From assembly GCA_009837445.1 (NCBI GenBank), contig VXTM01000004.1, positions 4,642-68,641 of the forward strand: DNA of 64,000 bases. The letters are read 5' to 3'. This stretch comes from Acidimicrobiaceae bacterium (GTDB lineage Bacteria; Actinomycetota; Acidimicrobiia; Acidimicrobiales; Aldehydirespiratoraceae). The notes below the pieces were generated by a model. That model was not told where the DNA came from. It saw only the letters and a program-made list of their open reading frames with translations, and searched no databases. This document shows positions 1 to 64,000 of this stretch, piece by piece (positions within the stretch are counted from its first letter, which is position 1; each line of letters opens with the position of its first letter). The translations under genes were made by a program, and so were the position numbers.

Positions 1-581
1 TGGTCCCGACGGGGGGTCTGAGCCAAACCCACTTTCGTCGCGCATTCTTGGGGCAATGGGCAGGACCGGACTCACCTGAGCTGCGCTTCAAATCGGCCTA
101 CAACCGGTTCAACCGCACGTGGCGAGAGCGATTCGGCTGGGCGCTGTTCAAGGAGCCAGAGCCTGATGATGTCCACGTCCTGCAGCGCCTTCGCATCCCG
201 CTGAACGACAGCCAACCAGAGTTCGAGGACCAAGTGATGGGTTCGGCAAAGGTCATGGTTGACGCCCTGAACGAGGTGGCCATCCAGGAGCAGCTCCCCA
301 CCAGGGTCAAAGGCGAGAAGGGCATCGGGAAGCTGGAGAGATGGATGGACCAGGAGGAGTATCCATCGGCTGAGCGTGACATCGCGTTCCTGCGACGGCT
401 TCAGCGACTCCGCAGCAAACTCACGGCGCACCGCAAAGGATCGGACTACGCCCAGGTGCTAAGGGACGAGAACGTTAATCCCGACCGCATCCAAGAAGTC
501 GCCACCATGCTCCAAGACGCCGAACGCCTCCTGTACAGCCTCGCCGCCCACGCCGGGATCGACCTAGACAGCTACTACTAA
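1..581 (+). CDS. hypothetical protein, 3' part of a gene running off the left edge; possible HEPN-like domain
   Basis: The frame of ORF 48..581 stays open back to nt 3, so the TTG at 48 is probably not the true start. The sequence looks helical and has an Rx4-6H-type motif, RSKLTAH (nt 411-431). The region is visibly lower in GC than the rest of the window. Confidence 0.45.
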   Translation, partial: VPTGGLSQTHFRRAFLGQWAGPDSPELRFKSAYNRFNRTWRERFGWALFKEPEPDDVHVLQRLRIPLNDSQPEFEDQVMGSAKVMVDALNEVAIQEQLPTRVKGEKGIGKLERWMDQEEYPSAERDIAFLRRLQRLRSKLTAHRKGSDYAQVLRDENVNPDRIQEVATMLQDAERLLYSLAAHAGIDLDSYY

Positions 582-669
582 AGGCCGACCCTGCCTCCTC
601 GACAGCCTCGGACATCGCCCCGAGGCCTGCTAGAGGTTGAACTGTCCGCCACCCGAAGGGAGCCACACG

Positions 670-1227
670 ATGCACGACGGCCAAGCTTCAACAGACGGTG
701 CCGAGGTGTGGGGTCAGATTCTCTTTGAAGCCCGCGAACTCCGAAACAAACAGGATGCTCGCCTCGCCACGGCCCAGCGCCAGTCACAGCTACTCGTAGC
801 CGGGTTCCTCGCGATAACCGCTCTAGTCCTCACCGCCATCTCCGTCTACGTTGCCTCTCAACCCGAAGCCGGCATCGAATCCCGCTTGACCGAGTGGCTC
901 TCGTCTACCGACTACGCGATCTTCCTCGTAACCTCCGTATTCGGACTAGTCGCGTTGTTCAACGGCTACGTGTGGGTCATCACCAACGTTTCGGCCCGAC
1001 GCCGAACGGAGACCCTAGACATCAATAAGCTCATGGACTTCTACAGCAGTTCGACTGCCCTCCCACATCTGCGACGGCACCTCGCGCGGACCCTCATAGC
1101 CCAGCACGACAAGAACGAACGCCCCGTGAAGAAGGCCCAGTCTCTCGTCCTGTTCCAAGCGATGACGACTTTCACCTTCTTCTATGCGCTGTTTGCCGCC
1201 GTCCTCATATTTGGAAGGCCCACGTGA
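670..1227 (+). CDS. hypothetical small membrane protein (about 3 TM helices)
   Basis: Lies in ORF 637..1227. The ATG at 670 has GAAGGGAG 7 nt upstream. Hydrophobic segments are LLVAGFLAITALVLTAISVYVA, YAIFLVTSVFGLVALFNGYVWVI and LFQAMTTFTFFYALFAAVLIFG. No family recognised. Confidence 0.55.
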   Translation: MHDGQASTDGAEVWGQILFEARELRNKQDARLATAQRQSQLLVAGFLAITALVLTAISVYVASQPEAGIESRLTEWLSSTDYAIFLVTSVFGLVALFNGYVWVITNVSARRRTETLDINKLMDFYSSSTALPHLRRHLARTLIAQHDKNERPVKKAQSLVLFQAMTTFTFFYALFAAVLIFGRPT

Positions 1228-1523
1228 CCACCAATCTCTCTCGCCCGAACCGGCCCCAGGACCCAAGCAGCACACGACGACACAAATAGCCGCCAGCGCT
1301 GGACCGCTGTCCACGCGCACCACATACTGGCCACGCGACACGGACACGCTGCTCTCACCGGCCGTCCATCAGGGCACACCGTGCAGGGCCACCACACAGA
1401 ATCGTATGCCGTCAACCATCGCGACCTAGGTGCCGTAATCCCGGTGCCCCTCGCCGCAGTCGCCACACGACCCGATCCGGGAGTGGCCGCTGGCGCGAAG
1501 CCCGCTGGACACCCAACACCTCG

Positions 1524-1541
1524 GCGAGAGTCGACTCTCGC
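1524..1541. other. 18-bp perfect palindrome GCGAGAGTCGACTCTCGC
   Basis: Read directly from the sequence. It sits in the coding-poor gap, 35 nt downstream of the stop of the doubtful minus-strand ORF. Confidence 0.6.
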
Positions 1542-1575
1542 GCCGCTGTGACCTTCGGGTTCTGGCAAACCGCCG

Positions 1576-2064
1576 CTAGAGACGGGTGTCGAGCGGCGGC
1601 ACCAGCAGCAGCGTGTCGGATGGGAGGTCCGCGGCTGCGTAGAGGGCATCAAGTACGGGTTGTAGATGCGGCTCCGGCGAGGAGAGGCCGTAGTACGCCG
1701 CCCGCCTGATGAGGCAGTGTTCCATCAGCCAGCAAGTGGCAAGTAGTGGCGTTACCCACCAACTGAGCTTCACGTTTAGGAAGCTCGTGGTAGAGCCGCT
1801 GTTGATGAGGCGCTTGGTTGAGTCCGCGCCAGGGTGGACGTCACAAGCACCCGGCTCGTTGGCTCCTTGATTGAGAGGCTTGACGGCGCATACTGCCCAC
1901 CCGGGCGAGTCGCCGAGTGGCGCGTGAGCCCGGCGTACGCAGACGCTGTGGGTACAGTGCGCTCCGTCTGGAGCACCCGACCCAGACCAGCCTCGCAGGA
2001 CGAGGGGGCCTAGCCGATGACTCTCGAGCCCGAGATTGAACGCCACGAGCCGACCCGGATTCAC
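1576..2064 (-). CDS. doubtful ORF (Cys/Trp/His-rich); possibly only the C-terminal part is real, or a gene remnant
   Basis: It is the only ORF of 60 aa or more in the 1228-2016 gap that does not look like pure antisense junk. It has a GTG start and overlaps the GIY-YIG start by 48 nt. An 18-bp palindrome lies 35 nt past its stop. No family recognised. Confidence 0.2.
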   Translation of the reverse strand: MNPGRLVAFNLGLESHRLGPLVLRGWSGSGAPDGAHCTHSVCVRRAHAPLGDSPGWAVCAVKPLNQGANEPGACDVHPGADSTKRLINSGSTTSFLNVKLSWWVTPLLATCWLMEHCLIRRAAYYGLSSPEPHLQPVLDALYAAADLPSDTLLLVPPLDTRL

Positions 2065-2595
2065 CTTCTATGGAGGGGTCCGCACACTTTTGGGGATGTC
2101 TTGGAAATGGTTGGCAAGACGGACTTCGGGATCTATCAGGTCTACGGTCCCCATCCAGCCAGCGGGACGGACTCCCTTCTCTACATCGGGCAGGCGAACG
2201 ATCAGACCTTCGGTGAAAGGTTCACAAACCACGACCGCCGGGAGTGGAGCCCCGACCCTTGGGGTGACAACACTATGCTGCTGCGGTTCTTCACGGGGCG
2301 GGTCCACTTGACGCAGCATGAGCAGGACCGGGGCGCCATCGATGACGAGTTGTGGGGAACGTATATCGACATGGCCGAGAGGCTCCTGATCTGCGTACAC
2401 GCCCCCCATTGGAACGCACAGGGCGTGCAGGGGATCAACCAAGAACAGACCGGTGACTTCGATGACTGCCACGTGCTCAATTGGGGAACCCGCGGATCGC
2501 TGTTGCCGGAGGTCTCCGGCGCTCGCCATGCTTGGAAGGAGTTCGAGCGAATCTGCGACGACCCACTTGAATGGACGACAAGTCAAGCCAACTGA
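2017..2595 (+). CDS. GIY-YIG nuclease-domain protein
   Basis: Motifs occur in canonical order: FGIYQVYG, then LLYIGQAN, then GERFTNH (Arg/His), then AERLLICVHAPHWN (Glu...Asn). The SD GAGGGGG precedes the ATG. A roughly 50-aa C-terminal extension is of unknown type. Confidence 0.7.
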   Translation: MTLEPEIERHEPTRIHLLWRGPHTFGDVLEMVGKTDFGIYQVYGPHPASGTDSLLYIGQANDQTFGERFTNHDRREWSPDPWGDNTMLLRFFTGRVHLTQHEQDRGAIDDELWGTYIDMAERLLICVHAPHWNAQGVQGINQEQTGDFDDCHVLNWGTRGSLLPEVSGARHAWKEFERICDDPLEWTTSQAN

Positions 2596-2608
2596 GGGTG
2601 GCGCCATA

Positions 2609-2785
2609 GTGACAACTGAACACGAGGCCGTCATCAAGATCTGTTGTTTGCGCGTGACGATGGGGAGCGCTGCCTACAAGGAGGCCGTCGTGGATGCGGT
2701 CGGGTCCGAGGTGTCACTCCGTAGGGTTGCCCGCGTGAGCGGCCTACACCGCGACACCATTACCCAACTGAGTCGATCCAGCTAG
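2609..2785 (+). CDS. small helix-turn-helix protein (about 58 aa)
   Basis: The GTG at 2609 is in frame with ORF 2453..2785 and is preceded by GAGGGTGG. It has an HTH-like segment, SLRRVARVSGLHRDTITQL. It is wedged between the GIY-YIG and protease genes with gaps of 13 nt on each side. Confidence 0.4.
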   Translation: MTTEHEAVIKICCLRVTMGSAAYKEAVVDAVGSEVSLRRVARVSGLHRDTITQLSRSS

Positions 2786-2798
2786 AGGGCTGCTCGTA

Positions 2799-4100
2799 GT
2801 GGTGAAGCGAGTCGTCCTAGGTGCACTATTCGTGGTTGCTGGGGGTGCCATCGGTGTCCTCGGCACAGAAGTCTGGGAGCGCTGGCGGGCCGACGAGGAC
2901 ACAGAGGACGCGACCCCGGTTGTCACCACACAGCCCACCACCGTTCCCTCAACCACCACTGCCCTACGGACAACCGCGGCAACCACGACAACTGTGACAC
3001 CTACGACAACTACGGCTGCGACCACGACAACGACCGTGCCCGCAAGCACAACGACCGTGGCTGGGTGCGACTTCGGGGACCACATGGAGCAAGTCACCAA
3101 CGGGGTGTGGCAGGTCAAGGCCGGCGATGGACGAGGCACCGCGTTCTATATCGGGGGCAGTGAGTGGCTGACCGCGGCCCATGTCGTTGGTGACGCCGAC
3201 ACCGTGACCCTCTACAACGGGACCGAAGCCGTGTCGGCAACGGTGGTGGGCAACGACACCCGTGTTGACTTGGCGCTACTACGTACCCGCGTTGGGGTTG
3301 GGGGCGCTCCGCTCGAGTTCACCACAAGCATCGAGCCACGAGCGGGTCAACCCGCCACCGTGGTGGGGTTCCCGCTGTACGACGCGGTGTCGGCCTCAGT
3401 CACCCGCGGGGTCGTGTCCCGCCTAGAGCACCCCCTGACGGGCACGGTGGTGGTAACCGACGCGGCGACCAACCCCGGCAACAGCGGTGGACCTCTTGTG
3501 GACGACTGCGGTCGTGTGCTGGGGGTGGTTGTCCGTAAGTACGTTGACGTAACCGTCGAGGGTTTGGGCTACGCGCTGGTTGCTTCCGAAGTCACCGAAC
3601 GGCTACCGGAGCTACGGCAGGGCCAACGGTCATCGACTTCGGCCACACTTGAACCCTGGTGGACCTTCCACACCAGGGCGCATGACCCCGCGGACCCCGA
3701 CCGAGAGTACTTCGCGCTCGCAATCACCCCAGCAACCAGATACAGCGGTCATCTAGGTGAGCCGCTCTATATCTCGCTTCGGTGTGATGGGTGGAGGCTG
3801 TCAGGGTTCTGGAGAATCACCGAGACCCCGGTGGTGACCGAGCACTGGTTCGACTTCCAGCGCCCAAGCGAGGCACATGAGGCGGTGTGGTCGCAAGTCA
3901 GCTTCAACCCGTACATGCTGGAGATGGCCCCATCGGAGGATGACCGGTTCACTGAGTCACTCCGTCAACACCCGTCAGCCTTGCAGTTCAGCCTTCAAGC
4001 CGAGTACGGAAACGGCAGGGTCATCGCCACGGCCACCTTCCCGCTTCGCAACTACCCCACGGCAAAGGAGTCCCTTGACCGACACTGCGCCACACAGTGA
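2799..4100 (+). CDS. membrane-anchored trypsin-like (S1/HtrA-type) serine protease with Thr-rich linker and an unassigned roughly 170-aa C-terminal domain
   Basis: N-terminal TM segment VVLGALFVVAGGAIGVLG. Catalytic triad contexts are LTAAHVV (His), DLALLR (Asp) and GNSGGPL (Ser). The C-terminal region after residue about 265 matches nothing I recognise. Confidence 0.85.
   Translation: MVKRVVLGALFVVAGGAIGVLGTEVWERWRADEDTEDATPVVTTQPTTVPSTTTALRTTAATTTTVTPTTTTAATTTTTVPASTTTVAGCDFGDHMEQVTNGVWQVKAGDGRGTAFYIGGSEWLTAAHVVGDADTVTLYNGTEAVSATVVGNDTRVDLALLRTRVGVGGAPLEFTTSIEPRAGQPATVVGFPLYDAVSASVTRGVVSRLEHPLTGTVVVTDAATNPGNSGGPLVDDCGRVLGVVVRKYVDVTVEGLGYALVASEVTERLPELRQGQRSSTSATLEPWWTFHTRAHDPADPDREYFALAITPATRYSGHLGEPLYISLRCDGWRLSGFWRITETPVVTEHWFDFQRPSEAHEAVWSQVSFNPYMLEMAPSEDDRFTESLRQHPSALQFSLQAEYGNGRVIATATFPLRNYPTAKESLDRHCATQ
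2921..3060 (+). repeat. Thr-rich low-complexity coding repeat (ACN-rich) forming the protease linker
   Basis: Translates to TTQPTTVPSTTTALRTTAATTTTVTPTTTTAATTTTTVPASTTTV. Confidence 0.8.
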
Positions 4101-4141
4101 GCGATCGCCCGCCGGGGCGGCGCACTGGCTCGGGATGATTC

Positions 4142-4167
4142 CTGACTAATCCGGTCGGAATAGTCAG
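4142..4167. promoter_or_regulatory. inverted repeat CTGACTA-N12-TAGTCAG upstream of the peroxiredoxin gene (candidate operator)
   Basis: Perfect 7-bp arms at 4142-4148 and 4161-4167, 49 nt upstream of the ATG at 4216, in an AT-richer spacer. Confidence 0.35.
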
Positions 4168-4215
4168 CATGGATGGCTAGCCTGTGGACAGTCCGCCAAT
4201 ATCGGAGGTAACCAC

Positions 4216-4878
4216 ATGGGCCTACGCATCAACGACACCGCTCCGGACTTCAACGCCGACACCACCGAGGGAGAGATCAACTTCCATGAGTGGATCGGCG
4301 ACGGATGGGCGCTGCTGTTCTCGCACCCGAAGGACTTCACCCCGGTCTGCACCACCGAGCTGGGCGCGGTTGCCGGTCTCAAGTCGGAGTTCGCCGCCCG
4401 CAACTGCAAGATCATCGGCATCAGCGTCGACGGCGTGAGCGACCATCACGGCTGGTCCGCCGACATCGAGACCGCCACCGGCAACGCCCTCAACTACCCG
4501 CTGATCGGCGACCCCGGGCTCAACGTGGTGAAGCTCTACGACATGCTCCCGGCCGACGCCGGCGACACGTCCGAGGGCCGCACCGCGGCCGACAACGCCA
4601 CCGCCCGCTCGGTGTTCATCATCGGCCCCGACAAGAAGATCAAGGCCTCCCTCACCTACCCGATGACCACCGGCCGAAACTTCGCCGAGATCCTGCGCCT
4701 GCTCGACTCGGTCCAGCTCACCGCCCACGAGCAGGTGGCCACCCCGGCCAACTGGAACCAGGGCGAGGACGTGATCATCGTCCCAGCCGTCTCCAACGAG
4801 GTCGCGGCCGAGAAGTACCCGGACGGCTGGAAGGCGCCGCTCCCCTACCTGCGGATCGTCCCGCAGCCCGGCACCTAA
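4216..4878 (+). CDS. 1-Cys peroxiredoxin (Prx6-type)
   Basis: FSHPKDFTPVCTTELG active-site context, 220 aa, SD GGAGG 7 nt upstream of the ATG. Confidence 0.95.
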   Translation: MGLRINDTAPDFNADTTEGEINFHEWIGDGWALLFSHPKDFTPVCTTELGAVAGLKSEFAARNCKIIGISVDGVSDHHGWSADIETATGNALNYPLIGDPGLNVVKLYDMLPADAGDTSEGRTAADNATARSVFIIGPDKKIKASLTYPMTTGRNFAEILRLLDSVQLTAHEQVATPANWNQGEDVIIVPAVSNEVAAEKYPDGWKAPLPYLRIVPQPGT

Positions 4879-5005
4879 TCGCCCGCGGCACCCTGGGCGC
4901 CGTCACCACCTCCAACCCGAGTCCCGGTTGGCCGACGCCCCAGCGCATCACCACTCCTGGCAAGAATCCACCGCACAGGTGGAAAATCGCAGGTAGATCC
5001 GCGGC

Positions 5006-5027
5006 GGAGCGCCTGCACCGGCGCTCC
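5006..5027 (+). terminator. GC-rich hairpin GGAGCGCC-N6-GGCGCTCC after the peroxiredoxin gene (no U-tract)
   Basis: 8-bp perfect stem read from the sequence. It lies between the peroxiredoxin stop (4878) and the next start (5044). Confidence 0.3.
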
Positions 5028-5043
5028 CCTACGCTGCCGGGCG

Positions 5044-6216
5044 ATGACGCCGACCGTCGCTAAGATCAAGGCTGCGTCGCTGCGGCACCCCGAGGCGCTC
5101 GGGCGGCCGCCGGTCAGCCAGGCGTCCTGGGATCCGTGGGGCCTGATGCACCCCCTGTCCTACGACCGGGCTTTCGCGGGGCAGGCCAAGCGCTTCACGC
5201 CCCCCTGGGGAGAAGTCGTGTGCGTGGCCACCGCCTCCGACGGCACCTACGGCGTGGGCATGACAAGCCAGGCCGGCCCGGTCGTCCCCATCATCAACGA
5301 CTTCCTGGCGCCAATGCTCGCCGGCGAGCCCGCCCTGGCCACCGAGAAGCTGTGGAACATGATGATGCGCAGCGCCAACAGCGCCTTCGGCGCCGCTGGC
5401 ATCGCCTCGTTCGCGGTCAGCGCCGTGGACCTGGCCCTGTGGGACCTGAAGGGCAAGATCCTGGGCGTCCCGAACTACGAGCTCTTCGGCGGCCCCGCCC
5501 GCAACCGCACCCGCTGCTACGCCACCGGCAACGACCTCGACGACCCGCGCGACCGGGGCTTCGAGGCGTTCAAGCTGGCCTGCACGGTGGGACCGGCTGC
5601 GGCCACCGCCGGGATCGAGCAGATCGAGCTACAGGTGTCCGAGGCGCGCTCGGAGCTGGGACCCGACACCGACATCATGCTCGACTGCTGGGCTGTGCAC
5701 GACGCGTCGTACACGGTGCGGCTGGGCGAGGCGCTGCGGCCCTACCGCCTGACGTGGATAGAGGACTACGCCCAGCCCGACGACTGGCCCGGCTACGCCG
5801 AGGTCCGCCGCCGCCTGCCTCACCAGATGCTGGCCACCGGCGAGCGCTGGTACACCGACCGCGTCTTCGCCCACGCCGCCGAGCAGCGCCTCGTCGATGT
5901 GATGCAGCCCGACGTGCAGTGGGTGGGCGGCGCCACCGCGGTGCTCAAGATCGCAGCCATCGCGGCCGCGGCCGGCGTCGAGTTGGCCGTGCACGGCGGC
6001 TGCAATGACTCCTACGGCCAGCACCTCTGCCACGGGCTGCCCGGCAACCGCTGGGCGGAGATGTTCTTGGGCTGCGGGCCCGGCGAATCGCTGATGGGCG
6101 CCTGGCGCTCCACCCCCGGCATGGCCCTGCCCACCGACGGCTGGCTGGTGCCCAGCGACGCCCCCGGCTTCGGCATAGACCTCACCCGCGACCAACTCGA
6201 CGCCGCCGTCGCCTGA
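5044..6216 (+). CDS. enolase-superfamily enzyme (mandelate racemase/muconate lactonizing family; acid-sugar dehydratase-like)
   Basis: 390 aa. Contains AVSAVDLALWDLKGKILGVPNYELFGG, typical of MR/MLE N-terminal domains, and a barrel region with DCW...IEDY...ATGE motifs. Confidence 0.85.
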   Translation: MTPTVAKIKAASLRHPEALGRPPVSQASWDPWGLMHPLSYDRAFAGQAKRFTPPWGEVVCVATASDGTYGVGMTSQAGPVVPIINDFLAPMLAGEPALATEKLWNMMMRSANSAFGAAGIASFAVSAVDLALWDLKGKILGVPNYELFGGPARNRTRCYATGNDLDDPRDRGFEAFKLACTVGPAAATAGIEQIELQVSEARSELGPDTDIMLDCWAVHDASYTVRLGEALRPYRLTWIEDYAQPDDWPGYAEVRRRLPHQMLATGERWYTDRVFAHAAEQRLVDVMQPDVQWVGGATAVLKIAAIAAAAGVELAVHGGCNDSYGQHLCHGLPGNRWAEMFLGCGPGESLMGAWRSTPGMALPTDGWLVPSDAPGFGIDLTRDQLDAAVA

Positions 6217-6330
6217 GCGCGGCGTCCCGACCCGCGACAGTCCCTAAACCGCCCCAGCCCGCGAACTGGCAGCACAATGCACGCATAGCGAGCAAAACGC
6301 TGCCAATTCCCGCGCCGCGGACGGGCGGGG

Positions 6331-8388
6331 TCAGTTGACGACGGTCACCCCGGCCGCGGCCATCTCCTCCAGAGCGGCCGCTGAGGAGTCGGGGGCGACG
6401 CCGGCGCAGTGGGCCACCAGCACCGACGTGTCGAACCCGGCCGCAGCCGCGTCGAGCGCAGTGGCCCGCACGCAGTAGTCGGTGGCGATGCCCACCACGT
6501 CCACGGCCTCCACTCCCCGCTCGGCGAGCCAGTCCCGCAGGCCCACGCCCTCGCTGGATCCGGCAACTCCCTCGAAGCTGCTGTAGCCGTTGCTGTACTG
6601 GCCCTTGAGGAACACCTCGTCCAGAGCCACCTGCAGGTTGGGCGAGAAGGCGGCGCCCTGGGTGCCGGCCGCGCAGTGGACCGGCCACGAGGTCACGAAG
6701 TCGGGGTTGGCGCCGGGCGCGGCGAAGTGCTGGCCGGGATCGATGTGCCAGTCCTTGGACGCGACGACGTAGCTGTAGCCGCCACCAGCCCGGTCGAGGC
6801 CCACCAGGTCAGTAAGGGAGGCGGCCACCCCGTGCCCTCCCTCCACTGCCAGCGAACCACCCTCGCAGAAGTCGTTCTGCACGTCGACGATGATCAGAGC
6901 TCTGGACATGTCGGCTCCTCCCTTCCCAGCCAGCCGCGCCAGGCCCGACGGCGCGGGCTGCCCTTGCTCTCCGTTGGCAGATTCTGTCGCGGCGGGCGAC
7001 TCCATTCCCACCCATTCGGTGGGGATGGCCGGCGACCGGCGGGGATGGGGAACCCGGTCCTCGGGTCGCAGGCCGCGCCGGCGCGCCGCGCAGCGGCTGC
7101 GGGCCTCCACCGGGTCGTCCTGCCAGGCCCGTTCGCCGCCCGCCACCAGCACCACCTGGGGATCATGAGCGTCCGCCCCGGCCCGGGGCGCGCCCACCGG
7201 CGAAAGCACTTCTGCGGTCCAGAAGCCCGACCGGTCGACGGTGCGATGCACCACTTTGCGCCCGCCCACCGTGATCTTGCCCGGCGAGAGCTTCCCAACG
7301 GCCCGCAGGGGCACGCCCGCTCCGGCGGAGTCGCCGATGGCGACCAGCTTGTAGACCACCGACGCGGTGGGATGGCCCGAGCCGGTGACCATGCTGGTGC
7401 CCACCAGGTAGGCGTCGATGGGCGCGGCGGCCTCCTCGAGTTCGGCGATCTTGAACTCGTCCAAGTCCCCGGAGGCCACGATGCGGCAGCCCTCCGCGCC
7501 GAGGGCGTCGAGCAGGGCCCGGGCCCGGATGCTGGCTGCGAGCAGGTTGCCGCTGTCGATGCGCACCGCACCGATGTCCGGGCCCACCACCTCCACCGCC
7601 CTGCGGATGCCCTCGAGCACGTCGAAGGTGTCGACCAGGTAGGTGGAGGCCGTACCCAGGGCGTCGCGCTGGGCTGCGAACGCACTCCTCTCGTCGGGGT
7701 GGGCCAGCACGAAGGCGTGGGCGGTGGTGCCGCCCGTGGGGATGCCGTAGCGCCGGCCCGCCTCCAGGTTGGAAGTGGTGTCGAACCCGCCGATATGGGC
7801 GGCCCGGGCGGCCGCCACCGCGGCGTCGGGGTCGGCGCGACGGCTGCCGCCCTCGATGAGCAGGCGGTCGTCGGCGACGTCGCGCACCCGGGCTGCGGCC
7901 GAGGCCACCGCGCAGTCGTAGTTGAGGATCGACAGCACAACCGTCTCGAGCACGACGCACTCCGCGAAGCCGCCCTCCACGGTCAGGACCGGCGAGTAGG
8001 GGAAGAAGAGCTCCCCGTCGGGGTAGCCGGTCACGTCGCCACCGAAGCGGTACGAGCGCAGCCAGTCGGCCACGTCGAGGTCCGCCACCACACCCGCATC
8101 AACGAGGTGCTCGACGGTCTCCTCGTCGAAACGGAACCGCTCGATCGCGTCGATGACCCGGTCCACGCCGGCGACGACGCCGTAGGCCCGGCCCGCCGGC
8201 AGCCGCCGGGCGAACGCCTCGAACACCGCACGGCGCTCGGCAATCCCGGACTGGAGAGCCGAGGCCACCATGGTGATCTCGTAGTGGTCGGTCTTCAGGG
8301 CCACGGAGGCACCGCGATCCACGACACAAACGTTACCGCTGGCGTGCTCCGTAGGCTCGGCGGTGATGATGACCGCGTGGGGAGTCAT
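6331..8388 (-). CDS. pncB/pncA: nicotinate phosphoribosyltransferase fused in frame to nicotinamidase/pyrazinamidase
   Basis: The N-terminal part has LKTDHYEITM...FARRLPAGRAYGVVAG (NAPRT). The C-terminal 192 aa has IIVDVQNDFCEGG...WPVHC...IATDYCV (isochorismatase-type nicotinamidase). No stop codon separates them. The start is uncertain: ATG 8397 or 8388, or GTG 8322. Confidence 0.85.
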   Translation of the reverse strand: MTPHAVIITAEPTEHASGNVCVVDRGASVALKTDHYEITMVASALQSGIAERRAVFEAFARRLPAGRAYGVVAGVDRVIDAIERFRFDEETVEHLVDAGVVADLDVADWLRSYRFGGDVTGYPDGELFFPYSPVLTVEGGFAECVVLETVVLSILNYDCAVASAAARVRDVADDRLLIEGGSRRADPDAAVAAARAAHIGGFDTTSNLEAGRRYGIPTGGTTAHAFVLAHPDERSAFAAQRDALGTASTYLVDTFDVLEGIRRAVEVVGPDIGAVRIDSGNLLAASIRARALLDALGAEGCRIVASGDLDEFKIAELEEAAAPIDAYLVGTSMVTGSGHPTASVVYKLVAIGDSAGAGVPLRAVGKLSPGKITVGGRKVVHRTVDRSGFWTAEVLSPVGAPRAGADAHDPQVVLVAGGERAWQDDPVEARSRCAARRRGLRPEDRVPHPRRSPAIPTEWVGMESPAATESANGEQGQPAPSGLARLAGKGGADMSRALIIVDVQNDFCEGGSLAVEGGHGVAASLTDLVGLDRAGGGYSYVVASKDWHIDPGQHFAAPGANPDFVTSWPVHCAAGTQGAAFSPNLQVALDEVFLKGQYSNGYSSFEGVAGSSEGVGLRDWLAERGVEAVDVVGIATDYCVRATALDAAAAGFDTSVLVAHCAGVAPDSSAAALEEMAAAGVTVVN
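6915..6922 (-). promoter_or_regulatory. internal Shine-Dalgarno (GGGAGGAG) 5 nt upstream of the Met that opens the nicotinamidase domain
   Basis: The minus strand reads GGGAAGGGAGGAGCCGAC-ATG (ATG at 6909..6907). Confidence 0.5.
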
Positions 8389-8395
8389 GCACTCC

Positions 8396-10288
8396 ATGGC
8401 GGCCGACCGCTCCGGGCTGCGAGGCAAGTCGCTCACGGCCGACACCCGGCGCCGGGTGTGGGGTTTCGCCCGCCCGTACCGAGCCTCGATCACCGCGTTC
8501 ATTCTCACCACCGTCGCCGCCACGTTCCTGGGGCTGCTGCCGCCGCTGGTGATCCGGGAGATCTTCGACTCGGCCATTGCCACCGGCGACGGCGGCTACC
8601 TGAACGTGCTGTTCGCCGTGCTGATCGCGTCAGCCCTGGGCGAGGCACTGCTGTCGCTGGTGGGGCGCCGGCTCAGCTCCGGCATCGGTGAGGGCCTGAT
8701 CTTCGATCTGCGGCTGCGGCTGTTCGACCACGTGCAGCGCATGCCGCTGGCCTTCTTCACCCGCACCCAGACCGGCACCCTGGTAAGCCGGCTCAACAAC
8801 GACGTCATCGGGGCGCAGCGGGCCTTCACCGGCACGCTCGGCACGGTGGTGGCCAACATCATCACCCTGGTCGGAACCCTGATCGCGATGCTCCTGCTGG
8901 AGTGGCGGCTCACCCTGCTGGCGGTGGTGATCCTGCCGGTCTTCGTGCTGCCCGCCCGGCGGGTGGGTCGGGGCCTCCAAGCCATCACCCGCGAGGGCAT
9001 GAACCTCAACGCCTCCATGAACAACACCATGACCGAGCGGTTCAACGTGGCCGGAGCGCTGCTGGTGAAGCTGTTCGGCCGCCACGACGACGAGGCCGCC
9101 GACTTCTCCGACCGGGCCGGGCGGGTGCGCGACATCGGTGTCCGCAGCGCCATGTACTCGCAGATCTTCCTGATCGCGCTGACCCTCGTGGGTGCGGTGG
9201 GAACCGCCATCGTCTACTGGCTAGGCGGCCATCTCGCCATCGACGGCAGCTTGAGCGCGGGCACGCTGGTGGCGCTGGGCCTGTACACGGTGCGCATCTA
9301 CGTGCCCCTGACCAGCCTGTCCAACGCCCGGGTGGACGTGATGTCGGCGTTCGTGAGCTTCGAGCGGGTGTTCGAGGTGCTCGACACGCCCAATCCGATC
9401 ACCGACGCTCCTGACGCCGGCGAGTTGCCCCGACCCGAGGGGCGGGTCGAGTTCCGGGACGTGCACTTCGCCTACCCGCCGGCCGACGGGACCCCCGAGT
9501 CGCTGGGTGTGGCCGCAGCCGGCGCCCAATCGGAGCCAGCGGACCCCGTCGAGGTGCTGTCGGGCATCGACCTGGCCATGCCTCCGGGCTGGATGGTGGC
9601 GGTGGTCGGGCCGTCGGGCTCGGGCAAGACCACGCTGGTGTCGCTGGTGCCCCGCCTCTACGACGTGACCGGCGGCGCGGTGCTGGTCGACGGCATCGAC
9701 GTCCGCCGGCTCTCGCAGGCTTCGCTGCGAGCCGCCATCGGGACGGTCACCCAGGACCCGCACCTGTTCCACGACACGGTGGCCTCGAACCTGCGCTATG
9801 CCCGGCCCGACGCCGCGGACAGCGAGCTGGTGGAGGCATGCCGCGCTGCCCGCATCCACGACGTGATCGCGGTGCTGCCCGACGGCTACGACACGCTGGT
9901 CGGTGAGCGGGGCTACCGGCTGTCGGGCGGCGAGAAACAGCGGCTGGCCATCGCCCGGATGCTGCTTAAGGACCCGGCCATCGTCATCCTCGACGAGGCC
10001 ACCTCCCATCTCGACACCGAGAACGAGGCCCTGGTGCAGGAGGCGCTGACCGAGGCGCTGCGGGGACGCACCTCGCTGGTGGTGGCCCACCGCCTGTCAA
10101 CCATCGTCGACGCCGATGTGATCGTCGTGCTCGACGAGGGCAGGATCGTAGAGACGGGCACCCACGAGGAGCTGCGCCAGGCCGGCGGCCTGTACGCCGA
10201 ACTGTACGAGGGCCTGCTGCGGGCCGAGGTCGCCGGGACCTCCGGGCCGGCCGAGACAGCCGAGGTCGCCGGACAGGCCGTGCCGTGA
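8396..10288 (+). CDS. ABC exporter, fused permease/ATPase (MsbA/type I exporter-like)
   Basis: Six-TM N-terminal domain, Walker A GPSGSGKTT, signature LSGGEKQR and Walker B ILDEATS. The start could be 8363, 8387 or 8396; 8396 is chosen to limit overlap with the divergent pncB. Confidence 0.9.
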   Translation: MAADRSGLRGKSLTADTRRRVWGFARPYRASITAFILTTVAATFLGLLPPLVIREIFDSAIATGDGGYLNVLFAVLIASALGEALLSLVGRRLSSGIGEGLIFDLRLRLFDHVQRMPLAFFTRTQTGTLVSRLNNDVIGAQRAFTGTLGTVVANIITLVGTLIAMLLLEWRLTLLAVVILPVFVLPARRVGRGLQAITREGMNLNASMNNTMTERFNVAGALLVKLFGRHDDEAADFSDRAGRVRDIGVRSAMYSQIFLIALTLVGAVGTAIVYWLGGHLAIDGSLSAGTLVALGLYTVRIYVPLTSLSNARVDVMSAFVSFERVFEVLDTPNPITDAPDAGELPRPEGRVEFRDVHFAYPPADGTPESLGVAAAGAQSEPADPVEVLSGIDLAMPPGWMVAVVGPSGSGKTTLVSLVPRLYDVTGGAVLVDGIDVRRLSQASLRAAIGTVTQDPHLFHDTVASNLRYARPDAADSELVEACRAARIHDVIAVLPDGYDTLVGERGYRLSGGEKQRLAIARMLLKDPAIVILDEATSHLDTENEALVQEALTEALRGRTSLVVAHRLSTIVDADVIVVLDEGRIVETGTHEELRQAGGLYAELYEGLLRAEVAGTSGPAETAEVAGQAVP

Positions 10289-11706
10289 GCCCGCTGATCA
10301 GCGCGGACCAGACCCTGACGGTGGGCGAGCTCGCCCAGGTTCTTCGCTGGACCTTGGACGAGGCCTTCGGTAGCGGGGTCTGGGTGTCCGGTGAGATCGA
10401 CAGCATCACGAGGCCTCGCAGCGGGCACGTCTACTTCGACCTGGTTGAGCGGCCCCAGCGGGCAGAGCCGGGAGCGCCGCCCATTGCCTCGGTCAGCGTC
10501 GTGCTGTTCCGCGACGACAAGGAACGGGTTAACGCCACGATCAAGGGGCACGGCAACACCATCCGCATGGCTAACGGGGTGAAGGTGCGCGTCCAGGGGA
10601 TGCTCGACTTCTACCCGCGGCGGGGACAGCTCCAGTTGCGGATGATCGCCATCGACCCAGCCCACACCTTGGGGGCGCTCGCGGCGGACCGTGAGGCGCT
10701 GCTGAAGGCTCTGGCCACCGAACAGATCCTGCGCCGCAACGCCGGCGTCGCCCTGGCGCCGGTGCCGCTCCGGGTCGGCCTGGTCACCTCGGTGGACAGC
10801 GCCGCCCATGCCGACATGTTGAAAGTGTTCTCCACCAGCGGCTTCGCCTTCCAGGTGTTCGAGATCGACACTCCGGTGCAGGGCGCCGATGCGCCCGCCG
10901 AGATCGCAGCTGCCATCGGCGCGGTGGCCGGTGCAGGTGTGGATGTGGTGGTGCTGGCACGAGGGGGCGGCAGCCGAACCGACCTGGTCGCTTTCGACCA
11001 CGAACTGGTGGCCAGGGCCGTCGCGATGTGCGAGCGCCCCGTGTTCACCGGCATAGGCCACGAGACCGACCGCAGCGTGGCCGACGAGACCGCTCACACC
11101 GCCTGCTCGACCCCGACAGCCGCGGCCCGTGCCGTGGTTCAGCGGGTGGAGGACTGGCTGGAACGACTCGACACCACCGCTCGCAGGATCGAGGCGTGCA
11201 GCCGCCGCGCCCTGGCCGCGGCCGAGAGCCGCACCAGCAAGGCCGCCGACGATGTGGCCCAGCAGGCGCGGGCCGCGTCCCGGCGGGCCGGGCGCAGCCT
11301 GGACGCCTCCGGCCGGAGACTCACCCAGACCGGACGGGCGGCCACCGGACGGGCCGGGCGCCGGGTGGCGGCCGTCAGCTACCGGCTGGCCCAGGCCGGA
11401 CCCGCGGCCGAACGCAGGGCCAGCAGCCGTCTCGATCGGGCCTCGGCCCGGCTGTCGGTGGCCGGCCGTCACGAGATCCGCCACGCCCAGCGCCACCTGG
11501 ATGCCATCGCTACCAGAGTCAGAGCCCTCGACCCGGCCCTGATCCTGGGTCGGGGGTGGTCGCTCACCCGCCGCGACGACGGCAGGCTGCTGCGATCGGT
11601 GCAGGACGTGTCGCCCGGCGACAGCATCGTCACCCATCTAAGCGACGGCACGCTGGACAGTACGATTCACGCCCGAAAGAGGCCGAGCGAGGACCTGAAC
11701 CAATGA
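10285..11706 (+). CDS. xseA: exodeoxyribonuclease VII large subunit
   Basis: N-terminal OB-fold context LTVGELAQVLRWTLDEAFGSGVWVSGEIDS...GHVYFDL, then a catalytic region and a coiled C-terminus. GTGA overlap with the upstream stop. Confidence 0.9.
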   Translation: MSPLISADQTLTVGELAQVLRWTLDEAFGSGVWVSGEIDSITRPRSGHVYFDLVERPQRAEPGAPPIASVSVVLFRDDKERVNATIKGHGNTIRMANGVKVRVQGMLDFYPRRGQLQLRMIAIDPAHTLGALAADREALLKALATEQILRRNAGVALAPVPLRVGLVTSVDSAAHADMLKVFSTSGFAFQVFEIDTPVQGADAPAEIAAAIGAVAGAGVDVVVLARGGGSRTDLVAFDHELVARAVAMCERPVFTGIGHETDRSVADETAHTACSTPTAAARAVVQRVEDWLERLDTTARRIEACSRRALAAAESRTSKAADDVAQQARAASRRAGRSLDASGRRLTQTGRAATGRAGRRVAAVSYRLAQAGPAAERRASSRLDRASARLSVAGRHEIRHAQRHLDAIATRVRALDPALILGRGWSLTRRDDGRLLRSVQDVSPGDSIVTHLSDGTLDSTIHARKRPSEDLNQ

Positions 11707-11942
11707 GCAGCGAAGCGTCCGCCGCGGGCGGCACCGAAGGCGAGCCCGGTTACGCCGCGGCGATGGCCGAACTCGAGCAGATCCTCCAGGAGCTCGAGGG
11801 CGAGGACCCCGACGTCGATGTGCTCGCCAACCGGGTCGAGCGGGCTGCGACGCTCATCGACGTCTGCCGGCGCTGCATCGCCAATGCCAGCGTCCAGGTC
11901 GAGCGGGTCGTGGCCGCGCTCGAGTCGGACGAGTCCACGTGA
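11703..11942 (+). CDS. xseB: exodeoxyribonuclease VII small subunit
   Basis: 79 aa, MAELEQILQELEGEDPDVDVLANRVERAATLIDVCR helical-hairpin pattern. ATGA overlap with xseA. Confidence 0.85.
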   Translation: MSSEASAAGGTEGEPGYAAAMAELEQILQELEGEDPDVDVLANRVERAATLIDVCRRCIANASVQVERVVAALESDEST

Positions 11943-13006
11943 CCGCTTCCTCGACGGGCGCCGTCGAGCCTCCCGCAGAGCTGACGACCATCGCGGCCAG
12001 GGTCCAGGCCCGTCTCGGCGAGATCCTGGCCGCCGAGCGCCGCCAATGGGCCGGGCTGGACCCGAGCCTCGACGAGCCCCTGGGCGACCTGGCCGACATG
12101 ATCCTCGGCGGCGGCAAGCGCATCCGGCCCGCCTACTGCCATTGGGGATGGCTCCTCGGCGGCGGCGACCCCAGCGGCGACGGGGCGCTCGACGGCGGAT
12201 GCGCCCTGGAGATCCTGCACGCCTTCGCATTGGCCCACGACGACGTGATGGACGGTTCCGATACCCGGCGGGGCTCGCCCACCGTGTGGCGCAAGTTCGT
12301 GAAACGCCACCGAGACCGCGCCTGGCGAGGCGAGGATCGGCGCTTCGGTGAGGCGGCCGCGGTGCTGGTGGGAGACATGGCCATGGTCCTGGCCGACCGC
12401 ACCCTGGGCCGGGTGTCAGAAGAGGCACGCGACGTGTGGGACGAACTGCGCACCGAACTCAACATGGGCCAGTACCTCGACGTCGTCGGGTCGGCCCGGG
12501 GCCGCGCCACCGCAGAGGAGGCCCGCAGGATCATCGAGCACAAGACGGCCCGCTACACGGTGGTGCGGCCGCTGCAGCTGGGTGCGGCGCTGGCCGGGCG
12601 GGCCGATCTGGCCGAGCCGCTGGCCGGCCACGGACGTCCCGTCGGCTTGGCCTTCCAGTTGCGCGACGATGTGCTCGGCGCGTTCGGGGATCCGGCCGCC
12701 ACCGGCAAGCCCGTCGGCGACGACCTGCGGGAGGGCAAGCCCACGGTGCTGATGGCTCTAGCCCGAGACGCCGCCACGCCGGTGCAGCTCACGGTGCTGG
12801 ACGCGGTCGGCTCGGAGATGGACGACCAAACCGTTGCGCAGATCCAGCAGGTGATCGTCGACACCGGCGCCCTGGCCAGCCTCGAGTCAGAGATCGCCGC
12901 GCTGCTCGAGGAGTCCCTGGCCGCGCTCGACGCGCTGCCGGATGTGCCCGCAGCCAAGGAGTCCCTGGCCGCCGCCGCCCGCTTCATTGCCCTCCGCCAG
13001 GCTTGA
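11939..13006 (+). CDS. polyprenyl (geranylgeranyl-type) diphosphate synthase
   Basis: First DDxxD context LAHDDVMDGSDTRRG and second FQLRDDVLGAFGD. GTGA overlap with xseB. Confidence 0.9.
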   Translation: MTASSTGAVEPPAELTTIAARVQARLGEILAAERRQWAGLDPSLDEPLGDLADMILGGGKRIRPAYCHWGWLLGGGDPSGDGALDGGCALEILHAFALAHDDVMDGSDTRRGSPTVWRKFVKRHRDRAWRGEDRRFGEAAAVLVGDMAMVLADRTLGRVSEEARDVWDELRTELNMGQYLDVVGSARGRATAEEARRIIEHKTARYTVVRPLQLGAALAGRADLAEPLAGHGRPVGLAFQLRDDVLGAFGDPAATGKPVGDDLREGKPTVLMALARDAATPVQLTVLDAVGSEMDDQTVAQIQQVIVDTGALASLESEIAALLEESLAALDALPDVPAAKESLAAAARFIALRQA

Positions 13007-13050
13007 ATTCTCTCTCGCGCCCGGCGGTGGGGTAGAACCCATCGGGGACA

Positions 13051-13145
13051 AGAGGCCGAGCGAATGGGTGAGCGATTCCGGTGCATACGGGCGAGGCCGT
13101 GGCCCGAGCGGCCCGTGAGCGCAAGCGAACAAGAGCGGGAATGAC
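13051..13145 (+). repeat. roughly 95-nt intergenic element, copy A (direct repeat of 42682..42775)
   Basis: Starts AGAGGCCGAGCGAA. The core ACGGGCGAGGCCGTGGCCCGAGCGGCCCGTGAGCGCA(A)GCGAACAAGAGCGGGAATGAC is identical to copy B except for a 1-nt indel. It lies just after the last gene of an operon. Confidence 0.8.
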
Positions 13146-13193
13146 TACGCCGCGGCGCGAGGCGCTGGCACGCATTCGCCGCCGCTCCAATCG

Positions 13194-14594
13194 ATGACGC
13201 TGTCAGTGGAGCTTGCCGGGATCGTCGGGAACGGCGGGGTGGAGACCGACCCGGCTGCGATCGGGGCCCGGCTGCGCGACAACTCGTGGCTGTCACCGGT
13301 GCTGTCGGGCCACATCGACGCCATGGCCGGGGCGTCCGCGGGCAGCTCGCTCGGGGTTGAGGCCGTCGTCGGGCCGGCCGACCTCGATCAGCTCTCGGCA
13401 TGCGTGGCCGCGGCCTACCGCCACGACACGCCGATCACCATGCTGGGCGCGGGGACGTCCAACTTCGGCCAGTCCATCCCGATGCGGGGCGGGATCGTCA
13501 TCGAGTTGAGCCGCCTGTGCGACATCGGTAATCCGGCCGCGGCCGCAGCCGACGGCCGCATCACCGTGGGCGCCGGTGCCCTGCTCGGCCGGGTCGACGA
13601 CGAGGTCCGCGCCCACGGCGCCGAGCTGCCGGTGGTGACCACCACCTACGCCGCCTCCCATGCGGCCGGGTGGGTGGCCGGCGGTCATGTCGGGCTGGGC
13701 AGCTCCACGTGGGGAACGATCTGGGACGGCAACATCGTCGGGGCCACCGTCATGACTTGCGAGGCCCATCCCCGGCTCCTGACCCTGGACGAGGACTCGG
13801 TCGAACCGGTGCTCCACGCCTCCGGGACGACCGGGATCATCACCGACGTGACCTTCCGGCTGGTTCCCGCCCGCTCCTGGGTGGAGATGGTGGTCGCCTT
13901 CCCCCGCTTCGACGGCGCGGCCCGCTTCGTGGTCGACCTCTCAGAGCAGACCGAGGGCATACGGGTGGCCGCAGCCCAGGAACCGATGCTCACCCCGGCC
14001 TTCACCGCCCTCGCCGGCGACGCGGCCAACGACGAGGCTCTGGTGATGACCATCGCCGAGGCGGAGGACACCGACGGCGTGTGTGCCCTGGCTGCGGCCC
14101 GGGGCGGGCGGGTAATCCCGTGGCACGGCCTGGGCGCCTCCCGGCGGCCCACCCTGGCCTACATGGTCTACGGCCACCGCATGCTGTGGGTGAAGAAGCT
14201 GTTCGCCTCGGCCGCCTTCCTGCACTGCTACCTGCCGGAGGCCCGGCCCGTCGACCAGCTCCTCGCCATCAAGGCCCGGTTCGGCGACCTGTGCCTGGTG
14301 GAGTTGAAGTACATCCGGTCCCGCTGGCTGCGCGAGCGCTGGGGCCAGGCGGGCGACGGTGTGATCTTCGCGCCGCTGGTGGGGATGGTGAACGGGCGCG
14401 ACGACCTGGACGACCTGCTCGCCTTCTGCGACGACATCGGCGTGGCCTACCAGAATCCCCACACCTTCTTCCTCGACGAGCAGGGCCTGTTCGCCGATCC
14501 GGGCCTGCTGCACCGGTTCAAGCAGGAGGTGGACCCCAAAGGCCTCTTGAACCCGGGCAAGCTGAGCGACGACGAGGTGCGAGTGGGAGGGTGA
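13194..14594 (+). CDS. FAD-binding (PCMH-type, FAD-linked) oxidoreductase
   Basis: ITMLGAGTSNFGQSIP FAD-binding segment and a C-terminal VDPKGLLNPGKL motif typical of FAD-linked oxidases. Confidence 0.85.
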   Translation: MTLSVELAGIVGNGGVETDPAAIGARLRDNSWLSPVLSGHIDAMAGASAGSSLGVEAVVGPADLDQLSACVAAAYRHDTPITMLGAGTSNFGQSIPMRGGIVIELSRLCDIGNPAAAAADGRITVGAGALLGRVDDEVRAHGAELPVVTTTYAASHAAGWVAGGHVGLGSSTWGTIWDGNIVGATVMTCEAHPRLLTLDEDSVEPVLHASGTTGIITDVTFRLVPARSWVEMVVAFPRFDGAARFVVDLSEQTEGIRVAAAQEPMLTPAFTALAGDAANDEALVMTIAEAEDTDGVCALAAARGGRVIPWHGLGASRRPTLAYMVYGHRMLWVKKLFASAAFLHCYLPEARPVDQLLAIKARFGDLCLVELKYIRSRWLRERWGQAGDGVIFAPLVGMVNGRDDLDDLLAFCDDIGVAYQNPHTFFLDEQGLFADPGLLHRFKQEVDPKGLLNPGKLSDDEVRVGG

Positions 14595-14598
14595 GGAC

Positions 14599-15012
14599 GT
14601 GAAGTTCGACCATGTGGCCATCGAGGTGAACGATTTCGACATTCGGGTCGATGCCCTCGTCAACGATGTCGGTATGACCCTCGTCCGCCACGGGATCAGG
14701 TACAGCACAGGTCAGAGAATCGCCATGCTCGGTGACGAGACGGGCGTGAAGATCGAGTTGATCGAGTCTGACGCCGGCCAGCCGACACTCGCCCATGTCG
14801 CCTTCCGTGCCGATGAGGCCGCTGCGGTCGATAAGGCCCAGGCCGGGCTGGTAGAGGCCGGCTGGTCGACGGTCAACCCGGTCCACGACCTGGCCGCAGC
14901 CAGGGCCCGGACCACCTTGGTGACCGATCGCGGCGGGCTTCACGTCCAGGTCATCGCATACCAGCCTGACAGCCCAGACCTGGGTGGGTCGGAGACGGCT
15001 GAGGAGGAGTAG
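14599..15012 (+). CDS. VOC (glyoxalase/bleomycin-resistance/dioxygenase) family protein
   Basis: MKFDHVAIEV start typical of VOC folds, then ELIES...LAHVAF. GTG start preceded by GGGAGGG. Confidence 0.7.
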   Translation: MKFDHVAIEVNDFDIRVDALVNDVGMTLVRHGIRYSTGQRIAMLGDETGVKIELIESDAGQPTLAHVAFRADEAAAVDKAQAGLVEAGWSTVNPVHDLAAARARTTLVTDRGGLHVQVIAYQPDSPDLGGSETAEEE

Positions 15013-15017
15013 CAGTC

Positions 15018-15809
15018 GTGGATCTGGGCTTGGCGGGCCGGGAGGCCCTGGTGGTGGGGGGCTCGGCCGGCATCGGTCTGGCCACCGCCCGGCTGCTGGC
15101 GGCCGAGGGGGCCTCGGTCACGATCGCGTCCCGGGACGCGGCCAGGCTGCGGGAAGCCGCGGCCAGTATCGGTCAGACGGCTCAGCCGGCCGAGGTGGCA
15201 TGGTTCCCGGTGGACGTGACCGCCGACGATGCCGAGGCCCGCCTGACCGCGCCATACGGCGACGGCAAGGGTCTCGACATCCTGATCGTCACCGTAGGCG
15301 GCAGCATCCGGGGCCGGTTCGACTCCTTCGGCGACGACGCCTGGCACGACAACTACAACATGAACGTCATCGGGCCGGTCCGGACCGTGCGGGCCCTGCT
15401 GCCCAGCCTGGGGCGGGGGCGGTCGCCGGCGATCGTGCTGCTGGGAGCGGCCGGGGCCAAGATGCCGTACGTGAACCAGGTGGTGTCGAACGTGCACAAG
15501 GCGGGGCTTCTGGCCCTGGTGAAGACCCTGTCGCACGAGCTGGCCCCCAAGGGCATCAGGGTCAACGCCATCAGCCCAGGCCGCACCCTCACCCGGCTGT
15601 GGCTGGACCGAGCCGAGCGGCTGGCGGCCGAGCAGGGCACCACCCCCGGCGAAGTCATCGAGGAGTTCGCAGCCGAGATCCCGCTGGGGCGCTTCGCCGA
15701 GCCCGACGAGATCGCCCAGGCGGTGGTGTTCGTAGCCTCCGGCCGGGCCAGCTACATCACGGGCCAGTCCATCTCGGTGGACGGCGGCATCGGCCGGGGT
15801 CTGCTGTGA
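15018..15809 (+). CDS. SDR-family oxidoreductase
   Basis: VVGGSAGIGLATARLL (TGxxxGxG-type) and the NVHKAGL (YxxxK-like position) region. GAGGAGGAG SD upstream. Confidence 0.9.
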   Translation: MDLGLAGREALVVGGSAGIGLATARLLAAEGASVTIASRDAARLREAAASIGQTAQPAEVAWFPVDVTADDAEARLTAPYGDGKGLDILIVTVGGSIRGRFDSFGDDAWHDNYNMNVIGPVRTVRALLPSLGRGRSPAIVLLGAAGAKMPYVNQVVSNVHKAGLLALVKTLSHELAPKGIRVNAISPGRTLTRLWLDRAERLAAEQGTTPGEVIEEFAAEIPLGRFAEPDEIAQAVVFVASGRASYITGQSISVDGGIGRGLL

Positions 15810-17611
15810 ACAGGTCGCTGATGACCCGCCGGCACGAGGCCGTGCAGTCCGCGCTGGACGAGATCCGGCGGCTGCGGGACACGCTGGGTCCTTCGGAGGA
15901 GCTCCTGGAGGCCGTCGGCCCGACGCTGACTGAACTGGCCCTCAGAGAGGAACTGTTCGACGCCGACGCGTTCGCCGTGGATGCCGGAGCGCTGATGACC
16001 ATCTACGAGCTAAGCGTCGACATCGACGGGAAGCTCGGGCTCTACGCCTCGGCAGGGATGCCCGGCAAGCAGCAGCCGCCGCACGACCACCGCACCTGGT
16101 CGGTGATCGCGGGGGTGCGCGGCGCGGAGCACAACCAGTACTTCGAGCGCACCGACGACGGCCGCGATCCGGAGCAGGGACGGCTGGAGCCCAGGGGCGA
16201 GCGGACGCTGAGGCGGGGCGACGCCAACGGCATGATGGGCGACGGCTTCCACACGATCCGGGTCCTGGACGAGGGTCCGGCCATGCATCTGCACCTCTAC
16301 GGCTACCCGCTCGACCGCCTGACCGGCCGCGTCTACTTCGACGGAGTCGAGGGTGGGGTCGAGCGTCCCTTCATGGGCCGGCCCGATCTGCGCTCCGCCA
16401 AGGTGACTGCTCAGGAGCTGGCCGCGATGCAGGATGACGGTGAGGAGTTGGCCGTCCTCGACACCCGAGACGTCGCCATCCACTCGATCGGGCACGTTCC
16501 CGAGTCGTGCCCGGTGCCGGCCGCAGAGCTGGAATGGCGGCTGGCCGGCCTGCTGCCACGGCGGGCCGTGCGGGTGGTGGTGATCGGCGAGGACGACTCG
16601 GCCGCGCATCGGGCTGCTCATGTGGTCCGCCGTCAGGGGTTCACCAACGCGGCCGTGCTGGCCGGCGGTGTCGAGGCATGGGCCGAGGCCGGCTACGACG
16701 TCCACGACGGCATCCACACCATGTCCAAGGCCTTCGGGGAGCATGTCGCCCACCTGCGGGACACGCCGCTGATCTCCGCCGACGAGTTGCGAAGCCGGCG
16801 CGAGCAGGGGCTGACGGTGGCCCTGGTGGACTGCCGGCCCGAGCTCGAATTCGAAGCCCTGCACGTTCCGGGCGCGGTCAACGCCCCCGGAACGGAGCTG
16901 CTGGCCCGGGTGCTGGGCATGGACCTCGAGCCGGGCACCCCGATCGCGGTCAGCTGCGCCGGACGGACCCGCTCGATCATCGGCGCCCAGACCCTGATCG
17001 ACGCTGGAGTGGACTTCCCGGTGCTTGCCCTGGAGAACGGCACCATGGGATGGAAGCTGGCCGGCGAGGAACTCGCCGAGGGAGTTGACGACGCGGCCGC
17101 GCCCCCTTCCCCCAGCGCTCTGCGGGATGCTGCCGTCCGGACCCGGCGCTTGGCCGACACCCACGGCGTTCCTGTCATCGGCGAGGCCGATCTGGCCGGC
17201 TGGCTCGGCGACGACTCCCGCACCACCTACGTGTTCGATGTGAGTTCCCCCGCCGGCTACGCAGCCGGTCACCGGCCGGGGCTCGCTTCGGCCCCTGGGG
17301 GCCAGCTCATCCAGGAGCTAACCGCTCGCACGGCGGTGCCGTCGGCTCGCATCGTGGTGGCCGACTCCGACGGTGTGCAGTCGCTACTGACGGCCTACTG
17401 GCTGCGGCTGATGGGCCGCGACGCCTTCGCCCTGCCCGACGCCAACCGGGGCCGGTGGCTGGAGACCAGCTCGGATGTTGAAGCCGAGCCGGCTCGACCG
17501 GCCAAGCCCTACGAGCGCACGGTCGACGCTCTACAGGCCATGCGCGACTACATCGAGTGGGAGCTGGACCTGCTCGACCGGGTCGACGCGGCGTCGTTCG
17601 GACTGGACTAG
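15806..17611 (+). CDS. cupin (cysteine-dioxygenase-like) domain fused to three rhodanese-like domains
   Basis: The real start is GTG 15806 or ATG 15821 inside ORF 14984..17611. The cupin region has PHDHRTWSVIAG...HLHLYG. Only the middle rhodanese has an active-site-like CAGRTRS loop; the flanking two lack the Cys. Confidence 0.8.
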   Translation: MNRSLMTRRHEAVQSALDEIRRLRDTLGPSEELLEAVGPTLTELALREELFDADAFAVDAGALMTIYELSVDIDGKLGLYASAGMPGKQQPPHDHRTWSVIAGVRGAEHNQYFERTDDGRDPEQGRLEPRGERTLRRGDANGMMGDGFHTIRVLDEGPAMHLHLYGYPLDRLTGRVYFDGVEGGVERPFMGRPDLRSAKVTAQELAAMQDDGEELAVLDTRDVAIHSIGHVPESCPVPAAELEWRLAGLLPRRAVRVVVIGEDDSAAHRAAHVVRRQGFTNAAVLAGGVEAWAEAGYDVHDGIHTMSKAFGEHVAHLRDTPLISADELRSRREQGLTVALVDCRPELEFEALHVPGAVNAPGTELLARVLGMDLEPGTPIAVSCAGRTRSIIGAQTLIDAGVDFPVLALENGTMGWKLAGEELAEGVDDAAAPPSPSALRDAAVRTRRLADTHGVPVIGEADLAGWLGDDSRTTYVFDVSSPAGYAAGHRPGLASAPGGQLIQELTARTAVPSARIVVADSDGVQSLLTAYWLRLMGRDAFALPDANRGRWLETSSDVEAEPARPAKPYERTVDALQAMRDYIEWELDLLDRVDAASFGLD

Positions 17612-17617
17612 CGGCCG

Positions 17618-17646
17618 TGCGCCCAGAATCTTGGTGCGACTTTTTT
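17618..17646 (+). terminator. candidate intrinsic terminator (6-bp stem with 2 G-U pairs, then T6)
   Basis: TGCGCC-N9-GGTGCG followed by AC and TTTTTT (17641-17646), 7 nt after the stop at 17611. Confidence 0.5.
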
Positions 17647-17692
17647 GCATCCAGTCCACACAACCAACCCGAGATTCCGGTGAGGTGAGGCT

Positions 17693-18712
17693 GTGAGCCC
17701 CGCGGTCGGGATCTATGTCAACAACCGGGCTGCGGTGTTCGGCGGCGACCGCTTCGGGCTCGACGACCTCCTAGCGCTGGGCCAGAGAGCCGAGGAATGC
17801 GGCTTCGCGTTCGTGTCGGTGGGCGACAGCGTGCTGGCCAAGCCCCGCTGGTCGCCCATCGTCACCCTGGCCGCGGTGGCCGAGGCCACCAGCACCATCG
17901 GACTTGCCACCGGCATCCTCCAGCCCCATCTGCGCCATCCGGTGACGGTGGCCCAGGAATGGGCGACCCTCGACGCCCTCAGCGGAGGGCGCACCGCGCT
18001 GGGCGTGGGCCTCGGGACCGGACCGCCCGAGCTGGTGGACGCCGAGTTGGCGTTGGTCGGCTTGGACCGCAGGCGCCGGGCCCGGGCCTTCACCGAGGCC
18101 ATCGAAGTGATCAAGGCCTTGTGGGCGGGCGATGGGGTGGACTACGACGGCCGCGTCTACCAACTCCATGACGCCTCGATCGGGCTGCGCCCCGTCCAGC
18201 AGCCCGCACCACCGGTGCTGATCGCGGCTGGCGTGTTCGTGGCGTCACAGCGAGGCTTCGGCCCTAACGACGTCTTTGACGAGGCCCGGGCATCCACGTT
18301 CGTGGGCCGCTGGGACCGGGTGGCCCGGCTGGGCGACGGCTGGATCACCGGCATGGCCACTACTGACGAGCTGGCGGCCGGCCAAGAGGCGATCGCGGCC
18401 GCCGCTGAAGCTGCCGGTCGGACACTGCCCGAGCCGTTCGATGTGCGGGTCAACCTGTTCCTGCTGGTAGGCGACAACCCGGCCGAGGCCAGAGCCGAGG
18501 GCGCGGCCTTCATGGCTGACTATCACCGCCGCCCCATGGACGACGCCAGCATCGACCGCTGGCTGGTCTGGGGCCCGGCCGAGGCTTGCGCCGAGCGGCT
18601 GGCGGCCTACGTTGAGGCCGGCGCCACCTCGTTCCAGTGCGTGTTGGCCTCCGTCGACCAGCAGCCCCAGATGGAGCGGGTTGCGGCCGAGTTGCTGCCT
18701 CTCCTGAGCTGA
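17693..18712 (+). CDS. luciferase-like monooxygenase (LLM) class flavin/F420-dependent oxidoreductase
   Basis: LATGILQPHLRHPVTVAQEWATLDALSGGRTALGVGLG pattern. GTG start after GGTGAGGTGAGG. Confidence 0.85.
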   Translation: MSPAVGIYVNNRAAVFGGDRFGLDDLLALGQRAEECGFAFVSVGDSVLAKPRWSPIVTLAAVAEATSTIGLATGILQPHLRHPVTVAQEWATLDALSGGRTALGVGLGTGPPELVDAELALVGLDRRRRARAFTEAIEVIKALWAGDGVDYDGRVYQLHDASIGLRPVQQPAPPVLIAAGVFVASQRGFGPNDVFDEARASTFVGRWDRVARLGDGWITGMATTDELAAGQEAIAAAAEAAGRTLPEPFDVRVNLFLLVGDNPAEARAEGAAFMADYHRRPMDDASIDRWLVWGPAEACAERLAAYVEAGATSFQCVLASVDQQPQMERVAAELLPLLS

Positions 18713-18784
18713 GCCGCGCTCGAGAACCGGACTTCGTGTCCGTTGGCCGATGTCGGTAGGTTGCGCGTCGATAGAGGGGGAGCT

Positions 18785-19867
18785 GTGAGCACTGCTAGAG
18801 GGGCGACGCTGCTGGGGCCTGAGCGCCTGGAGATCCGGGAGTACCCGGTGCCGGAGGTGGCCGACGACGGGGCCCTACTCCGCATCGGACTGGGCGGCGT
18901 TTGCGGCACCGACGTGAAGTACTTCCACGGCCGCATCGACATGCCCTACCCGGTGATCCTGGGCCACGAGATCTTCGGCCAGGTCGAGCGACTAGGGCGG
19001 TCGGCGGCCGCCATCCACGGCGTGGCCGAGGGCGACCGGGTGATCCTCAAGGGCTCGCGGGGATGCGGCCACTGCCGGGACTGCCGCGACGGCGCCCCCC
19101 GCTTCTGCCCGCAGCGCACCCTCTACGGCAGCGCCACCACCGCCGCAGACCCGCCGCACCTGTTCGGCGGGTTGGCCGACTACCTCTACGTGAACCCGGA
19201 CGCCGAGCTGTTCAAGGTGGGCGACGGCATGAGCGACGAGGCCGCGGTGCTGTGCGGGTCGGTGATGGCCAACGGCTACCAGTGGGCCATCCTGCACGGC
19301 GGGGTGACCTTCGGCGACACCGTGCTGATCCAGGGGCCGGGCCAGCAGGGCCTGGCCTGCACCTGGGCGGCCCGGGCCGCGGGCGCGGCCCGAATCATCG
19401 TGGCCGGCACGGCAGCCGACGCCGACCGGCTGGCATTGGCCCGGCAATGGGGCGCCGACCGCACCGTCGAGGCCGACATCATCGATGTCGTGGAGGTTGT
19501 GGCTGACGAATCAGGCGGGGCCATGGCCGATGTGGTGGTGGACGTAAGCGGCAGCCCGGCCGCTCTGGAGCCGTCAATCGCCGCGCTGCGCAAGCGGGGC
19601 ACGCTCGTGCTGGCCGGGCTCAGCGGTGGGCAGCAGGTTCCGGTGGGGATCGACGCTCTCGTCTGGAAGGAGATCAAGGTGCAGGGAGCGTTCACCGCCG
19701 GGAGCCCGGCGCTGACGGCCACCATGGAACTGATCGAGTCCACCGGCTTCAGGCCCGAGGAGATGATCAGCCACACCTTCGGCCTCGACGAGACTGAGCT
19801 GTGCATCCGGGCCATCGCCAACGAGATCGACGGCATGTACCCCACCAAGGCGGTGATCCGGCCATGA
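18785..19867 (+). CDS. zinc-dependent alcohol dehydrogenase (MDR family)
   Basis: GVCGTDVKYFHG...GHEIFG catalytic Zn motif and structural Zn GCGHCRDCRDGAPRFC. The GTG at 18785 is preceded by AGGGGGAG. Confidence 0.9.
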   Translation: MSTARGATLLGPERLEIREYPVPEVADDGALLRIGLGGVCGTDVKYFHGRIDMPYPVILGHEIFGQVERLGRSAAAIHGVAEGDRVILKGSRGCGHCRDCRDGAPRFCPQRTLYGSATTAADPPHLFGGLADYLYVNPDAELFKVGDGMSDEAAVLCGSVMANGYQWAILHGGVTFGDTVLIQGPGQQGLACTWAARAAGAARIIVAGTAADADRLALARQWGADRTVEADIIDVVEVVADESGGAMADVVVDVSGSPAALEPSIAALRKRGTLVLAGLSGGQQVPVGIDALVWKEIKVQGAFTAGSPALTATMELIESTGFRPEEMISHTFGLDETELCIRAIANEIDGMYPTKAVIRP

Positions 19868-19888
19868 GCGAATCGGTGGGCCCAAAAA

Positions 19889-19902
19889 CAGTGTGCTAAA
19901 TT
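19889..19902 (+). promoter_or_regulatory. AT-rich box CAGTGTGCTAAATT (extended -10-like TGcTAAATT), member of a recurrent motif family
   Basis: It sits 60 nt upstream of the SBP start. 13 nt are identical to the box at 62410-62425 on the opposite strand. Confidence 0.45.
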
Positions 19903-19961
19903 CCCGAGCCACGGAATCTGTGGGTGAAACCGCCCACCGACCCACATGGATGGGAGGAGAC

Positions 19962-21458
19962 ATGGGGGAGTCGAGAGCGCATCGCGGACGGATCTGGAGG
20001 TGGGTGGCGATCATGTTGGCCTTCGCCGTCGTCGCAGCCGCCTGCGGCGACGACGATGAGGAGCCGGCAAGCCAACCTGAGGCGCCGGCCGAGCCGGCGG
20101 TCGATCCCGACCCCGAACCCGACGCACCGGCCGAAGAGCCCGAGGCACCCGCCGAGGAACCCGAACCTGAGCCCGAGGCACCGGCTGAAGAGCCCGAGGC
20201 AACCGCCGAGGAACCCGAGCCCGAACCCGAAGAGGCCGCCGAGGAACCCGAGCCCGAGCCCGAACCACCGGCGTTGACGGCCAGCTACCGGGGCGTGACC
20301 GAGGACTCGATCAGCGTCGGCGTGCTGTTGATCGACAAGGACCTGCTGTTCGAGGTGGCCAACGTCCTGCTCAACTGGGGCGACAACGTGGCCCAGTACC
20401 AGGAGGCCATCGACGCCATCAACGAAGCCGGCGGCGTCAACGGTCGCCTCATCGAGCCGGTCTTCGAGTTCGTCAACCCGCTGAGCCCGACCGCCTACGA
20501 CGAGTCGTGCGTGAAGCTCACCCAGGACGAGCAGATCTTCGCCGCCATCGGCTTCGTGCGACCCTCCGACTCGGCGCTGTGCTACGCGGAGATCAACGAC
20601 ACCCCGTTCGTCGGCTACCTGTCCGACATCACCAGCCAGGTGACCGACCGCTCCGTGCTGCCCATCATCACCAGCAACGCCCTGCCCGAGCGCATGGACG
20701 GCGCGCTGGCGACCACCGTGGCGGCCACCGGCGCGCTCGACGGCAAGACCATCGCGGTGCTGGGCAACTCCGACGCCCGCAACGAGCTGATCGTCTCGGC
20801 TCTGGCCGGCCTCGGCTACGACGTCGCCTCGACCACGGTCACAGCCGTGCCGACCGAGGACGAGGCCGCCGACGCCGCCGAGCTGGACATCGTCATCCAG
20901 CGCTGGATCGCCGACGGGATCGACTTCGTCTTCGACACCGCCGGACTCGACCGCCCGCTGGCCGCCGCCAACCGGGCCGGATTCGAGGCCGACTGGGCCA
21001 CCAACCGGACGACCATCCTTTCGGCGTCGAGGTTCGACTCGGGCGCTACCGAGGCCGAGATCGCGAGGACCATGGTGGTGGCGGTGCCGTCCGTGGAGCT
21101 GATCTACGAGCAGGGCCACGGACCCACGGTGGCCTGCGTCGACCGCTGGAACCAGAACCATCCCGACGAGCAGGCCGTCTTCTACCCGGGAGAGGACGAT
21201 CTGGACAATCTCCAGCGCATCGTCCGGTCGTGCCAGCAGGTCGGCACCTTCGCCAGGGTCGCCGAACTGGCCGGGCCCGACCTGACCACGGAGAGCTTCG
21301 CGGCTGCACTGGCCCAGGTGGGCTCCTACGAGATCGCCGAGTTGCCGTTCGCGTCGCTGGGCACAGACAAGTGGGACGCCAACGACGTCGTGACCCTCTT
21401 CCACTGGGACTCCGAGCTGGGAGACTTCGTAGCGGGCGATTTCGTCGACATTGGCTGA
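19962..21458 (+). CDS. ABC substrate-binding lipoprotein (Leu/Ile/Val-binding, type 1 periplasmic-binding fold) with acidic Pro/Glu linker
   Basis: Lipobox-like LAFAVVAAACG, then a PE-rich linker, then ISVGVLL...AINEAGGVNGRLIEPVF, typical of LIV-type SBPs. The ATG at 19962 is preceded by GGGAGGAG. Confidence 0.85.
   Translation: MGESRAHRGRIWRWVAIMLAFAVVAAACGDDDEEPASQPEAPAEPAVDPDPEPDAPAEEPEAPAEEPEPEPEAPAEEPEATAEEPEPEPEEAAEEPEPEPEPPALTASYRGVTEDSISVGVLLIDKDLLFEVANVLLNWGDNVAQYQEAIDAINEAGGVNGRLIEPVFEFVNPLSPTAYDESCVKLTQDEQIFAAIGFVRPSDSALCYAEINDTPFVGYLSDITSQVTDRSVLPIITSNALPERMDGALATTVAATGALDGKTIAVLGNSDARNELIVSALAGLGYDVASTTVTAVPTEDEAADAAELDIVIQRWIADGIDFVFDTAGLDRPLAAANRAGFEADWATNRTTILSASRFDSGATEAEIARTMVVAVPSVELIYEQGHGPTVACVDRWNQNHPDEQAVFYPGEDDLDNLQRIVRSCQQVGTFARVAELAGPDLTTESFAAALAQVGSYEIAELPFASLGTDKWDANDVVTLFHWDSELGDFVAGDFVDIG
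20059..20270 (+). repeat. GAR-CCN hexanucleotide-type coding repeat (Pro/Glu/Ala linker)
   Basis: Translates to EPEAPAEEPEPEPEAPAEEPEATAEEPEPEPEEAAEEPEPEPEPP. Confidence 0.75.
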
Positions 21459-21470
21459 TTCGCCGGCCTC

Positions 21471-21511
21471 GCTTGCGGCTGCGGTCCTTGGGGGTGACCG
21501 CAGCCGCAAGC
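21471..21511 (+). terminator. perfect 16-bp stem-loop (intercistronic hairpin/attenuator) between the SBP and MFS-LivF genes
   Basis: GCTTGCGGCTGCGGTC (21471-21486), a 9-nt loop, then GACCGCAGCCGCAAGC (21496-21511). It begins 13 nt after the SBP stop and has no U-tract. Confidence 0.55.
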
Positions 21512-21555
21512 AGCCTGCGCCAGCCGAGCCGGTAGCAGACGAGCTCCTCCCCGGG

Positions 21556-23619
21556 GTGGGAGGGGCCGATCAGATAAGCCTGCGGGAGGGGCTCAAGACA
21601 GCCGGGCCGTTCACGTTCGTCGTGCTGTTGCTGCTCAACAGCCTCGACGAGCTCGAGAGCGAGATCATCACCGTGCTGGCCCCCGACATCCGGGACACGT
21701 TCGGGGTCAGCGACGGGACGATCGTGTTCATCACATCGGCCTCCGCGGCCTTCTTCGTGCTGGGCGCGGTGCCGATGGGCTACCTCGCCGACCGCTTCAA
21801 CCGGTCGCGCCTGGTGGGCTTCGCGTCGCTGGCCTTCAGTGCCATGGTGTTCCTGTCGGGGCTGGCGGTCAGCGCGTTCATGCTGTTCTGGACACGCTTC
21901 GTCGCCGGCATCTCCAAGGCCAACACCCTGCCGGTGCACGGCTCGATCATCGCCGACGCCTACCCGATCTCGGTGCGGGGGCGAATCGCGGCCACCAACT
22001 CGATGGTGGGCAAGACGCTGGCCGCCATCAGCCCCATCGCGGCGGGCTGGATCGGCCACACCTACGGATGGAGGACGCCGTTCTTCATCCTGGGGGTGCC
22101 GGTGGCGATCATGGCGCTGCTGGCGTTCAGGATCCCCGAGCCGGCTCGAGGCCAGTGGGAGAAGCGGGATGTGCTCGACGAGGTCTTCGTCGACCCCGAG
22201 GCGGCCCCGGTGTCGCTGGAGGCTGCCTTCGCGCGGCTGATGAAGATCCGCACCCTGAAGATGATGGTGGTGGGGTTCGCCGCGCTCGGGTTCAGCCTGT
22301 TCACGGTGCCGGCCCTGGCCAGCCTGTTCATGGAGGAGCAGTACGGGGCCAACGCCTTCCAGCGGGGAGTGGTCGTCTCCATCGGCGGTTTCGCCGGCAT
22401 CGCCGTGCTGCCCTTCCTGGGGCGCTACTACGACCGCGCCTACCGGGCCGACCCGTCGAGCTCGCTGCGCATGATCGGCCGGTGCATCGTGCCGATGGCG
22501 GTGGTGACCCCGGTCCAGTTCCTGATGCCCGGCATGGCCAGCTTCGCGGCGGTTGGCGTGGTCCACAGCCTGCTGGCCGTGGGCGCGTTCAGCATGGTCA
22601 TCCCCCTGATCCAGGGCATCGTGCCGTACCGGCTGCGAGGCATGGGGCTGGCCCTGATCACCCTGTACATCTTCCTCATCGGAGCCATAGGAGGCTCTCT
22701 GCTGTCGGCCTGGCTCACCAACGACTTCAGCAACCGCACCGCCGTGTTCGTGCTGGCCATCCCGGCCAACATCATCGGCGGGACGGCCCTGTACCGGGGC
22801 AGCCGGTTCATCCGGGGCGACCTGGCCCTAGCCGCCGCCGACCTGCAGGAGGAGATGGCCGAGCACCGTCGGCTCAGCTCCGACCCGGACTCGGTGCCGG
22901 CCCTCCAGGTGCGGGGGGTGGACTTCAGCTACGGCAACGTGCAGATCCTCTTCGACACCTCCTTCGAGGTGCGCCAGGGCGAGACGCTGGCGCTGCTCGG
23001 CACCAACGGCGCGGGGAAGTCCACCATCCTCAAGGTGATCACCGGGCTGGTGACCCCCGAGCGCGGCGTCATCCGCCTCGGGGGACGGACCATCACGTTC
23101 GCGACACCCGAGCACCGGGCCCGGCTCGGCATCGAGATGCTGCCGGGAGGCGCGGGGGTGTTCGGATCGCTGACGGTCCGCGACAACCTCGTGGTGGGCG
23201 CCTACCGGTACCGCAAGGACCCGGCCGACGTGGACAGGCGCATCGAGCGGGTAATGGAGCTCTTCCCGCAGTTGGCCGACCGGGCCGGCGACCGGGCCAG
23301 CAGCCTCTCGGGCGGCCAGCAGCAGATGCTGGCCCTGGCCCGGGTGATGCTGCACGAGCCCAAGATCCTGGCCATCGACGAGCTGTCGCTGGGCTTGGCC
23401 CCGGCCGCGGTGCAATCCCTGCTGGAGACCATCGACACTCTGCGGGCCGCAGGGCAGACCATGATCATCGTCGAGCAGTCGCTCAACGTCGCGCTGGCAG
23501 TGGCCGACCGGGCCGTGTTCCTCGAGAAGGGCCGGGTGCGCTTCGACGGCCCGGCCTCGGAGCTTGCCGACCGGCCCGACCTCGCCCGGGCCGTGTTCTT
23601 GGGTTCCGACGAGGCTTAG
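21556..23619 (+). CDS. chimeric protein: N-terminal 12-TM MFS-like domain fused to a LivF-type ABC ATPase
   Basis: MFS motif A GYLADRFNRSRL with about 12 hydrophobic segments. C-terminal Walker A GTNGAGKST, signature LSGGQQQM and Walker B ILAIDELS. The ORF opens at TTG 21451, but the hairpin at 21471-21511 favours GTG 21556. Confidence 0.85.
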   Translation: MGGADQISLREGLKTAGPFTFVVLLLLNSLDELESEIITVLAPDIRDTFGVSDGTIVFITSASAAFFVLGAVPMGYLADRFNRSRLVGFASLAFSAMVFLSGLAVSAFMLFWTRFVAGISKANTLPVHGSIIADAYPISVRGRIAATNSMVGKTLAAISPIAAGWIGHTYGWRTPFFILGVPVAIMALLAFRIPEPARGQWEKRDVLDEVFVDPEAAPVSLEAAFARLMKIRTLKMMVVGFAALGFSLFTVPALASLFMEEQYGANAFQRGVVVSIGGFAGIAVLPFLGRYYDRAYRADPSSSLRMIGRCIVPMAVVTPVQFLMPGMASFAAVGVVHSLLAVGAFSMVIPLIQGIVPYRLRGMGLALITLYIFLIGAIGGSLLSAWLTNDFSNRTAVFVLAIPANIIGGTALYRGSRFIRGDLALAAADLQEEMAEHRRLSSDPDSVPALQVRGVDFSYGNVQILFDTSFEVRQGETLALLGTNGAGKSTILKVITGLVTPERGVIRLGGRTITFATPEHRARLGIEMLPGGAGVFGSLTVRDNLVVGAYRYRKDPADVDRRIERVMELFPQLADRAGDRASSLSGGQQQMLALARVMLHEPKILAIDELSLGLAPAAVQSLLETIDTLRAAGQTMIIVEQSLNVALAVADRAVFLEKGRVRFDGPASELADRPDLARAVFLGSDEA

Positions 23620-23648
23620 ACCGAGCAGGACCGAGCGGAGACGCAGGG

Positions 23649-26534
23649 ATGCTTGCCGCCTGGCTCACATCGCAGCTGGTGTTCAACGGGCTGGTCAACG
23701 GGCTGGTCACCGGGCTGCTGGCCATGGGCCTGGTCCTGGTGTACCGGTCCACCCGGGTGGTGAACCTGGCCGTCGGCAACATGGGCCTGGTAGGCGCGTC
23801 GCTGCTGGCGCTCCTGGTGCTCAACTACCACTTCCCGTTCTGGCTGGCGCTGGCACTCAGCCTGGCCACCGGCACCCTGTTCGGCGCCGTCGTCGACCTG
23901 TTGGTGGTGCGCCGGCTGTTCAGCTCGCCGAGGGTGATAGTGCTGATGGCCACGGTGGGCGTGGCCCAGCTGGCCTCGGGGATCAGCGGCTCCTACCCCG
24001 ACCTCAACATGAGGGGCAACAAGTACCCCACCGCTCTATCCGGGGTGTTCGACGATGTCCTCGGGCTGCGGATCACCGGACCGCAGCTAAGCATTCTGAT
24101 CGTCGTGCCCGCAGCCGCGGTCGGGCTGGTGTGGCTGCTGCGGCGCACCACGTTCGGCCGCGCCGTGGAGGCCTCGGCCGACAATCCGTCACTGTCGCGG
24201 CTGTCCACCGTCAACCCCAAGATGGTCTCGACCTTCGTGTGGACCATCGCAGGGCTCCTGTCCACCGTCTCGATCATGCTCCTGTCGGCCCAGATCGGGA
24301 ACCCCGCCGGCTTGGACAACCTCGGGATGCTGACCATGGCCCGGGCCATGCTCGCATTCGTGCTGGCCGGCCAGCGGTCGTTCGCCCGGGCGGTGGCATT
24401 CGGTGCGCTGATCGGGGTGGGCGAGGCGGTGCTCAGGTTCAACCTGCTGACCGAGCCCGGACTGTTCGACTTCGCCGCGCTGGTGCTGGTGGTGGCCATC
24501 GTCTACCAGCAGAGCCGCTCGAGCCCGGACGACACCACCTTCGCCTTCGCGCCGAAGGCACGCCGCCCACCCGAGCGCGCTCAGGAAATCTGGTGGATCC
24601 GCAGGATGCCGCACCTGGCCGCGACGCTGATCATGGTGGCTGCTGTGCTGCTGCCGATCGTGGTGACCCGGCCCAGCCGCCACCTGCTCTACGCCTCCAT
24701 CGCCTGCTACGCGATCTGCGCCCTGTCGCTCACCGTCATCACCGGCTGGGCCGGACAGCTGTCGCTGGCCCAGATGGCCTTCGCCGGCCTGGGGGCCCTG
24801 CTGGCCGCCGCGCTCAACCGGGGCTTCGAGATGGACGTCTGGCTGCTCGACTTCCAGGCTCCAGCGATCCCCTACCTGGCCGCCATCGCGGTCGCCGCGG
24901 TGGTGATGGCGGGCGTCGCCGCGTTGGTCGGCCTAGGCGCGCTCCGGGTTCGGGGACTGCAGCTGGCCGTGATCACCTTCATGCTCGCGGTCGCAGCCGA
25001 GCAGTACATCTATCGCTGGCCGGTGCTCAGCGACGGCAACGCCAATTCGGTGTCGTTCCGCCGGGGCACGGTCCTCGGCCTGGATGTGAGCAGCCAGCGG
25101 GCCTACTACTACTTCTGTGTGGCCGTGCTGGTGGTGGTGTTCGTGCTGGTGGCCCGGCTGCGCAACAGCGGGATCGGCCGCTCCACCATCGCGGTGCGAG
25201 ACAACCCCGAGGCGGCCTCGGCCTACACCATCAGTCCGAGCCGCTCAAAGCTGGCCGCGTTCGCTATGGCCGGGGGCATCGCCGCTCTCGGCGGGGCGAT
25301 GCTGGGCGGCCTGTTCCAGAACATTCCCTTCGGTGAGCGCTACTACCTGATCGACGACTCGCTGCAGTTGGTGGCCATGGTCGTGATCGGCGGGCTCGGA
25401 GCGTTGACCGGACCGCTCGTCGGCGCCCTGTGGGTGATCGGTCTGCCTGCGTTCTTCGGTGACAACGAGCTTGTGCCCCTGTTCACGTCCAGCGTCGGGC
25501 TGCTCATCATCCTGATGTACTTCCCCGGCGGGTTCGCGCAGATCGGGTACGCCACCCGCAAGCTGCTGTACGACTGGGCTCTGCGGCGGCTGCCGCCCGA
25601 GGAGCCGGAGTCGGCCGCCAGGCCGGCGGCCGTACCGGTCACCGGCGGGGACCGGGCCCGCCCCGCGCCGGTGGGCGTGAGCGAGGGCGTAGCTCACTCA
25701 GCGCGTTCGGACGCGAGCGAGGGCGACGCCGTTCTGCGGGCCCGGGGAGTGTCGGTGAGCTTCGGCGGGCTTCAGGCGGTGTCGAGCGTCGACCTCGACG
25801 TCACCGGTGGCGAGATCGTGGGGCTCATCGGCACCAACGGCGCCGGTAAGACGACATTCGTGAACGCGGTCGGAGGCCACGTCGGCTCGCGGGGCACCGT
25901 CGAGCTGCTCGGCCACGACGTGTCGAGGCTGAGCGTGGAGGCTCGGGCCCGCCACGGGCTGGGCCGCACCTTCCAGACCGCCCGGCTGTTCGGCGAGCTG
26001 ACGGTGAGGGAGACGGTCCAGGTGGCGCTCGAGGCCCGGGGCCGCACCCCCTTCCTGAGCACCGCGCTGGGCCTGCCTGCGGCCCGGCGGCTGGCCCGGC
26101 AGCGACGGGCCGAAGCGGATGAGCTGATCGGGTTCTTCGGACTCGGCGGCTATGCCGAGGAGTTCATCGTCGACCTGTCGACCGGCACCCGCCGCGTCGT
26201 TGAGCTGACCAACCTCATGGCCCTCGACGCCAGGGTCCTCTGCCTCGACGAGCCGACCGCGGGCCTGGCCCAGCGCGAGAGCGAGGCCTTCGGGGTGCTG
26301 CTCGTGGAGGTGCGGCGCGAGTTGGAGGTGTCGATGCTGGTCATCGAGCACGACATGCCGCTCATCATGTCCATAAGCGACCGCGTGTACTGCCTCGAAG
26401 CCGGTCAGGTCATCTCCGAGGGCGCTCCGGCCGACGTCAGATCCGACCCCAAGGTGATCGACAGCTACCTCGGCACCGACGAGCGGGCCATCCTGCGCAG
26501 CGACGCTTCGGCGCCAACAGAAAGGAAAACGTGA
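23649..26534 (+). CDS. single-chain LivH-LivM-LivG (two branched-chain-type permease domains plus ATPase)
   Basis: The ATG at 23649 lies inside ORF 22068..26534. LivH-like LVNGLVTGLLAMGLVLVY, LivM-like ITGWAGQLSLAQMAFAGLGA, and an ATPase with GTNGAGKTT, LSTGTRR and LCLDEPTAG. 961 aa. Confidence 0.9.
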   Translation: MLAAWLTSQLVFNGLVNGLVTGLLAMGLVLVYRSTRVVNLAVGNMGLVGASLLALLVLNYHFPFWLALALSLATGTLFGAVVDLLVVRRLFSSPRVIVLMATVGVAQLASGISGSYPDLNMRGNKYPTALSGVFDDVLGLRITGPQLSILIVVPAAAVGLVWLLRRTTFGRAVEASADNPSLSRLSTVNPKMVSTFVWTIAGLLSTVSIMLLSAQIGNPAGLDNLGMLTMARAMLAFVLAGQRSFARAVAFGALIGVGEAVLRFNLLTEPGLFDFAALVLVVAIVYQQSRSSPDDTTFAFAPKARRPPERAQEIWWIRRMPHLAATLIMVAAVLLPIVVTRPSRHLLYASIACYAICALSLTVITGWAGQLSLAQMAFAGLGALLAAALNRGFEMDVWLLDFQAPAIPYLAAIAVAAVVMAGVAALVGLGALRVRGLQLAVITFMLAVAAEQYIYRWPVLSDGNANSVSFRRGTVLGLDVSSQRAYYYFCVAVLVVVFVLVARLRNSGIGRSTIAVRDNPEAASAYTISPSRSKLAAFAMAGGIAALGGAMLGGLFQNIPFGERYYLIDDSLQLVAMVVIGGLGALTGPLVGALWVIGLPAFFGDNELVPLFTSSVGLLIILMYFPGGFAQIGYATRKLLYDWALRRLPPEEPESAARPAAVPVTGGDRARPAPVGVSEGVAHSARSDASEGDAVLRARGVSVSFGGLQAVSSVDLDVTGGEIVGLIGTNGAGKTTFVNAVGGHVGSRGTVELLGHDVSRLSVEARARHGLGRTFQTARLFGELTVRETVQVALEARGRTPFLSTALGLPAARRLARQRRAEADELIGFFGLGGYAEEFIVDLSTGTRRVVELTNLMALDARVLCLDEPTAGLAQRESEAFGVLLVEVRRELEVSMLVIEHDMPLIMSISDRVYCLEAGQVISEGAPADVRSDPKVIDSYLGTDERAILRSDASAPTERKT

Positions 26535-28246
26535 TGGCTGCTTACGACCTGGTCGTCCGTAACGGTTCCGTCGTTGACGGCAGCGGCATGCCGGCGCGTC
26601 CTGCCGACGTGGCGGTGTCGGGCCGCAAGATCGTCGCCGTCGGCGCGGTGGAGGGCCGCGGCAGCCGTGAGATCGACGCCTCCGACCACATCGTCACGCC
26701 GGGATTCATCGACGGCCACACCCACATGGACGCCCAGTTCTTCTGGGATCCGCTGGGCACGTCCTCGTGCTGGCACGGGGTGACCACCGTGGTGGTGGGC
26801 AACTGCGGATTCACCCTGGCCCCGTGCCGGTCGGGCCAGGAGCAGCTCGTGATCGACAACCTCGAGAAGGCCGAGGACATCCCGGCCGCGGCGCTGGCCG
26901 CCGGGGTGCACTTCGAGTGGGAGACCTTCGCCCAGTACCTCGACGCCCTGGACCGGCTGCCCAAGGGGATCAACTTCGGCTCCTACCTGGGTCACTCGGC
27001 TCTGAGGACCTACGCCATGGGCGAGCGGGCCTTCGATTCGGAGGCGACCGAGGACGACCTCGAAGCCATGGAGCGAGAGCTGCGGGCCGGTCTGGCCGCC
27101 GGCGCGCTCGGCTTCACCACCTCCAGGAGCCACCACCACATGACGCCCTCGGGCCGCCCGGTGGCGTCGCGGGTGGCGCCCTGGGGCGAGGTCGAGCGCC
27201 TGGTGGCGGCCATGGCGGAGGCCGGAGGCGGAATGTTCGAGCTGGCCAACGAGTCGGTAATGGCATCCACCGACCCGGAGGGCCGGGCCGAGGCCATGGG
27301 CCGGCTGCGCCGCCTCGCGGTCGGCAACCGGGTGCCGGTCAGCTTCGGGATCTCCACCTTCGGCGATCCCAACCGCTGGCTGGAGCTGTTGCGGCTCCTC
27401 GACGACGCGGCCCGCGACGGTGCCCAGATGTGGGGCCAGAGCAGCTGCATGCCGTCGGGCGCGCTGTTCAACTTCAAGACCTGGCTGCCTTTCGACAAGG
27501 TGCCTGCCTGGTCCGAGCTGCGGGCCCGGCCCCTCGACGAGCAGACCGTCAAGCTGCGTGATCCGGACGTGCGGGCCAGTCTGATCGAGTCGCTCAGCGG
27601 CATGGACTTCTCACTGGGCAAGGAGGTGGCCCGCAAGCCGCTGTTCGAGCGGATCGTGGTGATGCAGCGCGACAGGGCCACCTCCCCCACGCTGGCCAGC
27701 GTGGCCGCTGAACGCGGCGTGCACCCGGCAGAAGCCATGATCGATCTGGGCCTGGAGTCCGACTTCGACACGTTCTTCCTGCAGATCACCAGCAACGACG
27801 AACCTGACGATGTGCTGACGATGCTGCGCCACCCCCGCACGGTCATGACCTTCTCCGACGCGGGGGCCCATGTGAGCCAGATCATCAGCGCGTCGCTGCA
27901 GACCTACCTGCTCAGCCACTGGGTGCGGGAGGTCGACGAGTTCTCCATCGAGGAGGCGGTGCGCATGATCACCCTGGTGCCTTCGAGCATCTGGGGCATG
28001 GCCGACCGAGGTCTGGTGCGTGAGGGCTTCGAGGCCGACCTGAACATCATCGACCTCGAGCGCCTGGAGCCGTGCGTGCCCGAGGTCGTCCACGACCTGC
28101 CGGCCGGCGCGACCCGGCTCACTCAGCGGGCCGAGGGCATCACGGCCACCATCGTGGGAGGCGAGGTGCTCCTAGAGGACGGCGAGCACACCGGCGCGCT
28201 GCCCGGCCGCCTAATCCGCCGCGCCGCTCTCAACCGGCCGATGTGA
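26531..28246 (+). CDS. N-acyl-D-amino-acid deacylase (D-aminoacylase, amidohydrolase family)
   Basis: YDLVVRNGSVVDGSG...VTPGFIDGHTHMD N-terminal signature, 571 aa. Start overlaps the upstream stop. Confidence 0.9.
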   Translation: MMAAYDLVVRNGSVVDGSGMPARPADVAVSGRKIVAVGAVEGRGSREIDASDHIVTPGFIDGHTHMDAQFFWDPLGTSSCWHGVTTVVVGNCGFTLAPCRSGQEQLVIDNLEKAEDIPAAALAAGVHFEWETFAQYLDALDRLPKGINFGSYLGHSALRTYAMGERAFDSEATEDDLEAMERELRAGLAAGALGFTTSRSHHHMTPSGRPVASRVAPWGEVERLVAAMAEAGGGMFELANESVMASTDPEGRAEAMGRLRRLAVGNRVPVSFGISTFGDPNRWLELLRLLDDAARDGAQMWGQSSCMPSGALFNFKTWLPFDKVPAWSELRARPLDEQTVKLRDPDVRASLIESLSGMDFSLGKEVARKPLFERIVVMQRDRATSPTLASVAAERGVHPAEAMIDLGLESDFDTFFLQITSNDEPDDVLTMLRHPRTVMTFSDAGAHVSQIISASLQTYLLSHWVREVDEFSIEEAVRMITLVPSSIWGMADRGLVREGFEADLNIIDLERLEPCVPEVVHDLPAGATRLTQRAEGITATIVGGEVLLEDGEHTGALPGRLIRRAALNRPM

Positions 28247-29379
28247 TGGAGCGAGCAATGGTGAGTTGCGTCGTGGTCTTCGGCGAGGCTGAGTCGGTCC
28301 TGGCCGAGGATCTCGCCGCGGGCGGCTCCGGAGTTTCCTGGTCACTATGCCGTCCCGAGGAAGTCTCGGACCGTCTAGTGGCCTCGGCACAGCCGGCCGT
28401 GGTCGTTGGGGTCGGCAGTGCCGGGTCGGCCGCGCTTCAGGCGGCCGCCGATGACGGCTCGGTGTGCGGCATCGTGCTGTGGGACACACCACTCGTCGGT
28501 GGCGATCTGGAACTGCTGGGTGAATGGCCCGAGGTGGCCGTGCTGGGCGTGGCCCACGCCTCTGACCGGCACTCGCTGCGGTCAGTTGCCGACGCCTTCC
28601 TGGCGTCAGCCCATCCCGACTCGGATCTGGTCGTGGCCGGTGTTGCCGATTCCGCCGCCGATGATGCTGCAACCGCTCGCGTGCATTCATGGATCGCGAG
28701 CCGCTCGAATGTGTCGGCCTCAGCCGAGGAGGTGACGTTCGCGGGCGCCGACGGCTGGGAGCTGCACGGCACCCGATGGCTTCCCCAGCGCGACAGTCCG
28801 GTTCCCGGGGTGGTGCTGCTCCACACCGGCCGCAGCGACCGGGCCGCCTACAGCCGCCTGCAGCGCCTGCTGGCCGAGGCCGGCCTGGCCGTGCTGAACC
28901 TCGACTGGCGGGGCCGGGGCGAGAGCATCAACCAGGGCTCGTACTTCGATCTGGCTCCCGAGACCCGGGACCTGGCCTGGCAGGACGCGCTGGCGGCGCT
29001 CGATCATCTAGCTGGCCTGGAGACTGTGGACGAGTCCCGGCTGGCCACGGTGGGCACGGTGCACGGCGCCGAGTACGCGGTGCGGGCGGCCTGCCGGGAC
29101 CCCCGGGTGGTGGCTGTGGTGCTGCTCACCGGCTACCGGCCCCAGGACCAGAGCGAGGCGACCCACCTCACCAGCGGTGCGGTCGACACGCTCTATATCG
29201 CCTGCACCGGCCATCAGATCACCACTCAGGCCATGCGGGAGTTGCATTCGGCCGCCCCGCCGGGCCGATCCCAGTACCTCGAGTACCCGGGGTCGGCGCT
29301 GGGCTACCAGTTGTTCGAGCTCGACCACGACCTCGAGCCCCGGGTGGTCGGCTGGCTGGCCGAGGTGCTGGACCGATGA
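28246..29379 (+). CDS. alpha/beta-hydrolase-fold protein, nucleophile elbow degenerate
   Basis: The ATG at 28246 overlaps the upstream stop by one base (TGA 28244-28246, shared A). GVVLLHTGRSDRAAYSRL...LNLDWRGRGES resembles dienelactone-hydrolase/S9-like folds. The GxSxG position reads GTVHG, with no Ser. Confidence 0.65.
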   Translation: MERAMVSCVVVFGEAESVLAEDLAAGGSGVSWSLCRPEEVSDRLVASAQPAVVVGVGSAGSAALQAAADDGSVCGIVLWDTPLVGGDLELLGEWPEVAVLGVAHASDRHSLRSVADAFLASAHPDSDLVVAGVADSAADDAATARVHSWIASRSNVSASAEEVTFAGADGWELHGTRWLPQRDSPVPGVVLLHTGRSDRAAYSRLQRLLAEAGLAVLNLDWRGRGESINQGSYFDLAPETRDLAWQDALAALDHLAGLETVDESRLATVGTVHGAEYAVRAACRDPRVVAVVLLTGYRPQDQSEATHLTSGAVDTLYIACTGHQITTQAMRELHSAAPPGRSQYLEYPGSALGYQLFELDHDLEPRVVGWLAEVLDR

Positions 29380-30047
29380 CCCGCGAGCTCAGGTTCAGCG
29401 CAGCCGACGGCTGGCCGCTTGGAGCGGTGCTGCACCGGCCTGCCTCGGACGGTCCCGTACCCGCAGTCGTGACCGTGGCCGGCTCCCGCCATGAGCGCGA
29501 CGCCTGGAAGCGGACCTCGGAGTTCCTGGCTCAGCACGATGTTGCCACCCTGATGCTGGACATCAGGGGCCGGGGCGCCAGCCGGGGCGACTGCACCTAC
29601 GCCCGCATGGGCCCGGGCCAGCGTCGCCGGGTACGGCTCGACGTGGCCAGGGCGTTGGAGGTGGTCGCCGAGCAGCCCGGAGTGGACCCGGACCGGCTGG
29701 GCGTGCTGGCCGAGCAGGACACCGCAGCCGAAGCGGTGGAGGCAGCCGCCGGATGCGACGGCGTACTCGCCGTGTGCCTGGTGTCGCCCCGGCACGCCGG
29801 ACGCATCGCTGCGGCCCTGGATACACGACCGGTCAACGTCTTCTCCCTGGCGTCCACCGAGGATCGCGAGGGGGTGCGGGCCGCGGTCGACGCCTACCTG
29901 GCGTCGGCTCCCGAGGGCAGCGACTTAGCCGTCTTTAGCGGGCTCGGCATCGGCATCACCATGGCCTCGGTGCTTCAGTTCGAACAGCCTGAGGCCGAGC
30001 CGCTGGAGGACCGCATCGCCCGCTGGCTCGCCGACCGACTGATCTAA
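29376..30047 (+). CDS. alpha/beta-hydrolase-fold-like protein, nucleophile elbow degenerate
   Basis: ATGA overlap with the upstream gene. PAVVTVAGSRHERDAW...LMLDIRGRGAS parallels the upstream paralog. The elbow position reads LAEQDT. Confidence 0.6.
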   Translation: MTRELRFSAADGWPLGAVLHRPASDGPVPAVVTVAGSRHERDAWKRTSEFLAQHDVATLMLDIRGRGASRGDCTYARMGPGQRRRVRLDVARALEVVAEQPGVDPDRLGVLAEQDTAAEAVEAAAGCDGVLAVCLVSPRHAGRIAAALDTRPVNVFSLASTEDREGVRAAVDAYLASAPEGSDLAVFSGLGIGITMASVLQFEQPEAEPLEDRIARWLADRLI

Positions 30048-30126
30048 CGATGGACAGGCGGGTTCACCAAGAGCGTCCAAAGGTGGTGCCGGCGCCTAGC
30101 GCCGCGGCGTGGTCATTCCCGCGGCC

Positions 30127-31590
30127 TTATCCATCGTGCCATCCCATCTCGTCGTCGTCGCTTGGCCGACGATTCCTCAGGCCCAGCGAAACGACCACCC
30201 CGGCCAGCATGATCACGGTGGCCACCGCGAACCCGCGGTTGTAGGCACTCTGCGCCCTTGCCAGCAAGCCCGGCTCGGTGCCCAGCTCGGTGAGGCTGCC
30301 GACATCGCTGACGATGACGGTGGCGATGACCGCAGTCCCCAGCGCGCCCGACACCCGGCCGGTGAGGTTCCGCACCGCGGACGCCTGGGTCCGCAGCCGG
30401 CGGACCACCGAGCTCAGGCTGAGCAGAGTCGCCGGCATGGCCACCATGGAGGCGGCAACGCCGGAGCCCGCCACGTAGGCCACCACGAGCCACATCGGAG
30501 TCGAGCGGGTCGTGGTGGTCAGCAAGCCGGTAGATATAGCGGCCAGCAGCAATCCGGCCACAATGGGCGGCTTTGCGCCGAAGCGGTCGGTGAAACGCCC
30601 CACCAGCGGCATCGCTGCCGCCGCGAGCAGAGCGCTGGGAGTCAGCACCGCGCCGGCGCTCACGGGGCTGAGACCTCGCACGGCCTGCATTTCCAGAGGG
30701 ATGAAGACCTGCCGAGCGAACTGCGAGAGAGCCAGCGTCCCCACGACGGCCATGCACAGCGAGAAGTCCCGGGAGCTGTAGAGCTTCGGGTCGATGAGCG
30801 GATGGGGCGTGCGAACGGCCCGGAGCCAGAAGGCGACCGCCACGAGCACCGACGTGACGATGGTGGCGATGAAGACGGTCGATGACAGTCCCCAATCGGT
30901 GGCGTAGGAGCAGGCGGTGAGGAACCCGACCAGCGACACGGTCAGCAACAGCGTGCCAGGCAGGTCGATCGGACGGCGCTCACCCGGCGACTGATGGGGG
31001 ACCAGCCGCGCCCCCGCCATAATCACCAGCCCGCAGACCGGCGCGAAACCTAAGAACAACCACCGCCAACTTGCGGAGGTGACGATCCAGCCGCTCAACA
31101 GAGGGCCGAGCGCCGGAGCGATCATGAACAGCCCGCCGGCATAACCGATCACGCGTCCCCGTGTCTCCGGCGGTGTCATCTCGTACAGCAGCAGTGTCCC
31201 GACCGAGAGCGCGGCTCCGCTGCAGACACCCTGCCCAACGCGGGCCAGCACCAGGGCGACCAGGTTGGGCGAGGCCGCCGACAGCACGGCAAACACACCG
31301 AACCCACCGAGAGCACGCAGGAAGACGGGGCGCAGACCCCAGCGGTCAGCCAGCCACCCGGTCGGTGCCTGGGTGACGCCGAGCGCGAGGAGATGAGCGG
31401 TGACCACCCACTCGATCCCGGTGTCTATGCCGAGACTCGAGGCGATGGACGGGAGGGCCACGTTGACCGTCGTGGTGTCGAGGAACCCCACCAGTGTCCC
31501 GGCCAGCACTACCGCGAGGCTCAGGCGTCTGCGATCGCTGACCTGACCCGCCTCCCGGCGGGGGCGCGCGGGCCAGCGGGGGAGTTTCAT
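30127..31590 (-). CDS. MFS transporter, 14-TM DHA2/EmrB-like
   Basis: LAVVLAGTLVGFLDTTTVNVALPSI and GWLADRWGLRPVF motifs, 487 aa. ATGA overlap with the upstream gene. Confidence 0.9.
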   Translation of the reverse strand: MKLPRWPARPRREAGQVSDRRRLSLAVVLAGTLVGFLDTTTVNVALPSIASSLGIDTGIEWVVTAHLLALGVTQAPTGWLADRWGLRPVFLRALGGFGVFAVLSAASPNLVALVLARVGQGVCSGAALSVGTLLLYEMTPPETRGRVIGYAGGLFMIAPALGPLLSGWIVTSASWRWLFLGFAPVCGLVIMAGARLVPHQSPGERRPIDLPGTLLLTVSLVGFLTACSYATDWGLSSTVFIATIVTSVLVAVAFWLRAVRTPHPLIDPKLYSSRDFSLCMAVVGTLALSQFARQVFIPLEMQAVRGLSPVSAGAVLTPSALLAAAAMPLVGRFTDRFGAKPPIVAGLLLAAISTGLLTTTTRSTPMWLVVAYVAGSGVAASMVAMPATLLSLSSVVRRLRTQASAVRNLTGRVSGALGTAVIATVIVSDVGSLTELGTEPGLLARAQSAYNRGFAVATVIMLAGVVVSLGLRNRRPSDDDEMGWHDG

Positions 31591-32456
31591 CAGGGTGAGC
31601 CGGCCGAGGGCACCTCGACCCGGGTAGCGACGATCCGGCCGACCGGCGGGCCGGCCGGGTCAATGGAGGCGGCCTCCGAGTAGGTGCACACGAACAACTC
31701 CCGGCCGTCGTAGCCCCCCAGAACGCAGGCAAAGGCGCCCTCGTTACCAGTGGAGACCCGCTCCAGCACCCGGCCCCCGTCAGCGACGCGGACCACCTCG
31801 TAGCCGAGCGGGTCGGCGTACCAGACCGCGCCCTCGGCGTCGAGGCAGATCCCGTCGGCAACTCCCCCACCGAGATCGGCGAATACCCGGCGACCGTGAA
31901 GGCCGCCGTCAGTGCCGATGTCGAACGCAGTCAGCCGCCCAGCCGATGACTCGGCCACTATGAGCGTTCCGCCGTCGGGGGTGGTCACCGATCCGTTGGG
32001 AAAGCCGAGGTCGCCGGCTACGACGCGGGGCGCGCCCGTCGCGTCCACCAGCACCAGGCATCCTCCGGCGGGCTCCTCGCCGCCGGCAAGGTCATAGCCG
32101 AAGTCGCCGACGTAGGCCCGCCCGAACCGGTCAACGACCATGTCGTTGCACTTGCCTCTGGTGAGATGGGCCAAGTCCGCCGTCTCGACCAGTCCTCCCT
32201 CTCCGAGGCGCAGCAAGCGCCGGTCCCCCATCGATACGACGAGCAGCTCGCCGCTCGCCGTCCAGCCGAGGCCGCCCGGATCGGCCGGTACGGCCACCAC
32301 CGATGTCGGACCGTCGGCGTCGAGGCGGACCACCCGGCCGGCCCGCTTCTCGGAGAACCAGAGACGTCCTGCGTGCCACCGGGGGCTCTCCGGGAACCGG
32401 AGACCGCTCAATACCTCGCGGAACCTGACGGGCGGACCGCGCATGCTCTCAGCCAT
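31590..32456 (-). CDS. SMP-30/gluconolactonase/LRE-family protein
   Basis: Start MAESMRG at 32456 inside ORF 31590..32735. LRFPESPRWHAGRLWFSE and repeated beta-propeller GFPNG-type segments. Confidence 0.85.
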   Translation of the reverse strand: MAESMRGPPVRFREVLSGLRFPESPRWHAGRLWFSEKRAGRVVRLDADGPTSVVAVPADPGGLGWTASGELLVVSMGDRRLLRLGEGGLVETADLAHLTRGKCNDMVVDRFGRAYVGDFGYDLAGGEEPAGGCLVLVDATGAPRVVAGDLGFPNGSVTTPDGGTLIVAESSAGRLTAFDIGTDGGLHGRRVFADLGGGVADGICLDAEGAVWYADPLGYEVVRVADGGRVLERVSTGNEGAFACVLGGYDGRELFVCTYSEAASIDPAGPPVGRIVATRVEVPSAGSP

Positions 32457-34104
32457 AGGCGGCCCGCCGGACAGACCCGTACCCGATGATGGGGGTGGCC
32501 TCCGCGGAGACGACCACCTCGACGACGGAGGGGCCCGGGGTTTCGATCGCCTTGGCGATGGTCGCCTCGACCGCGGCGGGATCCTCGACCCGGAATCCGG
32601 CCGCGCCCATGGCCCGGGCCGTGGCCGCGAAGTCGACGGTGGTGAAGTCGGTGCTGTAGGCCATTCCCATGCGGGACTCGACATGGCGAATCCATGCCAG
32701 AGAGGAGTTGTTGAGCACGACGGTGGTGATGGCAAGCCCGTAGCGGGCCGCAGTCTCGGTCTCGCTCAGGCCGTAGCCCCATCCACCGTCTCCGGTGAGG
32801 GCCACCACCCGGCCGCCCGATCGGGCCAGCCGGGCACCCAGCGCAGCTCCGGGCGCCCATCCGAGGCCGGCCAGCCCGCGGGGGGCGAGCATGCCCGGGC
32901 CGGTTCGCTTGACCCGGAAGTAGCGGGCCCCCCAACCCGACGAGAGCGACGCCTCGCAGACCAGCACGTCACCGGCGCCGAGCATCCGGTCGAGTGCCCC
33001 GACCACGTCCTCGGGGCGAACACCGGCGCCGTCGGTGGCGTCATCCTCGGCCGGTCTGATGGTGTCGATCCAGGGTGTGGAAGGCCCCTTCCACCCCGCG
33101 AGCGCCTCTGCGAGGCTCACGCAGAACGACCGGGCGTCGGCGACGACACCGATTTGGGCCGGGACGGCCCTCCCGATCTCGGTGCCGTCGATATCGATGT
33201 GCACAACCGCCTGGCCGGCTGCCGGCAGGCGCCAGCCGTGGGTGCCGAGCTGGGAGTGCTTGGTGCCGATCGCGACGATCAGGTCCGCGGCCTGCACGAC
33301 CAGGTTCCCCCGCACCGAGCCGAACCCGCCCACGACCCCGGCCGACAGCCGGTGCCGCTCGTCGATGGCGCCCTTGCCGTTCAAAGATGTCGCCACCGGG
33401 AGCAGGCAGGCTTCCGCCAGAGCCGAGAGAGCGGGCGCCGATCCGCTGAACACCGCCCCTCCCCCGGCGAGGATCACAGGGCGCTCGGCGGCCCTCACCA
33501 GTTGGGCGACGGCCCCGATCAGATCCGGATTGGGGTGGGGGCGATGCCGGGGGAAGCCGCGGTCGCCGTCCGCGATGATCCGGGACCGCGACACATCGGC
33601 CGGTCCCAGGAAGATGTCCTCGGGAATCGACACCACCACCGGTCCGGGGCGGCCGGCGGTCGCCACCCGCAGCGCCTGGTCGACCACCTCGTCCAGCGCG
33701 GCAGGCTCGTGGACCCGACCTACCCACTTGGTGACGGGGGCCAGCGTCTCGGACTGCTCGAAGGACTGCGAGGCCACGGAGTGGCGTCGCAGGTGCTCGG
33801 CGTCCCGTCGGGTGTCGGCCACCACCGCGATCAGCGGGATCGAAGAGGCGTGGGCTTCGGCCAGCCCCGACACGAGGTTGGTGGCGCCTGGCCCGACGGT
33901 GGCGTCACAGACACCGACGGTGCCCGTTAGCCGTGCGTAGGCGTCGGCCGCGGTCACCGCGTTGCGTTCGTCGCGCACTACCAGATGGCGCGCCCCGGCG
34001 GCCCCGGAGGCGGCGTAAAGAGGCAGGGTCTGCCCGCCGGGAACGCCGAACAGTGCGGCATCGGGACCGGCGATCAAGCTCAGCAGACGCTCGCCGACGG
34101 TCAT
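32449..34104 (-). CDS. thiamine-diphosphate-dependent enzyme (acetolactate synthase large-subunit-like family)
   Basis: Start MTVGERLL at 34104. GVPGGQTLPLY N-terminal Pyr domain and GDGGWGY...NNSSLAW ThDP-binding motif. Confidence 0.9.
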   Translation of the reverse strand: MTVGERLLSLIAGPDAALFGVPGGQTLPLYAASGAAGARHLVVRDERNAVTAADAYARLTGTVGVCDATVGPGATNLVSGLAEAHASSIPLIAVVADTRRDAEHLRRHSVASQSFEQSETLAPVTKWVGRVHEPAALDEVVDQALRVATAGRPGPVVVSIPEDIFLGPADVSRSRIIADGDRGFPRHRPHPNPDLIGAVAQLVRAAERPVILAGGGAVFSGSAPALSALAEACLLPVATSLNGKGAIDERHRLSAGVVGGFGSVRGNLVVQAADLIVAIGTKHSQLGTHGWRLPAAGQAVVHIDIDGTEIGRAVPAQIGVVADARSFCVSLAEALAGWKGPSTPWIDTIRPAEDDATDGAGVRPEDVVGALDRMLGAGDVLVCEASLSSGWGARYFRVKRTGPGMLAPRGLAGLGWAPGAALGARLARSGGRVVALTGDGGWGYGLSETETAARYGLAITTVVLNNSSLAWIRHVESRMGMAYSTDFTTVDFAATARAMGAAGFRVEDPAAVEATIAKAIETPGPSVVEVVVSAEATPIIGYGSVRRAAYG

Positions 34105-34119
34105 ATCACCCACAGCGAG

Positions 34120-34134
34120 TTTAGTATACTGTTT
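34120..34134. promoter_or_regulatory. AT-rich box TTTAGTATACTGTTT (8-bp palindrome AGTATACT) in a divergent intergenic region
   Basis: It lies between the ThDP-enzyme start (34104, minus) and the MFS-LivF start (34172, plus). 12/15 match to the 19887-19901 box. Confidence 0.45.
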
Positions 34135-34171
34135 GTGGCTCTGGGATGTGCGAGGGGGCCAGGGGTAGACG

Positions 34172-36394
34172 ATGGTGCTGACACCGGCTGCAGCTGAGCG
34201 CGTCTCAGCCCTGACACCGACGCTCACACCGCGTCCGAAGTTCCATGTCACCCGCAAGCTGGTGGGCGTCCCGAAATGGCCGCTCGTGCTGCTGACGGCC
34301 GTCTACACCATCAACGTGAGCGACCAGTTCCTGCTGTCGTCCATGTTCCCGCTGCTCAAGCGGGAGTTCGGCCTGTCCGACACCGCGCTGGGCATCCTCA
34401 GCGGTTCCTACCTGATCAGCGTGACCCTCGGTACCGTGCCTTTCGGGGCGCTGGCCGACCGCTACAGCCGCACCAGGATCATCGCCTGGGGCACGGCCTT
34501 CTGGGGGGTCACCATGATCTTCACCGGCATGGCCAGCGGCTTCTTCATGCTGCTGCTCGGTCGGATGGTGCTCGGCCTGTGGGATCCATGCGACAACCCG
34601 ACCTCGCAGTCGCTACTTGCCGACTACTACCCGGTGAACCAGCGCTCCAAAGTGATGGGCATCTACCAGATGGGCCAGCTCGTCGGGTTCTTCCTGCTGC
34701 CCATCGGCGGGCTCATGGGTCAGGCCTGGGGATGGCGGGCGACGTTCTTCTTCTTCGCGCTGCCCGCGTTCGTGGTGGCCCTGCTGAGCTGGCGCCTGCC
34801 CGAACCGGTCAGGGGGGTGCAGGAGCGGCGCCACCAGCGGCTCGAGTCCGACGAGAGCACCGTGATCGCATCAAAGTTACAGGGCCTTTCCATAGCGGAC
34901 GCCTACAAACACATCCTGCGGTGTCGCTCCTATACGGCCAGCCTGGTGTCCTCCGCGGTCGGCAGCCTCTTCTTCGGCGGCATCGGTGTGTGGACGCCGA
35001 CATTCCTGATCCGCTACCACGACCTGGACATCGCCGAGGCCTCCACCGCGATCATCGTGGTCGCGCTGGGCGGGCTGGTGGGCGTGCTCACGGCCGGCAA
35101 TCTCGCCGACTTCCTGACCCAGTCGGGCTACCTGTCGGCCCGGATCGGCGTGGCCGGGATCGCCCGCGTGATCTCGGCGCCGCTGTTCATGGCGGCGTTC
35201 CTGGTGAGCTACACGCCGCTGATGCTGCTGCTGTTCTCGTTCGGCGCCCTGTTCCTGGTAGGTGCCCTCCCGCCCCTCAACGCGGCCCGGGTCGATGTGC
35301 TGCATCCCGACCTGCGCGGCCGGGGCACCTCCCTGGACGCGGTCACCCAGAGCCTGGCCTCGGCGGCGTCGCCGGTGATCTACGGCATCATCGCCGACGC
35401 CAGCGATCTGCGGACCGCCTACCTGACACTCATCCCGCTGGCCGCGCTGGCCGGGCTGATCCTGTTGACGTTCGCGCTGGCCAGCTACCGGCGCGACGAG
35501 CAGGCCGTGCAGGAGCTGGTCCGACACGATCACGCCCGCCACGTCGCTCGCCTGACCGGAGACGGCCAGGAGCTCGAAGAGCCGGTCCCGATGGCGTCGC
35601 ACGGGAGCGATCCCGGTGCGGGGACAGCCCAGCCCCTGACCGGGGACCATGACGCCGCAGCCTCTGCCGAAGGAGTGGAGTCGTTGCTGCGGATCGAGGG
35701 GCTCGACTTCTCCTACGGGCCGATCCAGGTGCTCTTCGGCATCGACATGACCCTGCCGCAGGGCGGGTGCCATGCGCTGGTGGGCCGCAACGGCGTGGGC
35801 AAGACCACGCTGCTGGCCAACATCGGCGGCCTGCTGCACGCCCAGTCGGGCCAGATGTTCCTGCGGGACCAGGACCTGATCGGCATACCGCCAGAGCAAC
35901 GGGCCCGGCTCGGCATCACCCTGATGGCCGCCGGACAGTCGATATTCCCGTCGCTCAGCGTGCGGGACAACCTCTGGTTCGGCGGGTACCACTTCGCCGG
36001 CAGCGAGGGACTCGTCGACGACCGTCTCGACGAAGTCCTCGAAGTGTTCCCGGCATTGGGCCAGAGACTGGGCCAGCGGGCCGGAACCCTCTCCGGCGGC
36101 GAGCAACAGATGGTGGCGCTCGGCCGTGCCCTGGTGGCCGGCCCGGACCTTCTGCTGATCGACGAGCTCAGTCTCGGTCTGGCCCCGACCGTGACCGTGG
36201 AGCTCCTTGAGGTAGTGGAGAGAATTGCCGGTCTGGGCACGACGATCCTGCTCGTCGAGCAGTCGATCGGTGTGGCGTTGTCGGTGGCCGACACGGTGTT
36301 GTTCATGGATCGGGGCCGGGTGAGCGAATTGGGGCCTGCCGCCGAACTCGACGCCGACGCCCTGGCACTGCGGCTGCTGGAGAGCCACGAATGA
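34172..36394 (+). CDS. chimeric protein: MFS-like 12-TM domain fused to a LivF-type ABC ATPase (paralog of 21556..23619)
   Basis: MFS motif A GALADRYSRTRII. ATPase has GRNGVGKTT, LSGGEQQM and LLLIDELSLG. 740 aa, a single uninterrupted ORF. Confidence 0.9.
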   Translation: MVLTPAAAERVSALTPTLTPRPKFHVTRKLVGVPKWPLVLLTAVYTINVSDQFLLSSMFPLLKREFGLSDTALGILSGSYLISVTLGTVPFGALADRYSRTRIIAWGTAFWGVTMIFTGMASGFFMLLLGRMVLGLWDPCDNPTSQSLLADYYPVNQRSKVMGIYQMGQLVGFFLLPIGGLMGQAWGWRATFFFFALPAFVVALLSWRLPEPVRGVQERRHQRLESDESTVIASKLQGLSIADAYKHILRCRSYTASLVSSAVGSLFFGGIGVWTPTFLIRYHDLDIAEASTAIIVVALGGLVGVLTAGNLADFLTQSGYLSARIGVAGIARVISAPLFMAAFLVSYTPLMLLLFSFGALFLVGALPPLNAARVDVLHPDLRGRGTSLDAVTQSLASAASPVIYGIIADASDLRTAYLTLIPLAALAGLILLTFALASYRRDEQAVQELVRHDHARHVARLTGDGQELEEPVPMASHGSDPGAGTAQPLTGDHDAAASAEGVESLLRIEGLDFSYGPIQVLFGIDMTLPQGGCHALVGRNGVGKTTLLANIGGLLHAQSGQMFLRDQDLIGIPPEQRARLGITLMAAGQSIFPSLSVRDNLWFGGYHFAGSEGLVDDRLDEVLEVFPALGQRLGQRAGTLSGGEQQMVALGRALVAGPDLLLIDELSLGLAPTVTVELLEVVERIAGLGTTILLVEQSIGVALSVADTVLFMDRGRVSELGPAAELDADALALRLLESHE

Positions 36395-36930
36395 GCTCCT
36401 CGGCAGGCGCGCCGGATCCGCCGGGGGGCGACACACGCCCGAACACCGGCGAAGCGACCGGGTACGCGCCAGTCACCGCACAACTGCTGGACGCGGGCGC
36501 ACAGACGGCCAGACGGCTGCTGGGACCGTGGTGGAACGAGCGGTCCCGGCGAGCGCTCTTCGGCGTGCTCATCACCGCAGGCTTCCTGGTGGGTCTGGTG
36601 CTGGGCCTCCGCGACGTCTACGACCGGCCGGTCCTCGATGTCGGGGAGCCGAGGGTCAGAGTCGAGGGACTGACCGCAACGGTGCAGGTGACGGTTCGCA
36701 ACACCTCCGAGGACATCGCCTACTGCCCGGTGGTGGGGGTGGCGGCCCTCGACCGCGACGGCCTCGATCTGGCCAAGGCCCCCACCTCTGTCGACCTAGG
36801 CGATGCCCGGCTGGCGCCCAAGGCCAGCGCCAACTTCGTGGGCGTGCTCACCGGCATCAGCCAGCAGGACTTCGACGAGCAACTCAGTGATTACGCCGCG
36901 TTCGTGGAGCAGGAGAACCCCTGTCCATGA
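36391..36930 (+). CDS. hypothetical single-pass membrane protein with small extracytoplasmic domain
   Basis: ATGA overlap with the upstream gene. TM segment ALFGVLITAGFLVGLVLGL, followed by beta-strand-like VRVEGLTATVQVTVRNTSEDIAY. No family recognised. Confidence 0.6.
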   Translation: MSSSAGAPDPPGGDTRPNTGEATGYAPVTAQLLDAGAQTARRLLGPWWNERSRRALFGVLITAGFLVGLVLGLRDVYDRPVLDVGEPRVRVEGLTATVQVTVRNTSEDIAYCPVVGVAALDRDGLDLAKAPTSVDLGDARLAPKASANFVGVLTGISQQDFDEQLSDYAAFVEQENPCP

Positions 36931-37020
36931 CGCCGCCCGGTCGTTACCATCCAACTCGAACTCGCCGAGTCTGGGGCCCGGGTGCGCTTCGCCCAGTGAA
37001 GAGTAGTTGAGTCGAGCGCC

Positions 37021-39858
37021 ATGACGCTGCCGCTGGCCGGATTCGAGGTGCCCCACAACGTCGTCATCCTCGGCCTGATCACCGGCCTCACCTACTCGCT
37101 GCTTGGGTTGGGGATCACGCTCGTCTACCGGTCCTCCCGAGTCATCAACTTCGCGCACGGCGAGATGGGCGCGCTGGCCGCGCTCATGATCCCGATCTTC
37201 GCCCTCAATCTCGGTTGGCCCTACGCCATCGCACTGGTGATCGCGCTGATGGTGGCAGCAGCCGTCGGCGGGCTCTTCGAGTTCCTGGTGATCCGGCCCC
37301 TGCGATCTGCGTCCCGCCTGACCGTGCTGGTAGCCACCATCGGAGCATCGCAACTGCTGTTCTTCGGTGGCGCCCTGCTCCCCAAGGGCGGAGACATCGT
37401 GGGCAAGATCTACCCGACGCCCTTCGACTGGCGGTTCACCCTCGGAAAGCTCATTCTCGGGCCCGGCCAGCTGACCATCCTGGTCGCGGTCCCGATCCTG
37501 ACCATCGCTCTGACCCTATTCCTGGGCCGCAGCCGGCTGGGCAAGGCCAGCCGGGCCGCCGCCGAGAACACCGACGCGGCTCGCCTGGCCGGGGTGCCGA
37601 TCGACCGGGTGTCCTTCGCGGTGTGGACCGCGGCCGGGTTGCTCGCCGGGGTGTCAGCCATCCTCATCGGACCGACCCGACCCCTCGCGCTGTCGCAAGC
37701 TCTCGGCCCGCAACTCATGTTGAAGGCCCTCGCAGCCGCCATGCTCGGAGGGCTTACCCGCTTCTCGTCGGTATTCGCCGCGGGCATAGCCATCGGGATT
37801 CTCGAGGCCCTCGTGCTATGGAACTACCCGATCGGCGGTGCCTTGGACCTGGTGCTGTTCGCGGCGATCGCCGGCAGCTTCCTCATGAAGAAGGGCCTGG
37901 GCTCAGTGCTGCGAGGCTCCGAGCAGAGTTCCTGGTCGCTAGCCGCGGCCATCACACCCCTTGCGCCCGCGGTGGCGGGCCATTTCCGGGTCCGGTCCAC
38001 GAAGGTCGTACTGCTGGGCGCGATGCTGGCCGCGGCCGCCTACCTGCCCGCCCGCATGACGTCGTCGGAGCAGTTCTTTCTGGGCGCGGTCGCACTATTC
38101 GCGGTGTTGGGACTCTCGTTGGTGGTCCTGACCGGATTCGCAGGACAGGTCTCGCTCGGCCAGTTCGCTTTCGTGGCCGTCGGCGCGGCCCTCGGAGGCC
38201 GCCTCTACCAGATGGGCCTTCCCCACGGCCCGACACTCGTGGCCGTGACGGTGGCCGGCGGCCTGGTCGCGCTGTTGATAGGCGTGCCGGCTCTGCGGAT
38301 CCGGGGCCTGTTCCTAGCCGTCATCACGCTCGCCTTCTCGGTGGCCGCCAGCGGGTGGCTGCTGGAGCAGGACTGGCTCAACCATCGAGGCAGCGATGGG
38401 GGCACGTCGATGTCGATCCCGCGGCCGACCTTCGCCGGTGCCGGCTTCGACGACGAGATCCGCTACTACTGGGTCTGCCTGGGGGCGCTGCTGGTCACGA
38501 TGTTCGCCGTCCACCGGCTCCGGCGCAGCGGGCTCGGGCGGCGGATGGTCGCGGTCCGCGACAACGAGCCGTCAGCGGCGAGCATGGCCGTGTCGCCGCG
38601 CACCACCAAGCTGTCGGCCTTCGTGATCTCGGGAATGATCGCATCGTTCGGCGGGTTCCTCTACGGCGGCCTGCTGGTCACGTTCTCCGGGGACATCGAC
38701 GGGACGTTCGGCCCCGGCGAGTCGCTGTCGTTGGTGGTGATGACCATCTTCGGCGGGGTCACCACCATCACCGGCGCGGTCCTCGGAGCCTTTTGGGTGC
38801 AGGGCATACCCCGGATCCTGGGCGAGGACTGGGGCTTGCTCTCCTCGGGCATCGGCGTTCTGGCGGTGCTGCTCCTGCTGCCGGGCGGGCTGGCCTCGGT
38901 GGTCTTCGCCACCCGCGACAAACTGGTGGAGGCCGCGGCCGCCCGCGGACTGCTACCCGGCACTGAGCCGGCGGGCGAAGTCGCCGACGACCGGGTTCCT
39001 GCTCCGACGGAGCCGGTCGCGCCGCCGGTCCGGTCCGGCGACGATGAGGTGCTGGCCGCGTCGGGGGTGTCGGTGACCTACGGCGGGGTGAGCGCCCTAC
39101 GTGATGTCTCCATCAGCGTGAAGCGCCATGAGATCGTCGGTGTGATGGGGCCCAACGGGGCTGGCAAGACCACGCTGTTCGATGTCCTCTCGGGCCATCA
39201 GCGCCCCGACTCGGGCATCGTCTTGCTCGACGGGCGCGACATCAGCTCGCTGCCCGCCCACCGGCGGGCCCGGCTGGGGCTGGGCCGGTCCTTTCAGCAG
39301 GCCCGGCTGTTCGAGGACATGATGCTGGTGGACGCCGTGAGTCTGGCTTCCGAGCGCGACATGCCGATCCGGCTGGCCCCGATGCTTCTGGGCACGCCCC
39401 GAGCGCGCCGTCAGGAGCGGGAACGCGACCAGGCCGCGCTGCAGACTCTGGAGCGGTTGGGCCTCACCGAACACGCCCACCACCAGATCGGCAACCTGTC
39501 CACCGGCACGCGGCGCCTGGCCGAGCTGGCATGCGCGTTGGCGCTGGGGGCCCATGTGGTGCTGCTCGACGAGCCGACCGCCGGACTGAGCCCCCGGGAG
39601 GTTGACGACTTCGTTCGGGTCATCTCTGAACTGCACACTCGCCTATCGATGACCATCGTCGTGATAGACCACGACGTGGCCGTGATGCGCTCGCTGGTGG
39701 ACCGCCTATACGTGCTCGAGGCCGGCGATGAGATCGCGGCCGGCCCGCCTTCCATCCTCGACACCGACCGCCGGGTGGTGGAGGCCTACATGGGAACCCG
39801 CGATCCCGGCCCGTTCTCGACAAGGGGAGCATCGGACCGCTATCACGAGGGCCGTTGA
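37021..39858 (+). CDS. single-chain LivH-LivM-LivG (paralog of 23649..26534)
   Basis: 945 aa. LivH-like VVILGLITGLTYSLLGLGITLVY, LivM-like LTGFAGQVSLGQFAFVAVGA, and an ATPase with GPNGAGKTT, LSTGTRR and VLLDEPTAG. Confidence 0.9.
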   Translation: MTLPLAGFEVPHNVVILGLITGLTYSLLGLGITLVYRSSRVINFAHGEMGALAALMIPIFALNLGWPYAIALVIALMVAAAVGGLFEFLVIRPLRSASRLTVLVATIGASQLLFFGGALLPKGGDIVGKIYPTPFDWRFTLGKLILGPGQLTILVAVPILTIALTLFLGRSRLGKASRAAAENTDAARLAGVPIDRVSFAVWTAAGLLAGVSAILIGPTRPLALSQALGPQLMLKALAAAMLGGLTRFSSVFAAGIAIGILEALVLWNYPIGGALDLVLFAAIAGSFLMKKGLGSVLRGSEQSSWSLAAAITPLAPAVAGHFRVRSTKVVLLGAMLAAAAYLPARMTSSEQFFLGAVALFAVLGLSLVVLTGFAGQVSLGQFAFVAVGAALGGRLYQMGLPHGPTLVAVTVAGGLVALLIGVPALRIRGLFLAVITLAFSVAASGWLLEQDWLNHRGSDGGTSMSIPRPTFAGAGFDDEIRYYWVCLGALLVTMFAVHRLRRSGLGRRMVAVRDNEPSAASMAVSPRTTKLSAFVISGMIASFGGFLYGGLLVTFSGDIDGTFGPGESLSLVVMTIFGGVTTITGAVLGAFWVQGIPRILGEDWGLLSSGIGVLAVLLLLPGGLASVVFATRDKLVEAAAARGLLPGTEPAGEVADDRVPAPTEPVAPPVRSGDDEVLAASGVSVTYGGVSALRDVSISVKRHEIVGVMGPNGAGKTTLFDVLSGHQRPDSGIVLLDGRDISSLPAHRRARLGLGRSFQQARLFEDMMLVDAVSLASERDMPIRLAPMLLGTPRARRQERERDQAALQTLERLGLTEHAHHQIGNLSTGTRRLAELACALALGAHVVLLDEPTAGLSPREVDDFVRVISELHTRLSMTIVVIDHDVAVMRSLVDRLYVLEAGDEIAAGPPSILDTDRRVVEAYMGTRDPGPFSTRGASDRYHEGR

Positions 39859-39861
39859 GCA

Positions 39862-40788
39862 GTGCCGACCATCCGGAACGACCCTGCTGACCCGACCGAC
39901 CCAGAACCGCTGGACTTCGTGGACACCCACGTGCACTTCTGGGATCACCGCGTCGAAGGACTGCACTGGCGGTACCTCGATCCGGACTTCGACCATCCCC
40001 GCCTCAAGGGCATGCACCGCCTGGACGCGGCCCAGTACACCGCAGCCGAACTGCGAGCACAGGCAGGCGACCACGCGCCAGCCAGGATCGTGCACATCCA
40101 GTCCTGCGTGGAGGCGGTGCCCGGGCTGGAGACAGCCTGGCTCCAGTCGATGGCCGACGAACGCGGGTACCCGGATGCCATCGTCGCGCAGGCCCACCCC
40201 GCCGGGGCTGACATCTCCGCCGTGATCGAGGCCAACTCCGGCCACCGGCTGCTACGCGGCGTGCGGGACATGCTGTCGCCGCGCACCATCGACACCGAGG
40301 CCTTCGTCGAGGGCTTCGGTCTGCTGGCCGACGCCGGGCTGAGCCTGGAGGTGCTGGTGCCCTACCCGAAGTTCGACGCCGTCTGCGCTCTGGCCGACCG
40401 GCGGCCCGACGCCACCTTGATCCTCGGTCACGCCGGCCAGCCCGAGCGGCGCGACCGCGACTATTACGCCGAATGGTCCCGCGGCATCCACAAGGTGGCG
40501 ACGAGGACAAACATCGTGGTCAAGATCTCGGCCCTGGCCAGCGGCGCCGACCCCGGCTGGAGCGTCGACAGCATCAGACCGTGGGCGCTTCACTGCATCG
40601 AGGCTTTCGGTTCCGACCGGGCAATGTTCGGCACCAACTGGCCCATCGACCGCCTCTACGGCAGATACGCCGCCCTTGTCGAGGCCTACCTGGAGATCAC
40701 CTCGGCGCTGACCGCCACGGAGCGTCGGGCCCTCTTCTCAGCTACGGCCACCCGCGTCTACCGCCTCGATGCCCGATCACATGCTTGA
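39862..40788 (+). CDS. amidohydrolase-2 family metal-dependent hydrolase
   Basis: FVDTHVHFWD, ILGHAGQP and FGTNWPIDRL motifs. GTG start 4 nt after the upstream stop. Confidence 0.85.
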   Translation: MPTIRNDPADPTDPEPLDFVDTHVHFWDHRVEGLHWRYLDPDFDHPRLKGMHRLDAAQYTAAELRAQAGDHAPARIVHIQSCVEAVPGLETAWLQSMADERGYPDAIVAQAHPAGADISAVIEANSGHRLLRGVRDMLSPRTIDTEAFVEGFGLLADAGLSLEVLVPYPKFDAVCALADRRPDATLILGHAGQPERRDRDYYAEWSRGIHKVATRTNIVVKISALASGADPGWSVDSIRPWALHCIEAFGSDRAMFGTNWPIDRLYGRYAALVEAYLEITSALTATERRALFSATATRVYRLDARSHA

Positions 40789-40806
40789 TACGCTCAAACC
40801 TCGCCC

Positions 40807-41643
40807 ATGACAGCCAAGATTCGTTTGAAGCCCCTTACCGGGTCCGTCGGTGTGAGCCTCAGCGGCATCGACCTGACCACCGACTTCTCCGAAGCCGAGG
40901 CCGACGCCCTCCGATCGGCCCTCTACAACCACTGCGTCCTCGTGCTGCGCGACCAGTTCATCTCCCCGGACGACCATATGCGCCTGGCCGCGGTGTTCGG
41001 CGAGCCCTTCCTGCCCTGGTACTACGCCAAGAACTCGCTTGAGGGCTATCCGAAGATCGCCATCGTGCCCAACTTCGGCAAGGCCAAGGCCCCGGCGGAG
41101 TCGTGGCACACCGACTGGTCGCACATGCCCACCCCGCCGACGGTGTCGGTCGCGCTGGCCCATGTCCTGCCCGAGACCGGTGGCGACACGATGTTCTCGA
41201 ACCAGTACGTCGCCTACGACCGCCTGTCGGAGGGCATGAAGCAGCTCATCGCCGGCCGGCGGGGCAAGTTCGTGGGCTCCCGGCCCAAACGCGTCCAGAA
41301 GATGCACGGGAGGCCGGACACCCTTCCCTCCACCGAACGCGAACCGGTGGACAACTACCACCCCATCGCCCGAGTCCATCCGGAAACGGGCCGGACCGCC
41401 CTCTACCTCAACCGGCCCGGCAAGTCGATGGTCGCCATCGAGGGCCTCACCGAGGCCGAGAGCTTCCCCATCCTCCAGTTCCTGTACGACCAGTCCTCGA
41501 CGCCCGACAACGTCTACCGCCACCAGTGGCGGCCCGGCGACATCGTCTGCTGGGACAACCAGTGCGCCATGCACTACGGGGTGCACGACTACGGCGATGC
41601 CGAGCGCACCCTCCACCGGATAACGGTCGGCGGGGTCGAGTAA
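40807..41643 (+). CDS. TauD/TfdA-family Fe(II)/2-oxoglutarate dioxygenase
   Basis: WHTDWSH (HxD), GGDTMFSN, and a distal His in the WDNQCAMHYGVHDY context. Confidence 0.9.
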   Translation: MTAKIRLKPLTGSVGVSLSGIDLTTDFSEAEADALRSALYNHCVLVLRDQFISPDDHMRLAAVFGEPFLPWYYAKNSLEGYPKIAIVPNFGKAKAPAESWHTDWSHMPTPPTVSVALAHVLPETGGDTMFSNQYVAYDRLSEGMKQLIAGRRGKFVGSRPKRVQKMHGRPDTLPSTEREPVDNYHPIARVHPETGRTALYLNRPGKSMVAIEGLTEAESFPILQFLYDQSSTPDNVYRHQWRPGDIVCWDNQCAMHYGVHDYGDAERTLHRITVGGVE

Positions 41644-41735
41644 CCGACGCTCGGCTTCTGAGAGCAGCGACATCGAGGCCGGTGGCCGGTAGCAGCACCC
41701 AGCCAGACCACCGGCGCGGCGACGGGTCGGGCCAT

Positions 41736-42683
41736 GTGTTGTTCTGCACCGACACGTTCCTGCGCGACCATGGGCCGAGGCTGCGCGCCGCCGCACCCGG
41801 TCTTGATGCCGTCGTCCTCGACTCCAGCGACACCATCGCGGCCGCCGACATCGAACGGGCGACCATCGCCTTCATGTCGCGCGACACCTGGCCGGCCCGA
41901 GCCCGAGCCTTCATCGACGGTGTGATGGCAGCCAAGAGTCTGGACTGGTTCCATGTCATGTCCGCCGGTGTCGACGGACCCCCCTTCGATACTCTCAGAG
42001 CACGGGGCGTCCGCGTAACCCGATCGGCGGGAGCATCGGCCAACGCAATGGCCGAGAGCGTCTTCATGTTCCTCCACGGGCTGTCTCGCAACCTCCGCAA
42101 CGCTCACCTCGACTACGCCCAACGCCGGTTCGAGTGGCATCGCTGGCGCGAGCTCGAGCATCGCCGTATCGCCGTGCTCGGCTACGGGCCCGTCGGGCAG
42201 CGGATCGTTCATCTGGCGCTGGCGTACGGTATGCAGCCAACCATCGTTCGCCGGCATGCCCGCGGTGACGAGCCGTGCCCCACACGGGCGGTGAACGAAC
42301 TCCGCGAGATAGTCGCCGACCACGACGTGATCGTCATCGCGCTGCCCGTGACCGACGACACCCGCAACATCGTCTCCGCCGATGTCATCGCGGCCATGGC
42401 TCCCGAGACCGTGGTCATCAACGTGGCCCGCGGCGCCCTGGTGGACCAGACCGCTCTCACAGAAGCGCTGAAGGCAGGACGGGTCGCGGGCGCAGGCCTC
42501 GACGTCTTCGTCACCGAGCCACTCCCGCCCGACGACCCGCTGTGGGAACTGCCCAACGTGCTGATCACTCCCCACAACTCGGGCTCCAGCCACGGCAGCC
42601 CGTTACGGGTCATCGACCTGTTCTTCGACAACCTCGACCTCTACCTCGCCGGCCGCCCGATGCACTACGAAGTACCCGGCTAG
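41736..42683 (+). CDS. D-isomer-specific 2-hydroxyacid dehydrogenase family protein
   Basis: IAVLGYGPVGQRI NAD fold, INVARGALVD, and ITPHNSG catalytic His context. The GTG start at 41736 is inferred, because the longer ORF 41103.. overlaps the TauD gene. Confidence 0.8.
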   Translation: MLFCTDTFLRDHGPRLRAAAPGLDAVVLDSSDTIAAADIERATIAFMSRDTWPARARAFIDGVMAAKSLDWFHVMSAGVDGPPFDTLRARGVRVTRSAGASANAMAESVFMFLHGLSRNLRNAHLDYAQRRFEWHRWRELEHRRIAVLGYGPVGQRIVHLALAYGMQPTIVRRHARGDEPCPTRAVNELREIVADHDVIVIALPVTDDTRNIVSADVIAAMAPETVVINVARGALVDQTALTEALKAGRVAGAGLDVFVTEPLPPDDPLWELPNVLITPHNSGSSHGSPLRVIDLFFDNLDLYLAGRPMHYEVPG

Positions 42684-42775
42684 AGGCCGAGCGAACCGGC
42701 GAGCCAATCCGGCCCAGACGGGCGAGGCCGTGGCCCGAGCGGCCCGTGAGCGCAGCGAACAAGAGCGGGAATGAC
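42682..42775 (+). repeat. roughly 95-nt intergenic element, copy B (direct repeat of 13051..13145)
   Basis: It begins inside the stop codon of the 2-hydroxyacid dehydrogenase gene, at the end of an operon. The core is identical to copy A except for a 1-nt indel. Confidence 0.8.
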
Positions 42776-42864
42776 ACCGCCACACCGCGACCGGCTCTCG
42801 CCTGCCGCAGTGCCCCGCTAGAAGCCGAGCGGGGACGCCTGTGCGCTGTTGACCGTGCAGAGAC

Positions 42865-42885
42865 AAAAGAGTATCCTGAATACGG
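42865..42885 (+). promoter_or_regulatory. AT-rich box AAAAGAGTATCCTGAATACGG; the -10-like TATCCT ends 8 nt before the ATG (leaderless-type promoter)
   Basis: It directly abuts the start codon at 42886, with no SD possible. It shares the 11-nt core GAGTATCCTGA and the following TACG with 44540-44554, offset by one extra A. Confidence 0.5.
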
Positions 42886-44535
42886 ATGGCCGCCTCGCAA
42901 CACAACGACGGCCTCTCGGGAGGCCCACCCCGGTACTTCGCAGTCGCGGAACCTGTGCCCGGTGTGCTGCTGGTCGGCACCTGCGTGCGGGGCATCTCCC
43001 GCTCTGCCGACAACGGCAGAACCTGGAAGCCGATCGACGGCCTCGACCACATCAGCATCAACACCTTCGCACCGGCGGCCGGCGACGGCATCCTGGCCGC
43101 CACTTCCGGAGGGCTCTTCCGCTCCGATGACCACGGCCAGAGCTGGCACCAGCTCGATGAGAAGCCGATCTACGCCACTGTCGCGGACGGCGCCGACCGG
43201 CCCAACGGTCTCAGGACCTTCCGGCTCCTCGAGCTTCGCGACGGACGCGTCGTCGCCGGAACCGACGGGTCCGGCGTATGGGTGCGCGACAACCGGAGCG
43301 GGTGGGCTCCGCTGGGTGCAGCCGGAACGATGGTCAACAGCCTGGCCGAGACCTCATCGGGCGCGATCCTGGCCGGGACACACGGCGACGGTGTCCTCCG
43401 GTCCGACGACGGCGGCGCCCGCTGGGATCCGTCGTCCGATCATCTTGGTGACTCCTCGGTCCATGCGCTGGCCGTGCTCGACGACGGCTCGGTACTCGCA
43501 GGTACGGGCCAGGGCCTTGCCCGCTCGCTCGACGACGGCCGGACGTGGCAGCGAATCGCCGACGAGCTCGACACCCATCGCATCTTCTCCGTTCTCCAAC
43601 TCGACGACGGGCGCATCATGGCCGGCAGCTACGCCCACCTGTGGATCGGCGACGGCGATGCCTGGCGCCTCGTCGATCCCGGCCTGACGCCCGACGAGGC
43701 CTGGGCAGTCCATTTTCACCGCGACGCCGTCTACGCCGGTGCGAAAGCCGGCCTCCTGCGGTCCGACGATCAGGGCCATACCTTCCGGAACGTGGCCCCC
43801 GGATCGGTGGTGTACGGGTTCGCCAGCAACATCGTCGGCGAGCTGCTGGCCGGCGGTGACTGGGGCGTCCGCACCGGCCCGGACTGGGAGCCGGTCGGCG
43901 AGCTCGGTCCCCGGGCTTTCGCGGTCTTCGCCCTCGGACCGGAGCACTTGCTGGCCGGAACCCTCAGCGAGGGTCTCATGGAGTACCGAGACGGGGTCTG
44001 GAGTCCGGTCGCCGGCGGCCCGCCCCACCGGCAGGTGTACCAGTTCCGTCGGGCCGCCGGTGGACGGCTGCTGGCATGCACCGGGGACGTGATCGACGGG
44101 ATCAAGGTCGGCGGCGTCTTCGCCTCCGACGACGGCGGCAGAACCTGGACCGAGACCCTGTCCGGGCGCAGCTACTACAGCCTCACGCAGACCTCCGACG
44201 GCATGATCTACGCCGGTGGCCGCCGCTGCTACATCTCGGCGTCCGGCGACAACGGCGACACCTGGGAACCCCGTCCCCTGCCACTCGGCCAGGAGGCCAA
44301 GATGTACTCCCTGCACGCCGACAGCCGGGACCGGCTGTTCCTCGGTGCCGGCGGTCAGCTCCTTCGCAGCCTCGACGGCGCCCGCACCTGGACCGTCCTC
44401 GACGACGGGATCGACGGTGTGAGCTTCTACGACATCCGCGAGGGTCCCGGCTCGATCCTGGCCGGCGCCACCACCAGCGGGGTGTACACCAGCGCCGACG
44501 GTGGCGACACCTGGCAAGCCGGCAGCCTTGGCTGA
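42886..44535 (+). CDS. BNR/Asp-box repeat beta-propeller protein (sialidase/Ycf48-like fold), no obvious signal peptide
   Basis: At least nine SxDxGxTW-type boxes, e.g. SADNGRTWKP, SDDHGQSWHQ, SDDGGARWDP, LDDGRTWQR, SDDGGRTWTE, SGDNGDTWEP and SADGGDTWQA. Confidence 0.85.
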   Translation: MAASQHNDGLSGGPPRYFAVAEPVPGVLLVGTCVRGISRSADNGRTWKPIDGLDHISINTFAPAAGDGILAATSGGLFRSDDHGQSWHQLDEKPIYATVADGADRPNGLRTFRLLELRDGRVVAGTDGSGVWVRDNRSGWAPLGAAGTMVNSLAETSSGAILAGTHGDGVLRSDDGGARWDPSSDHLGDSSVHALAVLDDGSVLAGTGQGLARSLDDGRTWQRIADELDTHRIFSVLQLDDGRIMAGSYAHLWIGDGDAWRLVDPGLTPDEAWAVHFHRDAVYAGAKAGLLRSDDQGHTFRNVAPGSVVYGFASNIVGELLAGGDWGVRTGPDWEPVGELGPRAFAVFALGPEHLLAGTLSEGLMEYRDGVWSPVAGGPPHRQVYQFRRAAGGRLLACTGDVIDGIKVGGVFASDDGGRTWTETLSGRSYYSLTQTSDGMIYAGGRRCYISASGDNGDTWEPRPLPLGQEAKMYSLHADSRDRLFLGAGGQLLRSLDGARTWTVLDDGIDGVSFYDIREGPGSILAGATTSGVYTSADGGDTWQAGSLG

Positions 44536-44554
44536 AATTGAGTATCCTGATACG
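44535..44554 (+). promoter_or_regulatory. AT-rich box AAATTGAGTATCCTGATACG; the -10-like TATCCT ends 6 nt before an in-frame TTG of the P450 gene
   Basis: It starts at the last base of the BNR stop codon. It contains the palindrome GTATC-CT-GATAC and is a twin of the 42865-42885 box. Confidence 0.45.
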
Positions 44555-45763
44555 TTGGACGCCGTGACGGCGGAGGTCGACTTCGACCATCACTCCGAGG
44601 ACTTCGTGACCGACCCCTGGTCGCAGTTGACCCGGCTGCGCTCGGAGTGCCCGGTGGCCCGCACCGGCAACCACGGCGGGTTCTGGGTGCTCACCGGCTA
44701 CGAGGAAATCCGCCGGGTGGCCACCGACGACGAGACGTTCTCCTCGGCGGAGACGCTGGTGATCCCCCCCAAGAAGAACGTGGGGCAGAAGTCCATCCCG
44801 GCCGAGATGGACCCGCCCGAGTTCCTTGCGTTCCGCCGGGTGTTGCACCCCATGCTGTCGCCCGCCGCGGTCGACCGTATAACGCCGGTCATCGAGCGGT
44901 TCGTGCACGCCGCCATCGACGACTTCATCGAGAAGGGATCCTGCGACTTCGTCCACGACTTCGCCGACCCGGTGCCGGCCATGACCACGCTCTACAAGCT
45001 GGGCCTGCCCGTCGAGTTGTGGAACGAGTTCTCCGTCCCGCTGCACCAGGTGGTGTTCCTGCGGCAGGACAGCCCCCGGCGGGTCAACGTGACCGAAGGC
45101 CTCCAGTTCGTGGCGCAGACCCTCAAGGACACGATCGCGGCCCGCCGCAAGGCACCGCGCGACGACATGATCTCCTACCTCATCAACTCCACCGTGGACG
45201 GCCGTCCAGTCACCGACCACGAGGTCAGGGAGATGGCGACCCTCATCGTTCAGGGAGGCTTCGACACCACCGGATCCGCCATCTCGAACGCACTCATCCA
45301 GATGGACCGCGACCGCGGCCTCCGGCGCCGCCTGATCGAGGAACCTTCCCTGATGACCTCGGCCGTCGAGGAGTTCCTGCGCTACGAAGCCCCGCAGATG
45401 GCGATGGCCCGCACCGCCAAGAAGGATGTGGTGATCGGCGGCCGCGACATCGCCAAGGGCGACCTTCTGCTGCTGGTCTGGGCGTCGGCCAACCGCGACG
45501 ACTCCGTCTTCGACGACCCGGACGCAATCGTCCTCGACCGGTTCCCCAACCGTCATGTGACTTTCGGGATCGGCGCCCACCGGTGCCTGGGATCCAACCT
45601 GGCCCGGCGCCAGATCCAGGTCGCCCTCCAAGCTGTGCTGCGCCGCCTCCCCGACTACACCATCGACCATGACAGCGCAGTGCGGGCCGAGACCGTCGGC
45701 ATCGTCTACGGGATGTTCTCGCTGCCGGCCAGCTTCCCGCCCGGCGAGCGCTGGTTCTCATGA
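44555..45763 (+). CDS. cytochrome P450
   Basis: Heme-binding FGIGAHRCLGSNLAR and EEFLRYEAP (ExxR). The start is uncertain: GTG 44501 (overlaps the BNR gene by 35 nt), TTG 44528, TTG 44555 or GTG 44564. 44555 is chosen from the promoter-box spacing. Confidence 0.9.
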   Translation: MDAVTAEVDFDHHSEDFVTDPWSQLTRLRSECPVARTGNHGGFWVLTGYEEIRRVATDDETFSSAETLVIPPKKNVGQKSIPAEMDPPEFLAFRRVLHPMLSPAAVDRITPVIERFVHAAIDDFIEKGSCDFVHDFADPVPAMTTLYKLGLPVELWNEFSVPLHQVVFLRQDSPRRVNVTEGLQFVAQTLKDTIAARRKAPRDDMISYLINSTVDGRPVTDHEVREMATLIVQGGFDTTGSAISNALIQMDRDRGLRRRLIEEPSLMTSAVEEFLRYEAPQMAMARTAKKDVVIGGRDIAKGDLLLLVWASANRDDSVFDDPDAIVLDRFPNRHVTFGIGAHRCLGSNLARRQIQVALQAVLRRLPDYTIDHDSAVRAETVGIVYGMFSLPASFPPGERWFS

Positions 45764-45830
45764 CGCGAGCGACCGCCGCCACTGGGACCGCGGCGCTCGT
45801 GATCCAGCAGGAAGGGGAGCGATCCATCCC

Positions 45831-46991
45831 ATGAGAGAAGGCTTCGAGTTCATCGACACCGACCATCACGTCGGCCCCAACATGGAGACGCTGCACAAGT
45901 ACGCCGACCAGGCACTGTTGGACCACTGGGAGGAGTTGGTCCCCTACTACATGAAGGTCACCGAGGGGCACCACCTCAGCGTCGCTCCTATCCCCTACCG
46001 GCGCGACCTTTACACCGGCACCGACGCCCAGCAGACCGAGGTCGGCCAGCGCGGCGCGCAGGGGCCCCTCGGCAGCGCGGTGAAGCACAACTTCGACACG
46101 AAGCCGGTCCCGGAGGTCAACAACGAGAACAACCAGGGACGGCTCGACGACATGGACACCGAGGGCGTGGACATCGCGCTGATCTTCCCGTCGACCTTCT
46201 CAACCGCCTCCACCGCGCTCGACCCCGAGATCCAGACCGGGCTCTACGCCGCCTACCACCGCTATCTGGACATCTACTGCAGCCTGGACACCGACCGCCT
46301 CAAGGCCGCGCTGGTGCTCAACGCCCGCGACCCCGAGTGGTCCAAGAACGAGCTCGAGTCACTGGCGGGCAGGCCCTGGGTGGCCGCCGTCTCAGTGATG
46401 CTCCCCGAAGGACTGCCGATCGACGACCCGTCCCTGGACGGGATCTGGGCCCTCATGAACGAAGCCGACCTGCCGCTGGTGCACCACTCCTTCTTCTACG
46501 AGCCGCCTTACTTCCCCGGATACCGGGACATCTGGGGCAACCTGGCCATCGCCCGGATGGCCGCGCATCCCTGGGGCGCCCAGCGGTTGGTCGCCTACGT
46601 GACCCTCAGCGGGATGTTCGACCGCTACCCCAACCTGCGGATCGGATTCGCGGAGTGCTCCGGCGGCTGGGTCGGAGCCTGGCTCAACCGGATGACCTAC
46701 CAGGCCGACTACCTGGCCTCGAAGCTGCCCACCATCGCCAAGACACCCATCGAGTACGCACAGGACGGCCACATCTTCTGCGGCATCGAGCTCGACGAGG
46801 GTCCCGAAGCCGTCAAGGCGGTGGCGGCTGTGGTCGGGGACGGGATCCTGATGTACTCGTCGGACTATCCCCACGGAGGCTGCCGGTTCCCGAACTCCGT
46901 GGACGTTGCGCTCAAGTGGCGAGACGAACTCGGCGACGACACGTTCCGCAAGATCGCCAGCGAGAACGCCCGCCGCTTCCTGCGGATGTAG
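45831..46991 (+). CDS. amidohydrolase-2 family protein (ACMSD-like hydrolase/decarboxylase)
   Basis: FIDTDHHVGPN N-terminal metal motif and SDYPHGG near the C-terminus. The ATG at 45831 has GAAGGGGAG upstream. Confidence 0.85.
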   Translation: MREGFEFIDTDHHVGPNMETLHKYADQALLDHWEELVPYYMKVTEGHHLSVAPIPYRRDLYTGTDAQQTEVGQRGAQGPLGSAVKHNFDTKPVPEVNNENNQGRLDDMDTEGVDIALIFPSTFSTASTALDPEIQTGLYAAYHRYLDIYCSLDTDRLKAALVLNARDPEWSKNELESLAGRPWVAAVSVMLPEGLPIDDPSLDGIWALMNEADLPLVHHSFFYEPPYFPGYRDIWGNLAIARMAAHPWGAQRLVAYVTLSGMFDRYPNLRIGFAECSGGWVGAWLNRMTYQADYLASKLPTIAKTPIEYAQDGHIFCGIELDEGPEAVKAVAAVVGDGILMYSSDYPHGGCRFPNSVDVALKWRDELGDDTFRKIASENARRFLRM

Positions 46992-47006
46992 GCCGAGAAC
47001 GAACCG

Positions 47007-47894
47007 TCAGAGGGCTGCGCCGACAGTTATACGGACGAGGGTGCGCTCAACGTCGCCGTAGTCGTGGACGCCGTAGTGCATGGTGCAGCGGTTGTCCCAC
47101 GCGACGAGGTCCCCGGGGGTCCACGAGTGGCGGTACACGTTGTCGGGGGTCACCGACTGTGCGTGCAGGAACTCGAAGATCGGCAGGCTCTCCGCCTCTG
47201 TCATGCCCTCGAACTGGGTCATCGCCTTGCCGGGACGATTCATGTAGAGCGCCTTGCGGCCGGTGGCGGGATGGGTGGGCGCGATCAGGTGGTAGTGGGC
47301 CACCTCTTCCTTCTGGTCGTCGGGCAGGAGGTCGGAGATCCGGTCCATGTGCCTGACGGCGCCGACCGGCCTGGTGCCCACGAAGCGGGCCCGGCGCCCC
47401 TCGAGGAACTCCTTCATGCCGTCAGAGAGACGGTCGTAGGCGTTGTACTGGTTCGAGAACATGGTGTCGCCCCCGACGGCAGGAATCGTCCGCCCGACCG
47501 CGATCGACACGGTGGGCGGGACCCGGAAGTGCGATCCGTCGACGTGCCAACCCTCCGACGGGGTCTTCTCCTTGCCGAAGTTGGGGATCACCGCGATGTG
47601 GGGATACCCCTCCACCGAGTTGGCCCGGTAGTAGTGGGGCAGAAACGGCTCTCCCCAGAGCCGGGCCACCCTCATGTGGGCGTCGGGCGTGAGGAACTGG
47701 CCCCGCACGACCAGTACGCAGTTCTCGTGGAGCGCCTCACGGATGATCGTTCCCGTCGCCTCGTCGAAGTCCTCGTTGAGGTCGACTCCGGTGACGATCG
47801 CGCCTACCGAGCCGGTGGCCTTGCGAACCTGTACCCCGCCTGAGGTGTTGTCCTGTCCCGCGAGAGCCTCGGTCGAGTCGATGGTGCTGGTCAT
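47007..47894 (-). CDS. TauD/TfdA-family Fe(II)/2-oxoglutarate dioxygenase (paralog of 40807..41643)
   Basis: Start MTSTID at 47894 inside ORF 47007..48173. WHVDGSH, GGDTMFSN and WDNRCTMHYGVHDY motifs. By eye about 60% identical to the other TauD copy. Confidence 0.9.
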   Translation of the reverse strand: MTSTIDSTEALAGQDNTSGGVQVRKATGSVGAIVTGVDLNEDFDEATGTIIREALHENCVLVVRGQFLTPDAHMRVARLWGEPFLPHYYRANSVEGYPHIAVIPNFGKEKTPSEGWHVDGSHFRVPPTVSIAVGRTIPAVGGDTMFSNQYNAYDRLSDGMKEFLEGRRARFVGTRPVGAVRHMDRISDLLPDDQKEEVAHYHLIAPTHPATGRKALYMNRPGKAMTQFEGMTEAESLPIFEFLHAQSVTPDNVYRHSWTPGDLVAWDNRCTMHYGVHDYGDVERTLVRITVGAAL

Positions 47895-47922
47895 GCATGC
47901 TCCCCGGATTCCCGCCCTGCTC

Positions 47923-47946
47923 AAGGTATAGAGTACACCGTATTCG
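47923..47946. promoter_or_regulatory. AT-rich box AAGGTATAGAGTACACCGTATTCG in a divergent intergenic region
   Basis: It lies between the TauD start (47894, minus) and the SBP start (48031, plus). It contains TATAGA/TACACC -10-like hexamers and resembles the other boxes. Confidence 0.4.
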
Positions 47947-48030
47947 CTGGGTCTGAGGCTGCCGCGGGCCATGCCACAGCGGCGGCCGAGATCCCAGCGC
48001 ACGTCCGTCGAGACTCTCGAGGAGCGGCCG

Positions 48031-49512
48031 ATGAGCAAGACCGCACGCACACTCCTGGGGCGGGCTGCGGCACTGGCAACTGTGCTCTCCATGATGGCGG
48101 CCGCCTGCGGCTCCGACAGCGGCGACACCGAACCGGCCTCGCAGCCCGCCCAGCAGCAGGGGACTCGGGCCACAAGCCCCCCGGAGGAGGCCGGTCAGCC
48201 CGAGACTTCCGCGGACGAGTCCGCCCCCGCCGACGACGCGCCCGCCGGCGCGTCTGACGACACCGCCACAGAGGAGACACCAGCCACTACCGCAGCACCG
48301 ACCGAGACCGGCACCACGACGGACGAGCCGCCCGCCACCACCGTTCCTTCCCGGATCGTGCGGATCGGCGTCGCCTTCCCCGACCTCGAAGCCTTCGCGG
48401 TCCTCAACCCTGAGTTCGGCATCGGCGATCCCGAGGCGCAGGCCCTGGCCGTGGTCGACCAGTGGACACGAGAGGGCCTCCTGCCTGCGGGCATCGGCGT
48501 GGAGCTCGTCTTCGGGAAATACAACATCATCAGCGACTCGGCCAAGCTCGGTGTCTGCACTGCCCTCGCCCAGGATTCCGACGTGTTCGCCGCGGTGTCC
48601 AGCGTCAGTTTCACCGTTGGCGCCGAGTGCCTCGCCACCCGGTTCGAGATCCCGATCATCGACACCGACGGCGCTCCCCCATCGCTCTACCAGCGGGGCG
48701 CACCCTGGTTCTTCACCCTGCGCGCCGATCACGGCACACACCTGCGCAGCTACGCCCAGTGGGCCATCGACAACGGCTTGTTCGACGGGAACGTGGGGAT
48801 GTACTACGAAACCCGCCTCGACGAGGGCGTGGAGCAACTGCGCGAGCAGGTCGCCGCGGCCGGCTTCGAGATCGCCTCGGAGACGGCGACGTCGGGCGAG
48901 GGAGTGGGCAGCCCCGAGGATCCCGTCGCAGTGCAGCGCTTCATCGCCGACAGTGTCGATGTGGTGCTGCCGCTGGTGGGCGGTTCGAGCCTTGCCGGTG
49001 TGATGGGCTTCGCCGAGAGTCAGGGCTACCGGCCGATTTACCTGTCCAACGACTACGGAGAGCAGACCGCGGACGTGTCGGGAAAGACACTTCCGGCAGA
49101 GCAGTACGACGGGACCCTGGCCATGACCATGAAGCGGGCTGGCGAGATCGCGGCCGGGATGGTCAACGCAGAGGCGGAGGCCTGTCTGTCCAACTACGAG
49201 CGGTACTCCGGCACCGACATCGAGAGACGCGCCCCCGAGACCGGAGAGTTCGCCAGCATCCTGAGGACATGCGACCTCCTGTCCCTCGTGCTTGCCGGCT
49301 TGCACGGCGCGGCGGCCGACCTAACTAGGGAGAACTTCGTGGCCGCGCTCGAGACCTCGGGCGACTTCACGCCGGCGGGCGTCGCCCCCGGCTCCTTCGG
49401 TCCCGGCGACCACTCCCTGGTGGACCACTACCGGGCGATCCAGTGGGACGCCGGTTGCCCGTGCTGGGTGGCGGTGTCGGACTTCATACCCATGGCCGGT
49501 CGCGACAGCTAG
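48031..49512 (+). CDS. ABC substrate-binding lipoprotein (Leu/Ile/Val-binding type)
   Basis: The ATG at 48031 follows GAGGAG. Lipobox LSMMAAACG, an acidic/Thr linker, then RIGVAFPDLE...DSDVFAAVSS, typical of LIV-type SBPs. Confidence 0.85.
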   Translation: MSKTARTLLGRAAALATVLSMMAAACGSDSGDTEPASQPAQQQGTRATSPPEEAGQPETSADESAPADDAPAGASDDTATEETPATTAAPTETGTTTDEPPATTVPSRIVRIGVAFPDLEAFAVLNPEFGIGDPEAQALAVVDQWTREGLLPAGIGVELVFGKYNIISDSAKLGVCTALAQDSDVFAAVSSVSFTVGAECLATRFEIPIIDTDGAPPSLYQRGAPWFFTLRADHGTHLRSYAQWAIDNGLFDGNVGMYYETRLDEGVEQLREQVAAAGFEIASETATSGEGVGSPEDPVAVQRFIADSVDVVLPLVGGSSLAGVMGFAESQGYRPIYLSNDYGEQTADVSGKTLPAEQYDGTLAMTMKRAGEIAAGMVNAEAEACLSNYERYSGTDIERRAPETGEFASILRTCDLLSLVLAGLHGAAADLTRENFVAALETSGDFTPAGVAPGSFGPGDHSLVDHYRAIQWDAGCPCWVAVSDFIPMAGRDS

Positions 49513-49536
49513 GGCCGGCCCGGCAGCCATCCCGGT

Positions 49537-49555
49537 AATTGGGTATACTGAGTTT
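49537..49555 (+). promoter_or_regulatory. AT-rich box AATTGGGTATACTGAGTTT (-10-like TATACT)
   Basis: Lies 56 nt upstream of the GTG at 49611 and belongs to the same motif family. Confidence 0.45.
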
Positions 49556-49610
49556 CGATCTCGGGCCGGCACGTCCGCCGGTCCTTCGACATCCCAGAGG
49601 GAGGGCACTC

Positions 49611-50600
49611 GTGTCGAGAACATGGAGACTCGCATTGGCCGCGGCCGCCGTTGTGTTGCTGGCCGCCAGTTGCGGTGACGACGCCGAGGATGAGGCGCCA
49701 GCACCGGCGGTTGAGGAGGCGCCTGCACCCGAGCCGGCACCGGAACCAGAGCCTGAGCCTGAGCCAGCACCTGAGCCCGAGCCCGAGCCGGCACCGGAAC
49801 CAGAGCCCGAGCCTGAGCCGGTCGATGAGTTCGATGCGGAGGCTGCGGCTGAGGAGGTGACCGCCAACGTGTCGCTGTTCTTCGACAATCTGGCGCTGGT
49901 GGGCACCGCCGAGGGCGACGTGCAGCAGGCCTACATCGACGAGATGATCGCGGTGCTGGAGGGCTCCGATCCCGCCACCGGCGAGATCTTCAAGATGCTG
50001 GGAACGCTCGCTGCGGGCCTCACCGTCGACATGCGCGATGTGGTGGTGGCCGACGAGGCCAACGCCAGCTTCACCTTCGATCTGCTCATCAACGGCAACC
50101 CGACCCAGGTCACCGACGCCACCGGCACCGCCCTGTTCGAGGACGGCGTCTGGAAGCTCTCCCAGCAGACCTGGGGCGCGCTGGCAGCCCTCGCCGACAC
50201 CGGCGGCGGAGACGAGTTCGATGCGGAGGCTGCGGCTGAGGAGGTGACCGCCAACGTGTCGCTGTTCTTCGACAATCTGGCGCTGGTGGGCACCGCCGAG
50301 GGCGACGTGCAGCAGGCCTACATCGACGAGATGATCGCGGTGCTGGAGGGCTCCGATCCCGCCACCGGCGAGATCTTCAAGATGCTGGGAACGCTCGCTG
50401 CGGGCCTCACCGTCGACATGCGCGATGTGGTGGTGGCCGACGAGGCCAACGCCAGCTTCACCTTCGATCTGCTCATCAACGGCAACCCGACCCAGGTCAC
50501 CGACGCCACCGGCACCGCCCTGTTCGAGGACGGCGTCTGGAAGCTCTCCCAGCAGACCTGGGGCGCGCTGGCAGCCCTCGCCGACACCGGCGACAGCTAG
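49611..50600 (+). CDS. hypothetical lipoprotein with PE-rich linker and two identical 129-aa domains
   Basis: The GTG at 49611 is preceded by AGAGGGAGGG. Lipobox VLLAASCG. The domain DEFDAEAAAEEVTANV...WGALAALADTG is repeated twice. Confidence 0.75.
   Translation: MSRTWRLALAAAAVVLLAASCGDDAEDEAPAPAVEEAPAPEPAPEPEPEPEPAPEPEPEPAPEPEPEPEPVDEFDAEAAAEEVTANVSLFFDNLALVGTAEGDVQQAYIDEMIAVLEGSDPATGEIFKMLGTLAAGLTVDMRDVVVADEANASFTFDLLINGNPTQVTDATGTALFEDGVWKLSQQTWGALAALADTGGGDEFDAEAAAEEVTANVSLFFDNLALVGTAEGDVQQAYIDEMIAVLEGSDPATGEIFKMLGTLAAGLTVDMRDVVVADEANASFTFDLLINGNPTQVTDATGTALFEDGVWKLSQQTWGALAALADTGDS
49692..49820 (+). repeat. GAG-CCN hexanucleotide-type coding repeat (APEPEPEP linker)
   Basis: Translates to APAPEPAPEPEPEPEPAPEPEPEPAPEPEPEPEP. 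Confidence 0.75.
49824..50597 (+). repeat. in-frame tandem duplication, 2 x 387 bp
   Basis: Units are 49824-50210 and 50211-50597. nt 49827-50205 are identical base for base to 50214-50592 (379/379 by direct comparison). Confidence 0.95.
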
Positions 50601-50634
50601 ACGGTCCCGGGCAGCGCCTGTCCGTTGTCGCAGG

Positions 50635-50664
50635 GTCGGCCGGACCGGTACCGGTCCGGCTGAC
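50635..50664 (+). terminator. GC-rich palindromic hairpin after the lipoprotein gene (I-shaped terminator candidate)
   Basis: GCCGGACCGGTACCGGTCCGGC is a perfect 22-nt palindrome (50639-50660), extendable to 50635-50664. It lies 35 nt after the stop and has no clear U-tract. Confidence 0.55.
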
Positions 50665-50708
50665 CCATACCAGTTTCGCAGGCGTTGTGCGCCTGTAATC
50701 CTCTGGCG

Positions 50709-53003
50709 ATGGTCGTAGCACCGCTAACCGGTCTCCGCGTCCTGCAGCTCAGCGGCGGGATCGAGGTGGCCTATTGCACCAAGATCCTCGCCGACGCGGG
50801 GGCGGATGTGGTGTTCGTCGAGCCTGCGGGCGGTCACGAGTTGCGCCATCGCAGCATCACAGGGGCTGATCTGGGCGGGCGATCAGGTCCGCTGTTCGAG
50901 TACCTGCACTGCTCCAAGCGGGGTCTGGAGGATCCCGGCGAGGAGCTGCAGGCCCTCTACGAACTCAGCGACGTTGTGGTGGCCGACCGTCTCGACGACT
51001 CGTGGGAGTCGCTGCATGAGCGCTTCCCCCATCTCAGCGCGGTGGTCGTCACACCGTTCGGGATGGAGGGTCCTTGGTCGTCGCGGCCCGCGTCGGACCT
51101 CACGCTGCAGGCCGCTTCCGGCGGCATGGCGCCGCGGGGCGCTCCCGGCCGGGCTCCCCTGATGGTGGGTGGCGAACCCAGCTACTGGTTCGCGGGCTCG
51201 GTGGCGGCCGTGAGCTTGCTCGGAGTGCTCGACCGGACGCGCTCGACCGGCGCCGGCGAGTTGATCGACGTCTCGTTGCTGGAGACCACCCACCTCGAGC
51301 ACGGCATGTACCCGGTGACGTTCCACTCGATGGCGGGCCGTCCGTTCCAGACCAGCCGCGGCGTGCCGGTCCCCGGCATCGAACCCACCCAGGACGGGTG
51401 GGTGGGGTTCTTCGTCATCACCGGCCAGCAGTGGCTCGACTTCTGCGCGCTGATCGGCAGACCCGAATGGCAGCAGGACGAGTCGCTGTTCATCGCGGTC
51501 GAGCGCAGGCTGCGGGCCGGACAGCTCCAAGGCCCCATCCGCGACTGGACCCGGGAGCGCACCACCGACGAGATCGTGGAGACCGCGTCGCTGATGAGGA
51601 TCCCGGTCGCGCCTATCGGCTCGGGTGAGACGGTCACGGGCATCGACCACTTCGTGGCCGAGGAGTGGTTCGTGCGCCATCCCGATGGCTTCGCCCAGCC
51701 CCGGCGACCGTATCGCTTCGGCCGCGAGCCCATCGCTGCGCCGGTGCCGGCCCATTCCTTGAGCAGCGCAGAGCAACTTGGCTGGGAGCGGCGGCCCCAC
51801 CGGCCCCGGACCGGAGGGGCATCAGGGGATCTTCCCCTTGAGGGCATACGGGTCGCCGACTTCACCGGCTTCTGGGCGGGACCGATGGCCAGTGCGATCC
51901 TCGCCGGGCTGGGCGCCGACGTCATCCACCTGGAGGGCCCCAAGCGCCCCGACGGCATCAGGATGAACACGCTTCGCTCGATGAGGGAGCCGCAGTGGTG
52001 GGAGTGGTCGCCGCTGTTCTGCGGCGCCAACACCAACAAGCGTGGCCTGTGCATCGACCTGTCAACCCCTGAGGGGCACGGGGCGGCGTTGCGGCTGCTC
52101 GGCAGGTGCGACGTGATGTTCGAGAACTTCAGCCCCCGCGTGGTGGAGCAGCTCGGGCTGGCGCCGGACGCGGTGCTGGGTGCCAACCCGCGGATCGTGA
52201 TCGTGCGGATGCCGGCGTTCGGGCTGGAAGGACCGTGGCGGGACCGGGTGGGGTTCGCCCAGACGATCGAGCAGTCCTGCGGTCTCGCCTTCCTGACCGG
52301 CTACGAGGGCGAGGCCCCTCTCATTCCCAACGGCATGTGCGATCCGCTGGCCGGGGTGCACGGCGCGATCGCAGCCCTGGTGGCGCTGGCCGAGCGGGCC
52401 CGCAGCGGTGCCGGACCGGTGGTGGAGGCGCCGATGGTCGGTGCCGGTCTGGCGGTGGCCGCCGAACAGGTCGTGGAGTACTCGGCCTTCGGGAACCTGC
52501 AACGCTCGATGGGCAACTCGTCGCCCCTGATGTCCCAGCAGGTCTGGCGAGGCGCGGGCGACGACGAGTGGATCGCCGTCAGCCTGCCCGATCGGCAGGC
52601 CGTGCGGGCCGCCCTCGCGGTCTGCGGAGGCGATGATCTCGCCGATCTTGAGCGCTGGTGCGCAGCCCGCCCGGCCGAGGAGGCCGCCGAAATGCTGCTG
52701 GACCAGGGTGTACCTGCGGCCCGCGTGCAGTGGGCCCAGGAGGTTGTCGACAGCCCGCAACTCCAGCATCGGGGGTTCTTCGAGCAGCTCGACCATCCGC
52801 TGTGCGGCCGGCACACCTACATCTCGTGGCCTGCCCGTTTCAGCGCGGGACCGCAGGCGTGGAACCGGGCTGCATCGCCCACTATGGGGCAGCACAACCA
52901 CGAGATCCTCACCGAACTGGGCTATGACGAAGCCGCAATCGACCGCCTGCGGAGCCAGGGTGTGATCTCCGAGGGGGTACTCACCGACCAGCACGGCTGG
53001 TGA
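50709..53003 (+). CDS. tandem-fused family III (CaiB/BaiF-type) CoA-transferase, two domains in one chain
   Basis: Two N-terminal-type segments, LTGLRVLQLSGGIEVAYCTKILADAGADVV and LEGIRVADFTGFWAGPMASAILAGLGADVI. The second half keeps the CDPLAGVHGA Asp context; the first has GGEPSYWFAGS at the equivalent place. Confidence 0.85.
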   Translation: MVVAPLTGLRVLQLSGGIEVAYCTKILADAGADVVFVEPAGGHELRHRSITGADLGGRSGPLFEYLHCSKRGLEDPGEELQALYELSDVVVADRLDDSWESLHERFPHLSAVVVTPFGMEGPWSSRPASDLTLQAASGGMAPRGAPGRAPLMVGGEPSYWFAGSVAAVSLLGVLDRTRSTGAGELIDVSLLETTHLEHGMYPVTFHSMAGRPFQTSRGVPVPGIEPTQDGWVGFFVITGQQWLDFCALIGRPEWQQDESLFIAVERRLRAGQLQGPIRDWTRERTTDEIVETASLMRIPVAPIGSGETVTGIDHFVAEEWFVRHPDGFAQPRRPYRFGREPIAAPVPAHSLSSAEQLGWERRPHRPRTGGASGDLPLEGIRVADFTGFWAGPMASAILAGLGADVIHLEGPKRPDGIRMNTLRSMREPQWWEWSPLFCGANTNKRGLCIDLSTPEGHGAALRLLGRCDVMFENFSPRVVEQLGLAPDAVLGANPRIVIVRMPAFGLEGPWRDRVGFAQTIEQSCGLAFLTGYEGEAPLIPNGMCDPLAGVHGAIAALVALAERARSGAGPVVEAPMVGAGLAVAAEQVVEYSAFGNLQRSMGNSSPLMSQQVWRGAGDDEWIAVSLPDRQAVRAALAVCGGDDLADLERWCAARPAEEAAEMLLDQGVPAARVQWAQEVVDSPQLQHRGFFEQLDHPLCGRHTYISWPARFSAGPQAWNRAASPTMGQHNHEILTELGYDEAAIDRLRSQGVISEGVLTDQHGW

Positions 53004-53043
53004 ACGCCGACACTCGGGCTTTCCGGAGGCGGCATCACCGGCG

Positions 53044-53060
53044 ATTCAGTACACTCAAAA
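53044..53060 (+). promoter_or_regulatory. AT-rich box ATTCAGTACACTCAAAA (-10-like TACACT)
   Basis: Lies 31-47 nt upstream of the acyl-CoA dehydrogenase ATG at 53091 and belongs to the same motif family. Confidence 0.4.
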
Positions 53061-53090
53061 TGGCTGGAGCGCCGATTCTGGGGGCCGTCA

Positions 53091-54233
53091 ATGGAGTTCG
53101 ACTGGACCGAGGAGGATCTGTCCTATCGGTCGGAGCTTCGGGACTTCCTCGCGGAGGAGCTGCCGGGACGGTGGGAGGGCGCCACCGCCGTGCTGGGCTC
53201 GGCCGACAATGCCGAGTACTCCCGACGCTTCGCCGGGCTGCTCGCCGAGAAGGGATGGCTGACACCCCACTGGCCAACCGAGTGGGGCGGAACGGGAGCC
53301 ACGCCCTGGATGCTGGCCGTGCTGGGCGAGGAGTTGTGGTCCCGGGGCGAGCCCCGCGGCCCCCAGTACATGAACGTCAACTGGATCGGCCCGTCGATAA
53401 TGGCCCACGGCACGCCCGAGCAGTGCCAGCGGTACCTGCCCCCCATCGCGGCCGGGGACGTGATCTGGTGCCAGGGGTTCTCCGAGCCTGAGGCTGGGAC
53501 CGACCTGGCGTCGCTGCGGACCCGGGCCGTGCTCGACGGCGACGACTACGTGGTCAACGGGTCCAAGATCTGGACCTCCTACGGCGACATCGCCGATCAC
53601 TGCTACCTGCTGGTGCGCACCGACGCCCAGGCGGAGCGCCACCTTGGCATCTCCGTCCTGCTCATGGCCATGGACTCTCCCGGCCTGGTAGTGCGTCCCA
53701 TCCCGGGGATGGTGGGCGAGCACTCCTTCACCGAGTTGTTCCTCACCGATGTGCGGATCCCGGTCGCCAACCGGCTCGGACCGGAGAACGAGGGGTGGAG
53801 CGTGGTGCGCGAAGCGCTGTCGTTCGAGCGGGTGGGGGCGCCCCGCTGGGCCCGGGCCGCTCATGTGCTCGACGAGACGGTGAGGGATGCGATGGAGCAG
53901 GGCCGGTCGATCGATCCGGTGACTGTCGAGGCCGTAGGCGTGGCCAAGACCGCCTGCGAGGCGGCCCGCATGCTCTGCTACCGCGTTATCGACGAGCGGG
54001 CCCGAGACCTCCCACCGTCGCCCCACGCCAACGTAGCTCGGGTGGCGATGGTGCAAGCCGAGAGGCTGGTGGCCGACGCCTGTGCGGCCCTCCAGGGCAA
54101 CGAGATCATGCGTTACGGATCCGACTCCGACCTCCAGATGCGCAAGTCGCTGGCCGCGGGCGTTGCGGCCGGGACCTACGAGGTGCAGCTCAACCTGGTG
54201 TCGCGCCGCCACCTGCGCCTGCCCAAGAACTGA
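53091..54233 (+). CDS. acyl-CoA dehydrogenase (full length)
   Basis: 380 aa. WCQGFSEPEAGTDLAS, GSKIWTS, and a C-terminal GTYEVQLNLV (catalytic Glu context). Confidence 0.9.
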   Translation: MEFDWTEEDLSYRSELRDFLAEELPGRWEGATAVLGSADNAEYSRRFAGLLAEKGWLTPHWPTEWGGTGATPWMLAVLGEELWSRGEPRGPQYMNVNWIGPSIMAHGTPEQCQRYLPPIAAGDVIWCQGFSEPEAGTDLASLRTRAVLDGDDYVVNGSKIWTSYGDIADHCYLLVRTDAQAERHLGISVLLMAMDSPGLVVRPIPGMVGEHSFTELFLTDVRIPVANRLGPENEGWSVVREALSFERVGAPRWARAAHVLDETVRDAMEQGRSIDPVTVEAVGVAKTACEAARMLCYRVIDERARDLPPSPHANVARVAMVQAERLVADACAALQGNEIMRYGSDSDLQMRKSLAAGVAAGTYEVQLNLVSRRHLRLPKN

Positions 54234-54235
54234 CC

Positions 54236-55153
54236 ATGGACTTCACTCTCGACTCCCACCAGGAAGCAGTGCTCGAGGCGGTACGGACGCTGCTGTCACG
54301 CCATGGCGGCCCCGCACGGCTGCATGACCTCGGCGGCGACGAACCCGGCTACGACCACGACCTCGACAAGCGCCTGGCCGAGGCGGGCTTCCTAGACATC
54401 GCGGAGCCCCGCAGCGCTTGCCGGCTGGACGCGGCCCTGGTGCTCGAGACGCTCTCGGGTGCTCTCGCGTCGTCGGCCGCCGGTTGGCGGCTGCTGGTGC
54501 TGCCGACCCTTGACGTCGATGTCGAGGGGCCTGTCGCACTGGTGGCCGAGAGCCACTCGGGACCGGCCCGCTTCGCGGCCGACGCCGACGCCCTCGTCGT
54601 GATCGGCGACGATCGCGTGCGCCTGGTGCGACCGGACCGCCGAATCCCCAGAGTCCGCTCCCGGCTGGGATGGCCCGTCGGCGAGGTGAGCGGGCTGCCT
54701 GAGGGCGGCGTGATCGACGAGGCGCCGGCAGCCGAGGTCCGTGCATGGGCCCGTGTCGCGCTGGCCACCGAGATGGTCGGAGCCATGCAGTTCGCCCTCG
54801 ACATCACCGTCCGGCATGTGAGCGACCGGCGCCAGTTCGACCGGGCGATCGGCTCGTTCCAGGCGGTCCAGCACGGCCTGGCCGAGTGCTCGGTTGCGGT
54901 CGAGGGAGCCCGCTGGCTCGCCCTGGAGGCAGCCTTCACCGGCGCGGCCAGCACCGCAGCCGCGGCGCTCACCCAGGCATCCGAAGCCTCCAAGCTGATC
55001 TTCAGGAGGACCCACCAGTATCACGGAGCCATGGGATTCACCAGGGAGTACGACCTGCACCTGTCCACCCTGAGGCTGCTGGCGCTGCGCAGCGAGGCCG
55101 AGAGCCTCGGACGGCCGGCGGCCGCCTGCGCTCACGAGCATTGGGGCATCTGA
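54236..55153 (+). CDS. acyl-CoA dehydrogenase-like protein, short form (about 305 aa)
   Basis: The ATG at 54236 lies inside ORF 53795..55153. RQFDRAIGSFQAVQHGLAE and HGAMGFTREYDLH C-terminal-domain motifs. The N-terminal part is shortened. Confidence 0.75.
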   Translation: MDFTLDSHQEAVLEAVRTLLSRHGGPARLHDLGGDEPGYDHDLDKRLAEAGFLDIAEPRSACRLDAALVLETLSGALASSAAGWRLLVLPTLDVDVEGPVALVAESHSGPARFAADADALVVIGDDRVRLVRPDRRIPRVRSRLGWPVGEVSGLPEGGVIDEAPAAEVRAWARVALATEMVGAMQFALDITVRHVSDRRQFDRAIGSFQAVQHGLAECSVAVEGARWLALEAAFTGAASTAAAALTQASEASKLIFRRTHQYHGAMGFTREYDLHLSTLRLLALRSEAESLGRPAAACAHEHWGI

Positions 55154-56085
55154 TGAGCCTCGACCTCTCCTACCGCTCCGAGCAAGAGGAACTGGCCCGG
55201 TCGGTCGACGGGCTGTGCCGTCGTTGCGGCACCGGAGCCGGCTTCACCGACTCCGACCCGCTGCCCGAGCAGTACTGGCGCGGCCTGGCAGAACTCGGCG
55301 TGCTCGGGCTGGGCACCGCCGCCGGAGGGGGCGGAGCACTGGAGATCGCGGCGTGCATGGAGCAGCTCGGAGCCCATGGCGCACCGGGACCGCTGGTCGG
55401 CACCTTCACCGCCGGCGCGCTGCTCGACCCCTCCGAGATGGAGCCGATCTCAGGAGGGCGCCAGCTCGCCAGCGTCGGCCAGCCGCCACTGTTGCCGTGG
55501 GCCGCCCAAGCGGGCGTGTTCGTCGAGATCGACTCCTCGGAGGCCTGGCTCAGCCGGCCCGTCAGTGCCCCGGAGCCGGTCGACACCACCGCGGGCGAGC
55601 CCTGGGGGCGGACCGAGCTGGAGAGGCTGCGGCCGCTGGGCGACGCGACCACGGCGGTCGCGCTGGGCCAGACCGCGGCCGCGGCCTACCTGGCCGGAGC
55701 GGCCCAGAATCTCGTCGAGATCGCCAGCCAGTACGCCAAGGACAGGGTCCAGTTCAACCGGCCGATTGCCACCTTCCAGGCCATCTCCCATCCCCTGGCC
55801 TCATGCTCGGTGGCGGTGTCGGCGTCCCGGATACTGGCTCGGGCTGCGGCCTGCGCCCTCGACAACCGCGACCCGGACGCGCCGGCCGCCGCCGCCCGAG
55901 CCCGCCTGTCCGCGACGGCCTCGGCAACTGCCGCCGCCTACCAGGCCCACCAGACCTTCGGCGCCATCGGCTTCACCATCGAGGGTCCGGTAGCCCACGT
56001 GAGCCTGCGGATCCGCCAGCTGTCGCTGCAGCCCGTCCCCCAGGCGTCGGCTCGCGCCCACGTTCTGGAGAGCCTCGGAATCTGA
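55153..56085 (+). CDS. acyl-CoA dehydrogenase-like protein, short form (about 310 aa)
   Basis: The ATG at 55153 overlaps the upstream stop by one base (TGA 55151-55153, shared A). DRVQFNRPIATFQAISHPLAS and FGAIGFTIEG motifs. Confidence 0.75.
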   Translation: MSLDLSYRSEQEELARSVDGLCRRCGTGAGFTDSDPLPEQYWRGLAELGVLGLGTAAGGGGALEIAACMEQLGAHGAPGPLVGTFTAGALLDPSEMEPISGGRQLASVGQPPLLPWAAQAGVFVEIDSSEAWLSRPVSAPEPVDTTAGEPWGRTELERLRPLGDATTAVALGQTAAAAYLAGAAQNLVEIASQYAKDRVQFNRPIATFQAISHPLASCSVAVSASRILARAAACALDNRDPDAPAAAARARLSATASATAAAYQAHQTFGAIGFTIEGPVAHVSLRIRQLSLQPVPQASARAHVLESLGI

Positions 56086-56116
56086 CCAACCATCCGGCAA
56101 CGAGAGGAGAACGGCA

Positions 56117-56941
56117 ATGTCCGTCGACCTGACCCAACCGATCGAGGGCCTCATCTACGAGCGCCGCGACCATGTGGCCCACATCACCATCAACCGGCCC
56201 GAGCGCGGCAACGCGCTGCACGGCTCCATGATCGAACCGGTCAAGGCGATCTGGGCCGAAGTGCGCGAGGACCCCTGGATCCGGTGCGCCATCGTCACCG
56301 CCGCCGGGAGCCGCCACTTCTGCACCGGAGCCGACATGGGAGCGGTGGCGGCCCGGGGCAAGGTCAAGGCGGGCAAGGGCCCGCTGACCGACGAGGTGTT
56401 CTGGTCGCCGAGGCAGAACCGGGTATGGAAGCCCGTCATCTGTGCGGTCAACGGCACAGTGGCATCGGCAGGGCTGCACTTCGTGGTGGACGCCGACATC
56501 GTGGTGTCCTCCAACAAGGCCACGTTCCTGGACACCCACGTCAACGTGGGCATGGTCGGCGCGGTGGAGAACATCGGGCTGGCCAAGCGCCTGCCTCTCG
56601 GCTCGGCGCTGCGGATGACGTTGTGCGGCAAGTCCTACCGCATGTCGGCCGAGCGGGCCTACCAGCTCGGGATGGTGGACGAGCTGGCCGAGCCCGAGGA
56701 GCTGATGAACGTGGCGGAGGAGATCGCCCAGCAGATCTGCGCCAACTCGCCGGCCGCGGTATCGCTGTCCCAGCAGGCCATCTGGAGCTCCATCGAGATG
56801 GGCTACCGCGACAGCCTCGAGTACGGCTGGGCGCTGCTGCGGATGCACTGGGACCACCCCGACATCAAGGAGGGGCCCAAGGCGTTCGTCGAGAAACGGG
56901 CCCCGGTGTGGTACACGGGCGAGGAAGACGAAGAGGAGTAG
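56117..56941 (+). CDS. enoyl-CoA hydratase/isomerase (crotonase) family protein
   Basis: ITINRPERGNAL, FCTGADM and AVNGTVASAGLHF oxyanion-hole segments. SD GAGAGGAG. Confidence 0.9.
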   Translation: MSVDLTQPIEGLIYERRDHVAHITINRPERGNALHGSMIEPVKAIWAEVREDPWIRCAIVTAAGSRHFCTGADMGAVAARGKVKAGKGPLTDEVFWSPRQNRVWKPVICAVNGTVASAGLHFVVDADIVVSSNKATFLDTHVNVGMVGAVENIGLAKRLPLGSALRMTLCGKSYRMSAERAYQLGMVDELAEPEELMNVAEEIAQQICANSPAAVSLSQQAIWSSIEMGYRDSLEYGWALLRMHWDHPDIKEGPKAFVEKRAPVWYTGEEDEEE

Positions 56942-56967
56942 TCCCAGCGGGGCGGCCCGGCACGCTC

Positions 56968-58092
56968 ATGAACTTCGATCTCGGCCCTGAGCTGGGGGCG
57001 TTCCGGCTGGAGGTGCGGGCCTTCCTGGAGGACTTCGGGGACATCGGCGCCTTCTTCCACCACGAGGGCGCCTACGACGATGCCACCCGGCGCCTGTACC
57101 TGGCTCTGGGCGAGCGCAACTGGCTGGCGCTGGCCTGGCCCGAGGAGGTGGGCGGCGAGGGCAAGCACCCGCTGTTCGAGTTCGTGCTGTGGGACGAGAT
57201 GGCCCGCAGCCGGGCCGCCCGACCGCCGCTGGGCTCCGGGATCGTGGCCAAGACCATCATCCGGGCGGGCACCGAGGAGCAGAAGGAGCGCTTCCTGCCC
57301 GGCCTGCGAAGCGGTGAGGTCTTCTTCTCGCTGGGATACTCCGAGCCCGAGGCCGGCTCCGACCTGGCCGGCCTGCGCACCCGGGCCGTGCGCCGCGGCG
57401 ACGTCTATGTGGTGACCGGCGAGAAGCGCTGGACCTCGGGCGGTCATCGGGCCGACTACCTGTGGATGCTGTGCCGGACCGGCACTCAGGAGAGCCGGGG
57501 TCGGGGCCTGACCATCCTGATCGTCGACCGGCGTTCGCCAGGGATCACGGTCTCTCCGCTCACCGCCCTCAGCGGGGAGCGCTTCAACGAGATCTTCTTC
57601 GACGAGGTCGAGGTACCGGTGGACAACCGGATCGGCGACGAGAACGGCGGATGGCAACTGATCGGCGAGTCGCTGGCCACCGAGCGCCACGTGCAGTTCC
57701 AGCCGTCCCGCGTCCGCCGTGACTTCGACGACCTCGTCGAGTGGCTGTCGGAGCGCGGCCTGACCGGCGACCCGGTGGTCCGGTACCGGCTCAGCGACCT
57801 GGCCGTGCGGGTAGCCGAGGTTGAAGCCCTGGCCTTGGCCATGTGCGAGGCGGTGCAGGACGGCCGGGACGCCGCGGTGGAGGCGGCCGCCAACAAGCTG
57901 GCCGGCAGCGAGGTTGCCCAGGAGGTGTCCCGCCTGGCCGGCGATCTCGGCGTCCCGGACTCGGTGGTGGTGGGGTCGCAGATCGAGTACCTCTGGCGCC
58001 AGTCCATTAGCGAGACCATCGGCGGCGGCACCTCCGAGATCATGCGGGGACTGATCGCCGGCCGCGGCCTCGGCCTGCCGCTGAAGGGATAG
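56968..58092 (+). CDS. acyl-CoA dehydrogenase
   Basis: The ATG at 56968 lies inside ORF 56284..58092. GYSEPEAGSDLAG, GEKRWTS and GGGTSEIMRGLI motifs. Confidence 0.9.
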   Translation: MNFDLGPELGAFRLEVRAFLEDFGDIGAFFHHEGAYDDATRRLYLALGERNWLALAWPEEVGGEGKHPLFEFVLWDEMARSRAARPPLGSGIVAKTIIRAGTEEQKERFLPGLRSGEVFFSLGYSEPEAGSDLAGLRTRAVRRGDVYVVTGEKRWTSGGHRADYLWMLCRTGTQESRGRGLTILIVDRRSPGITVSPLTALSGERFNEIFFDEVEVPVDNRIGDENGGWQLIGESLATERHVQFQPSRVRRDFDDLVEWLSERGLTGDPVVRYRLSDLAVRVAEVEALALAMCEAVQDGRDAAVEAAANKLAGSEVAQEVSRLAGDLGVPDSVVVGSQIEYLWRQSISETIGGGTSEIMRGLIAGRGLGLPLKG

Positions 58093-58122
58093 AACTTCGG
58101 GCACGACCGTGGAGGCCTTCCG

Positions 58123-58935
58123 TTGAACCACTCATCATCCGACCCTGAAATCGACGAAGCCGTCGCCGGCCGGCCGGGCGGCTCGGTGGCGGACCGCGTC
58201 GTGATCGTGACCGGAGCGGCGCGCGGCCTCGGCCGTGACTACGCCCGCATGTTCGCGGCGGAGGGCGCCGCGGTGGTGCTGGCCGACCTGGACCAGCCGG
58301 CCGTCGAGGACGCCGTCAAGGCGATATCGGCCGAGGTGCCGAACGCCCGGCTGACCCCGGTCGCGACCGATGTCACCGACCCCGCCCAGACGGAGGCCAT
58401 GGCCGCCGCCGCGCTCGACTCTTACGGCCGCATCGACGTGCTGATCAACAACGCCGGGATCTGGGGCGATCTGGAGCCCGCTCCCGCGGTGGAGACCGCG
58501 CCGGACTACTGGGACCTGGTCATGGCCGTGAACCTGCGGGGGCCGCTGCTTTGCGCTCAGGCCGTGGTCGGTGCCATGCGGAAGGCCCGTTGGGGACGGA
58601 TCATCAACATCTCCTCGATGGGGGCCTACATGCCCGCTGGGGTCTACGGCGTCAGCAAGCTGGGACTGAACCAGCTGACCTTCGCGCTGGCCACCGAACT
58701 GGGTGCGAGCGGCATCACCGTCAACGCGGTGGCACCCGGCCCGATCGACAACGAGGCCACCCGCTCGCAGGTCCCGCCCAAGGGGATCCAGAAGATGATT
58801 GACGGCACCGCCGTCGGGCGGATGGGAACGGCCGCCGACCTCTTCGGCATGATCCGGTTCCTGGCCACCGAGGAGGCCGGCTGGATCACGGGCCAGACGT
58901 TCGGCGTCAACGGCGGATTCAGCAGTCGCCTGTAG
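58123..58935 (+). CDS. SDR-family oxidoreductase (3-hydroxyacyl-CoA dehydrogenase-like position in the cluster)
   Basis: VTGAARGLGRDYA, NNAGI and YGVSKLGL (YxxxK). TTG start 7 nt after GGAGG. Confidence 0.9.
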   Translation: MNHSSSDPEIDEAVAGRPGGSVADRVVIVTGAARGLGRDYARMFAAEGAAVVLADLDQPAVEDAVKAISAEVPNARLTPVATDVTDPAQTEAMAAAALDSYGRIDVLINNAGIWGDLEPAPAVETAPDYWDLVMAVNLRGPLLCAQAVVGAMRKARWGRIINISSMGAYMPAGVYGVSKLGLNQLTFALATELGASGITVNAVAPGPIDNEATRSQVPPKGIQKMIDGTAVGRMGTAADLFGMIRFLATEEAGWITGQTFGVNGGFSSRL

Positions 58936-58939
58936 AACC

Positions 58940-60151
58940 ATGCCCTCCGACGACGACTTCCGCCGGAGAGTGCGGTCGTTCCTGGCCCAGCACGGCCCCG
59001 CCGAGGGATGGCTGCGGGACGAGCACGGCCGGCCCCCGCCCGACGATGCCCCCAACGAGGTGCGGGTGGCCCGGGCCCGCCGGTGCCTGAGCCTGCTGTT
59101 CGAAGCGGGTCTCGGCGCGATCTCCTGGCCCCAGCGCTACGGCGGCCAGGGGTTGAGCAACCGGCATCAGGTGATCTTCAACGAGGAGGCCGCCGGCTAC
59201 GCGCTGCCGCTGGACATCTTCATCATCGGCGTCGGGATGTGCGCCCCCACCGTTCTGGCCCACGGCACCGAACAGCAGCGGACCCGCCACCTGCCGCCCC
59301 TGCTGCGCGGCACCGAGATCTGGTGCCAGCTCTTCTCCGAGCCCCAGGCCGGCTCCGACCTGGCCGGCGTGGGCTGCCGTGCCGAGCCCGACGGCGACGG
59401 CTGGTCGGTGTCGGGACAGAAGGTCTGGACCTCGGGGGCCCACAACGCCGCCTACGGCATGCTGCTGGCCCGATCCGATCCCGGCAGCTCACGCCATGCG
59501 GGGATGACCATGTTCATCGTGGACATGTCCCTCCCCGGCATCGAGATCCGTCCCCTGCGACAGATGAGCGGCGTGGCGAGGTTCAACGAGGTGTTCTTCG
59601 ACAGCTGCCGCCTGGATCAGGACGCGGCGCTCGGAGAGGTGGGCCAGGGATGGCGAACGGCCATAACGACGCTGATGAACGAGCGGGTCTCGATCGGCAC
59701 CAGCAATCCGGCCGGCTACGGGCACCCCGCGTCGGTGCTGGCTGCGGAGGCCCGCCGCCGGGGCCGCATCGACGATCCCGCCATGACCGACCGGATCTCG
59801 CAGCTGATCATCCGCGAGCGCATCACCGCCCTTCTGGGCAAGCGAGTGACCGAGGCGCTGCTCGCCGGCGTGCAGCCTGGTCCGGAGGGTTCTCTGGCGA
59901 AGCTCAGCGGTACGCAGGTGTCCAAGGAGTCGGCCGCGCTGGCCTTGGAGATTCTCGGCTCTGAGGCCGTGGCCTGGGACGCCGCCGACAGCCTGGCGGC
60001 CTCGTGGGCCACCGTGCAGTGCTCGACGCCGGGGCTGTCGATCGCCGGTGGAACCGACGAGATCATGCGCAACCTGTTGGCCGAGCGAATCCTCGGCCTC
60101 CCGCGGGAGCCCAAAATCGCGGCCCGGAACGAGCCTGGAGGGAACCTATGA
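58940..60151 (+). CDS. acyl-CoA dehydrogenase
   Basis: WCQLFSEPQAGSDLAG, GQKVWTSGA and AGGTDEIMRNLL motifs. Confidence 0.9.
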   Translation: MPSDDDFRRRVRSFLAQHGPAEGWLRDEHGRPPPDDAPNEVRVARARRCLSLLFEAGLGAISWPQRYGGQGLSNRHQVIFNEEAAGYALPLDIFIIGVGMCAPTVLAHGTEQQRTRHLPPLLRGTEIWCQLFSEPQAGSDLAGVGCRAEPDGDGWSVSGQKVWTSGAHNAAYGMLLARSDPGSSRHAGMTMFIVDMSLPGIEIRPLRQMSGVARFNEVFFDSCRLDQDAALGEVGQGWRTAITTLMNERVSIGTSNPAGYGHPASVLAAEARRRGRIDDPAMTDRISQLIIRERITALLGKRVTEALLAGVQPGPEGSLAKLSGTQVSKESAALALEILGSEAVAWDAADSLAASWATVQCSTPGLSIAGGTDEIMRNLLAERILGLPREPKIAARNEPGGNL

Positions 60152-61788
60152 CCACCATGACCGGCGGGGAGGCCGCGGTCGCGGCTCTCCGGGCACTCGG
60201 CGTCGACACCGTCTTCGGGATCGTGAGCGTGCACAACATCCCGATCCTCGACGCCGTCTCGCAGACTCCGGGAATGGAGCTGGTCGGCTGCCGCCACGAG
60301 CAGGGCGCCGTCCACGCGGCCGACGGCTTCGCCCGGGCCACGGGCCGTCTCGGAGTGTGCGTGACCAGTACCGGGCCGGGCGCGGCCAACGCCATGGGCG
60401 GGCTGTATGAGGCGAGCTACGCCTCGTCACCGGTCCTGATGCTCACCGGCCAGGTGGAGTCCTACCAGTACGGCCGGGACCGCAGCGCGCTGCACCAGGC
60501 CGACCAGCAACTGGACATGCTGCGCACCGTCACCAAGCGCTCCGACCATGTGGCCGACCACGGTGACATCGCTGGAGTCGTGCTGGTCGCGGCCGCCGAG
60601 GCCCTCTCCGGACGACCGGGACCCGCCGCGGTGCAGATCCCTATCGACCTGCAGTACGGCCGCGGCGAGGTGGGTGAGCTGGCGGTCATCCCGCCCCGGC
60701 TGGAGGCGCCGGAGGCCGCCCTGGTTGACGCCGCGGCCAACCTGCTGGACAACGCAGCCCGGCCGCTGATCATCGCCGGCGGCGGCGTGGTGCGGGCGGG
60801 CGCCGGCCGGCAACTGACGTCCCTGGCCGAGCGCCTGGTCGCACCGGTGCTCACGACCGTGGAGGGCCGCGGCTCGATCTCCGAGGACCACCGGCTGTGC
60901 CTGGGCCCCAACACCGACCTGACGGCCATGGATCCGGTGATCGCCGGCGCCGACGTCGTGCTAGCGGTGGGGACCCGCTTCCAGCAGAACAACAACATCC
61001 ACAAGTGGCTGACCATCCCCGGCCGGCTGGTGCACCTCGACGCCGATGCCGCCATGATCGGTCGGATCCATCCCGCCGAGGTCGGGCTGGTCGGCGACGC
61101 CTGCCTCGGCCTGGAGGCGCTGCAGGCCGCGGTGGCCGGGCCGGCCCGCGACGGCACATGGTCCGAGGACTGCGGCCGGATCCGGGACGAGGCCGTGGCC
61201 GCCGGTCGGGAGTCCCTCGGCCCCGACCTGCTGGCGATCATGGATGCCATGGACGAGATCCTTCCTGAAGGTGCGATCGTGGCCAAGGACGCCACCGTCT
61301 CCGCCTACCAGTGGGGCAACCGTCTCCTCCCCGTACGCCAGGCCCGCAGCGCCATGCGTCCGGTGTCGATGGCCATCGGTCCCGGCGTTCCGCTCGCCGT
61401 CGGCGCCGCCGTCGGCTCGGGACAGCCCACGGTGGTCATCCAGGGCGACGGCGGGCTCATGCTGAGCCTCGGTGAGCTCGCCACTGCGGTGCAGCTGGAC
61501 CTGCCGCTGGTTGTATGCGTCTTCAACGACCGGGGCTACGGGATCCTGCGGTTCATCCAGGACTTGGTGGTCGAGGGCCGCCGAACCGGCGTCGACCTGG
61601 CCACCCCCCGGTTCGCGCCGCTGGCCGGGGCGATGGGGATGCGCTCGGCCGAGGTCTCCAACCCCGACGGGTTCGCCCGGGCTTTCTCCGAGGCGATCGC
61701 AGCCGGCGGCCCGTGGCTGCTCGACATCGACCTCACGGCCATGGCCCCCATGACCATCCTCCCCCAGCGCCGTCCCGAGCGGACCTGA
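60148..61788 (+). CDS. thiamine-diphosphate-dependent enzyme (acetolactate synthase/oxalyl-CoA decarboxylase/2-hydroxyacyl-CoA lyase superfamily)
   Basis: ATGA overlap with the upstream gene. GGEAAVAALRALGVDTVFG, TSTGPGAANAMGG, and GDGGLMLSLGELATA...NDRGYG ThDP motif. Confidence 0.9.
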   Translation: MTTMTGGEAAVAALRALGVDTVFGIVSVHNIPILDAVSQTPGMELVGCRHEQGAVHAADGFARATGRLGVCVTSTGPGAANAMGGLYEASYASSPVLMLTGQVESYQYGRDRSALHQADQQLDMLRTVTKRSDHVADHGDIAGVVLVAAAEALSGRPGPAAVQIPIDLQYGRGEVGELAVIPPRLEAPEAALVDAAANLLDNAARPLIIAGGGVVRAGAGRQLTSLAERLVAPVLTTVEGRGSISEDHRLCLGPNTDLTAMDPVIAGADVVLAVGTRFQQNNNIHKWLTIPGRLVHLDADAAMIGRIHPAEVGLVGDACLGLEALQAAVAGPARDGTWSEDCGRIRDEAVAAGRESLGPDLLAIMDAMDEILPEGAIVAKDATVSAYQWGNRLLPVRQARSAMRPVSMAIGPGVPLAVGAAVGSGQPTVVIQGDGGLMLSLGELATAVQLDLPLVVCVFNDRGYGILRFIQDLVVEGRRTGVDLATPRFAPLAGAMGMRSAEVSNPDGFARAFSEAIAAGGPWLLDIDLTAMAPMTILPQRRPERT

Positions 61789-61811
61789 CCGGGAGCGCTT
61801 TCTCCGCCGGG

Positions 61812-62402
61812 CTACCGCGTCAGGCGCGAGTACACGGCGAGCGCATCGCCAGCCGCCTCGGGGTCGGCTTCGATGCCGAGACTCTGCAGCGTCCGTGCGA
61901 CGCAGACATAGAACGAGGTGGTGAGGATCAACTCGATGCACTCTCCCGCCGAGAAGAACTCCCGCAGCCTGCCGATCGAGCCGGGCGAGGCGCCGCCATC
62001 GAGGACGATCTCACCGGCGCAGGCCAGCGCAGCCCGCTCGGCCGCGGAGAACTCCGGGGAACCCTCCCAGTCACCGAGCGCCTCGAGTTGGGCCTCGGTC
62101 ACGCCGGCCCGGACCGCGGCCGGCCAATGGGCCTGCCACTCGAACGACGAGCGGGTCAGCAACGCCGTCCGCATGATCAGAAGCTCTCGCAGTCCCCGAT
62201 CGGTCTCGGGCTCCGAACGCAGAGGCCATGCCATCTGCACCCAGGCGTCGAGCATGGCGGGAGCGTTTCCGAGCATCCGGTACAGCAGCGGCACCTCGCG
62301 GCCCCGGTCGCGGAAACCGTCGAACACCCGGTTGAGCACTGGATGGTCGATGTCGGCGTCGACCGGCTCGATCGGCGATACATCACGACTGGGCTGGGTC
62401 AC
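61812..62402 (-). CDS. carboxymuconolactone decarboxylase (AhpD-like) family protein
   Basis: LIMRTALLTRSSFEWQAHWPAAVRAGV and ELILTTSFYVCV, typical of CMD-family helices. GTG start at 62402. Confidence 0.8.
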   Translation of the reverse strand: MTQPSRDVSPIEPVDADIDHPVLNRVFDGFRDRGREVPLLYRMLGNAPAMLDAWVQMAWPLRSEPETDRGLRELLIMRTALLTRSSFEWQAHWPAAVRAGVTEAQLEALGDWEGSPEFSAAERAALACAGEIVLDGGASPGSIGRLREFFSAGECIELILTTSFYVCVARTLQSLGIEADPEAAGDALAVYSRLTR

Positions 62403-62409
62403 GGGCCAC

Positions 62410-62425
62410 TATTTAGCACACTGAT
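62410..62425. promoter_or_regulatory. AT-rich box; on the minus strand it reads ATCAGTGTGCTAAATA, with TGcTAAATA ending 7 nt before the GTG of the CMD gene (leaderless-type)
   Basis: 13 nt (CAGTGTGCTAAAT) are identical to 19889-19901. It lies in the divergent region between the CMD and SDR genes. Confidence 0.5.
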
Positions 62426-62481
62426 TAGGATGAACCTGTGCCACTGTGTTGGGACGGAGCCGAGATCGCGACGGTGACTGC

Positions 62482-63192
62482 ATGAGCCTGGAGGGCAGGT
62501 CGGTCCTGATTCTCGGGGGGACGTCGGGAATGGGGCTGGAGACGGCTCTGGCGGCCCGCCGGGCCGGAGCCGATGTCGCCATCGTGGGACGCGACCCGGC
62601 CAAGGCCGAAAACGCCCGCCGGGCAATCGGCGAGGCCACGGTCTGCGGGGTGCTCGACGCTCGCGACACGGGCGCCCTGGCCACCTTCGCCGGCGGGCTC
62701 GACGCCATCGACCATGTGGTCTCGTTCACCGGCGACCAGCCGGCCGCCCCTCTCGCCGACGCCGATCACGACATGTTCACCTCGGCGTTCGAGGCCCGGG
62801 TCTGGGCCGCCCGCAACGCCTGCGCCGTCGCAGCACCCCGGATGCCGCCGGACGGCTCCTTCGTGTTCTGCTCGGGCCTGTCGGCGTTGAGGCCGCGGCC
62901 CGGCCGCTCCGCCGGGGCGGTGGCCACCGCCGCGCTCGAGTCGTTCTGCCGAGCCATGGCCGTCGAGCTGGCGCCGCTGCGGGTCAACGCCATCTGCCCG
63001 GGTGCCTTCGGCACCGACGTCCTTCGGCGGGCCCTGGGCAACGAGGCGGCCGTCGAGCGCTTGGCCTCGGCTATCCCGCTGGGCCGCGTCGGCGATCCCG
63101 CCGAGATCGCTCACGCCGTCATGTTCCTGCTGACCAACACCTACACCACCGGCACGACGCTCCGGGTCGACGGCGGCTTCGCCCTCACGTGA
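62482..63192 (+). CDS. SDR-family oxidoreductase
   Basis: The ATG at 62482 lies inside ORF 62446..63192. ILGGTSGMGLETA Rossmann motif and a C-terminal TGTTLRVDGG. Confidence 0.85.
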   Translation: MSLEGRSVLILGGTSGMGLETALAARRAGADVAIVGRDPAKAENARRAIGEATVCGVLDARDTGALATFAGGLDAIDHVVSFTGDQPAAPLADADHDMFTSAFEARVWAARNACAVAAPRMPPDGSFVFCSGLSALRPRPGRSAGAVATAALESFCRAMAVELAPLRVNAICPGAFGTDVLRRALGNEAAVERLASAIPLGRVGDPAEIAHAVMFLLTNTYTTGTTLRVDGGFALT

Positions 63193-63194
63193 TC

Positions 63195-64000
<806 letters not shown>

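What the first reader, a model, noticed from the sequence alone, without database searches (positions are those of the whole stretch)
2017..4100. Tightly spaced GIY-YIG nuclease / mini-HTH / membrane-anchored trypsin-like protease cassette
Three same-strand genes have gaps of 13 nt each, and each is preceded by a purine-rich SD.
- A 192-aa protein with all GIY-YIG catalytic motifs (GIY, YIG, R..H, E....N) plus an unassigned C-terminal tail.
- A roughly 58-aa HTH protein.
- A TM-anchored S1/HtrA-type protease with an intact His/Asp/Ser triad. Its roughly 170-aa C-terminal domain (SSTSATLEPWW...HCATQ) matches nothing I recognise.

I do not know this nuclease, regulator and surface protease combination as a described system, and it sits in the lower-GC patch. 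It could be a mobile-element remnant or a defence/competition module. Against a classical intracellular defence effector, the protease appears extracytoplasmic (TM plus Thr-rich linker).
Basis: partly seen in the sequence, partly recalled or inferred. Interest (0 to 1): 0.6.

Follow-up and report, generated by a model that had tools for sequence, protein, structure and literature searches.

The report
Chance neighbours in a genomic island
The three tightly spaced genes are real, but they are unrelated accessory genes (a stand-alone nuclease-like gene, and a cell-surface protease with a decaying small reading frame in its leader) that happen to abut in one strain's variable island, not a conserved three-gene system.

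Summary
The ORFs, the two 13-nt gaps, the purine-rich SD-like sites, the TM anchor and the His/Asp/Ser triad are all in the sequence as described. The cassette reading fails its own refutation test.

- **No co-occurrence.** None of 88 loci with a homologue of the 192-aa protein has the protease within 5-6 kb. None of 8 protease loci has the 192-aa gene. In the one other same-genus genome that holds both, they lie 300 kb apart.
- **Two DNA modules.** DNA homology to relatives falls into two blocks that meet at window 2603-2629.
  - Block A (about 1896-2603) is a solitary gene of a widespread family without a Pfam or NCBIfam match, found in 207 species genomes. It is probably a divergent GIY-YIG nuclease, with no conserved partner and frequent pseudogenes.
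  - Block B (about 2629-4101) is the protease gene plus a leader of about 170 nt that contains the "mini-HTH" ORF.
- **The mini-HTH is not a conserved gene.** It is frameshifted or truncated in most relatives, shows no third-codon-position bias and matches no HTH profile significantly.
- **The protease.** It is an N-in/C-out, PDZ-less HtrA/MarP-like surface protease with a rare C-terminal domain. Its closest protease domains sit in SLH-domain surface proteins.
- **Setting.** Everything lies at the end of a low-GC island of at least 9 kb, between tRNA-Ser(CGA) and a peroxiredoxin gene. One relative has an empty site there.

Another reader of this scan noted the same nuclease-like family, also as an orphan gene, in a different genome. 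Overall the finding is ordinary and of low interest.

The parts
1..4136 (.). Window part of a low-GC accessory island. It continues upstream to the start of contig C26 and, across an IS-like repeat at the contig break, to tRNA-Ser(CGA) on contig C35.
   Evidence: GC is 60-65% against 70-73%. Homology to same-genus relatives resumes at window 4131-4138. The left core flank and tRNA-Ser(CGA) are at C35:161-250. The site is empty in G011, with 28 nt between the tRNA and the peroxiredoxin flank.
1896..2016 (+). Upstream region that travels with the nuclease-like gene (presumed promoter and 5' UTR with SD GAGGGGG).
   Evidence: blastn homology to L002-L004 starts at 1896 or 1932. The 59-aa ORF at 1834-2013 has no homologue.
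2017..2595 (+). g1: solitary 192-aa protein, probably a divergent GIY-YIG nuclease (Y40, Y56, G58, R68, R95, E121, N133), with a conserved C-terminal HVLNWG...LLPEVSGAR motif.
   Evidence: 106 homologues. Conserved columns. Weak hits of 17, 5 and 4 of 85 members to GIY_YIG_2, Eco29kI and GIY-YIG. hhalign against UvrC-type GIY-YIG domains gives E 7e-5 with the motifs in register, above 60 shuffles. AF2 pLDDT 87 with beta-beta-alpha-beta-alpha order.
2603..2629 (.). Junction between the two independently inherited DNA modules.
   Evidence: Homology to g1 loci ends at 2603. Homology to protease loci begins at 2629 to 2679.
2609..2785 (+). g2: 58-aa ORF (41 aa from ATG 2660). It is a relic of a 53-aa (54-codon) HTH-like ORF inside the protease leader, with its N-terminal part shifted by a 1-nt insertion.
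   Evidence: The ORF is intact only in L094. It is frameshifted in L010/L011 (1 nt) and in L012 and L133 (4-nt deletion), 5'-truncated in L131, and absent from L013 and L132. Substitutions are spread evenly over codon positions, 36/32/32 pooled. No significant HTH profile hit.
2629..2798 (+). Leader conserved with the protease gene in 5 of 7 distinct relative loci. It contains the invariant TAGGGTTGCCCGCGTGAG and the SD AGAGGG.
2799..4100 (+). g3: 433-aa membrane-anchored extracytoplasmic S1 (HtrA/MarP-like, PDZ-less) serine protease.
   Evidence: Trypsin_2 E 9e-26. Triad H128/D157/S229 aligned to Deg9. Strong third-position substitution bias.
2811..2867 (+). N-terminal signal anchor (residues 5-23).
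   Evidence: Kyte-Doolittle maximum of 2.2 for the window starting at residue 5. MVKR precedes it and the acidic TEVWERWRADEDTED follows.
3135..3527 (+). Trypsin_2 protease domain (residues 113-243).
3645..4097 (+). Rare C-terminal domain (residues 283-433) with invariant Cys329 and Cys430. Predicted beta-rich; fold unassigned.
   Evidence: Only 10 clusters among 5.8 billion proteins and 3 full-length representatives among 1.84 billion. AF2 pLDDT 55. Weak beta-sandwich matches only.

Best explanation
The three ORFs are not one system. They are the last 2.1 kb of a low-GC accessory island of at least 9 kb, inserted between tRNA-Ser(CGA) and a peroxiredoxin gene. In it, two unrelated gene modules have come to abut.

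**Module A (about 1896-2603)**
- It is a stand-alone gene of a widespread, unannotated family that is most likely a divergent GIY-YIG nuclease.
- Inferred mechanism: metal-dependent DNA cleavage by the Tyr40/Tyr56/Arg68/Glu121/Asn133 site.
- It has no conserved partner and turns over quickly, with a patchy distribution and many pseudogenes.
- Its role is therefore either an accessory-genome nuclease (defence against foreign DNA) or a selfish gene.

**Module B (about 2629-4101)**
- It is a protease gene with its own leader.
- The product is inserted N-in/C-out by an uncleaved signal anchor.
- It is held off the membrane by a Thr-rich stalk, and it cuts envelope or extracellular proteins with a His128/Asp157/Ser229 triad.
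- A lineage-restricted C-terminal domain, probably disulphide-braced, stands where HtrA proteases carry PDZ domains. It presumably binds the substrate or target.

**The 'mini-HTH' ORF**
- It is a decaying remnant of a small ORF in the protease leader.
- Its 13-nt spacing from the nuclease gene is an accident of the junction.

**Status of the steps**
- Shown: gene structures, independence of the modules, island setting, decay of g2, purifying selection on g3.
- Inferred: nuclease activity, protease topology and all biological roles.
For: **Independence of the modules**
- No g3-like sequence lies within 5-6 kb of any of 88 g1-family loci, and g1 is absent from 8 protease loci.
- The homology blocks are 1896-2603 and 2629-4101.
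- In G002 (which by coordinates matches the Ca. Aldehydirespirator contig CBDBEL010000004.1) the two genes are 300 kb apart.
- No neighbour family is shared beyond close synteny, and there is no conserved small downstream ORF.

**Varied contexts of g1**
- KAP NTPase and nSTAND genes.
- An integrase with DUF2398/DUF3323/DUF2399 genes.
- cas3.
- A ribosomal-protein operon.
- An ICE-like region.
- A housekeeping operon.

**g1 as GIY-YIG:**

**g1 turnover**
- It is found in 10 of 39 genus genomes. About 5 of 13 copies are truncated or carry stops.

**g2 decay:**, against the codon-position bias of g3.

**g3 as a surface protease**
- The closest protease domains (about 50% identity) sit in SLH-domain proteins.
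- Four conserved Cys are present.

**Island:**
Against: - Adjacency with 13-nt gaps, and no predicted terminator between the genes, means the three ORFs may well be co-transcribed in this strain. A strain-specific functional link therefore cannot be excluded.
- The GIY-YIG assignment rests on sub-threshold evidence.
  - There is no Pfam or NCBIfam hit for the protein itself.
  - The profile finds no PDB sequence match.
  - Foldseek finds no PDB match with E below 0.3 for a confident model.
- The leader keeps an invariant 18-mer and roughly 80% identity, so it may have a regulatory function that I did not identify.
- The neighbourhood sampling covers up to 5-7 kb on each side of the gene, less where a contig ends.
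Confidence: 0.85

Rival explanations
1. This is a newly assembled but functional three-gene operon, for defence or competition. The nuclease, the small regulator and the surface protease are co-transcribed and work together in this strain only.
For: The 13-nt gaps, the shared strand, SD-like sites before each ORF and the absence of a predicted terminator between them. The island also carries a DUF4238 protein.
Against: There is no co-occurrence anywhere else. The junction of two independent homology blocks falls between g1 and g2. g2 is decaying. A cytoplasmic nuclease and an extracytoplasmic protease have no evident common substrate.
Confidence: 0.06
2. g2 is a functional small HTH regulator, for example an autoregulator of the protease module. 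It is retained where its frame is open (the window and L094).
For: The C-terminal peptide RVAR(V/M)SGLHR(D/N)TI..L is kept in 5 of 6 leaders. Three independent sub-threshold hits all fall on HTH regions. The leader travels with the protease in 5 of 7 distinct relative loci.
Against: Frameshifts or truncation occur in 4 of 5 distinct relative leaders, and the window's own N-terminal half is out of the ancestral frame. Substitutions are equal at the three codon positions, and leader divergence of 16-25% is about that of the protease's third positions. The ORF is absent from two protease loci.
Confidence: 0.15
3. g1 is not a nuclease. The GIY-YIG-like motifs are convergent, and the family has another, non-catalytic or different enzymatic function.
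For: No profile or structure search reaches significance for the protein itself. The GIY-to-YIG spacer is 15 residues rather than the usual 10-11 (my own knowledge). The family is absent from 50,697 phage records, where GIY-YIG homing enzymes abound (the abundance is my own knowledge).
Against: All five catalytic positions are invariant or nearly so, and they align in register with UvrC-type domains at E 7e-5. The E-to-N spacing of 12 residues is identical. Weak hits go to three different GIY-YIG clan models and to no other clan repeatedly. The predicted secondary-structure order fits. The best viral structure matches include an annotated endonuclease.
Confidence: 0.15

Closest known systems
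GIY-YIG nuclease superfamily (UvrC N-terminal domain, I-TevI, Eco29kI; Pfam PF01541, PF20815, PF09517)
   Same: The motif order is GIY ... YIG ... R ... E ... N, with E and N 12 residues apart as in the UvrC-type domains. The predicted order is beta-beta-alpha-beta-alpha. It is a small stand-alone protein. The profile-profile alignment places all motifs in register.
   Different: It does not reach any curated model's threshold. The hairpin between GIY and YIG is 15 residues. It has an extra N-terminal strand (I15, W19, G21-P22) and a conserved C-terminal HVLNWG...LLPEVSGAR segment. It has no DNA-binding or methyltransferase partner.
PADLOC candidate PDC-S14 (an untested single-gene defence candidate)
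   Same: 15 of 85 family members give a weak match, best E 4e-5, over the GIY-YIG motif region.
   Different: The match covers only about 45 of the 320 profile positions, so this is not the same family. The three papers that mention PDC-S14 do not have it in title or abstract, and I did not read them.
HtrA/DegP/DegS (MEROPS S1C) and mycobacterial MarP (Rv3671c)
   Same: It has a chymotrypsin-fold domain with the His/Asp/Ser triad and the GNSGGP motif. The location is extracytoplasmic. The best PDB sequence matches are Deg9, HtrA, DegS and Rv3671c.
   Different: There is no PDZ domain. It has one signal anchor rather than four TM helices (the MarP TM count is from my own knowledge). Scores of 71-78 bits lie far below the family cut-offs of 250-470 bits. 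The C-terminal domain is unique.
SLH-domain cell-surface trypsin-like proteases
   Same: These carry the closest protease domains, at about 50% identity, and are also surface-displayed.
   Different: They are anchored by SLH domains. g3 is anchored by a TM helix and a Thr-rich stalk, and it carries a different C-terminal domain.
tRNA-linked genomic islands and defence islands
   Same: The island is low-GC and starts at the 3' end of tRNA-Ser(CGA). A relative has an empty site. The cargo includes a DUF4238 protein and a protein that another reader flagged as HEPN-like. An IS-like repeat lies inside.
   Different: No integrase and no direct repeat of the tRNA end were found in the assembled part. 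The island is cut by a contig break.

Membership tests
GIY-YIG nuclease superfamily | GIY and YIG motifs on a beta-hairpin, usually 10-11 residues apart | tested here: inconclusive
   G38-I39-Y40 and Y56-I57-G58 are present and conserved (G38, Y56 and G58 invariant; Y40 in at least 90%). The spacer is 15 residues.
GIY-YIG nuclease superfamily | Conserved Arg after YIG, a catalytic Glu on the second helix, and an Asn about 12 residues later | tested here: met
   R68 is in at least 90% of members, and E121 and N133 are invariant in 85. They align with the R, E and N of UvrC-type domains.
GIY-YIG nuclease superfamily | Match to a curated family model above its threshold | tested here: not met
   g1 has no hit at E <= 1. 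Among 85 homologues, 17 give weak GIY_YIG_2 hits (best E 0.0026), 5 Eco29kI and 4 GIY-YIG.
GIY-YIG nuclease superfamily | Three-stranded sheet with a beta-beta-alpha-beta-alpha fold | tested here: inconclusive
GIY-YIG nuclease superfamily | Nuclease activity | not testable with these tools
   Needs a biochemical assay.
HtrA/DegP (S1C) proteases | Chymotrypsin-fold domain with a His-Asp-Ser triad | tested here: met
   Trypsin_2 E 9e-26. H128, D157 and S229 align to Deg9.
HtrA/DegP (S1C) proteases | One or two C-terminal PDZ domains | tested here: not met
   No PDZ hit. The C-terminal 150 aa match nothing, and homologues exist only in about 10-13 clusters.
MarP family protease | NCBIfam NF033740 above its cut-off; multi-pass N-terminal membrane domain | tested here: not met
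   71 bits against a cut-off of 250. There is a single hydrophobic segment.
Helix-turn-helix regulator (g2) | Significant match to an HTH model and a conserved reading frame | tested here: not met
   The best hits are E 0.11-0.17. The frame is broken in most relatives, and there is no codon-position bias.
Known or candidate anti-phage systems (PADLOC 2.0) | All components match one system's models | tested here: not met
   Only domain-level hits were found. PDC-S14 gives 17 bits on 45 residues. RT-Protease_XI and Avs1b match the trypsin domain only.
Conserved multi-gene module (operon or system) | Recurrent co-location of the components in unrelated genomes | tested here: not met
   0 of 88 and 0 of 8 loci. 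There are no conserved neighbours.
Integrase-mediated tRNA-linked island | tRNA at one end, an integrase, and a direct repeat of the tRNA 3' end at the other end | tested here: inconclusive
   The tRNA-Ser(CGA) boundary and an empty site were found. No integrase domain is present in the assembled 8.8 kb. The best repeat is 8 nt. Part of the island is unassembled.

The most novel reading that the evidence does not exclude
The 192-aa family is a new, widespread class of solitary GIY-YIG-type nuclease. It is found in at least 207 species across Actinomycetota, Bacillota, Pseudomonadota, Planctomycetota, Acidobacteriota, Verrucomicrobiota and other phyla, and no curated model covers it. It would act on its own, either as a single-gene barrier against foreign DNA or as a gene-sized selfish endonuclease that spreads between chromosomes with only its SD site and terminator.
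Probability: 0.25. Interest if true: 0.55.

Novelty: new member of a known kind. Interest (0 to 1): 0.22.

Why it matters
Tight spacing in a variable island produced the appearance of a system where there is none, so no defence or competition module should be catalogued here.

Two modest leads remain.
- A widespread, unannotated GIY-YIG-like family has no partner gene and a high rate of decay. It would be cheap to test for nuclease activity and phage or plasmid exclusion, for example with the Bacillus or Planococcus homologues.
- A mobile surface protease carries a C-terminal domain restricted to marine and sponge-associated Acidimicrobiia. Its closest relatives are S-layer-anchored proteases, which may bear on surface remodelling in these symbionts.

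Tried and rejected
- **Curated libraries.** Pfam, NCBIfam, PHROGs and PADLOC scans of g1 and g2 gave nothing significant.
- **PDB by sequence.** The g1 profile found no relative.
- **Structure search for g1.** Foldseek of a confident g1 model against the PDB gave only noise. BFVD matches were marginal.
- **Structure of the g3 C-terminal domain.** Only 8 close sequences were available, and the model was poor (pLDDT 55). The weak IalB and FN3-like matches (E about 0.02) should not be relied on.
- **Leader 18-mer.** I searched the metagenome and genome collections for the invariant leader 18-mer to collect more leaders. The 36 hits were, apart from one known locus, 21-34-nt matches with no extended similarity, at about the number expected by chance.
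- **Shared flanking genes.** I asked whether L094's 586-aa and 203-aa upstream ORFs match the window's 582-aa and 196-aa genes, which would have implied that g1 was inserted into an older arrangement. There is no homology.
- **Upstream partner for g1.** The 59-aa ORF at 1834-2013 is not conserved.
- **IS or integron structure around g1.** In the Planococcus homologues only the SD site and a terminator hairpin travel with the gene. There are no inverted repeats.
- **Phage collection.** It has no g1 homologue. Plasmids hold only six, all on Bacillus megaplasmids and annotated as hypothetical.
- **Promoter, terminator and repeat scans** of 1200-4300 found nothing. Rfam gave only sub-threshold noise.
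- **Literature.** Searches for PF20815/GIY_YIG_2 found nothing. PDC-S14 appears in three papers, none in title or abstract, and I did not read them.
Full report
**1. What is in the sequence**

The window holds three same-strand ORFs:
- g1 at 2017-2595 (192 aa, ATG)
- g2 at 2609-2785 (58 aa from GTG; 41 aa from ATG 2660)
- g3 at 2799-4100 (433 aa, GTG)

Both gaps are exactly 13 nt. Each start is preceded by a purine-rich SD-like site: GAGGGGG, GAGGGTGG and AGAGGG. GC is 60-65% here against 70-73% further along the window.

g3 has these features:
- It matches Trypsin_2 over residues 113-243 (E 9e-26).
- H128, D157 and S229 align with the catalytic residues of Deg9 and HtrA.
- One hydrophobic segment lies at residues 5-23. 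MVKR precedes it and an acidic stretch follows, which suggests an N-in, C-out orientation.
- The linker at residues 31-95 has 28 Thr in 65 residues.
- It has four Cys (90, 237, 329, 430), which are also present in the relatives at 50-82% identity that I read.

The descriptive part of the finding therefore holds.

**2. The three genes do not travel together**

g1 has 106 homologues in the 5.8-billion-protein set, and 207 GTDB species genomes encode a relative. I fetched 88 loci with 5-6 kb on each side.
- None contains anything like g3, not even a trypsin domain at E <= 1e-3.
- All-against-all comparison of neighbouring ORFs found no family shared beyond closely syntenic loci.
- No conserved small ORF lies directly downstream.

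Conversely, the protease with its C-terminal domain is rare.
- It occurs in three full-length representative clusters among 1.84 billion proteins, and in ten 90%-identity clusters.
- None of its 8 loci (L010-L013, L094, L131-L133) carries g1.

Within the genus (39 species genomes):
- g1 relatives occur in 10.
- The protease's C-terminal domain occurs in 3.
- Two genomes have both. Only the window's genome has them adjacent. In G002 they lie at 362.5 kb and 662.8 kb of one contig. The same pair appears as L094 and L019 on a Ca. Aldehydirespirator contig.

**3. Two DNA modules with a junction between g1 and g2**

- blastn of the window against the g1 loci aligns 1896/1932-2603.
- Against the protease loci it aligns 2629, 2659, 2664 or 2679 to 4101.
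- g1 therefore comes with about 100 nt of upstream sequence and ends 8 nt after its stop codon.
- The protease comes with a leader of 120-170 nt that contains most of g2.
- The first 13-nt gap lies in the junction, where g2's frame happens to stay open back to a GTG.

**4. g2 is a relic**

Alignment of six leaders shows the following:
- An intact 53-aa ORF (54 codons with the stop) exists only in L094. Its product is MTDRIDREAELHAVERCRQEAVVDAIRSRGSLCRVARVSVLHRDTLVELSRSV.
- L010 and L011 carry a 1-nt deletion.
- L012 and L133 share a 4-nt deletion.
- L131 is 5'-truncated.
- The window has a 1-nt insertion that puts everything upstream of KEAVV in another frame.
- L013 and L132 lack the leader.

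Substitutions against the window are spread evenly over the codon positions (pooled 36/32/32). In the protease ORF they are strongly third-position biased, for example 13/8/51 and 32/27/89. Leader divergence of 16-25% is about that of the protease's third positions.

No HTH model is matched significantly. The best hits are E 0.11-0.17, although all fall on HTH regions.

The invariant TAGGGTTGCCCGCGTGAG suggests some cis function, but I could not define it. Exact matches elsewhere occur at about the number chance predicts.

**5. What g1 is**

Evidence for a GIY-YIG nuclease:
- In 85 homologues the invariant or near-invariant columns include Y40, Y56, G58, R68, G94, R95, E121, P130 and N133. There is also a C-terminal H152-N155-W156-G157 ... 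P164-E165-V166-S167-G168-R170 block.
- g1 itself hits no curated model. Among the 85 members, however, 17 hit GIY_YIG_2, 5 hit Eco29kI and 4 hit GIY-YIG weakly.
- I built an alignment of 27 bona fide GIY-YIG domains (UvrC and Cho type), located with PF01541 in 40 other genomes of the phylum.
- hhalign of the g1 family against that alignment gave 63% probability and E 7e-5 over 76 columns. GIY, YIG, R, E and N are all in register, and the E-to-N distance is the same.
- The controls scored lower than the real score of 33.7: 60 column-shuffled templates reached at most 25.2, the reversed template 24.7 and an unrelated alignment 10.
- The AF2 model is confident (pLDDT 87, pTM 0.83) and has the beta-beta-alpha-beta-alpha order, with extra strands on both sides.

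Evidence against, or inconclusive:
- Foldseek finds nothing in the PDB.
- BFVD matches are only marginal and include a mycobacteriophage endonuclease.

I rate the GIY-YIG assignment at about 0.8.

The biological role is open. The facts that bear on it are these:
- Contexts range from defence or mobile neighbourhoods (KAP NTPase with nSTAND genes; an integrase with DUF2398/DUF3323/DUF2399 genes; cas3; ICE genes) to ribosomal and housekeeping operons.
- The window's genome has a second copy (62% identity) at C5:106234-106797, beside cas3.
- About 5 of 13 genus copies are truncated or carry stops.
- In Planococcus only the SD site, the ORF and a terminator hairpin are shared between different sites.
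- The family is absent from 50,697 phage records and present on six Bacillus megaplasmids as 'hypothetical protein'.

**6. What g3 is**

- The protease domain is HtrA/MarP-like, but far below those families' cut-offs and without a PDZ domain.
- Its nearest relatives, at about 50% identity, are in proteins with S-layer homology domains. This fits surface display.
- PADLOC hits (RT-Protease_XI, Avs1b) reflect the shared trypsin domain only.
- The C-terminal 150 residues are unique to this small group. The fold prediction was too poor to assign.
- The gene is under purifying selection.
- Like g1, it sits in different accessory contexts: an integrase with AbiEii; SNF2 and UvrD-type helicases; IS110 with an HNH gene; HicB; AlpA with a transposase.

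**7. The setting**

- The window starts 4,641 nt into contig C26, and the low-GC stretch runs from the contig start to window about 4136.
- Upstream cargo includes a DUF4238 protein, a 582-aa protein (another reader flagged its C-terminus as HEPN-like; I did not test this) and a 196-aa membrane protein.
- Same-genus genomes align again from window 4131-4138.
- The left core flank and tRNA-Ser(CGA) are on contig C35, at positions 161-250.
- In G011 the tRNA is followed after 28 nt by the peroxiredoxin upstream region, which is an empty site. G006, G008 and G018 carry 1.1, 4.8 and 8.7 kb there.
- The G008 segment has native-like GC3, so the site is variable rather than strictly a mobile-element hotspot.
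- Both contig ends carry 55-nt ends shared with other contigs, and these ends are inverted repeats of each other. This indicates a collapsed IS copy inside the island.
- I found no integrase and no tRNA-end direct repeat.

**8. Verdict**

The region is ordinary accessory-island cargo, made of two independent modules and a decaying small ORF. The nuclease-like family is an unannotated member of a known superfamily, and the protease is a variant of a known kind.

Noticed in passing
G000 contig C5:106234-106797 (L150:3235-3804): A second, intact copy of the GIY-YIG-like family (62% identical to g1) lies in the same genome. It sits about 1.1 kb upstream of a cas3 gene. The context is 99.9% identical to the metagenome contig L005.
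   Followed up: partly
G000 C26:1-55 and C35:1-55 (upstream of the window): The two contig ends that flank the unassembled part of the island are inverted repeats of each other (GTGT.ACACA.C.ACCGGAGCCAAC). Each is shared at 100% with another contig end (C48, C16) and at 89-94% with internal sites (C7, C39, C4). This is probably a collapsed multi-copy IS element.
   Followed up: partly
G000 C35:161-250; window about 4131-4137: The interval between tRNA-Ser(CGA) and the peroxiredoxin gene is a variable site in the genus. It spans 28 nt in G011, 1.1 kb in G006, 4.8 kb in G008, 8.7 kb in G018 and at least 9 kb in the window's genome.
   Followed up: yes
window 4142-4167: The CTGACTA-N12-TAGTCAG dyad that another reader noted is also present in G011, which lacks the island. 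It therefore belongs to the conserved peroxiredoxin upstream region, not to the island or to the protease's 3' end.
   Followed up: partly
L009:6001-6579 (GCA_965243675.1): A g1 homologue (65% identity) sits with three other non-ribosomal genes between rpsJ (S10) and rplC (L3). This is an unusual interruption of the S10 ribosomal-protein operon.
   Followed up: no
L001:1815-2927 (-) and L001:3474-5222 (+), upstream of and overlapping window 1-581: The island also carries a DUF4238 protein (Pfam E 3e-20; weak PADLOC DUF4238-Pers hit). A 582-aa protein without any family match is followed by a 196-aa membrane protein. No homologues of these were found in the protease loci.
   Followed up: partly
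genus genomes G016, G073, G002, G078, G074: Several g1-family copies in the genus are truncated, split or carry an in-frame TAG. This indicates rapid decay of the gene.
   Followed up: no
window 2720-2737 and leaders of L010, L012, L094, L133: An invariant 18-mer, TAGGGTTGCCCGCGTGAG, lies inside an otherwise freely diverging leader. No function is assigned, and Rfam finds nothing there.
   Followed up: partly

Follow-up and report, generated by a model that had tools for sequence, protein, structure and literature searches.

ABC and MFS proteins form the two largest transporter superfamilies and are normally treated as mechanistically separate, the former driven by ATP and the latter by ion gradients. 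Among ABC importers, the HAAT family (TC 3.A.1.4), represented by LivJ/K-HMGF of E. coli and by UrtABCDE, combines LivH/UrtB-like and LivM/UrtC-like membrane domains of the BPD_transp_2 type, a LivG/UrtD-type ATPase with a BCA_ABC_TP_C tail, a LivF/UrtE-type ATPase and a Peripla_BP_6-type substrate-binding protein (SBP). LivG of this family has a degenerate signature, and in LivF a Gln replaces the switch His. Regulatory domains are built into several other importer ATPases, as in the C-terminal domains of MalK, MetN and ModC and the CBS domains of OpuA. The MFS carriers of the Spinster, DHA and ACS groups (HnSpns 6e8j/6e9c, SPNS2, Spns1, DgoT, MdfA, EmrB) are autonomous proteins that share a 12-helix fold, an acidic TM1 residue and motifs A and B. 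Fusions of MFS proteins are known: LplT-Aas joins an MFS protein to an acyltransferase/acyl-ACP synthetase. A sensor kinase-MFS fusion family is listed as TC 2.A.1.34 (PMC3924187). These two cases set a precedent for the covalent coupling of an MFS domain to a cytoplasmic enzyme or signalling domain; their partner is a kinase or a lipid-metabolic enzyme, whereas in the locus described here it is the motor domain of a second transporter class.

We analysed a 64,000-nucleotide stretch of Acidimicrobiaceae DNA (the window, to which all positions refer). It contains the HAAT set of domains in a distinct arrangement: unlike in the described HAAT systems, LivH, LivM and LivG form one chain, and LivF bears an N-terminal 12-helix MFS domain. 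Locus 1 comprises four tightly packed genes with overlapping or closely spaced stops and starts:

19893-21458, + strand: substrate-binding lipoprotein of locus 1, SBP1 (Pfam Peripla_BP_6 and translation)
21451-23619, + strand: MFS-LivF fusion gene, 722 aa, TTG start (Pfam, NCBIfam, AF2)
21451-21600, + strand: cytoplasmic N-terminal extension, aa 1-50 (conservation and AF2)
21607-22800, + strand: 12-helix MFS domain, aa 53-450 (Pfam MFS_1, AF2, Foldseek, conservation, dN/dS)
22810-22881, + strand: charged joining helix after TM12, aa 454-477 (AF2 and conservation)
22900-23619, + strand: LivF/UrtE-type nucleotide-binding domain, aa 484-722 (NCBIfam, PDB 1ji0, alignment with E. coli LivF)
23649-26534, + strand: LivH-LivM-LivG triple fusion, 961 aa (Pfam and NCBIfam)
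23649-24548, + strand: LivH-like part, roughly aa 1-300
24666-25598, + strand: LivM-like part, roughly aa 340-650
25716-26534, + strand: LivG-type ATPase, roughly aa 690-961, with signature LSTGTRR and switch IEHD
26531-28246, + strand: amidohydrolase (Amidohydro_3, Pfam 2.1e-34)

The initial annotation had read the 722-aa protein as a complete 12-TM major-facilitator domain followed by a LivF-type ATPase, and the profile and structure searches agree. MFS_1 matches residues 65-414 (E 4.1e-37, 128.3 bits against a Pfam cutoff of 33.4) and ABC_tran residues 502-644 (E 1.1e-29), and the strings named for these domains (GYLADRFNRSRL, GTNGAGKST, LSGGQQQM and ILAIDELS) are all found in the protein. 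AF2 models of the MFS domain alone (pLDDT 88, pTM 0.83) and of the full-length protein (pLDDT 84, pTM 0.77) have 12 long helices and loop helices arranged in two six-helix halves. With the MFS-only model as Foldseek query, the best 50 matches were all MFS carriers at probability 1.00, led by SPNS2, HnSpns, DgoT, Spns1 and MdfA (TM 0.70-0.78), and phmmer recovered EmrB (1.5e-10) and HnSpns, the latter over query residues 12-385. The identity to these carriers is only 14-20%, and in contrast to them the domain is tied covalently to an ABC ATPase. Spns proteins rank with the best matches in structure and sequence, at 16-19% identity, and DgoT, MdfA and EmrB score similarly; none of the curated NCBIfam MFS subfamilies reaches its cutoff, the best being AAHS, ACS and DHA2. 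A Foldseek search of the full model against the PDB found no solved single chain matching the MFS fold and the ABC ATPase together; it gave nothing but matches to ATPases and, over whole chains, spurious alignments to type IV exporters (rmsd above 20 Å).

The MFS domain retains motif A in loop 2-3 (G110-x-L-A-D114-R115-x-x-R118) and motif B in TM4 (R149-x-x-x-G153). Other conserved features are D66 in TM1, A-D169-x-Y-P...R176-x-R178, GW207R208, EP-x-R233G, D328/R332 in loop 8-9 and P392-Y-R-L-R396, and the N-terminal extension carries an LPGVG motif and a short helix, with P34 at least 90% conserved. Alignment A1 shows no variation at G110, A113, D114, R118 and G153 and at least 90% conservation at R115 and R149; motifs A and B, the Asp of TM1 and the Arg/Asp residues of loops 8-9 and 10-11 occur in 89% or more of 44 non-redundant sequences. 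Conservation differs between the halves in the same set, the helices of the N-half being mostly more conserved than those of the C-half, and family-wide the lining of the cavity shows no strong conservation. The dN/dS of close pairs (0.03-0.15 in the MFS part, 0.09-0.17 in the ATPase) indicates that the MFS part is under purifying selection, as is the ATPase. The median identity of the MFS part to locus 1 among related loci (50%) is similar to that of LivH (51%) and LivM (56%).

In the established topology the C-terminus of an MFS domain is cytoplasmic, where an ATPase must be. The residues that follow TM12 (454-477) form one continuous helix in the full-length model, with D457 invariant and E467 and R474 conserved to at least 90%, and the first part of the helix is found also in stand-alone MFS relatives. 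Residues 463-483, between helix and ATPase, have a high dN/dS (0.47-0.85 in close pairs, over few codons), which weakens the idea of a rigid coupling between MFS and LivF. The ATPase itself shows GTNGAGKST as Walker A, LSGGQQQ as signature and ILAIDE as Walker B; VEQ takes the place of the switch His, as it does in E. coli LivF. Its best NCBIfam matches are UrtE (2.1e-53) and LivF (2.5e-50), and PDB 1ji0 matches it in sequence (E 1e-46) and structure (TM 0.89 normalised to 1ji0).

The 961-aa protein is a single chain of LivH, LivM and LivG, as first proposed: Pfam finds two BPD_transp_2 stretches (E 3.1e-52), ABC_tran (6.1e-23) and BCA_ABC_TP_C (6.2e-10), and the best NCBIfam match is LivG (9e-60), with UrtB matching aa 10-287 and UrtC aa 347-630. 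A search of PDB sequences for a LivH/LivM-type membrane domain gave 262 matches, of which the best 60 are all ATPase domains. A public protein identical to this chain (P0271, 100%) is named only 'ATP-binding cassette domain-containing protein'. The LivG-type signature LSTGTRR had been considered atypical and, set against LSGGQQQ, a hint of asymmetric ATP sites. Both strings are present, but LSTGTRR is ordinary for a LivG-type domain: E. coli LivG has LAYGDQRR at this position, and the domain aligns with it including the insertion and the degenerate signature. An asymmetry special to this locus was therefore rejected, since the E. coli alignment indicates that the LivG/LivF difference in signatures is general in the family. 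The chain carries a single ATPase. As no LivF-type domain occurs in the window apart from those of the two MFS fusions, the fusion protein must be its partner. All NCBIfam scores of the system are far below the equivalog cutoffs (for instance LivF 171 against 441 bits and LivG 202 against 362), and the substrate therefore need not be an amino acid or urea.

The flanking SBP and amidohydrolase genes of locus 1 are additions to the initial annotation, as is a small open reading frame in locus 2. SBP1 has a signal peptide, a lipobox (VAAAC), a long Pro/Glu-rich linker and a Peripla_BP_6-like domain by translation and Pfam, the Pfam match being weak (E 3.4e-8, 34.0 bits against a cutoff of 31.7); the NCBIfam profile search gave no match. 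Its true start is likely the ATG at 19950 or 19962, and its 3' end shares 8 nt with the start of the MFS-LivF gene. Orthologues lie directly upstream of the module in the related loci L001-L008, an adjacent binding-protein gene, scored by similarity to SBP1, is present in 53 of 76 loci, and Peripla_BP_6 genes adjoin homologous modules. The start of the amidohydrolase gene overlaps the LivH-LivM-LivG stop. An orthologue follows directly in L001-L004 and lies elsewhere nearby in L005-L007; hydrolase genes are frequent neighbours of the module, and this one is probably a cytoplasmic enzyme that processes the imported compound. The wider neighbourhood varies so much among related loci that the substrate cannot be named from it.

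A diverged paralogue of the same architecture had been reported at 34172-39858, and Pfam and NCBIfam recover both of its large open reading frames. The features of this second locus are:

34172-36394, + strand: paralogous MFS-LivF fusion, 740 aa (MFS_1 and ABC_tran)
36391-36930, + strand: 179-aa open reading frame between the large genes, GC3 0.84
37021-39858, + strand: paralogous LivH-LivM-LivG fusion, 945 aa (Pfam, NCBIfam)
48031-49512, + strand: second SBP1-type binding lipoprotein, lipobox MMAAAC, 24-26% identical to SBP1

The fusion of locus 2 scores 173.8 bits against MFS_1 (cutoff 33.4). Identity between the two loci ranges across their parts from 25% in the MFS part to 46% in the LivF part. 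Between the paralogues the MFS part is as divergent as the SBP (25% against 24% identity, compared with 43-46% for the nucleotide-binding domains), which fits a part that sees the substrate. The lipoprotein at 48031-49512, about 8 kb away and without a Pfam or NCBIfam match, is a candidate binding protein for locus 2. The 627-nt gap between the large genes holds the coding-like 179-aa reading frame, whose start codon overlaps the upstream stop (ATGA) and which encodes one TM helix and an extracytoplasmic domain of about 100 aa. Profile searches matched it to no family; it is a possible accessory subunit of locus 2. An Rfam search of 17-43 kb, this gap included, found no RNA elements.

Far from being rare, the fusion architecture is common: relatives are encoded by 361 or more loci in GTDB species representatives, and one genome frequently has two or more of them. 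Carriers belong to Acidimicrobiia and to Frankia/Parafrankia and include the cultured Ilumatobacter fluminis, whose genes are WP_166657336 and its downstream neighbour. MFS and LivF lie in one open reading frame in all 78 complete related loci, which come from independent assemblies and include isolate genomes and closed chromosomes. LivH-LivM-LivG is one open reading frame immediately downstream in 77 of the 78 (median gap 21 nt); the sole exception (L049) is interrupted at several points, as is typical of a noisy assembly. The two genes are obligately paired: L090, L091 and L092 (an Ilumatobacter fluminis isolate), which diverge most at 28-37% identity, retain the module, as does a marine group with 947-aa proteins, and no split MFS/LivF version was found in any member, distant ones included. 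Database names are generic ('MFS transporter' or 'ATP-binding protein'). We found no description of an MFS-LivF or MFS-ABC fusion in the full-text literature and no curated NCBIfam model of the MFS-LivF architecture, in line with the earlier impression that no characterised example is known. The two-chain format is apparently unstudied, as well as conserved and distinct.

Stand-alone relatives of the MFS domain (P0250, P0254, P0263 and P0265, 28-31% identity) are ordinary MFS genes in unrelated contexts: amidase/hydrolase/SDR, PKS-NRPS and patatin. Their existence shows that the MFS domain was recruited from ordinary working carriers. A Rosetta-stone test for an unfused six-gene ancestor gave no support, as these relatives do not lie beside livF or livHMG.

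It is very probable that the two chains form a real HAAT-type importer with MFS-LivF as the second ATPase. In such a machine the lipoprotein SBP would hand its substrate to LivH and LivM, and ATP binding and hydrolysis by a LivG-LivF heterodimer would power import. Chain A would supply both membrane domains and an ATPase with consensus catalytic elements, and chain B an obligatory LivF-type ATPase joined permanently, through the helix after TM12, to a Spinster/DHA-like MFS domain, with the LivF P-loop contributing to a non-consensus ATP site. As the best overall explanation we favour, with moderate confidence, a two-chain HAAT importer whose MFS domain is a working module coupled to LivF. Purifying selection and the retained motifs suggest that the MFS domain is probably still competent in ligand binding or transport. 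It would then be an alternating-access module beside LivH and LivM in the membrane, not a dead anchor, and its conformational state could be linked mechanically to the LivF ATPase through the helix. In the preferred form of this model the two parts make up a hybrid machine: an ATP-driven importer and a proton-coupled carrier or sensor, each regulating the other. The MFS domain may gate the ATPase by trans-inhibition or substrate sensing, or may carry a related compound or product while being held 1:1 with the importer; any one specific mode of coupling is doubtful when taken singly. By analogy with MalK, MetN, ModC and OpuA, the MFS domain could be an extra domain of the ATPase subunit that senses ligand and throttles ATP hydrolysis. 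The domains of those proteins are small, soluble and C-terminal, whereas here a whole transporter fold, embedded in the membrane, is added at the N-terminus. A need for fold stability alone would likewise preserve the MFS motifs, a point counted against our explanation.

The strongest alternative, which we nevertheless consider unlikely, is that the MFS domain is transport-dead and serves only as an anchor or scaffold, holding the otherwise soluble LivF at the membrane, fixing its 1:1 assembly with LivH-LivM-LivG and perhaps docking the SBP. With LivG already fused to the membrane domains, LivF is the sole loose subunit and the fusion would solve its assembly; the variable cavity positions, the weakly conserved helices of the C-half and the lack of an inferable substrate also fit. 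One or two helices would suffice for this purpose, however, and instead 12 helices are retained down to 28% identity, together with motifs A and B, the loop 8-9 motif and the Asp of TM1, under selection as strong as that on the true translocator domains. The initial annotation had offered a second translocation path, a sensor or gate, and a scaffold as possible roles of the MFS part; the sequence evidence argues against a decayed scaffold and selects none of the three.

It is less likely still that two independent transporters share one polypeptide, an autonomous proton-coupled MFS carrier being fused only for co-expression and co-localisation, without allosteric cross-talk. Such a carrier might export a hydrolysis product or take up the same nutrient with low affinity, which would suit the frequently adjoining hydrolase genes, the activity of stand-alone relatives in unrelated catabolic and biosynthetic clusters and the fast evolution of aa 463-483. 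An operon alone would give co-expression, however, and the invariance of the fusion (78 of 78 loci and the distant members, with no split version) and the conserved helix after TM12 with its invariant D457 stand against it. A frameshift or missed stop falsely joining an MFS gene to livF has a negligible probability, its sole support being the metagenome-type sequence of the window, and is refuted by the intact reading frames across genomes (78 of 78 for MFS-LivF, 77 of 78 for LivH-LivM-LivG, isolates and closed chromosomes included), by the diverged paralogue within the window, which the initial annotation had already held against an artefact, and by an even coding-type composition along the gene (GC3 0.94).

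Within the favoured two-chain model, we put forward only tentatively an allosteric coupling between the MFS domain and the ABC motor; with it, the system would be the first hybrid known between secondary and primary active transporters. The MFS pathway might be gated or powered when ATP closes the LivG-LivF dimer, or a ligand- or proton-dependent state of the MFS domain might switch the importer on and off through the helix after TM12.

In this system an ABC importer has a covalent MFS-ATPase fusion as an obligatory subunit. The fusion persists without exception across deep divergence, and in Acidimicrobiia, which count sponge symbionts, marine lineages and the wastewater genus Microthrix among their members, it occurs several times per genome. 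It adds to a major nutrient-uptake family a sixth module that had gone unrecognised and offers a natural test case for cross-talk between two energy modes, with experiments feasible in the cultured carriers Ilumatobacter fluminis, Frankia and Parafrankia. Generic annotation hides MFS-LivF as the missing LivF of the adjoining permease gene, and the importers of these organisms are probably miscounted in metabolic reconstructions. If the allosteric coupling is true, proton-motive force and ATP would be integrated in one widespread, often multi-copy HAAT-type uptake chassis of the Acidimicrobiia.

The first module lies in a tight gene string on the + strand (19893-28246).

Genes of locus 1
19893-21458, + strand: 521-aa ORF, binding lipoprotein (SBP1) with lipobox VAAAC and a Pro/Glu-rich linker
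21451-23619, + strand: 722-aa ORF, MFS-LivF (Pfam, NCBIfam)
23649-26534, + strand: 961-aa ORF, LivH-M-G (Pfam, NCBIfam)
26531-28246, + strand: amidohydrolase, 571 aa

The 521-aa and 722-aa ORFs overlap by 8 nt, the 961-aa and amidohydrolase ORFs by 4 nt. Pfam places MFS_1 at residues 65-414 (E 4.1e-37) and ABC_tran at residues 502-644 (E 1.1e-29) of the 722-aa protein, and finds two BPD_transp_2 domains, ABC_tran and the LivG-specific BCA_ABC_TP_C tail in the 961-aa protein. The top NCBIfam ranks are UrtE and LivF for the ATPase of the former and LivG and UrtD for the latter, whose membrane halves match UrtB and UrtC. The Peripla_BP_6 match of the lipoprotein is weak, yet over the Pfam threshold. 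This domain content confirms the two-chain LIV-type importer with an MFS-LivF chimera proposed in the initial annotation, and all the motif strings quoted there are found in the sequence. At 28072-30047 (+), two ORFs that overlap in different frames, 28072-29379 and 28689-30047, match alpha/beta-hydrolase/esterase families in consecutive stretches, and may be a single esterase gene split by a frameshift or two neighbouring genes; compared with the related MAG contig L001, this stretch differs by several indels and a ~1 kb insertion. G+C is ~70% across the window, with ~0.625 in positions 1-4000 vs ~0.70 in the remainder.

The 120 best matches of MFS-LivF among 5.8 billion proteins (word-indexed search) show 58-91% identity, all 120 carry PF07690 and PF00005, and nearly all have 690-830 aa, a few being shorter and apparently truncated. 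Relatives are encoded at at least 361 loci in a GTDB scan of one genome per species, the best 80 of which form two groups: Acidimicrobiia MAGs (sponge-associated bins, Ca. Poriferisocius, Ca. Aldehydirespiratoraceae, Microthrix, Ilumatobacteraceae) and cultured Frankia and Parafrankia. A sponge-derived Acidimicrobiaceae MAG contig matches the window at 93-97% nucleotide identity. MFS and LivF share a single stop-free ORF at 78 of the 78 loci holding all parts; LivH, LivM and LivG do so at 77, a median of 21 nt after MFS-LivF. The gene pair also occurs in a marine group whose LivH-M-G proteins have 947 aa, in the isolate Ilumatobacter fluminis (WP_166657336) and in the most divergent fused representatives (28-37% identity). 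Together with the paralogue in the window, these single ORFs bear out the earlier view that the architecture is not a sequencing artefact. Databases give the relatives generic names: "MFS transporter", "ATP-binding protein" or a JGI double COG label. Several genomes carry at least two modules, as the window does. In an Acidimicrobiia contig (L088, ENA ERZ25069412, 9001-20349), a module beside the housekeeping genes ffh, rimM, trmD, rplS, dprA and an xerC-like gene is followed by two Peripla_BP_6 genes and a second MFS-ABC_tran gene, so that paralogous modules stand in tandem, accompanied by more than one binding protein.

In the second module of the window (locus 2), both protein architectures are repeated at 34172-36394 and 37021-39858 (Pfam, NCBIfam), as had been claimed. 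A 179-aa ORF between its two large genes (36391-36930, +; GC3 0.84), whose start overlaps the upstream stop (ATGA), encodes a single transmembrane helix plus an extracytoplasmic domain (~100 aa). It has no match in Pfam or NCBIfam and no counterpart among 80 related loci, and may be a lineage-specific accessory subunit. Locus 2 lacks its own binding-protein gene; ~8 kb away, at 48031-49512 (+), lies a second SBP1-type lipoprotein gene (lipobox MMAAAC, low-complexity linker, 24-26% identity to SBP1), without a match in profile searches. A divergently oriented block (30127-34257, -) separates the two loci.

Other genes of the window
30127-31590, - strand: stand-alone MFS transporter
31590-32735, - strand: SMP-30/gluconolactonase-like protein
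32449-34257, - strand: thiamine-diphosphate enzyme, true start probably downstream of the ORF start
44423-45763: P450
50664-53003: 2-hydroxyacid dehydrogenase and family III CoA-transferase

Amidohydro_2 and TauD-type dioxygenase genes are present twice, at 39862-40788 with 40807-41643 and, on the opposite strand, at 45561-46991 with 47007-48194. These pairs, with the P450, dehydrogenase and CoA-transferase nearby, suggest a catabolic island for some organic compound.

Of the two nucleotide-binding domains that an ABC transporter requires, the LivH-M-G chain supplies one. LivF-type domains occur in the 64-kb window only in the two MFS fusions, and the two module genes were not found apart in any related locus examined, divergent ones included. 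These observations argue strongly for a complex of the 722-aa protein with the 961-aa protein. We aligned the ATPases of loci 1 and 2 with their E. coli counterparts, LivG and LivF. The LSTGTRR signature, taken earlier as a hint of asymmetric ATP sites, is indeed present in the window LivG, and aligns with LAYGDQRR of E. coli LivG; VEQ is found in E. coli LivF and both fused LivF domains, IEH/IDH in LivG. Since E. coli LivG and LivF show matching motifs, the asymmetry is generic rather than special to this locus: family-wide, the consensus ATP site is predicted to combine the LivG P-loop and His switch with LivF LSGGQ, and the non-consensus site the LivF P-loop and Gln with the degenerate LivG signature. 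What is new is only that the MFS domain hangs on the subunit whose own site is non-consensus.

The full-length AF2 model (pLDDT 84.3, pTM 0.77) has 12 long helices within residues 53-450, an unbroken helix at 454-477 and, after it, an ATPase of canonical fold. Modelled on its own (pLDDT 88, pTM 0.83), the MFS domain resembles SPNS2, HnSpns, Spns1, DgoT and MdfA (TM 0.70-0.78), and phmmer with the domain finds EmrB and, across the entire domain, HnSpns. Among 44 sequences (80% identity filter, down to ~28% identity), conservation is at least 89% for motif A D114, R115 and R118, motif B R149 and G153, the TM1 acidic D66, D169-x-Y-P with R176 and R178, W207, R208, R233, E237, R305, D328, R396, and D457, E467 and R474 of the post-TM12 helix; R332, in the same loop as D328, reaches 84%. 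Most N-half helices outscore most C-half helices, except for TM5 and TM11. A better conserved N half is common in proton-coupled MFS carriers. In the three closest pairs dN/dS is 0.03-0.15 for the MFS part vs 0.09-0.17 for the ATPase. The residues between helix and ATPase evolve fast in close pairs, and rigid coupling is therefore not to be assumed. Median identity of related loci to locus 1 is 50% for MFS, 51% for LivH, 56% for LivM, 66-70% for the ATPases and 29% for the binding protein; identity between loci 1 and 2 is 25% for MFS, 24% for the binding protein, 38-39% for LivH/M and 43-46% for the ATPases. Among related loci MFS conservation equals that of LivH and LivM, and between the paralogues its divergence equals that of the binding protein and exceeds that of LivH/M and the ATPases. 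The MFS divergence between the paralogues, only suggestive, would match expectation for a ligand-recognising part.

Searched alone against 1.84 billion cluster representatives, the MFS part gave 191 matches below 1e-30. From 32% identity upwards, the full-length matches are fused proteins of ~700-750 aa; stand-alone ones (420-475 aa) appear only at ~28-31%, alongside some equally distant fused ones.

Stand-alone MFS relatives in other genomes
L083, 8001-9425: beside an amidase/alpha-beta-hydrolase/SDR cluster
L085, 8001-9272: beside a PKS-NRPS cluster
L082, 1815-3224: beside a patatin gene

No liv-type genes lie near these three, and stand-alone relatives already possess the start of the post-TM12 helix, Asp included. 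Apparently an ordinary carrier was recruited once and the fusion retained since.

The analysis establishes the composition of the module, the pairing of its genes and the selection on its MFS domain. By family knowledge, the lipoprotein would capture an extracellular compound and dock on LivH/LivM, ATP-dependent LivG-LivF dimerisation would drive import, and the product of the overlapping amidohydrolase gene would process the compound. The MFS domain would sit beside the ABC membrane domains, tied to LivF by the conserved helix, and could act as the sensor or gate for the ATPase or form a second route for a related compound or product. Judged from sequence and models, it is probably a still-functional ligand-binding, alternating-access module; true allosteric coupling of this secondary-carrier fold to the ABC motor is a tentative proposal. 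A pure anchor or scaffold is unlikely, as all carrier hallmarks are retained across deep divergence. Two independent transporters in one polypeptide are quite improbable, given that no split version occurs among the loci examined.

The ABC parts belong to the HAAT/LivHMGF importers, each defining domain of which was tested for and found. All NCBIfam equivalog scores fall far under cutoff, which gives no substrate-level equivalence to a characterised HAAT system; neighbouring genes differ widely among related loci, and context does not indicate the substrate. Profile, motifs and fold all place the extra domain in the MFS; Spinster-like and AAHS/ACS/DHA2 subfamilies were compared as candidates, and no NCBIfam subfamily reached its curated threshold. 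LplT-Aas is a precedent for MFS fusion, and MalK, MetN, ModC and OpuA are ATPase subunits with regulatory add-ons. PMC3924187 lists a further MFS fusion, the sensor kinase-MFS family TC 2.A.1.34. None of these is known to join an MFS domain to the motor of an ABC transporter, and that covalent union sets the present module apart from all systems found. Our literature search found no account of the MFS-LivF architecture, which may already be curated in TCDB or InterPro. The module is thus genuine, conserved and widespread, an apparently uncharacterised form of an importer family that is itself known, and it is of most interest for the role that its MFS part may have.

Follow-up and report, generated by a model that had tools for sequence, protein, structure and literature searches.

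ABC transporters draw on ATP and MFS carriers on ion gradients, and the two are treated as separate machines. Among ABC importers, the closest described relatives of the system presented here are the LIV-I/HAAT systems (TC 3.A.1.4), including LivJ/K-LivHMGF of E. coli and UrtABCDE, which share with it two BPD_transp_2 membrane domains, a LivG and a LivF ATPase, and probably a lipoprotein solute-binding protein (SBP) related to Peripla_BP_6. The LivF hallmarks SYG.IQ, LSGGEQQM and a VEQ that replaces the switch histidine are common to both as well. The closest secondary carriers are the Spinster proteins (HnSpns, PDB 6E8J; human SPNS1 and SPNS2) and the anion:cation symporter DgoT, which have in common with the system a 12-helix MFS fold, a motif A and PEPxRG after TM6. 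A membrane domain followed by a nucleotide-binding domain is the order found in ABC half-transporters, and NarK1-NarK2 nitrate/nitrite fusions hold two transport activities of one pathway at a 1:1 ratio. CouPSTU of Rhodopseudomonas palustris, a related ABC system, takes up lignin-derived aromatic acids (PMC3610893), and when R. palustris SBPs annotated for branched-chain amino acids were screened, the ligands were mostly aromatic, fatty and dicarboxylic acids (PMC3223731), indicating that LIV-type systems often import organic acids. These systems are of the same broad ABC importer type as the one below and also lie inside catabolic clusters; no MFS domain has been described for them (PMC3610893, PMC3223731).

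Here, we describe locus 2, one of two related loci in the window, that is, the whole 64-kb stretch of DNA that was analysed. In contrast to LIV-I/HAAT systems, locus 2 carries the H, M and G components in one chain and an N-terminal 12-helix MFS domain on LivF, and its subfamily adds a small membrane protein. Spinster proteins and DgoT are free-standing secondary carriers, whereas the MFS domain of locus 2 is covalently joined to an ABC ATPase, a fusion seen in more than 200 full-length clusters among the matches listed. Nor does the fusion belong with ABC half-transporters, which have an exporter-fold membrane domain and coupling helices: its membrane part has the MFS fold and shows no apparent coupling helix, a disordered linker follows, and the ATPase is of an importer family. 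While NarK1-NarK2 joins two MFS carriers, locus 2 joins a secondary carrier to an ATP-driven importer. No description of an MFS-ABC or MFS-LivF fusion was found in the literature covered by full-text searching.

Architecture of the two chains

All features given by coordinates lie on the forward strand. The first chain of locus 2 is a 740-aa MFS-LivF fusion (34172-36394) for which Pfam places MFS_1 (6e-51) and ABC_tran (2e-24) on a single polypeptide, and the AlphaFold2 model of the whole chain has a pLDDT of 82 and a pTM of 0.75. The MFS domain (aa 36-461; 34277-35554) is modelled with 12 long helices, the number that the two six-helix bundles of an MFS carrier call for. Foldseek matches it to SPNS1 (9boi, TM 0.83), SPNS2, HnSpns and DgoT, and phmmer relates its sequence to HnSpns (6e8j) at 2.5e-18; the best NCBIfam scores for this half come from organic-anion and aromatic-acid symporter subfamily models. 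A motif search located motif A, GALADRYSRTRII (aa 92-104; 34445-34483), in which GALADRYSRTR (aa 92-102) fits G-x-x-x-D-R-x-x-R in the TM2-TM3 loop, with D96 and R100 invariant across 16 sequences, the paralogue included. Its counterpart in the C-domain is a motif-A-like LRGRG (35312-35326), whose LRG residues 381-383, together with polar residues inside the predicted helices, are invariant or nearly so. By alignment, the acidic D51 and D138 of the domain appear to correspond to D41 and E129 of HnSpns.

The MFS domain is followed by a disordered, unconserved linker (aa 462-503; 35555-35680) that is variable in length and has a mean identity of 15.7% among orthologues; in the AlphaFold2 model, residues 464-501 have a pLDDT below 50. 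The remainder of the chain is a LivF-type ATP-binding domain (aa 504-740; 35681-36394) whose best NCBIfam models are UrtE (5e-54) and LivF (1e-45) and which matches PDB 1ji0 by sequence (8e-52) and by structure (Foldseek TM 0.90). Its Walker A is GRNGVGKTT (aa 538-546; 35783-35809), its signature LSGGEQQM (aa 640-647; 36089-36112) and its Walker B LLLIDE (36149-36166), and the switch position reads VEQS (36254-36265).

Turning to the second chain, the 945-aa LivH-LivM-LivG fusion (37021-39858) contains BPD_transp_2 twice (1.3e-54), the membrane domains of a HAAT importer, and ABC_tran (6e-28). LivH occupies approximately 37021-37920, LivM 38008-38940 and LivG 39046-39858, the last with Walker A at 39148-39174, Walker B at 39556-39576 and an H-loop at 39658-39675. 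The LivG part scores 3e-61 (LivG) and 2e-51 against NCBIfam models of the LivG/UrtD type and matches MJ1267 (LivG, 1g6h) in the PDB, where LivHM finds no match by sequence. Full-length orthologues of the chain have 954, 943 and 957 aa in the related loci L084, L087 and L002, respectively. Both chains have intact ATPase motifs, and the pair of LivG-type and LivF-type ATPases that marks HAAT importers is present at the sequence level. Since the NCBIfam scores for both ATPases all lie under the equivalog cut-offs, these assignments are made at family level.

A first-pass annotation of the same DNA had read 34172-39858 as two chains, an MFS-LivF chimera and a LivHMG protein, and had pointed out motif A, GRNGVGKTT and LSGGEQQM. 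Pfam, NCBIfam, structure prediction and other genomes uphold both chains, the motifs are all present and the limits of both ORFs were exact; what escaped it is a conserved small gene inside this range (36391-36930; 179 aa as the longest ORF). The start of the small gene overlaps the MFS-LivF stop (ATGA), so that it is translationally coupled to MFS-LivF, and it directly follows LivF in L084, L086, L087, L088 and L092. Its product has no Pfam or NCBIfam match; its 42 homologue clusters are all unnamed or 'hypothetical', and the few with a named taxon come from Acidimicrobiia-type MAGs. C112 and C178 are invariant among the homologues. The AlphaFold2 model (pLDDT 81) places a TM helix at residues 50-77 and, beyond it, strands over residues 82-174; the Foldseek search of the PDB returned generic Ig-like or beta-sandwich matches alone (E of 3e-3 or higher). 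The product is predicted to be a single-pass membrane-anchored protein with an extracytoplasmic beta-sandwich, and it may act as an accessory subunit limited to the locus-2 subfamily.

Paralogues, relatives and pairing of the chains

The second system in the window, locus 1 (19962-28246), consists of an SBP gene (19962-21458), MFS-LivF (21451-23619), LivHMG (23649-26534) and an Amidohydro_3 gene (26531-28246). UrtB and UrtC models match the locus-1 paralogue weakly and far under their cut-offs. Locus 2 was thought at first reading to repeat the architecture of locus 1, and indeed the MFS-LivF plus LivHMG layout is the same in both. Overall identity between the loci is 31% for MFS-LivF and 37% for LivHMG; by domain it is 24% for MFS, 39% for LivH, 42% for LivM, 46.6% for LivF and 43% for LivG, the two ATPase values being close to the 40% that had been estimated by eye. 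With just 31-37% identity, the loci are old paralogues and not assembly duplicates. Assembly duplication is further ruled out by the recurrence of the locus-2 ORFs, with DNA about 99.4% identical, on contigs of three independent samples and by the full-length orthologues that top both protein searches. Each paralogue has its own full-length orthologues (58-91% identity), and genes of the locus-1 and locus-2 types apparently lie on one 340,818-bp contig. Given the separate orthologue sets and the presence of the locus-1 type in Embleya and Dactylosporangium, the duplication predates much of the diversification of the lineages that carry it. The earlier view of an old duplication with fusions kept by selection is thus supported by separate orthologues and by other genomes.

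The MFS-LivF importer family is old and widely conserved in actinobacteria. Most of this large family belongs to Acidimicrobiia, organisms abundant in soil, water and sponge microbiomes, and isolates of Embleya and Dactylosporangium carry it as well. Among the matches listed, more than 100 full-length clusters are orthologues of the locus-2 MFS-LivF. The SBP, MFS-LivF and LivHMG module of locus 1 recurs in Embleya sp. NBC_00888 (L094), and Dactylosporangium sp. CA-233914 (L002) has a gene order related to that of the locus-1 system. Of the best 150 representatives of the family, 53 have a sister architecture in which the MFS is joined to both ATPases (MFS-LivF-LivG), and 40 have MFS-LivF. L001, the single sister member inspected at the DNA level, lies directly after a LivHM gene and has an MFS-to-ATPase spacing of about 20 residues, much shorter than the linker of locus 2. 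A scan of GTDB species genomes with the generic LivF motif LSGGEQQM returned mostly ordinary LivF, with L001 and L002 being informative; for this reason, synteny is drawn from about a dozen loci obtained by exact protein look-up.

In a neighbour-joining tree of 241 LivF domains (LivG root, no bootstrap), the locus-1 type falls within a pure MFS-LivF clade of 19 members and the locus-2 type in a small clade of its own. As the rooting is ladder-like and the sampling biased, the tree leads to no conclusion on a single or multiple origin of the fusion. Stand-alone or split MFS relatives (P0113, P0115 and P0119) were considered as unfused ancestors and rejected; their contigs are full of broken, overlapping frames, and they are treated as frameshift errors.

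How the two chains depend on one another can be judged from gene content and comparison with other loci. LivHMG carries a single ATPase domain, and the window holds two MFS-LivF and two LivHMG genes with no free LivF or LivG. A free LivF is also absent from most of the related loci examined. With one ATPase in LivHMG and no free LivF nearby, the MFS-LivF chain is very probably an obligate subunit of the importer. LivHMG comes directly after MFS-LivF in locus 1 of the window and in L002, L089, L090, L091 and L094, and a small gene separates the two in L084 and L087; in L086 and L092, LivHMG is 4-7 kb away on the opposite strand. Two observations count against obligate pairing. No LivHMG was detected within 10 kb in L088, and free ATPase genes (213-292 aa) occur near the cluster in L088, L091 and L092, although two of these cases are in assemblies with visibly broken neighbour genes.

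Binding protein, neighbouring enzymes and substrate

It had been remarked that locus 2 has no adjacent SBP, which is literally correct, yet an SBP gene at 48031-49512 is linked to it by synteny in related loci. The encoded protein has a lipobox (AAAC) and a low-complexity linker, and no Pfam, NCBIfam or PDB sequence match. Orthologues of this SBP (E of 1e-63 to 1e-158) are encoded 1.5-4.4 kb from transporter or cluster genes of the locus-2 type in L084, L086, L087, L088 and L092; the L084 orthologue has Peripla_BP_6. The sole link between this SBP and that of locus 1 is a distant match (5e-21). On the strength of conserved synteny, locus 2 probably works with the lipoprotein at 48031-49512 and not with the SBP at 19962. 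In L089 and L091, no SBP was found within 7 kb, which weakens schemes relying on an SBP.

Downstream of the transporter, an amidohydrolase, a TauD-type dioxygenase and a 2-hydroxyacid dehydrogenase had been proposed, and all three are confirmed at 39862-42683. The lactonase-like hydrolase of the Amidohydro_2 family (39862-40788; Pfam 2.9e-32) begins 4 bases past the end of LivHMG and occupies the same position in L084 and L087. Its sole PDB relative is 4dlf ('Amidohydrolase 2'), and its best NCBIfam model, L-fucono-1,5-lactonase, is far under cut-off. The TauD/TfdA-family 2-oxoglutarate dioxygenase (40807-41643; Pfam 3e-55) scores 190 bits against the NCBIfam taurine dioxygenase model, which has a cut-off of 313. 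A D-2-hydroxyacid dehydrogenase-family gene (41682-42683) is the last of the tight co-directional run, and after it come a 152-nt polymorphic insert and a promoter-like site. Matches in the promoter and terminator scan were not above chance, and Rfam found no RNA family across the whole window.

No substrate can be named, because none of the neighbouring enzymes tested attains an equivalog score in NCBIfam. From gene context, the proposal in the first-pass annotation that uptake is linked to the catabolism of an organic acid or a derivative is a reasonable hypothesis. The substrate would be such a compound, passed on to the enzymes of the nearby hydrolase, dioxygenase, dehydrogenase and CoA-transferase genes. 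A branched-chain amino acid is an improbable substrate and, with the scores below equivalog cut-offs, so is urea. A scheme of import, hydrolysis and export built on the hydrolase gene after LivHMG was also considered and is weakened, since no hydrolase gene adjoins the transporter in L089 and L091, both of the locus-1 type.

Role of the MFS domain

The MFS N-domain has a mean identity of 71.5% over 14 orthologues, above that of the ATPase. Compared with the orthologues in L084 and L087, the two closest loci, it is 83% and 80% identical, the highest of the cluster parts; the same comparisons give 72-78% for LivH and LivM, 72-73% for LivF, 64-66% for LivG, 61% for the SBP and 57-60% for the hydrolase. 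L086 is more distant, and there the N-domain (64%) hardly differs from LivF (63%). The paralogues share 24% identity in their MFS halves and 39-47% in the ABC parts, which we count as ligand-linked divergence. The MFS-LivF family is under strong purifying selection. Judged by the conservation pattern and the intact motifs, the MFS domain is no relic and probably works as a ligand-specific module.

The explanation we hold with moderate confidence is that the genes of locus 2 specify a two-chain ABC importer of the LIV/HAAT type that depends on a binding protein, with the MFS as a second path. LivH-LivM-LivG would contribute both membrane domains and one ATPase, and the other chain would contribute the LivF-type ATPase, a flexible linker of about 40 residues and a complete Spinster-like 12-helix MFS in the same membrane. 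Conserved synteny suggests that the lipoprotein SBP would hand the substrate to this importer. The LivG-LivF dimer that drives import could form solely with the MFS-LivF chain, which would make the MFS stoichiometric and obligate. For the MFS itself, the role we prefer is that of an additional, proton-coupled route for the organic acid that the pathway uses or produces, which may take the form of lower-affinity uptake of the same organic-acid class or of a product's efflux or exchange. Through the fusion, this route would stay at 1:1 with the ATP-driven one.

An unlikely alternative is that the MFS does not transport and instead anchors the chain in the membrane, serves as a scaffold for assembly or senses a ligand (as a 'transceptor') and so tunes the importer ATPase. 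Domains joined to importer ATPases are often regulatory, the linker is flexible, and ligand-specific conservation would suit a sensor too. In TM1, moreover, the domain has Q52 where the HnSpns alignment has arginine, so its coupling chemistry may differ from that of characterised Spinster proteins. However, the two motifs that serve alternating access, motif A and its counterpart in the C-domain, hardly vary, and the full 12-helix fold is retained with high model confidence. A mere anchor would have no need of an N-domain that is better conserved than the rest of the cluster.

Quite unlikely, in our estimate, is a hybrid primary and secondary machine in which ATP-driven LivG-LivF closure is coupled, allosterically or mechanically, to alternating access of the MFS; either import through LivHM would be obligatorily tied to co- or counter-transport via the MFS, or ATP would gate the MFS itself. 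The long disordered linker counts against tight mechanical coupling. The short spacing in L001 would be in keeping with closer coupling, at least in some members.

We give a low probability to MFS-LivF working independently of LivHMG as an ATPase-dimerised pair in which ATP drives or gates the MFS. Its membrane-then-ATPase order resembles that of ABC half-transporters, and in L086, L088 and L092 MFS-LivF is tightly linked to the small-protein and hydrolase genes, with LivHMG distant or not seen. Yet LivHMG would then be left without a second ATPase, and LivG is the usual partner of LivF-type domains. The sister MFS bears both LivF and LivG next to LivHM, no coupling helix is evident and the linker is disordered, and MFS-LivF and LivHMG are adjacent in every locus-1-type locus sampled.

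We consider it highly improbable that this is simply a LIV-I importer for branched-chain amino acids whose MFS part is incidental. Automatic annotations do name branched-chain amino acid transport components, and LivF and LivG are among the best NCBIfam models, but every score is far under the equivalog cut-off, the SBPs lie far from characterised ones and find no sequence match in the PDB, and the neighbours are organic-acid catabolic enzymes. Furthermore, SBPs of this family mostly did not bind Leu, Ile or Val when tested (PMC3223731). Finally, an artefactual fusion through a missed stop, a frameshift or chimeric assembly of two genes can be dismissed with near certainty: MFS and LivF are separate genes on some related contigs, but these split cases come from assemblies whose neighbour genes are broken into overlapping frames, and the frame is uninterrupted in the three independent samples, in the Dactylosporangium and Embleya isolates (complete genomes or replicons) and in the more than 200 clusters mentioned above.

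Returning to the two-chain importer with an MFS second path, an MFS carrier as a covalent and apparently obligate part of an ABC importer crosses the textbook divide between the two kinds of machine. Databases label members of the MFS-LivF family as 'MFS transporter' or as 'ATP-binding protein' alone, and annotations such as 'branched-chain amino acid transporter' are unsafe to take literally in genomes of this kind. If the two modules cooperate, they would represent a new mode of transport organisation, which may be dual-affinity uptake, import joined to product efflux, or an ATP-gated carrier. The question of cooperation is testable, as the module is present in the isolates Embleya sp. NBC_00888 and Dactylosporangium sp. 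CA-233914.

Architecture and ancestry of the locus 2 transporter

In the window, where G+C is ~70%, locus 2 encodes a 740-aa MFS-LivF chain (34172-36394) and a 945-aa LivHMG chain (37021-39858), exactly the boundaries proposed by the first-pass annotation. Profile searches against Pfam and NCBIfam bear out the proposed domain content of both chains. In the Pfam searches, MFS_1 (6e-51) and ABC_tran (2e-24) lie together in the former, while the latter contains BPD_transp_2 in two stretches (1e-54) and ABC_tran (6e-28). The NCBIfam matches direct the first ATPase to UrtE/LivF models and the second to LivG/UrtD models, all with scores below the equivalog cut-offs. The nearest solved structure to the first is 1ji0, a Thermotoga ABC ATPase that we take to be LivF-type; those nearest to the second include the LivG protein MJ1267 (1g6h), and for LivH and LivM none was detectable by sequence search. 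Both ATPases retain intact Walker A, signature, Walker B and switch regions. A 641-aa ORF upstream (8363-10288) also carries an ABC ATPase, of a different family unrelated to the LIV-type loci 1 and 2.

The membrane domains and both ATPases place locus 2 among the HAAT/LIV ABC importers, while its tie to a solute-binding protein (SBP) is only indirect. The appended domain belongs to the MFS and has Spinster-like features; however, Spinster-like carriers are free-standing and this domain is not. AlphaFold2, run with 16 family members, gave a model (pLDDT 82, pTM 0.75) in which residues 36-461 of the MFS-LivF chain form twelve long helices, residues 464-501 fall below pLDDT 50, and residues 504-736 form a canonical nucleotide-binding domain. 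In Foldseek comparisons the ATPase aligned with 1ji0 (TM 0.90), and hits for the membrane domain included human SPNS1 (TM 0.83), SPNS2, HnSpns and the galactonate symporter DgoT. HnSpns, a bacterial Spinster homologue, was also found by sequence (2.5e-18), in agreement with Foldseek. Given the positively charged N-terminus and the twelve-helix topology, the C-terminus is predicted to be cytoplasmic, which would place the ATPase on the correct side of the membrane.

The first-pass annotation described locus 2 as an old, diverged repeat of the locus 1 architecture, a view that holds up. Locus 1 comprises an SBP (19962-21458), MFS-LivF (21451-23619), LivHMG (23649-26534) and an Amidohydro_3 gene (26531-28246). 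Identity between the loci is 31% for MFS-LivF overall and 37% for LivHMG overall, ranging by part from 24% to 47% (LivF 46.6%, LivH 39%, LivM 42%, LivG 43%, with the MFS domain lowest). Among the matches listed, full-length orthologues show 50-88% identity for the locus 2 type and 58-91% for the locus 1 type, and a single 340,818-bp contig, to judge by its length, seems to carry both types (proteins P0088 and P0342). Three independent samples yielded contigs that match the window at ~99.4% identity, and on these the same ORFs recur. Together, the separate orthologues and this recurrence exclude gene-calling artefacts as well as the assembly duplication that the annotation had raised. Judged by their sequences, loci 1 and 2 are old paralogues; a LivF tree was built without bootstrap and is poorly rooted.

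When the 150 top-ranking cluster representatives (50% identity; library of 1.8 billion proteins) are sorted by architecture, 53 are MFS-LivF-LivG triple fusions of ~1000 aa (e.g. P0164, P0165), 40 are MFS-LivF, 23 are LivHM-LivF-LivG, and the remainder form smaller groups. One triple fusion lies directly after a LivHM gene in a Microthrixaceae MAG (L001, 7809-12893), with just ~20 residues between its MFS domain and LivF; the membrane-anchored protein that follows may be an SBP. Source names of homologues, the taxonomic spread of which rests on names assigned to metagenome bins, include Acidimicrobiaceae, Ilumatobacteraceae and Candidatus Poriferisocius. The locus 1 module also occurs in two isolates, in the order SBP, MFS-LivF, LivHMG in Embleya sp. 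NBC_00888 (where 98% of the protein aligns at 56% identity) and MFS-LivF, LivHMG, SBP in Dactylosporangium sp. CA-233914. The complete Embleya module lies within 2472408-2490564 of NZ_CP108785.1, a 5.7-Mb linear record filed as a 'plasmid' with 8 annotated features. In databases the fusion proteins go under 'MFS transporter', 'ATP-binding protein' or a double COG name, and no account of an MFS-ABC or MFS-LivF fusion turned up in the full-text literature searched.

Accessory genes, candidate binding protein and substrate

A small conserved gene missed by the first-pass annotation (36391-36930, 179 aa) lies between the two chains, its start overlapping the MFS-LivF stop codon (ATGA). In a synteny comparison of about a dozen loci, it is directly 3' of LivF in all five locus-2-type loci examined (L084, L086, L087, L088 and L092) and absent from locus 1 and its orthologues. 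The protein has no Pfam or NCBIfam match, and its 42 homologue clusters are each unnamed or 'hypothetical protein'. In its model (pLDDT 81), a single transmembrane helix leads into a ~100-residue beta-sandwich, which the charge distribution would place outside the cell. Two cysteines are invariant, and Foldseek returned just generic Ig-like, ApaG-like or DUF1425-like matches (E >= 3e-3).

Downstream, as the first-pass annotation stated, LivHMG runs on into an amidohydrolase, a TauD-family dioxygenase and a D-2-hydroxyacid dehydrogenase, with spacings of 4 to about 40 bases. The first is a lactonase-like Amidohydro_2 protein with 4dlf as its sole PDB relative. Immediately after the dehydrogenase stop codon, a 152-nt intergenic segment (42684-42835) is bounded by near-identical short direct repeats (CTAGAGGCCGAGCG / CTAGAAGCCGAGCG) and is missing from the otherwise 99.4% identical contigs L081 and L082. 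Its first 92 nt have a 90%-identical copy in another intergenic region (13053-13145), and the segment resembles a small polymorphic repeat element.

The annotation was right that no SBP adjoins locus 2, but it overlooked the lipoprotein SBP at 48031-49512, beyond ~8 kb of extra catabolic genes, as the probable partner. In five related loci, orthologues of this SBP (E from 1e-63 to 1e-158) lie 1.5-4.4 kb from locus-2-type transporter or cluster genes. The order in L084 is LivHMG, Amidohydro_2, lactamase_B, acetyltransferase, TauD, SBP and CoA-transferase, and its last three genes recur, with one small gene added, at 47-53 kb in the window. This conserved gene order makes the SBP the likely partner of locus 2. 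The island has two TauD-family paralogues, at 40807-41643 and 47007-47843 (minus strand); since the sole TauD beside the L084 SBP is closer to the 40807 copy (72%) than to the SBP-adjoining one (64%), the stretch from LivHMG to the SBP may have undergone gene rearrangement or insertion in this genome. A 353-aa ORF (49539-50600) separates the SBP from the double CoA-transferase and weakly matches a 'WKL family lipoprotein' model (9e-13, below cut-off).

Further genes of this neighbourhood, conserved across several related loci, specify an acetolactate-synthase-like TPP enzyme, an SMP-30-type lactonase, a P450 and a double family-III CoA-transferase; acyl-CoA dehydrogenases are additional genes of related loci. 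None of the neighbouring enzymes tested against NCBIfam reached an equivalog score. An organic acid or amino-acid derivative, as first proposed, remains a fair summary of the putative substrate. Among R. palustris SBPs annotated as branched-chain, most bound aromatic, fatty or dicarboxylic acids instead of Leu/Ile/Val (PMC3223731), and CouPSTU imports lignin-derived aromatic acids (PMC3610893). A plain LIV-I amino-acid importer is very unlikely.

Possible roles of the MFS domain

LivHMG has a single, LivG-type ATPase, and no free LivF or LivG was found within the window; in L091, a locus-1-type locus, two free ATPase genes occur whose type is uncertain. It is the MFS chain that carries the LivF-type partner, and in the sister architecture it carries both ATPases; by this gene content the MFS domain would be a 1:1 component of the importer. 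An independent, ATP-driven MFS homodimer would leave LivHMG without a partner and is at odds with the MFS-LivF-LivG architecture adjoining LivHM, making it quite unlikely. That the fusion is an artefact is essentially excluded, as split-looking MFS and LivF genes are confined to assemblies whose neighbours are also broken into overlapping frames. In three such loci (L088, L092 and L093; ENA 'contig_NNNNN'), the MFS, LivF, SBP and LivHMG genes appear divided among overlapping frames and many neighbours are truncated too; indel errors from long-read assembly are the probable cause, rather than true gene fission.

That the MFS domain serves as a scaffold or sensor and transports nothing is rather unlikely, and a truly coupled primary/secondary hybrid machine also has a low probability. 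Motif A (GALADRYSRTR), a second motif-A-like LRGRG, the PEPxRG segment after TM6 and the polar residues D51, Q52, R131 and D138 within predicted helices are invariant or near-invariant throughout the family. In the two closest orthologous loci (L084 / L087), no other part of the cluster is as well conserved as the MFS N-domain (83% / 80%), which is followed by LivH and LivM (72-78%), LivF (72-73%), LivG (64-66%), SBP (61%) and hydrolase (57-60%); in the more distant L086 the N-domain is similar to LivF (64% and 63%). The MFS-LivF linker is variable in length, with 16% identity among orthologues. Between the paralogues, the MFS halves (24% identity) have diverged far more than the ABC parts and the SBPs are only distantly related (phmmer 5e-21), the pattern expected of a ligand-specific module.

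The best subfamily models for the MFS half are organic-anion and aromatic-acid symporters, and its best structural relatives are Spinster transporters. Overall, we consider it reasonably probable that locus 2 is a LIV-type importer whose MFS domain would be a functional carrier handling a solute from the same pathway. The architectural part of this reading is close to certain, while the specific role of the domain is tentative. As such a carrier, it could add a proton-coupled path for taking up the same class of organic acid alongside the ABC route, or it may allow efflux or exchange of a pathway product.
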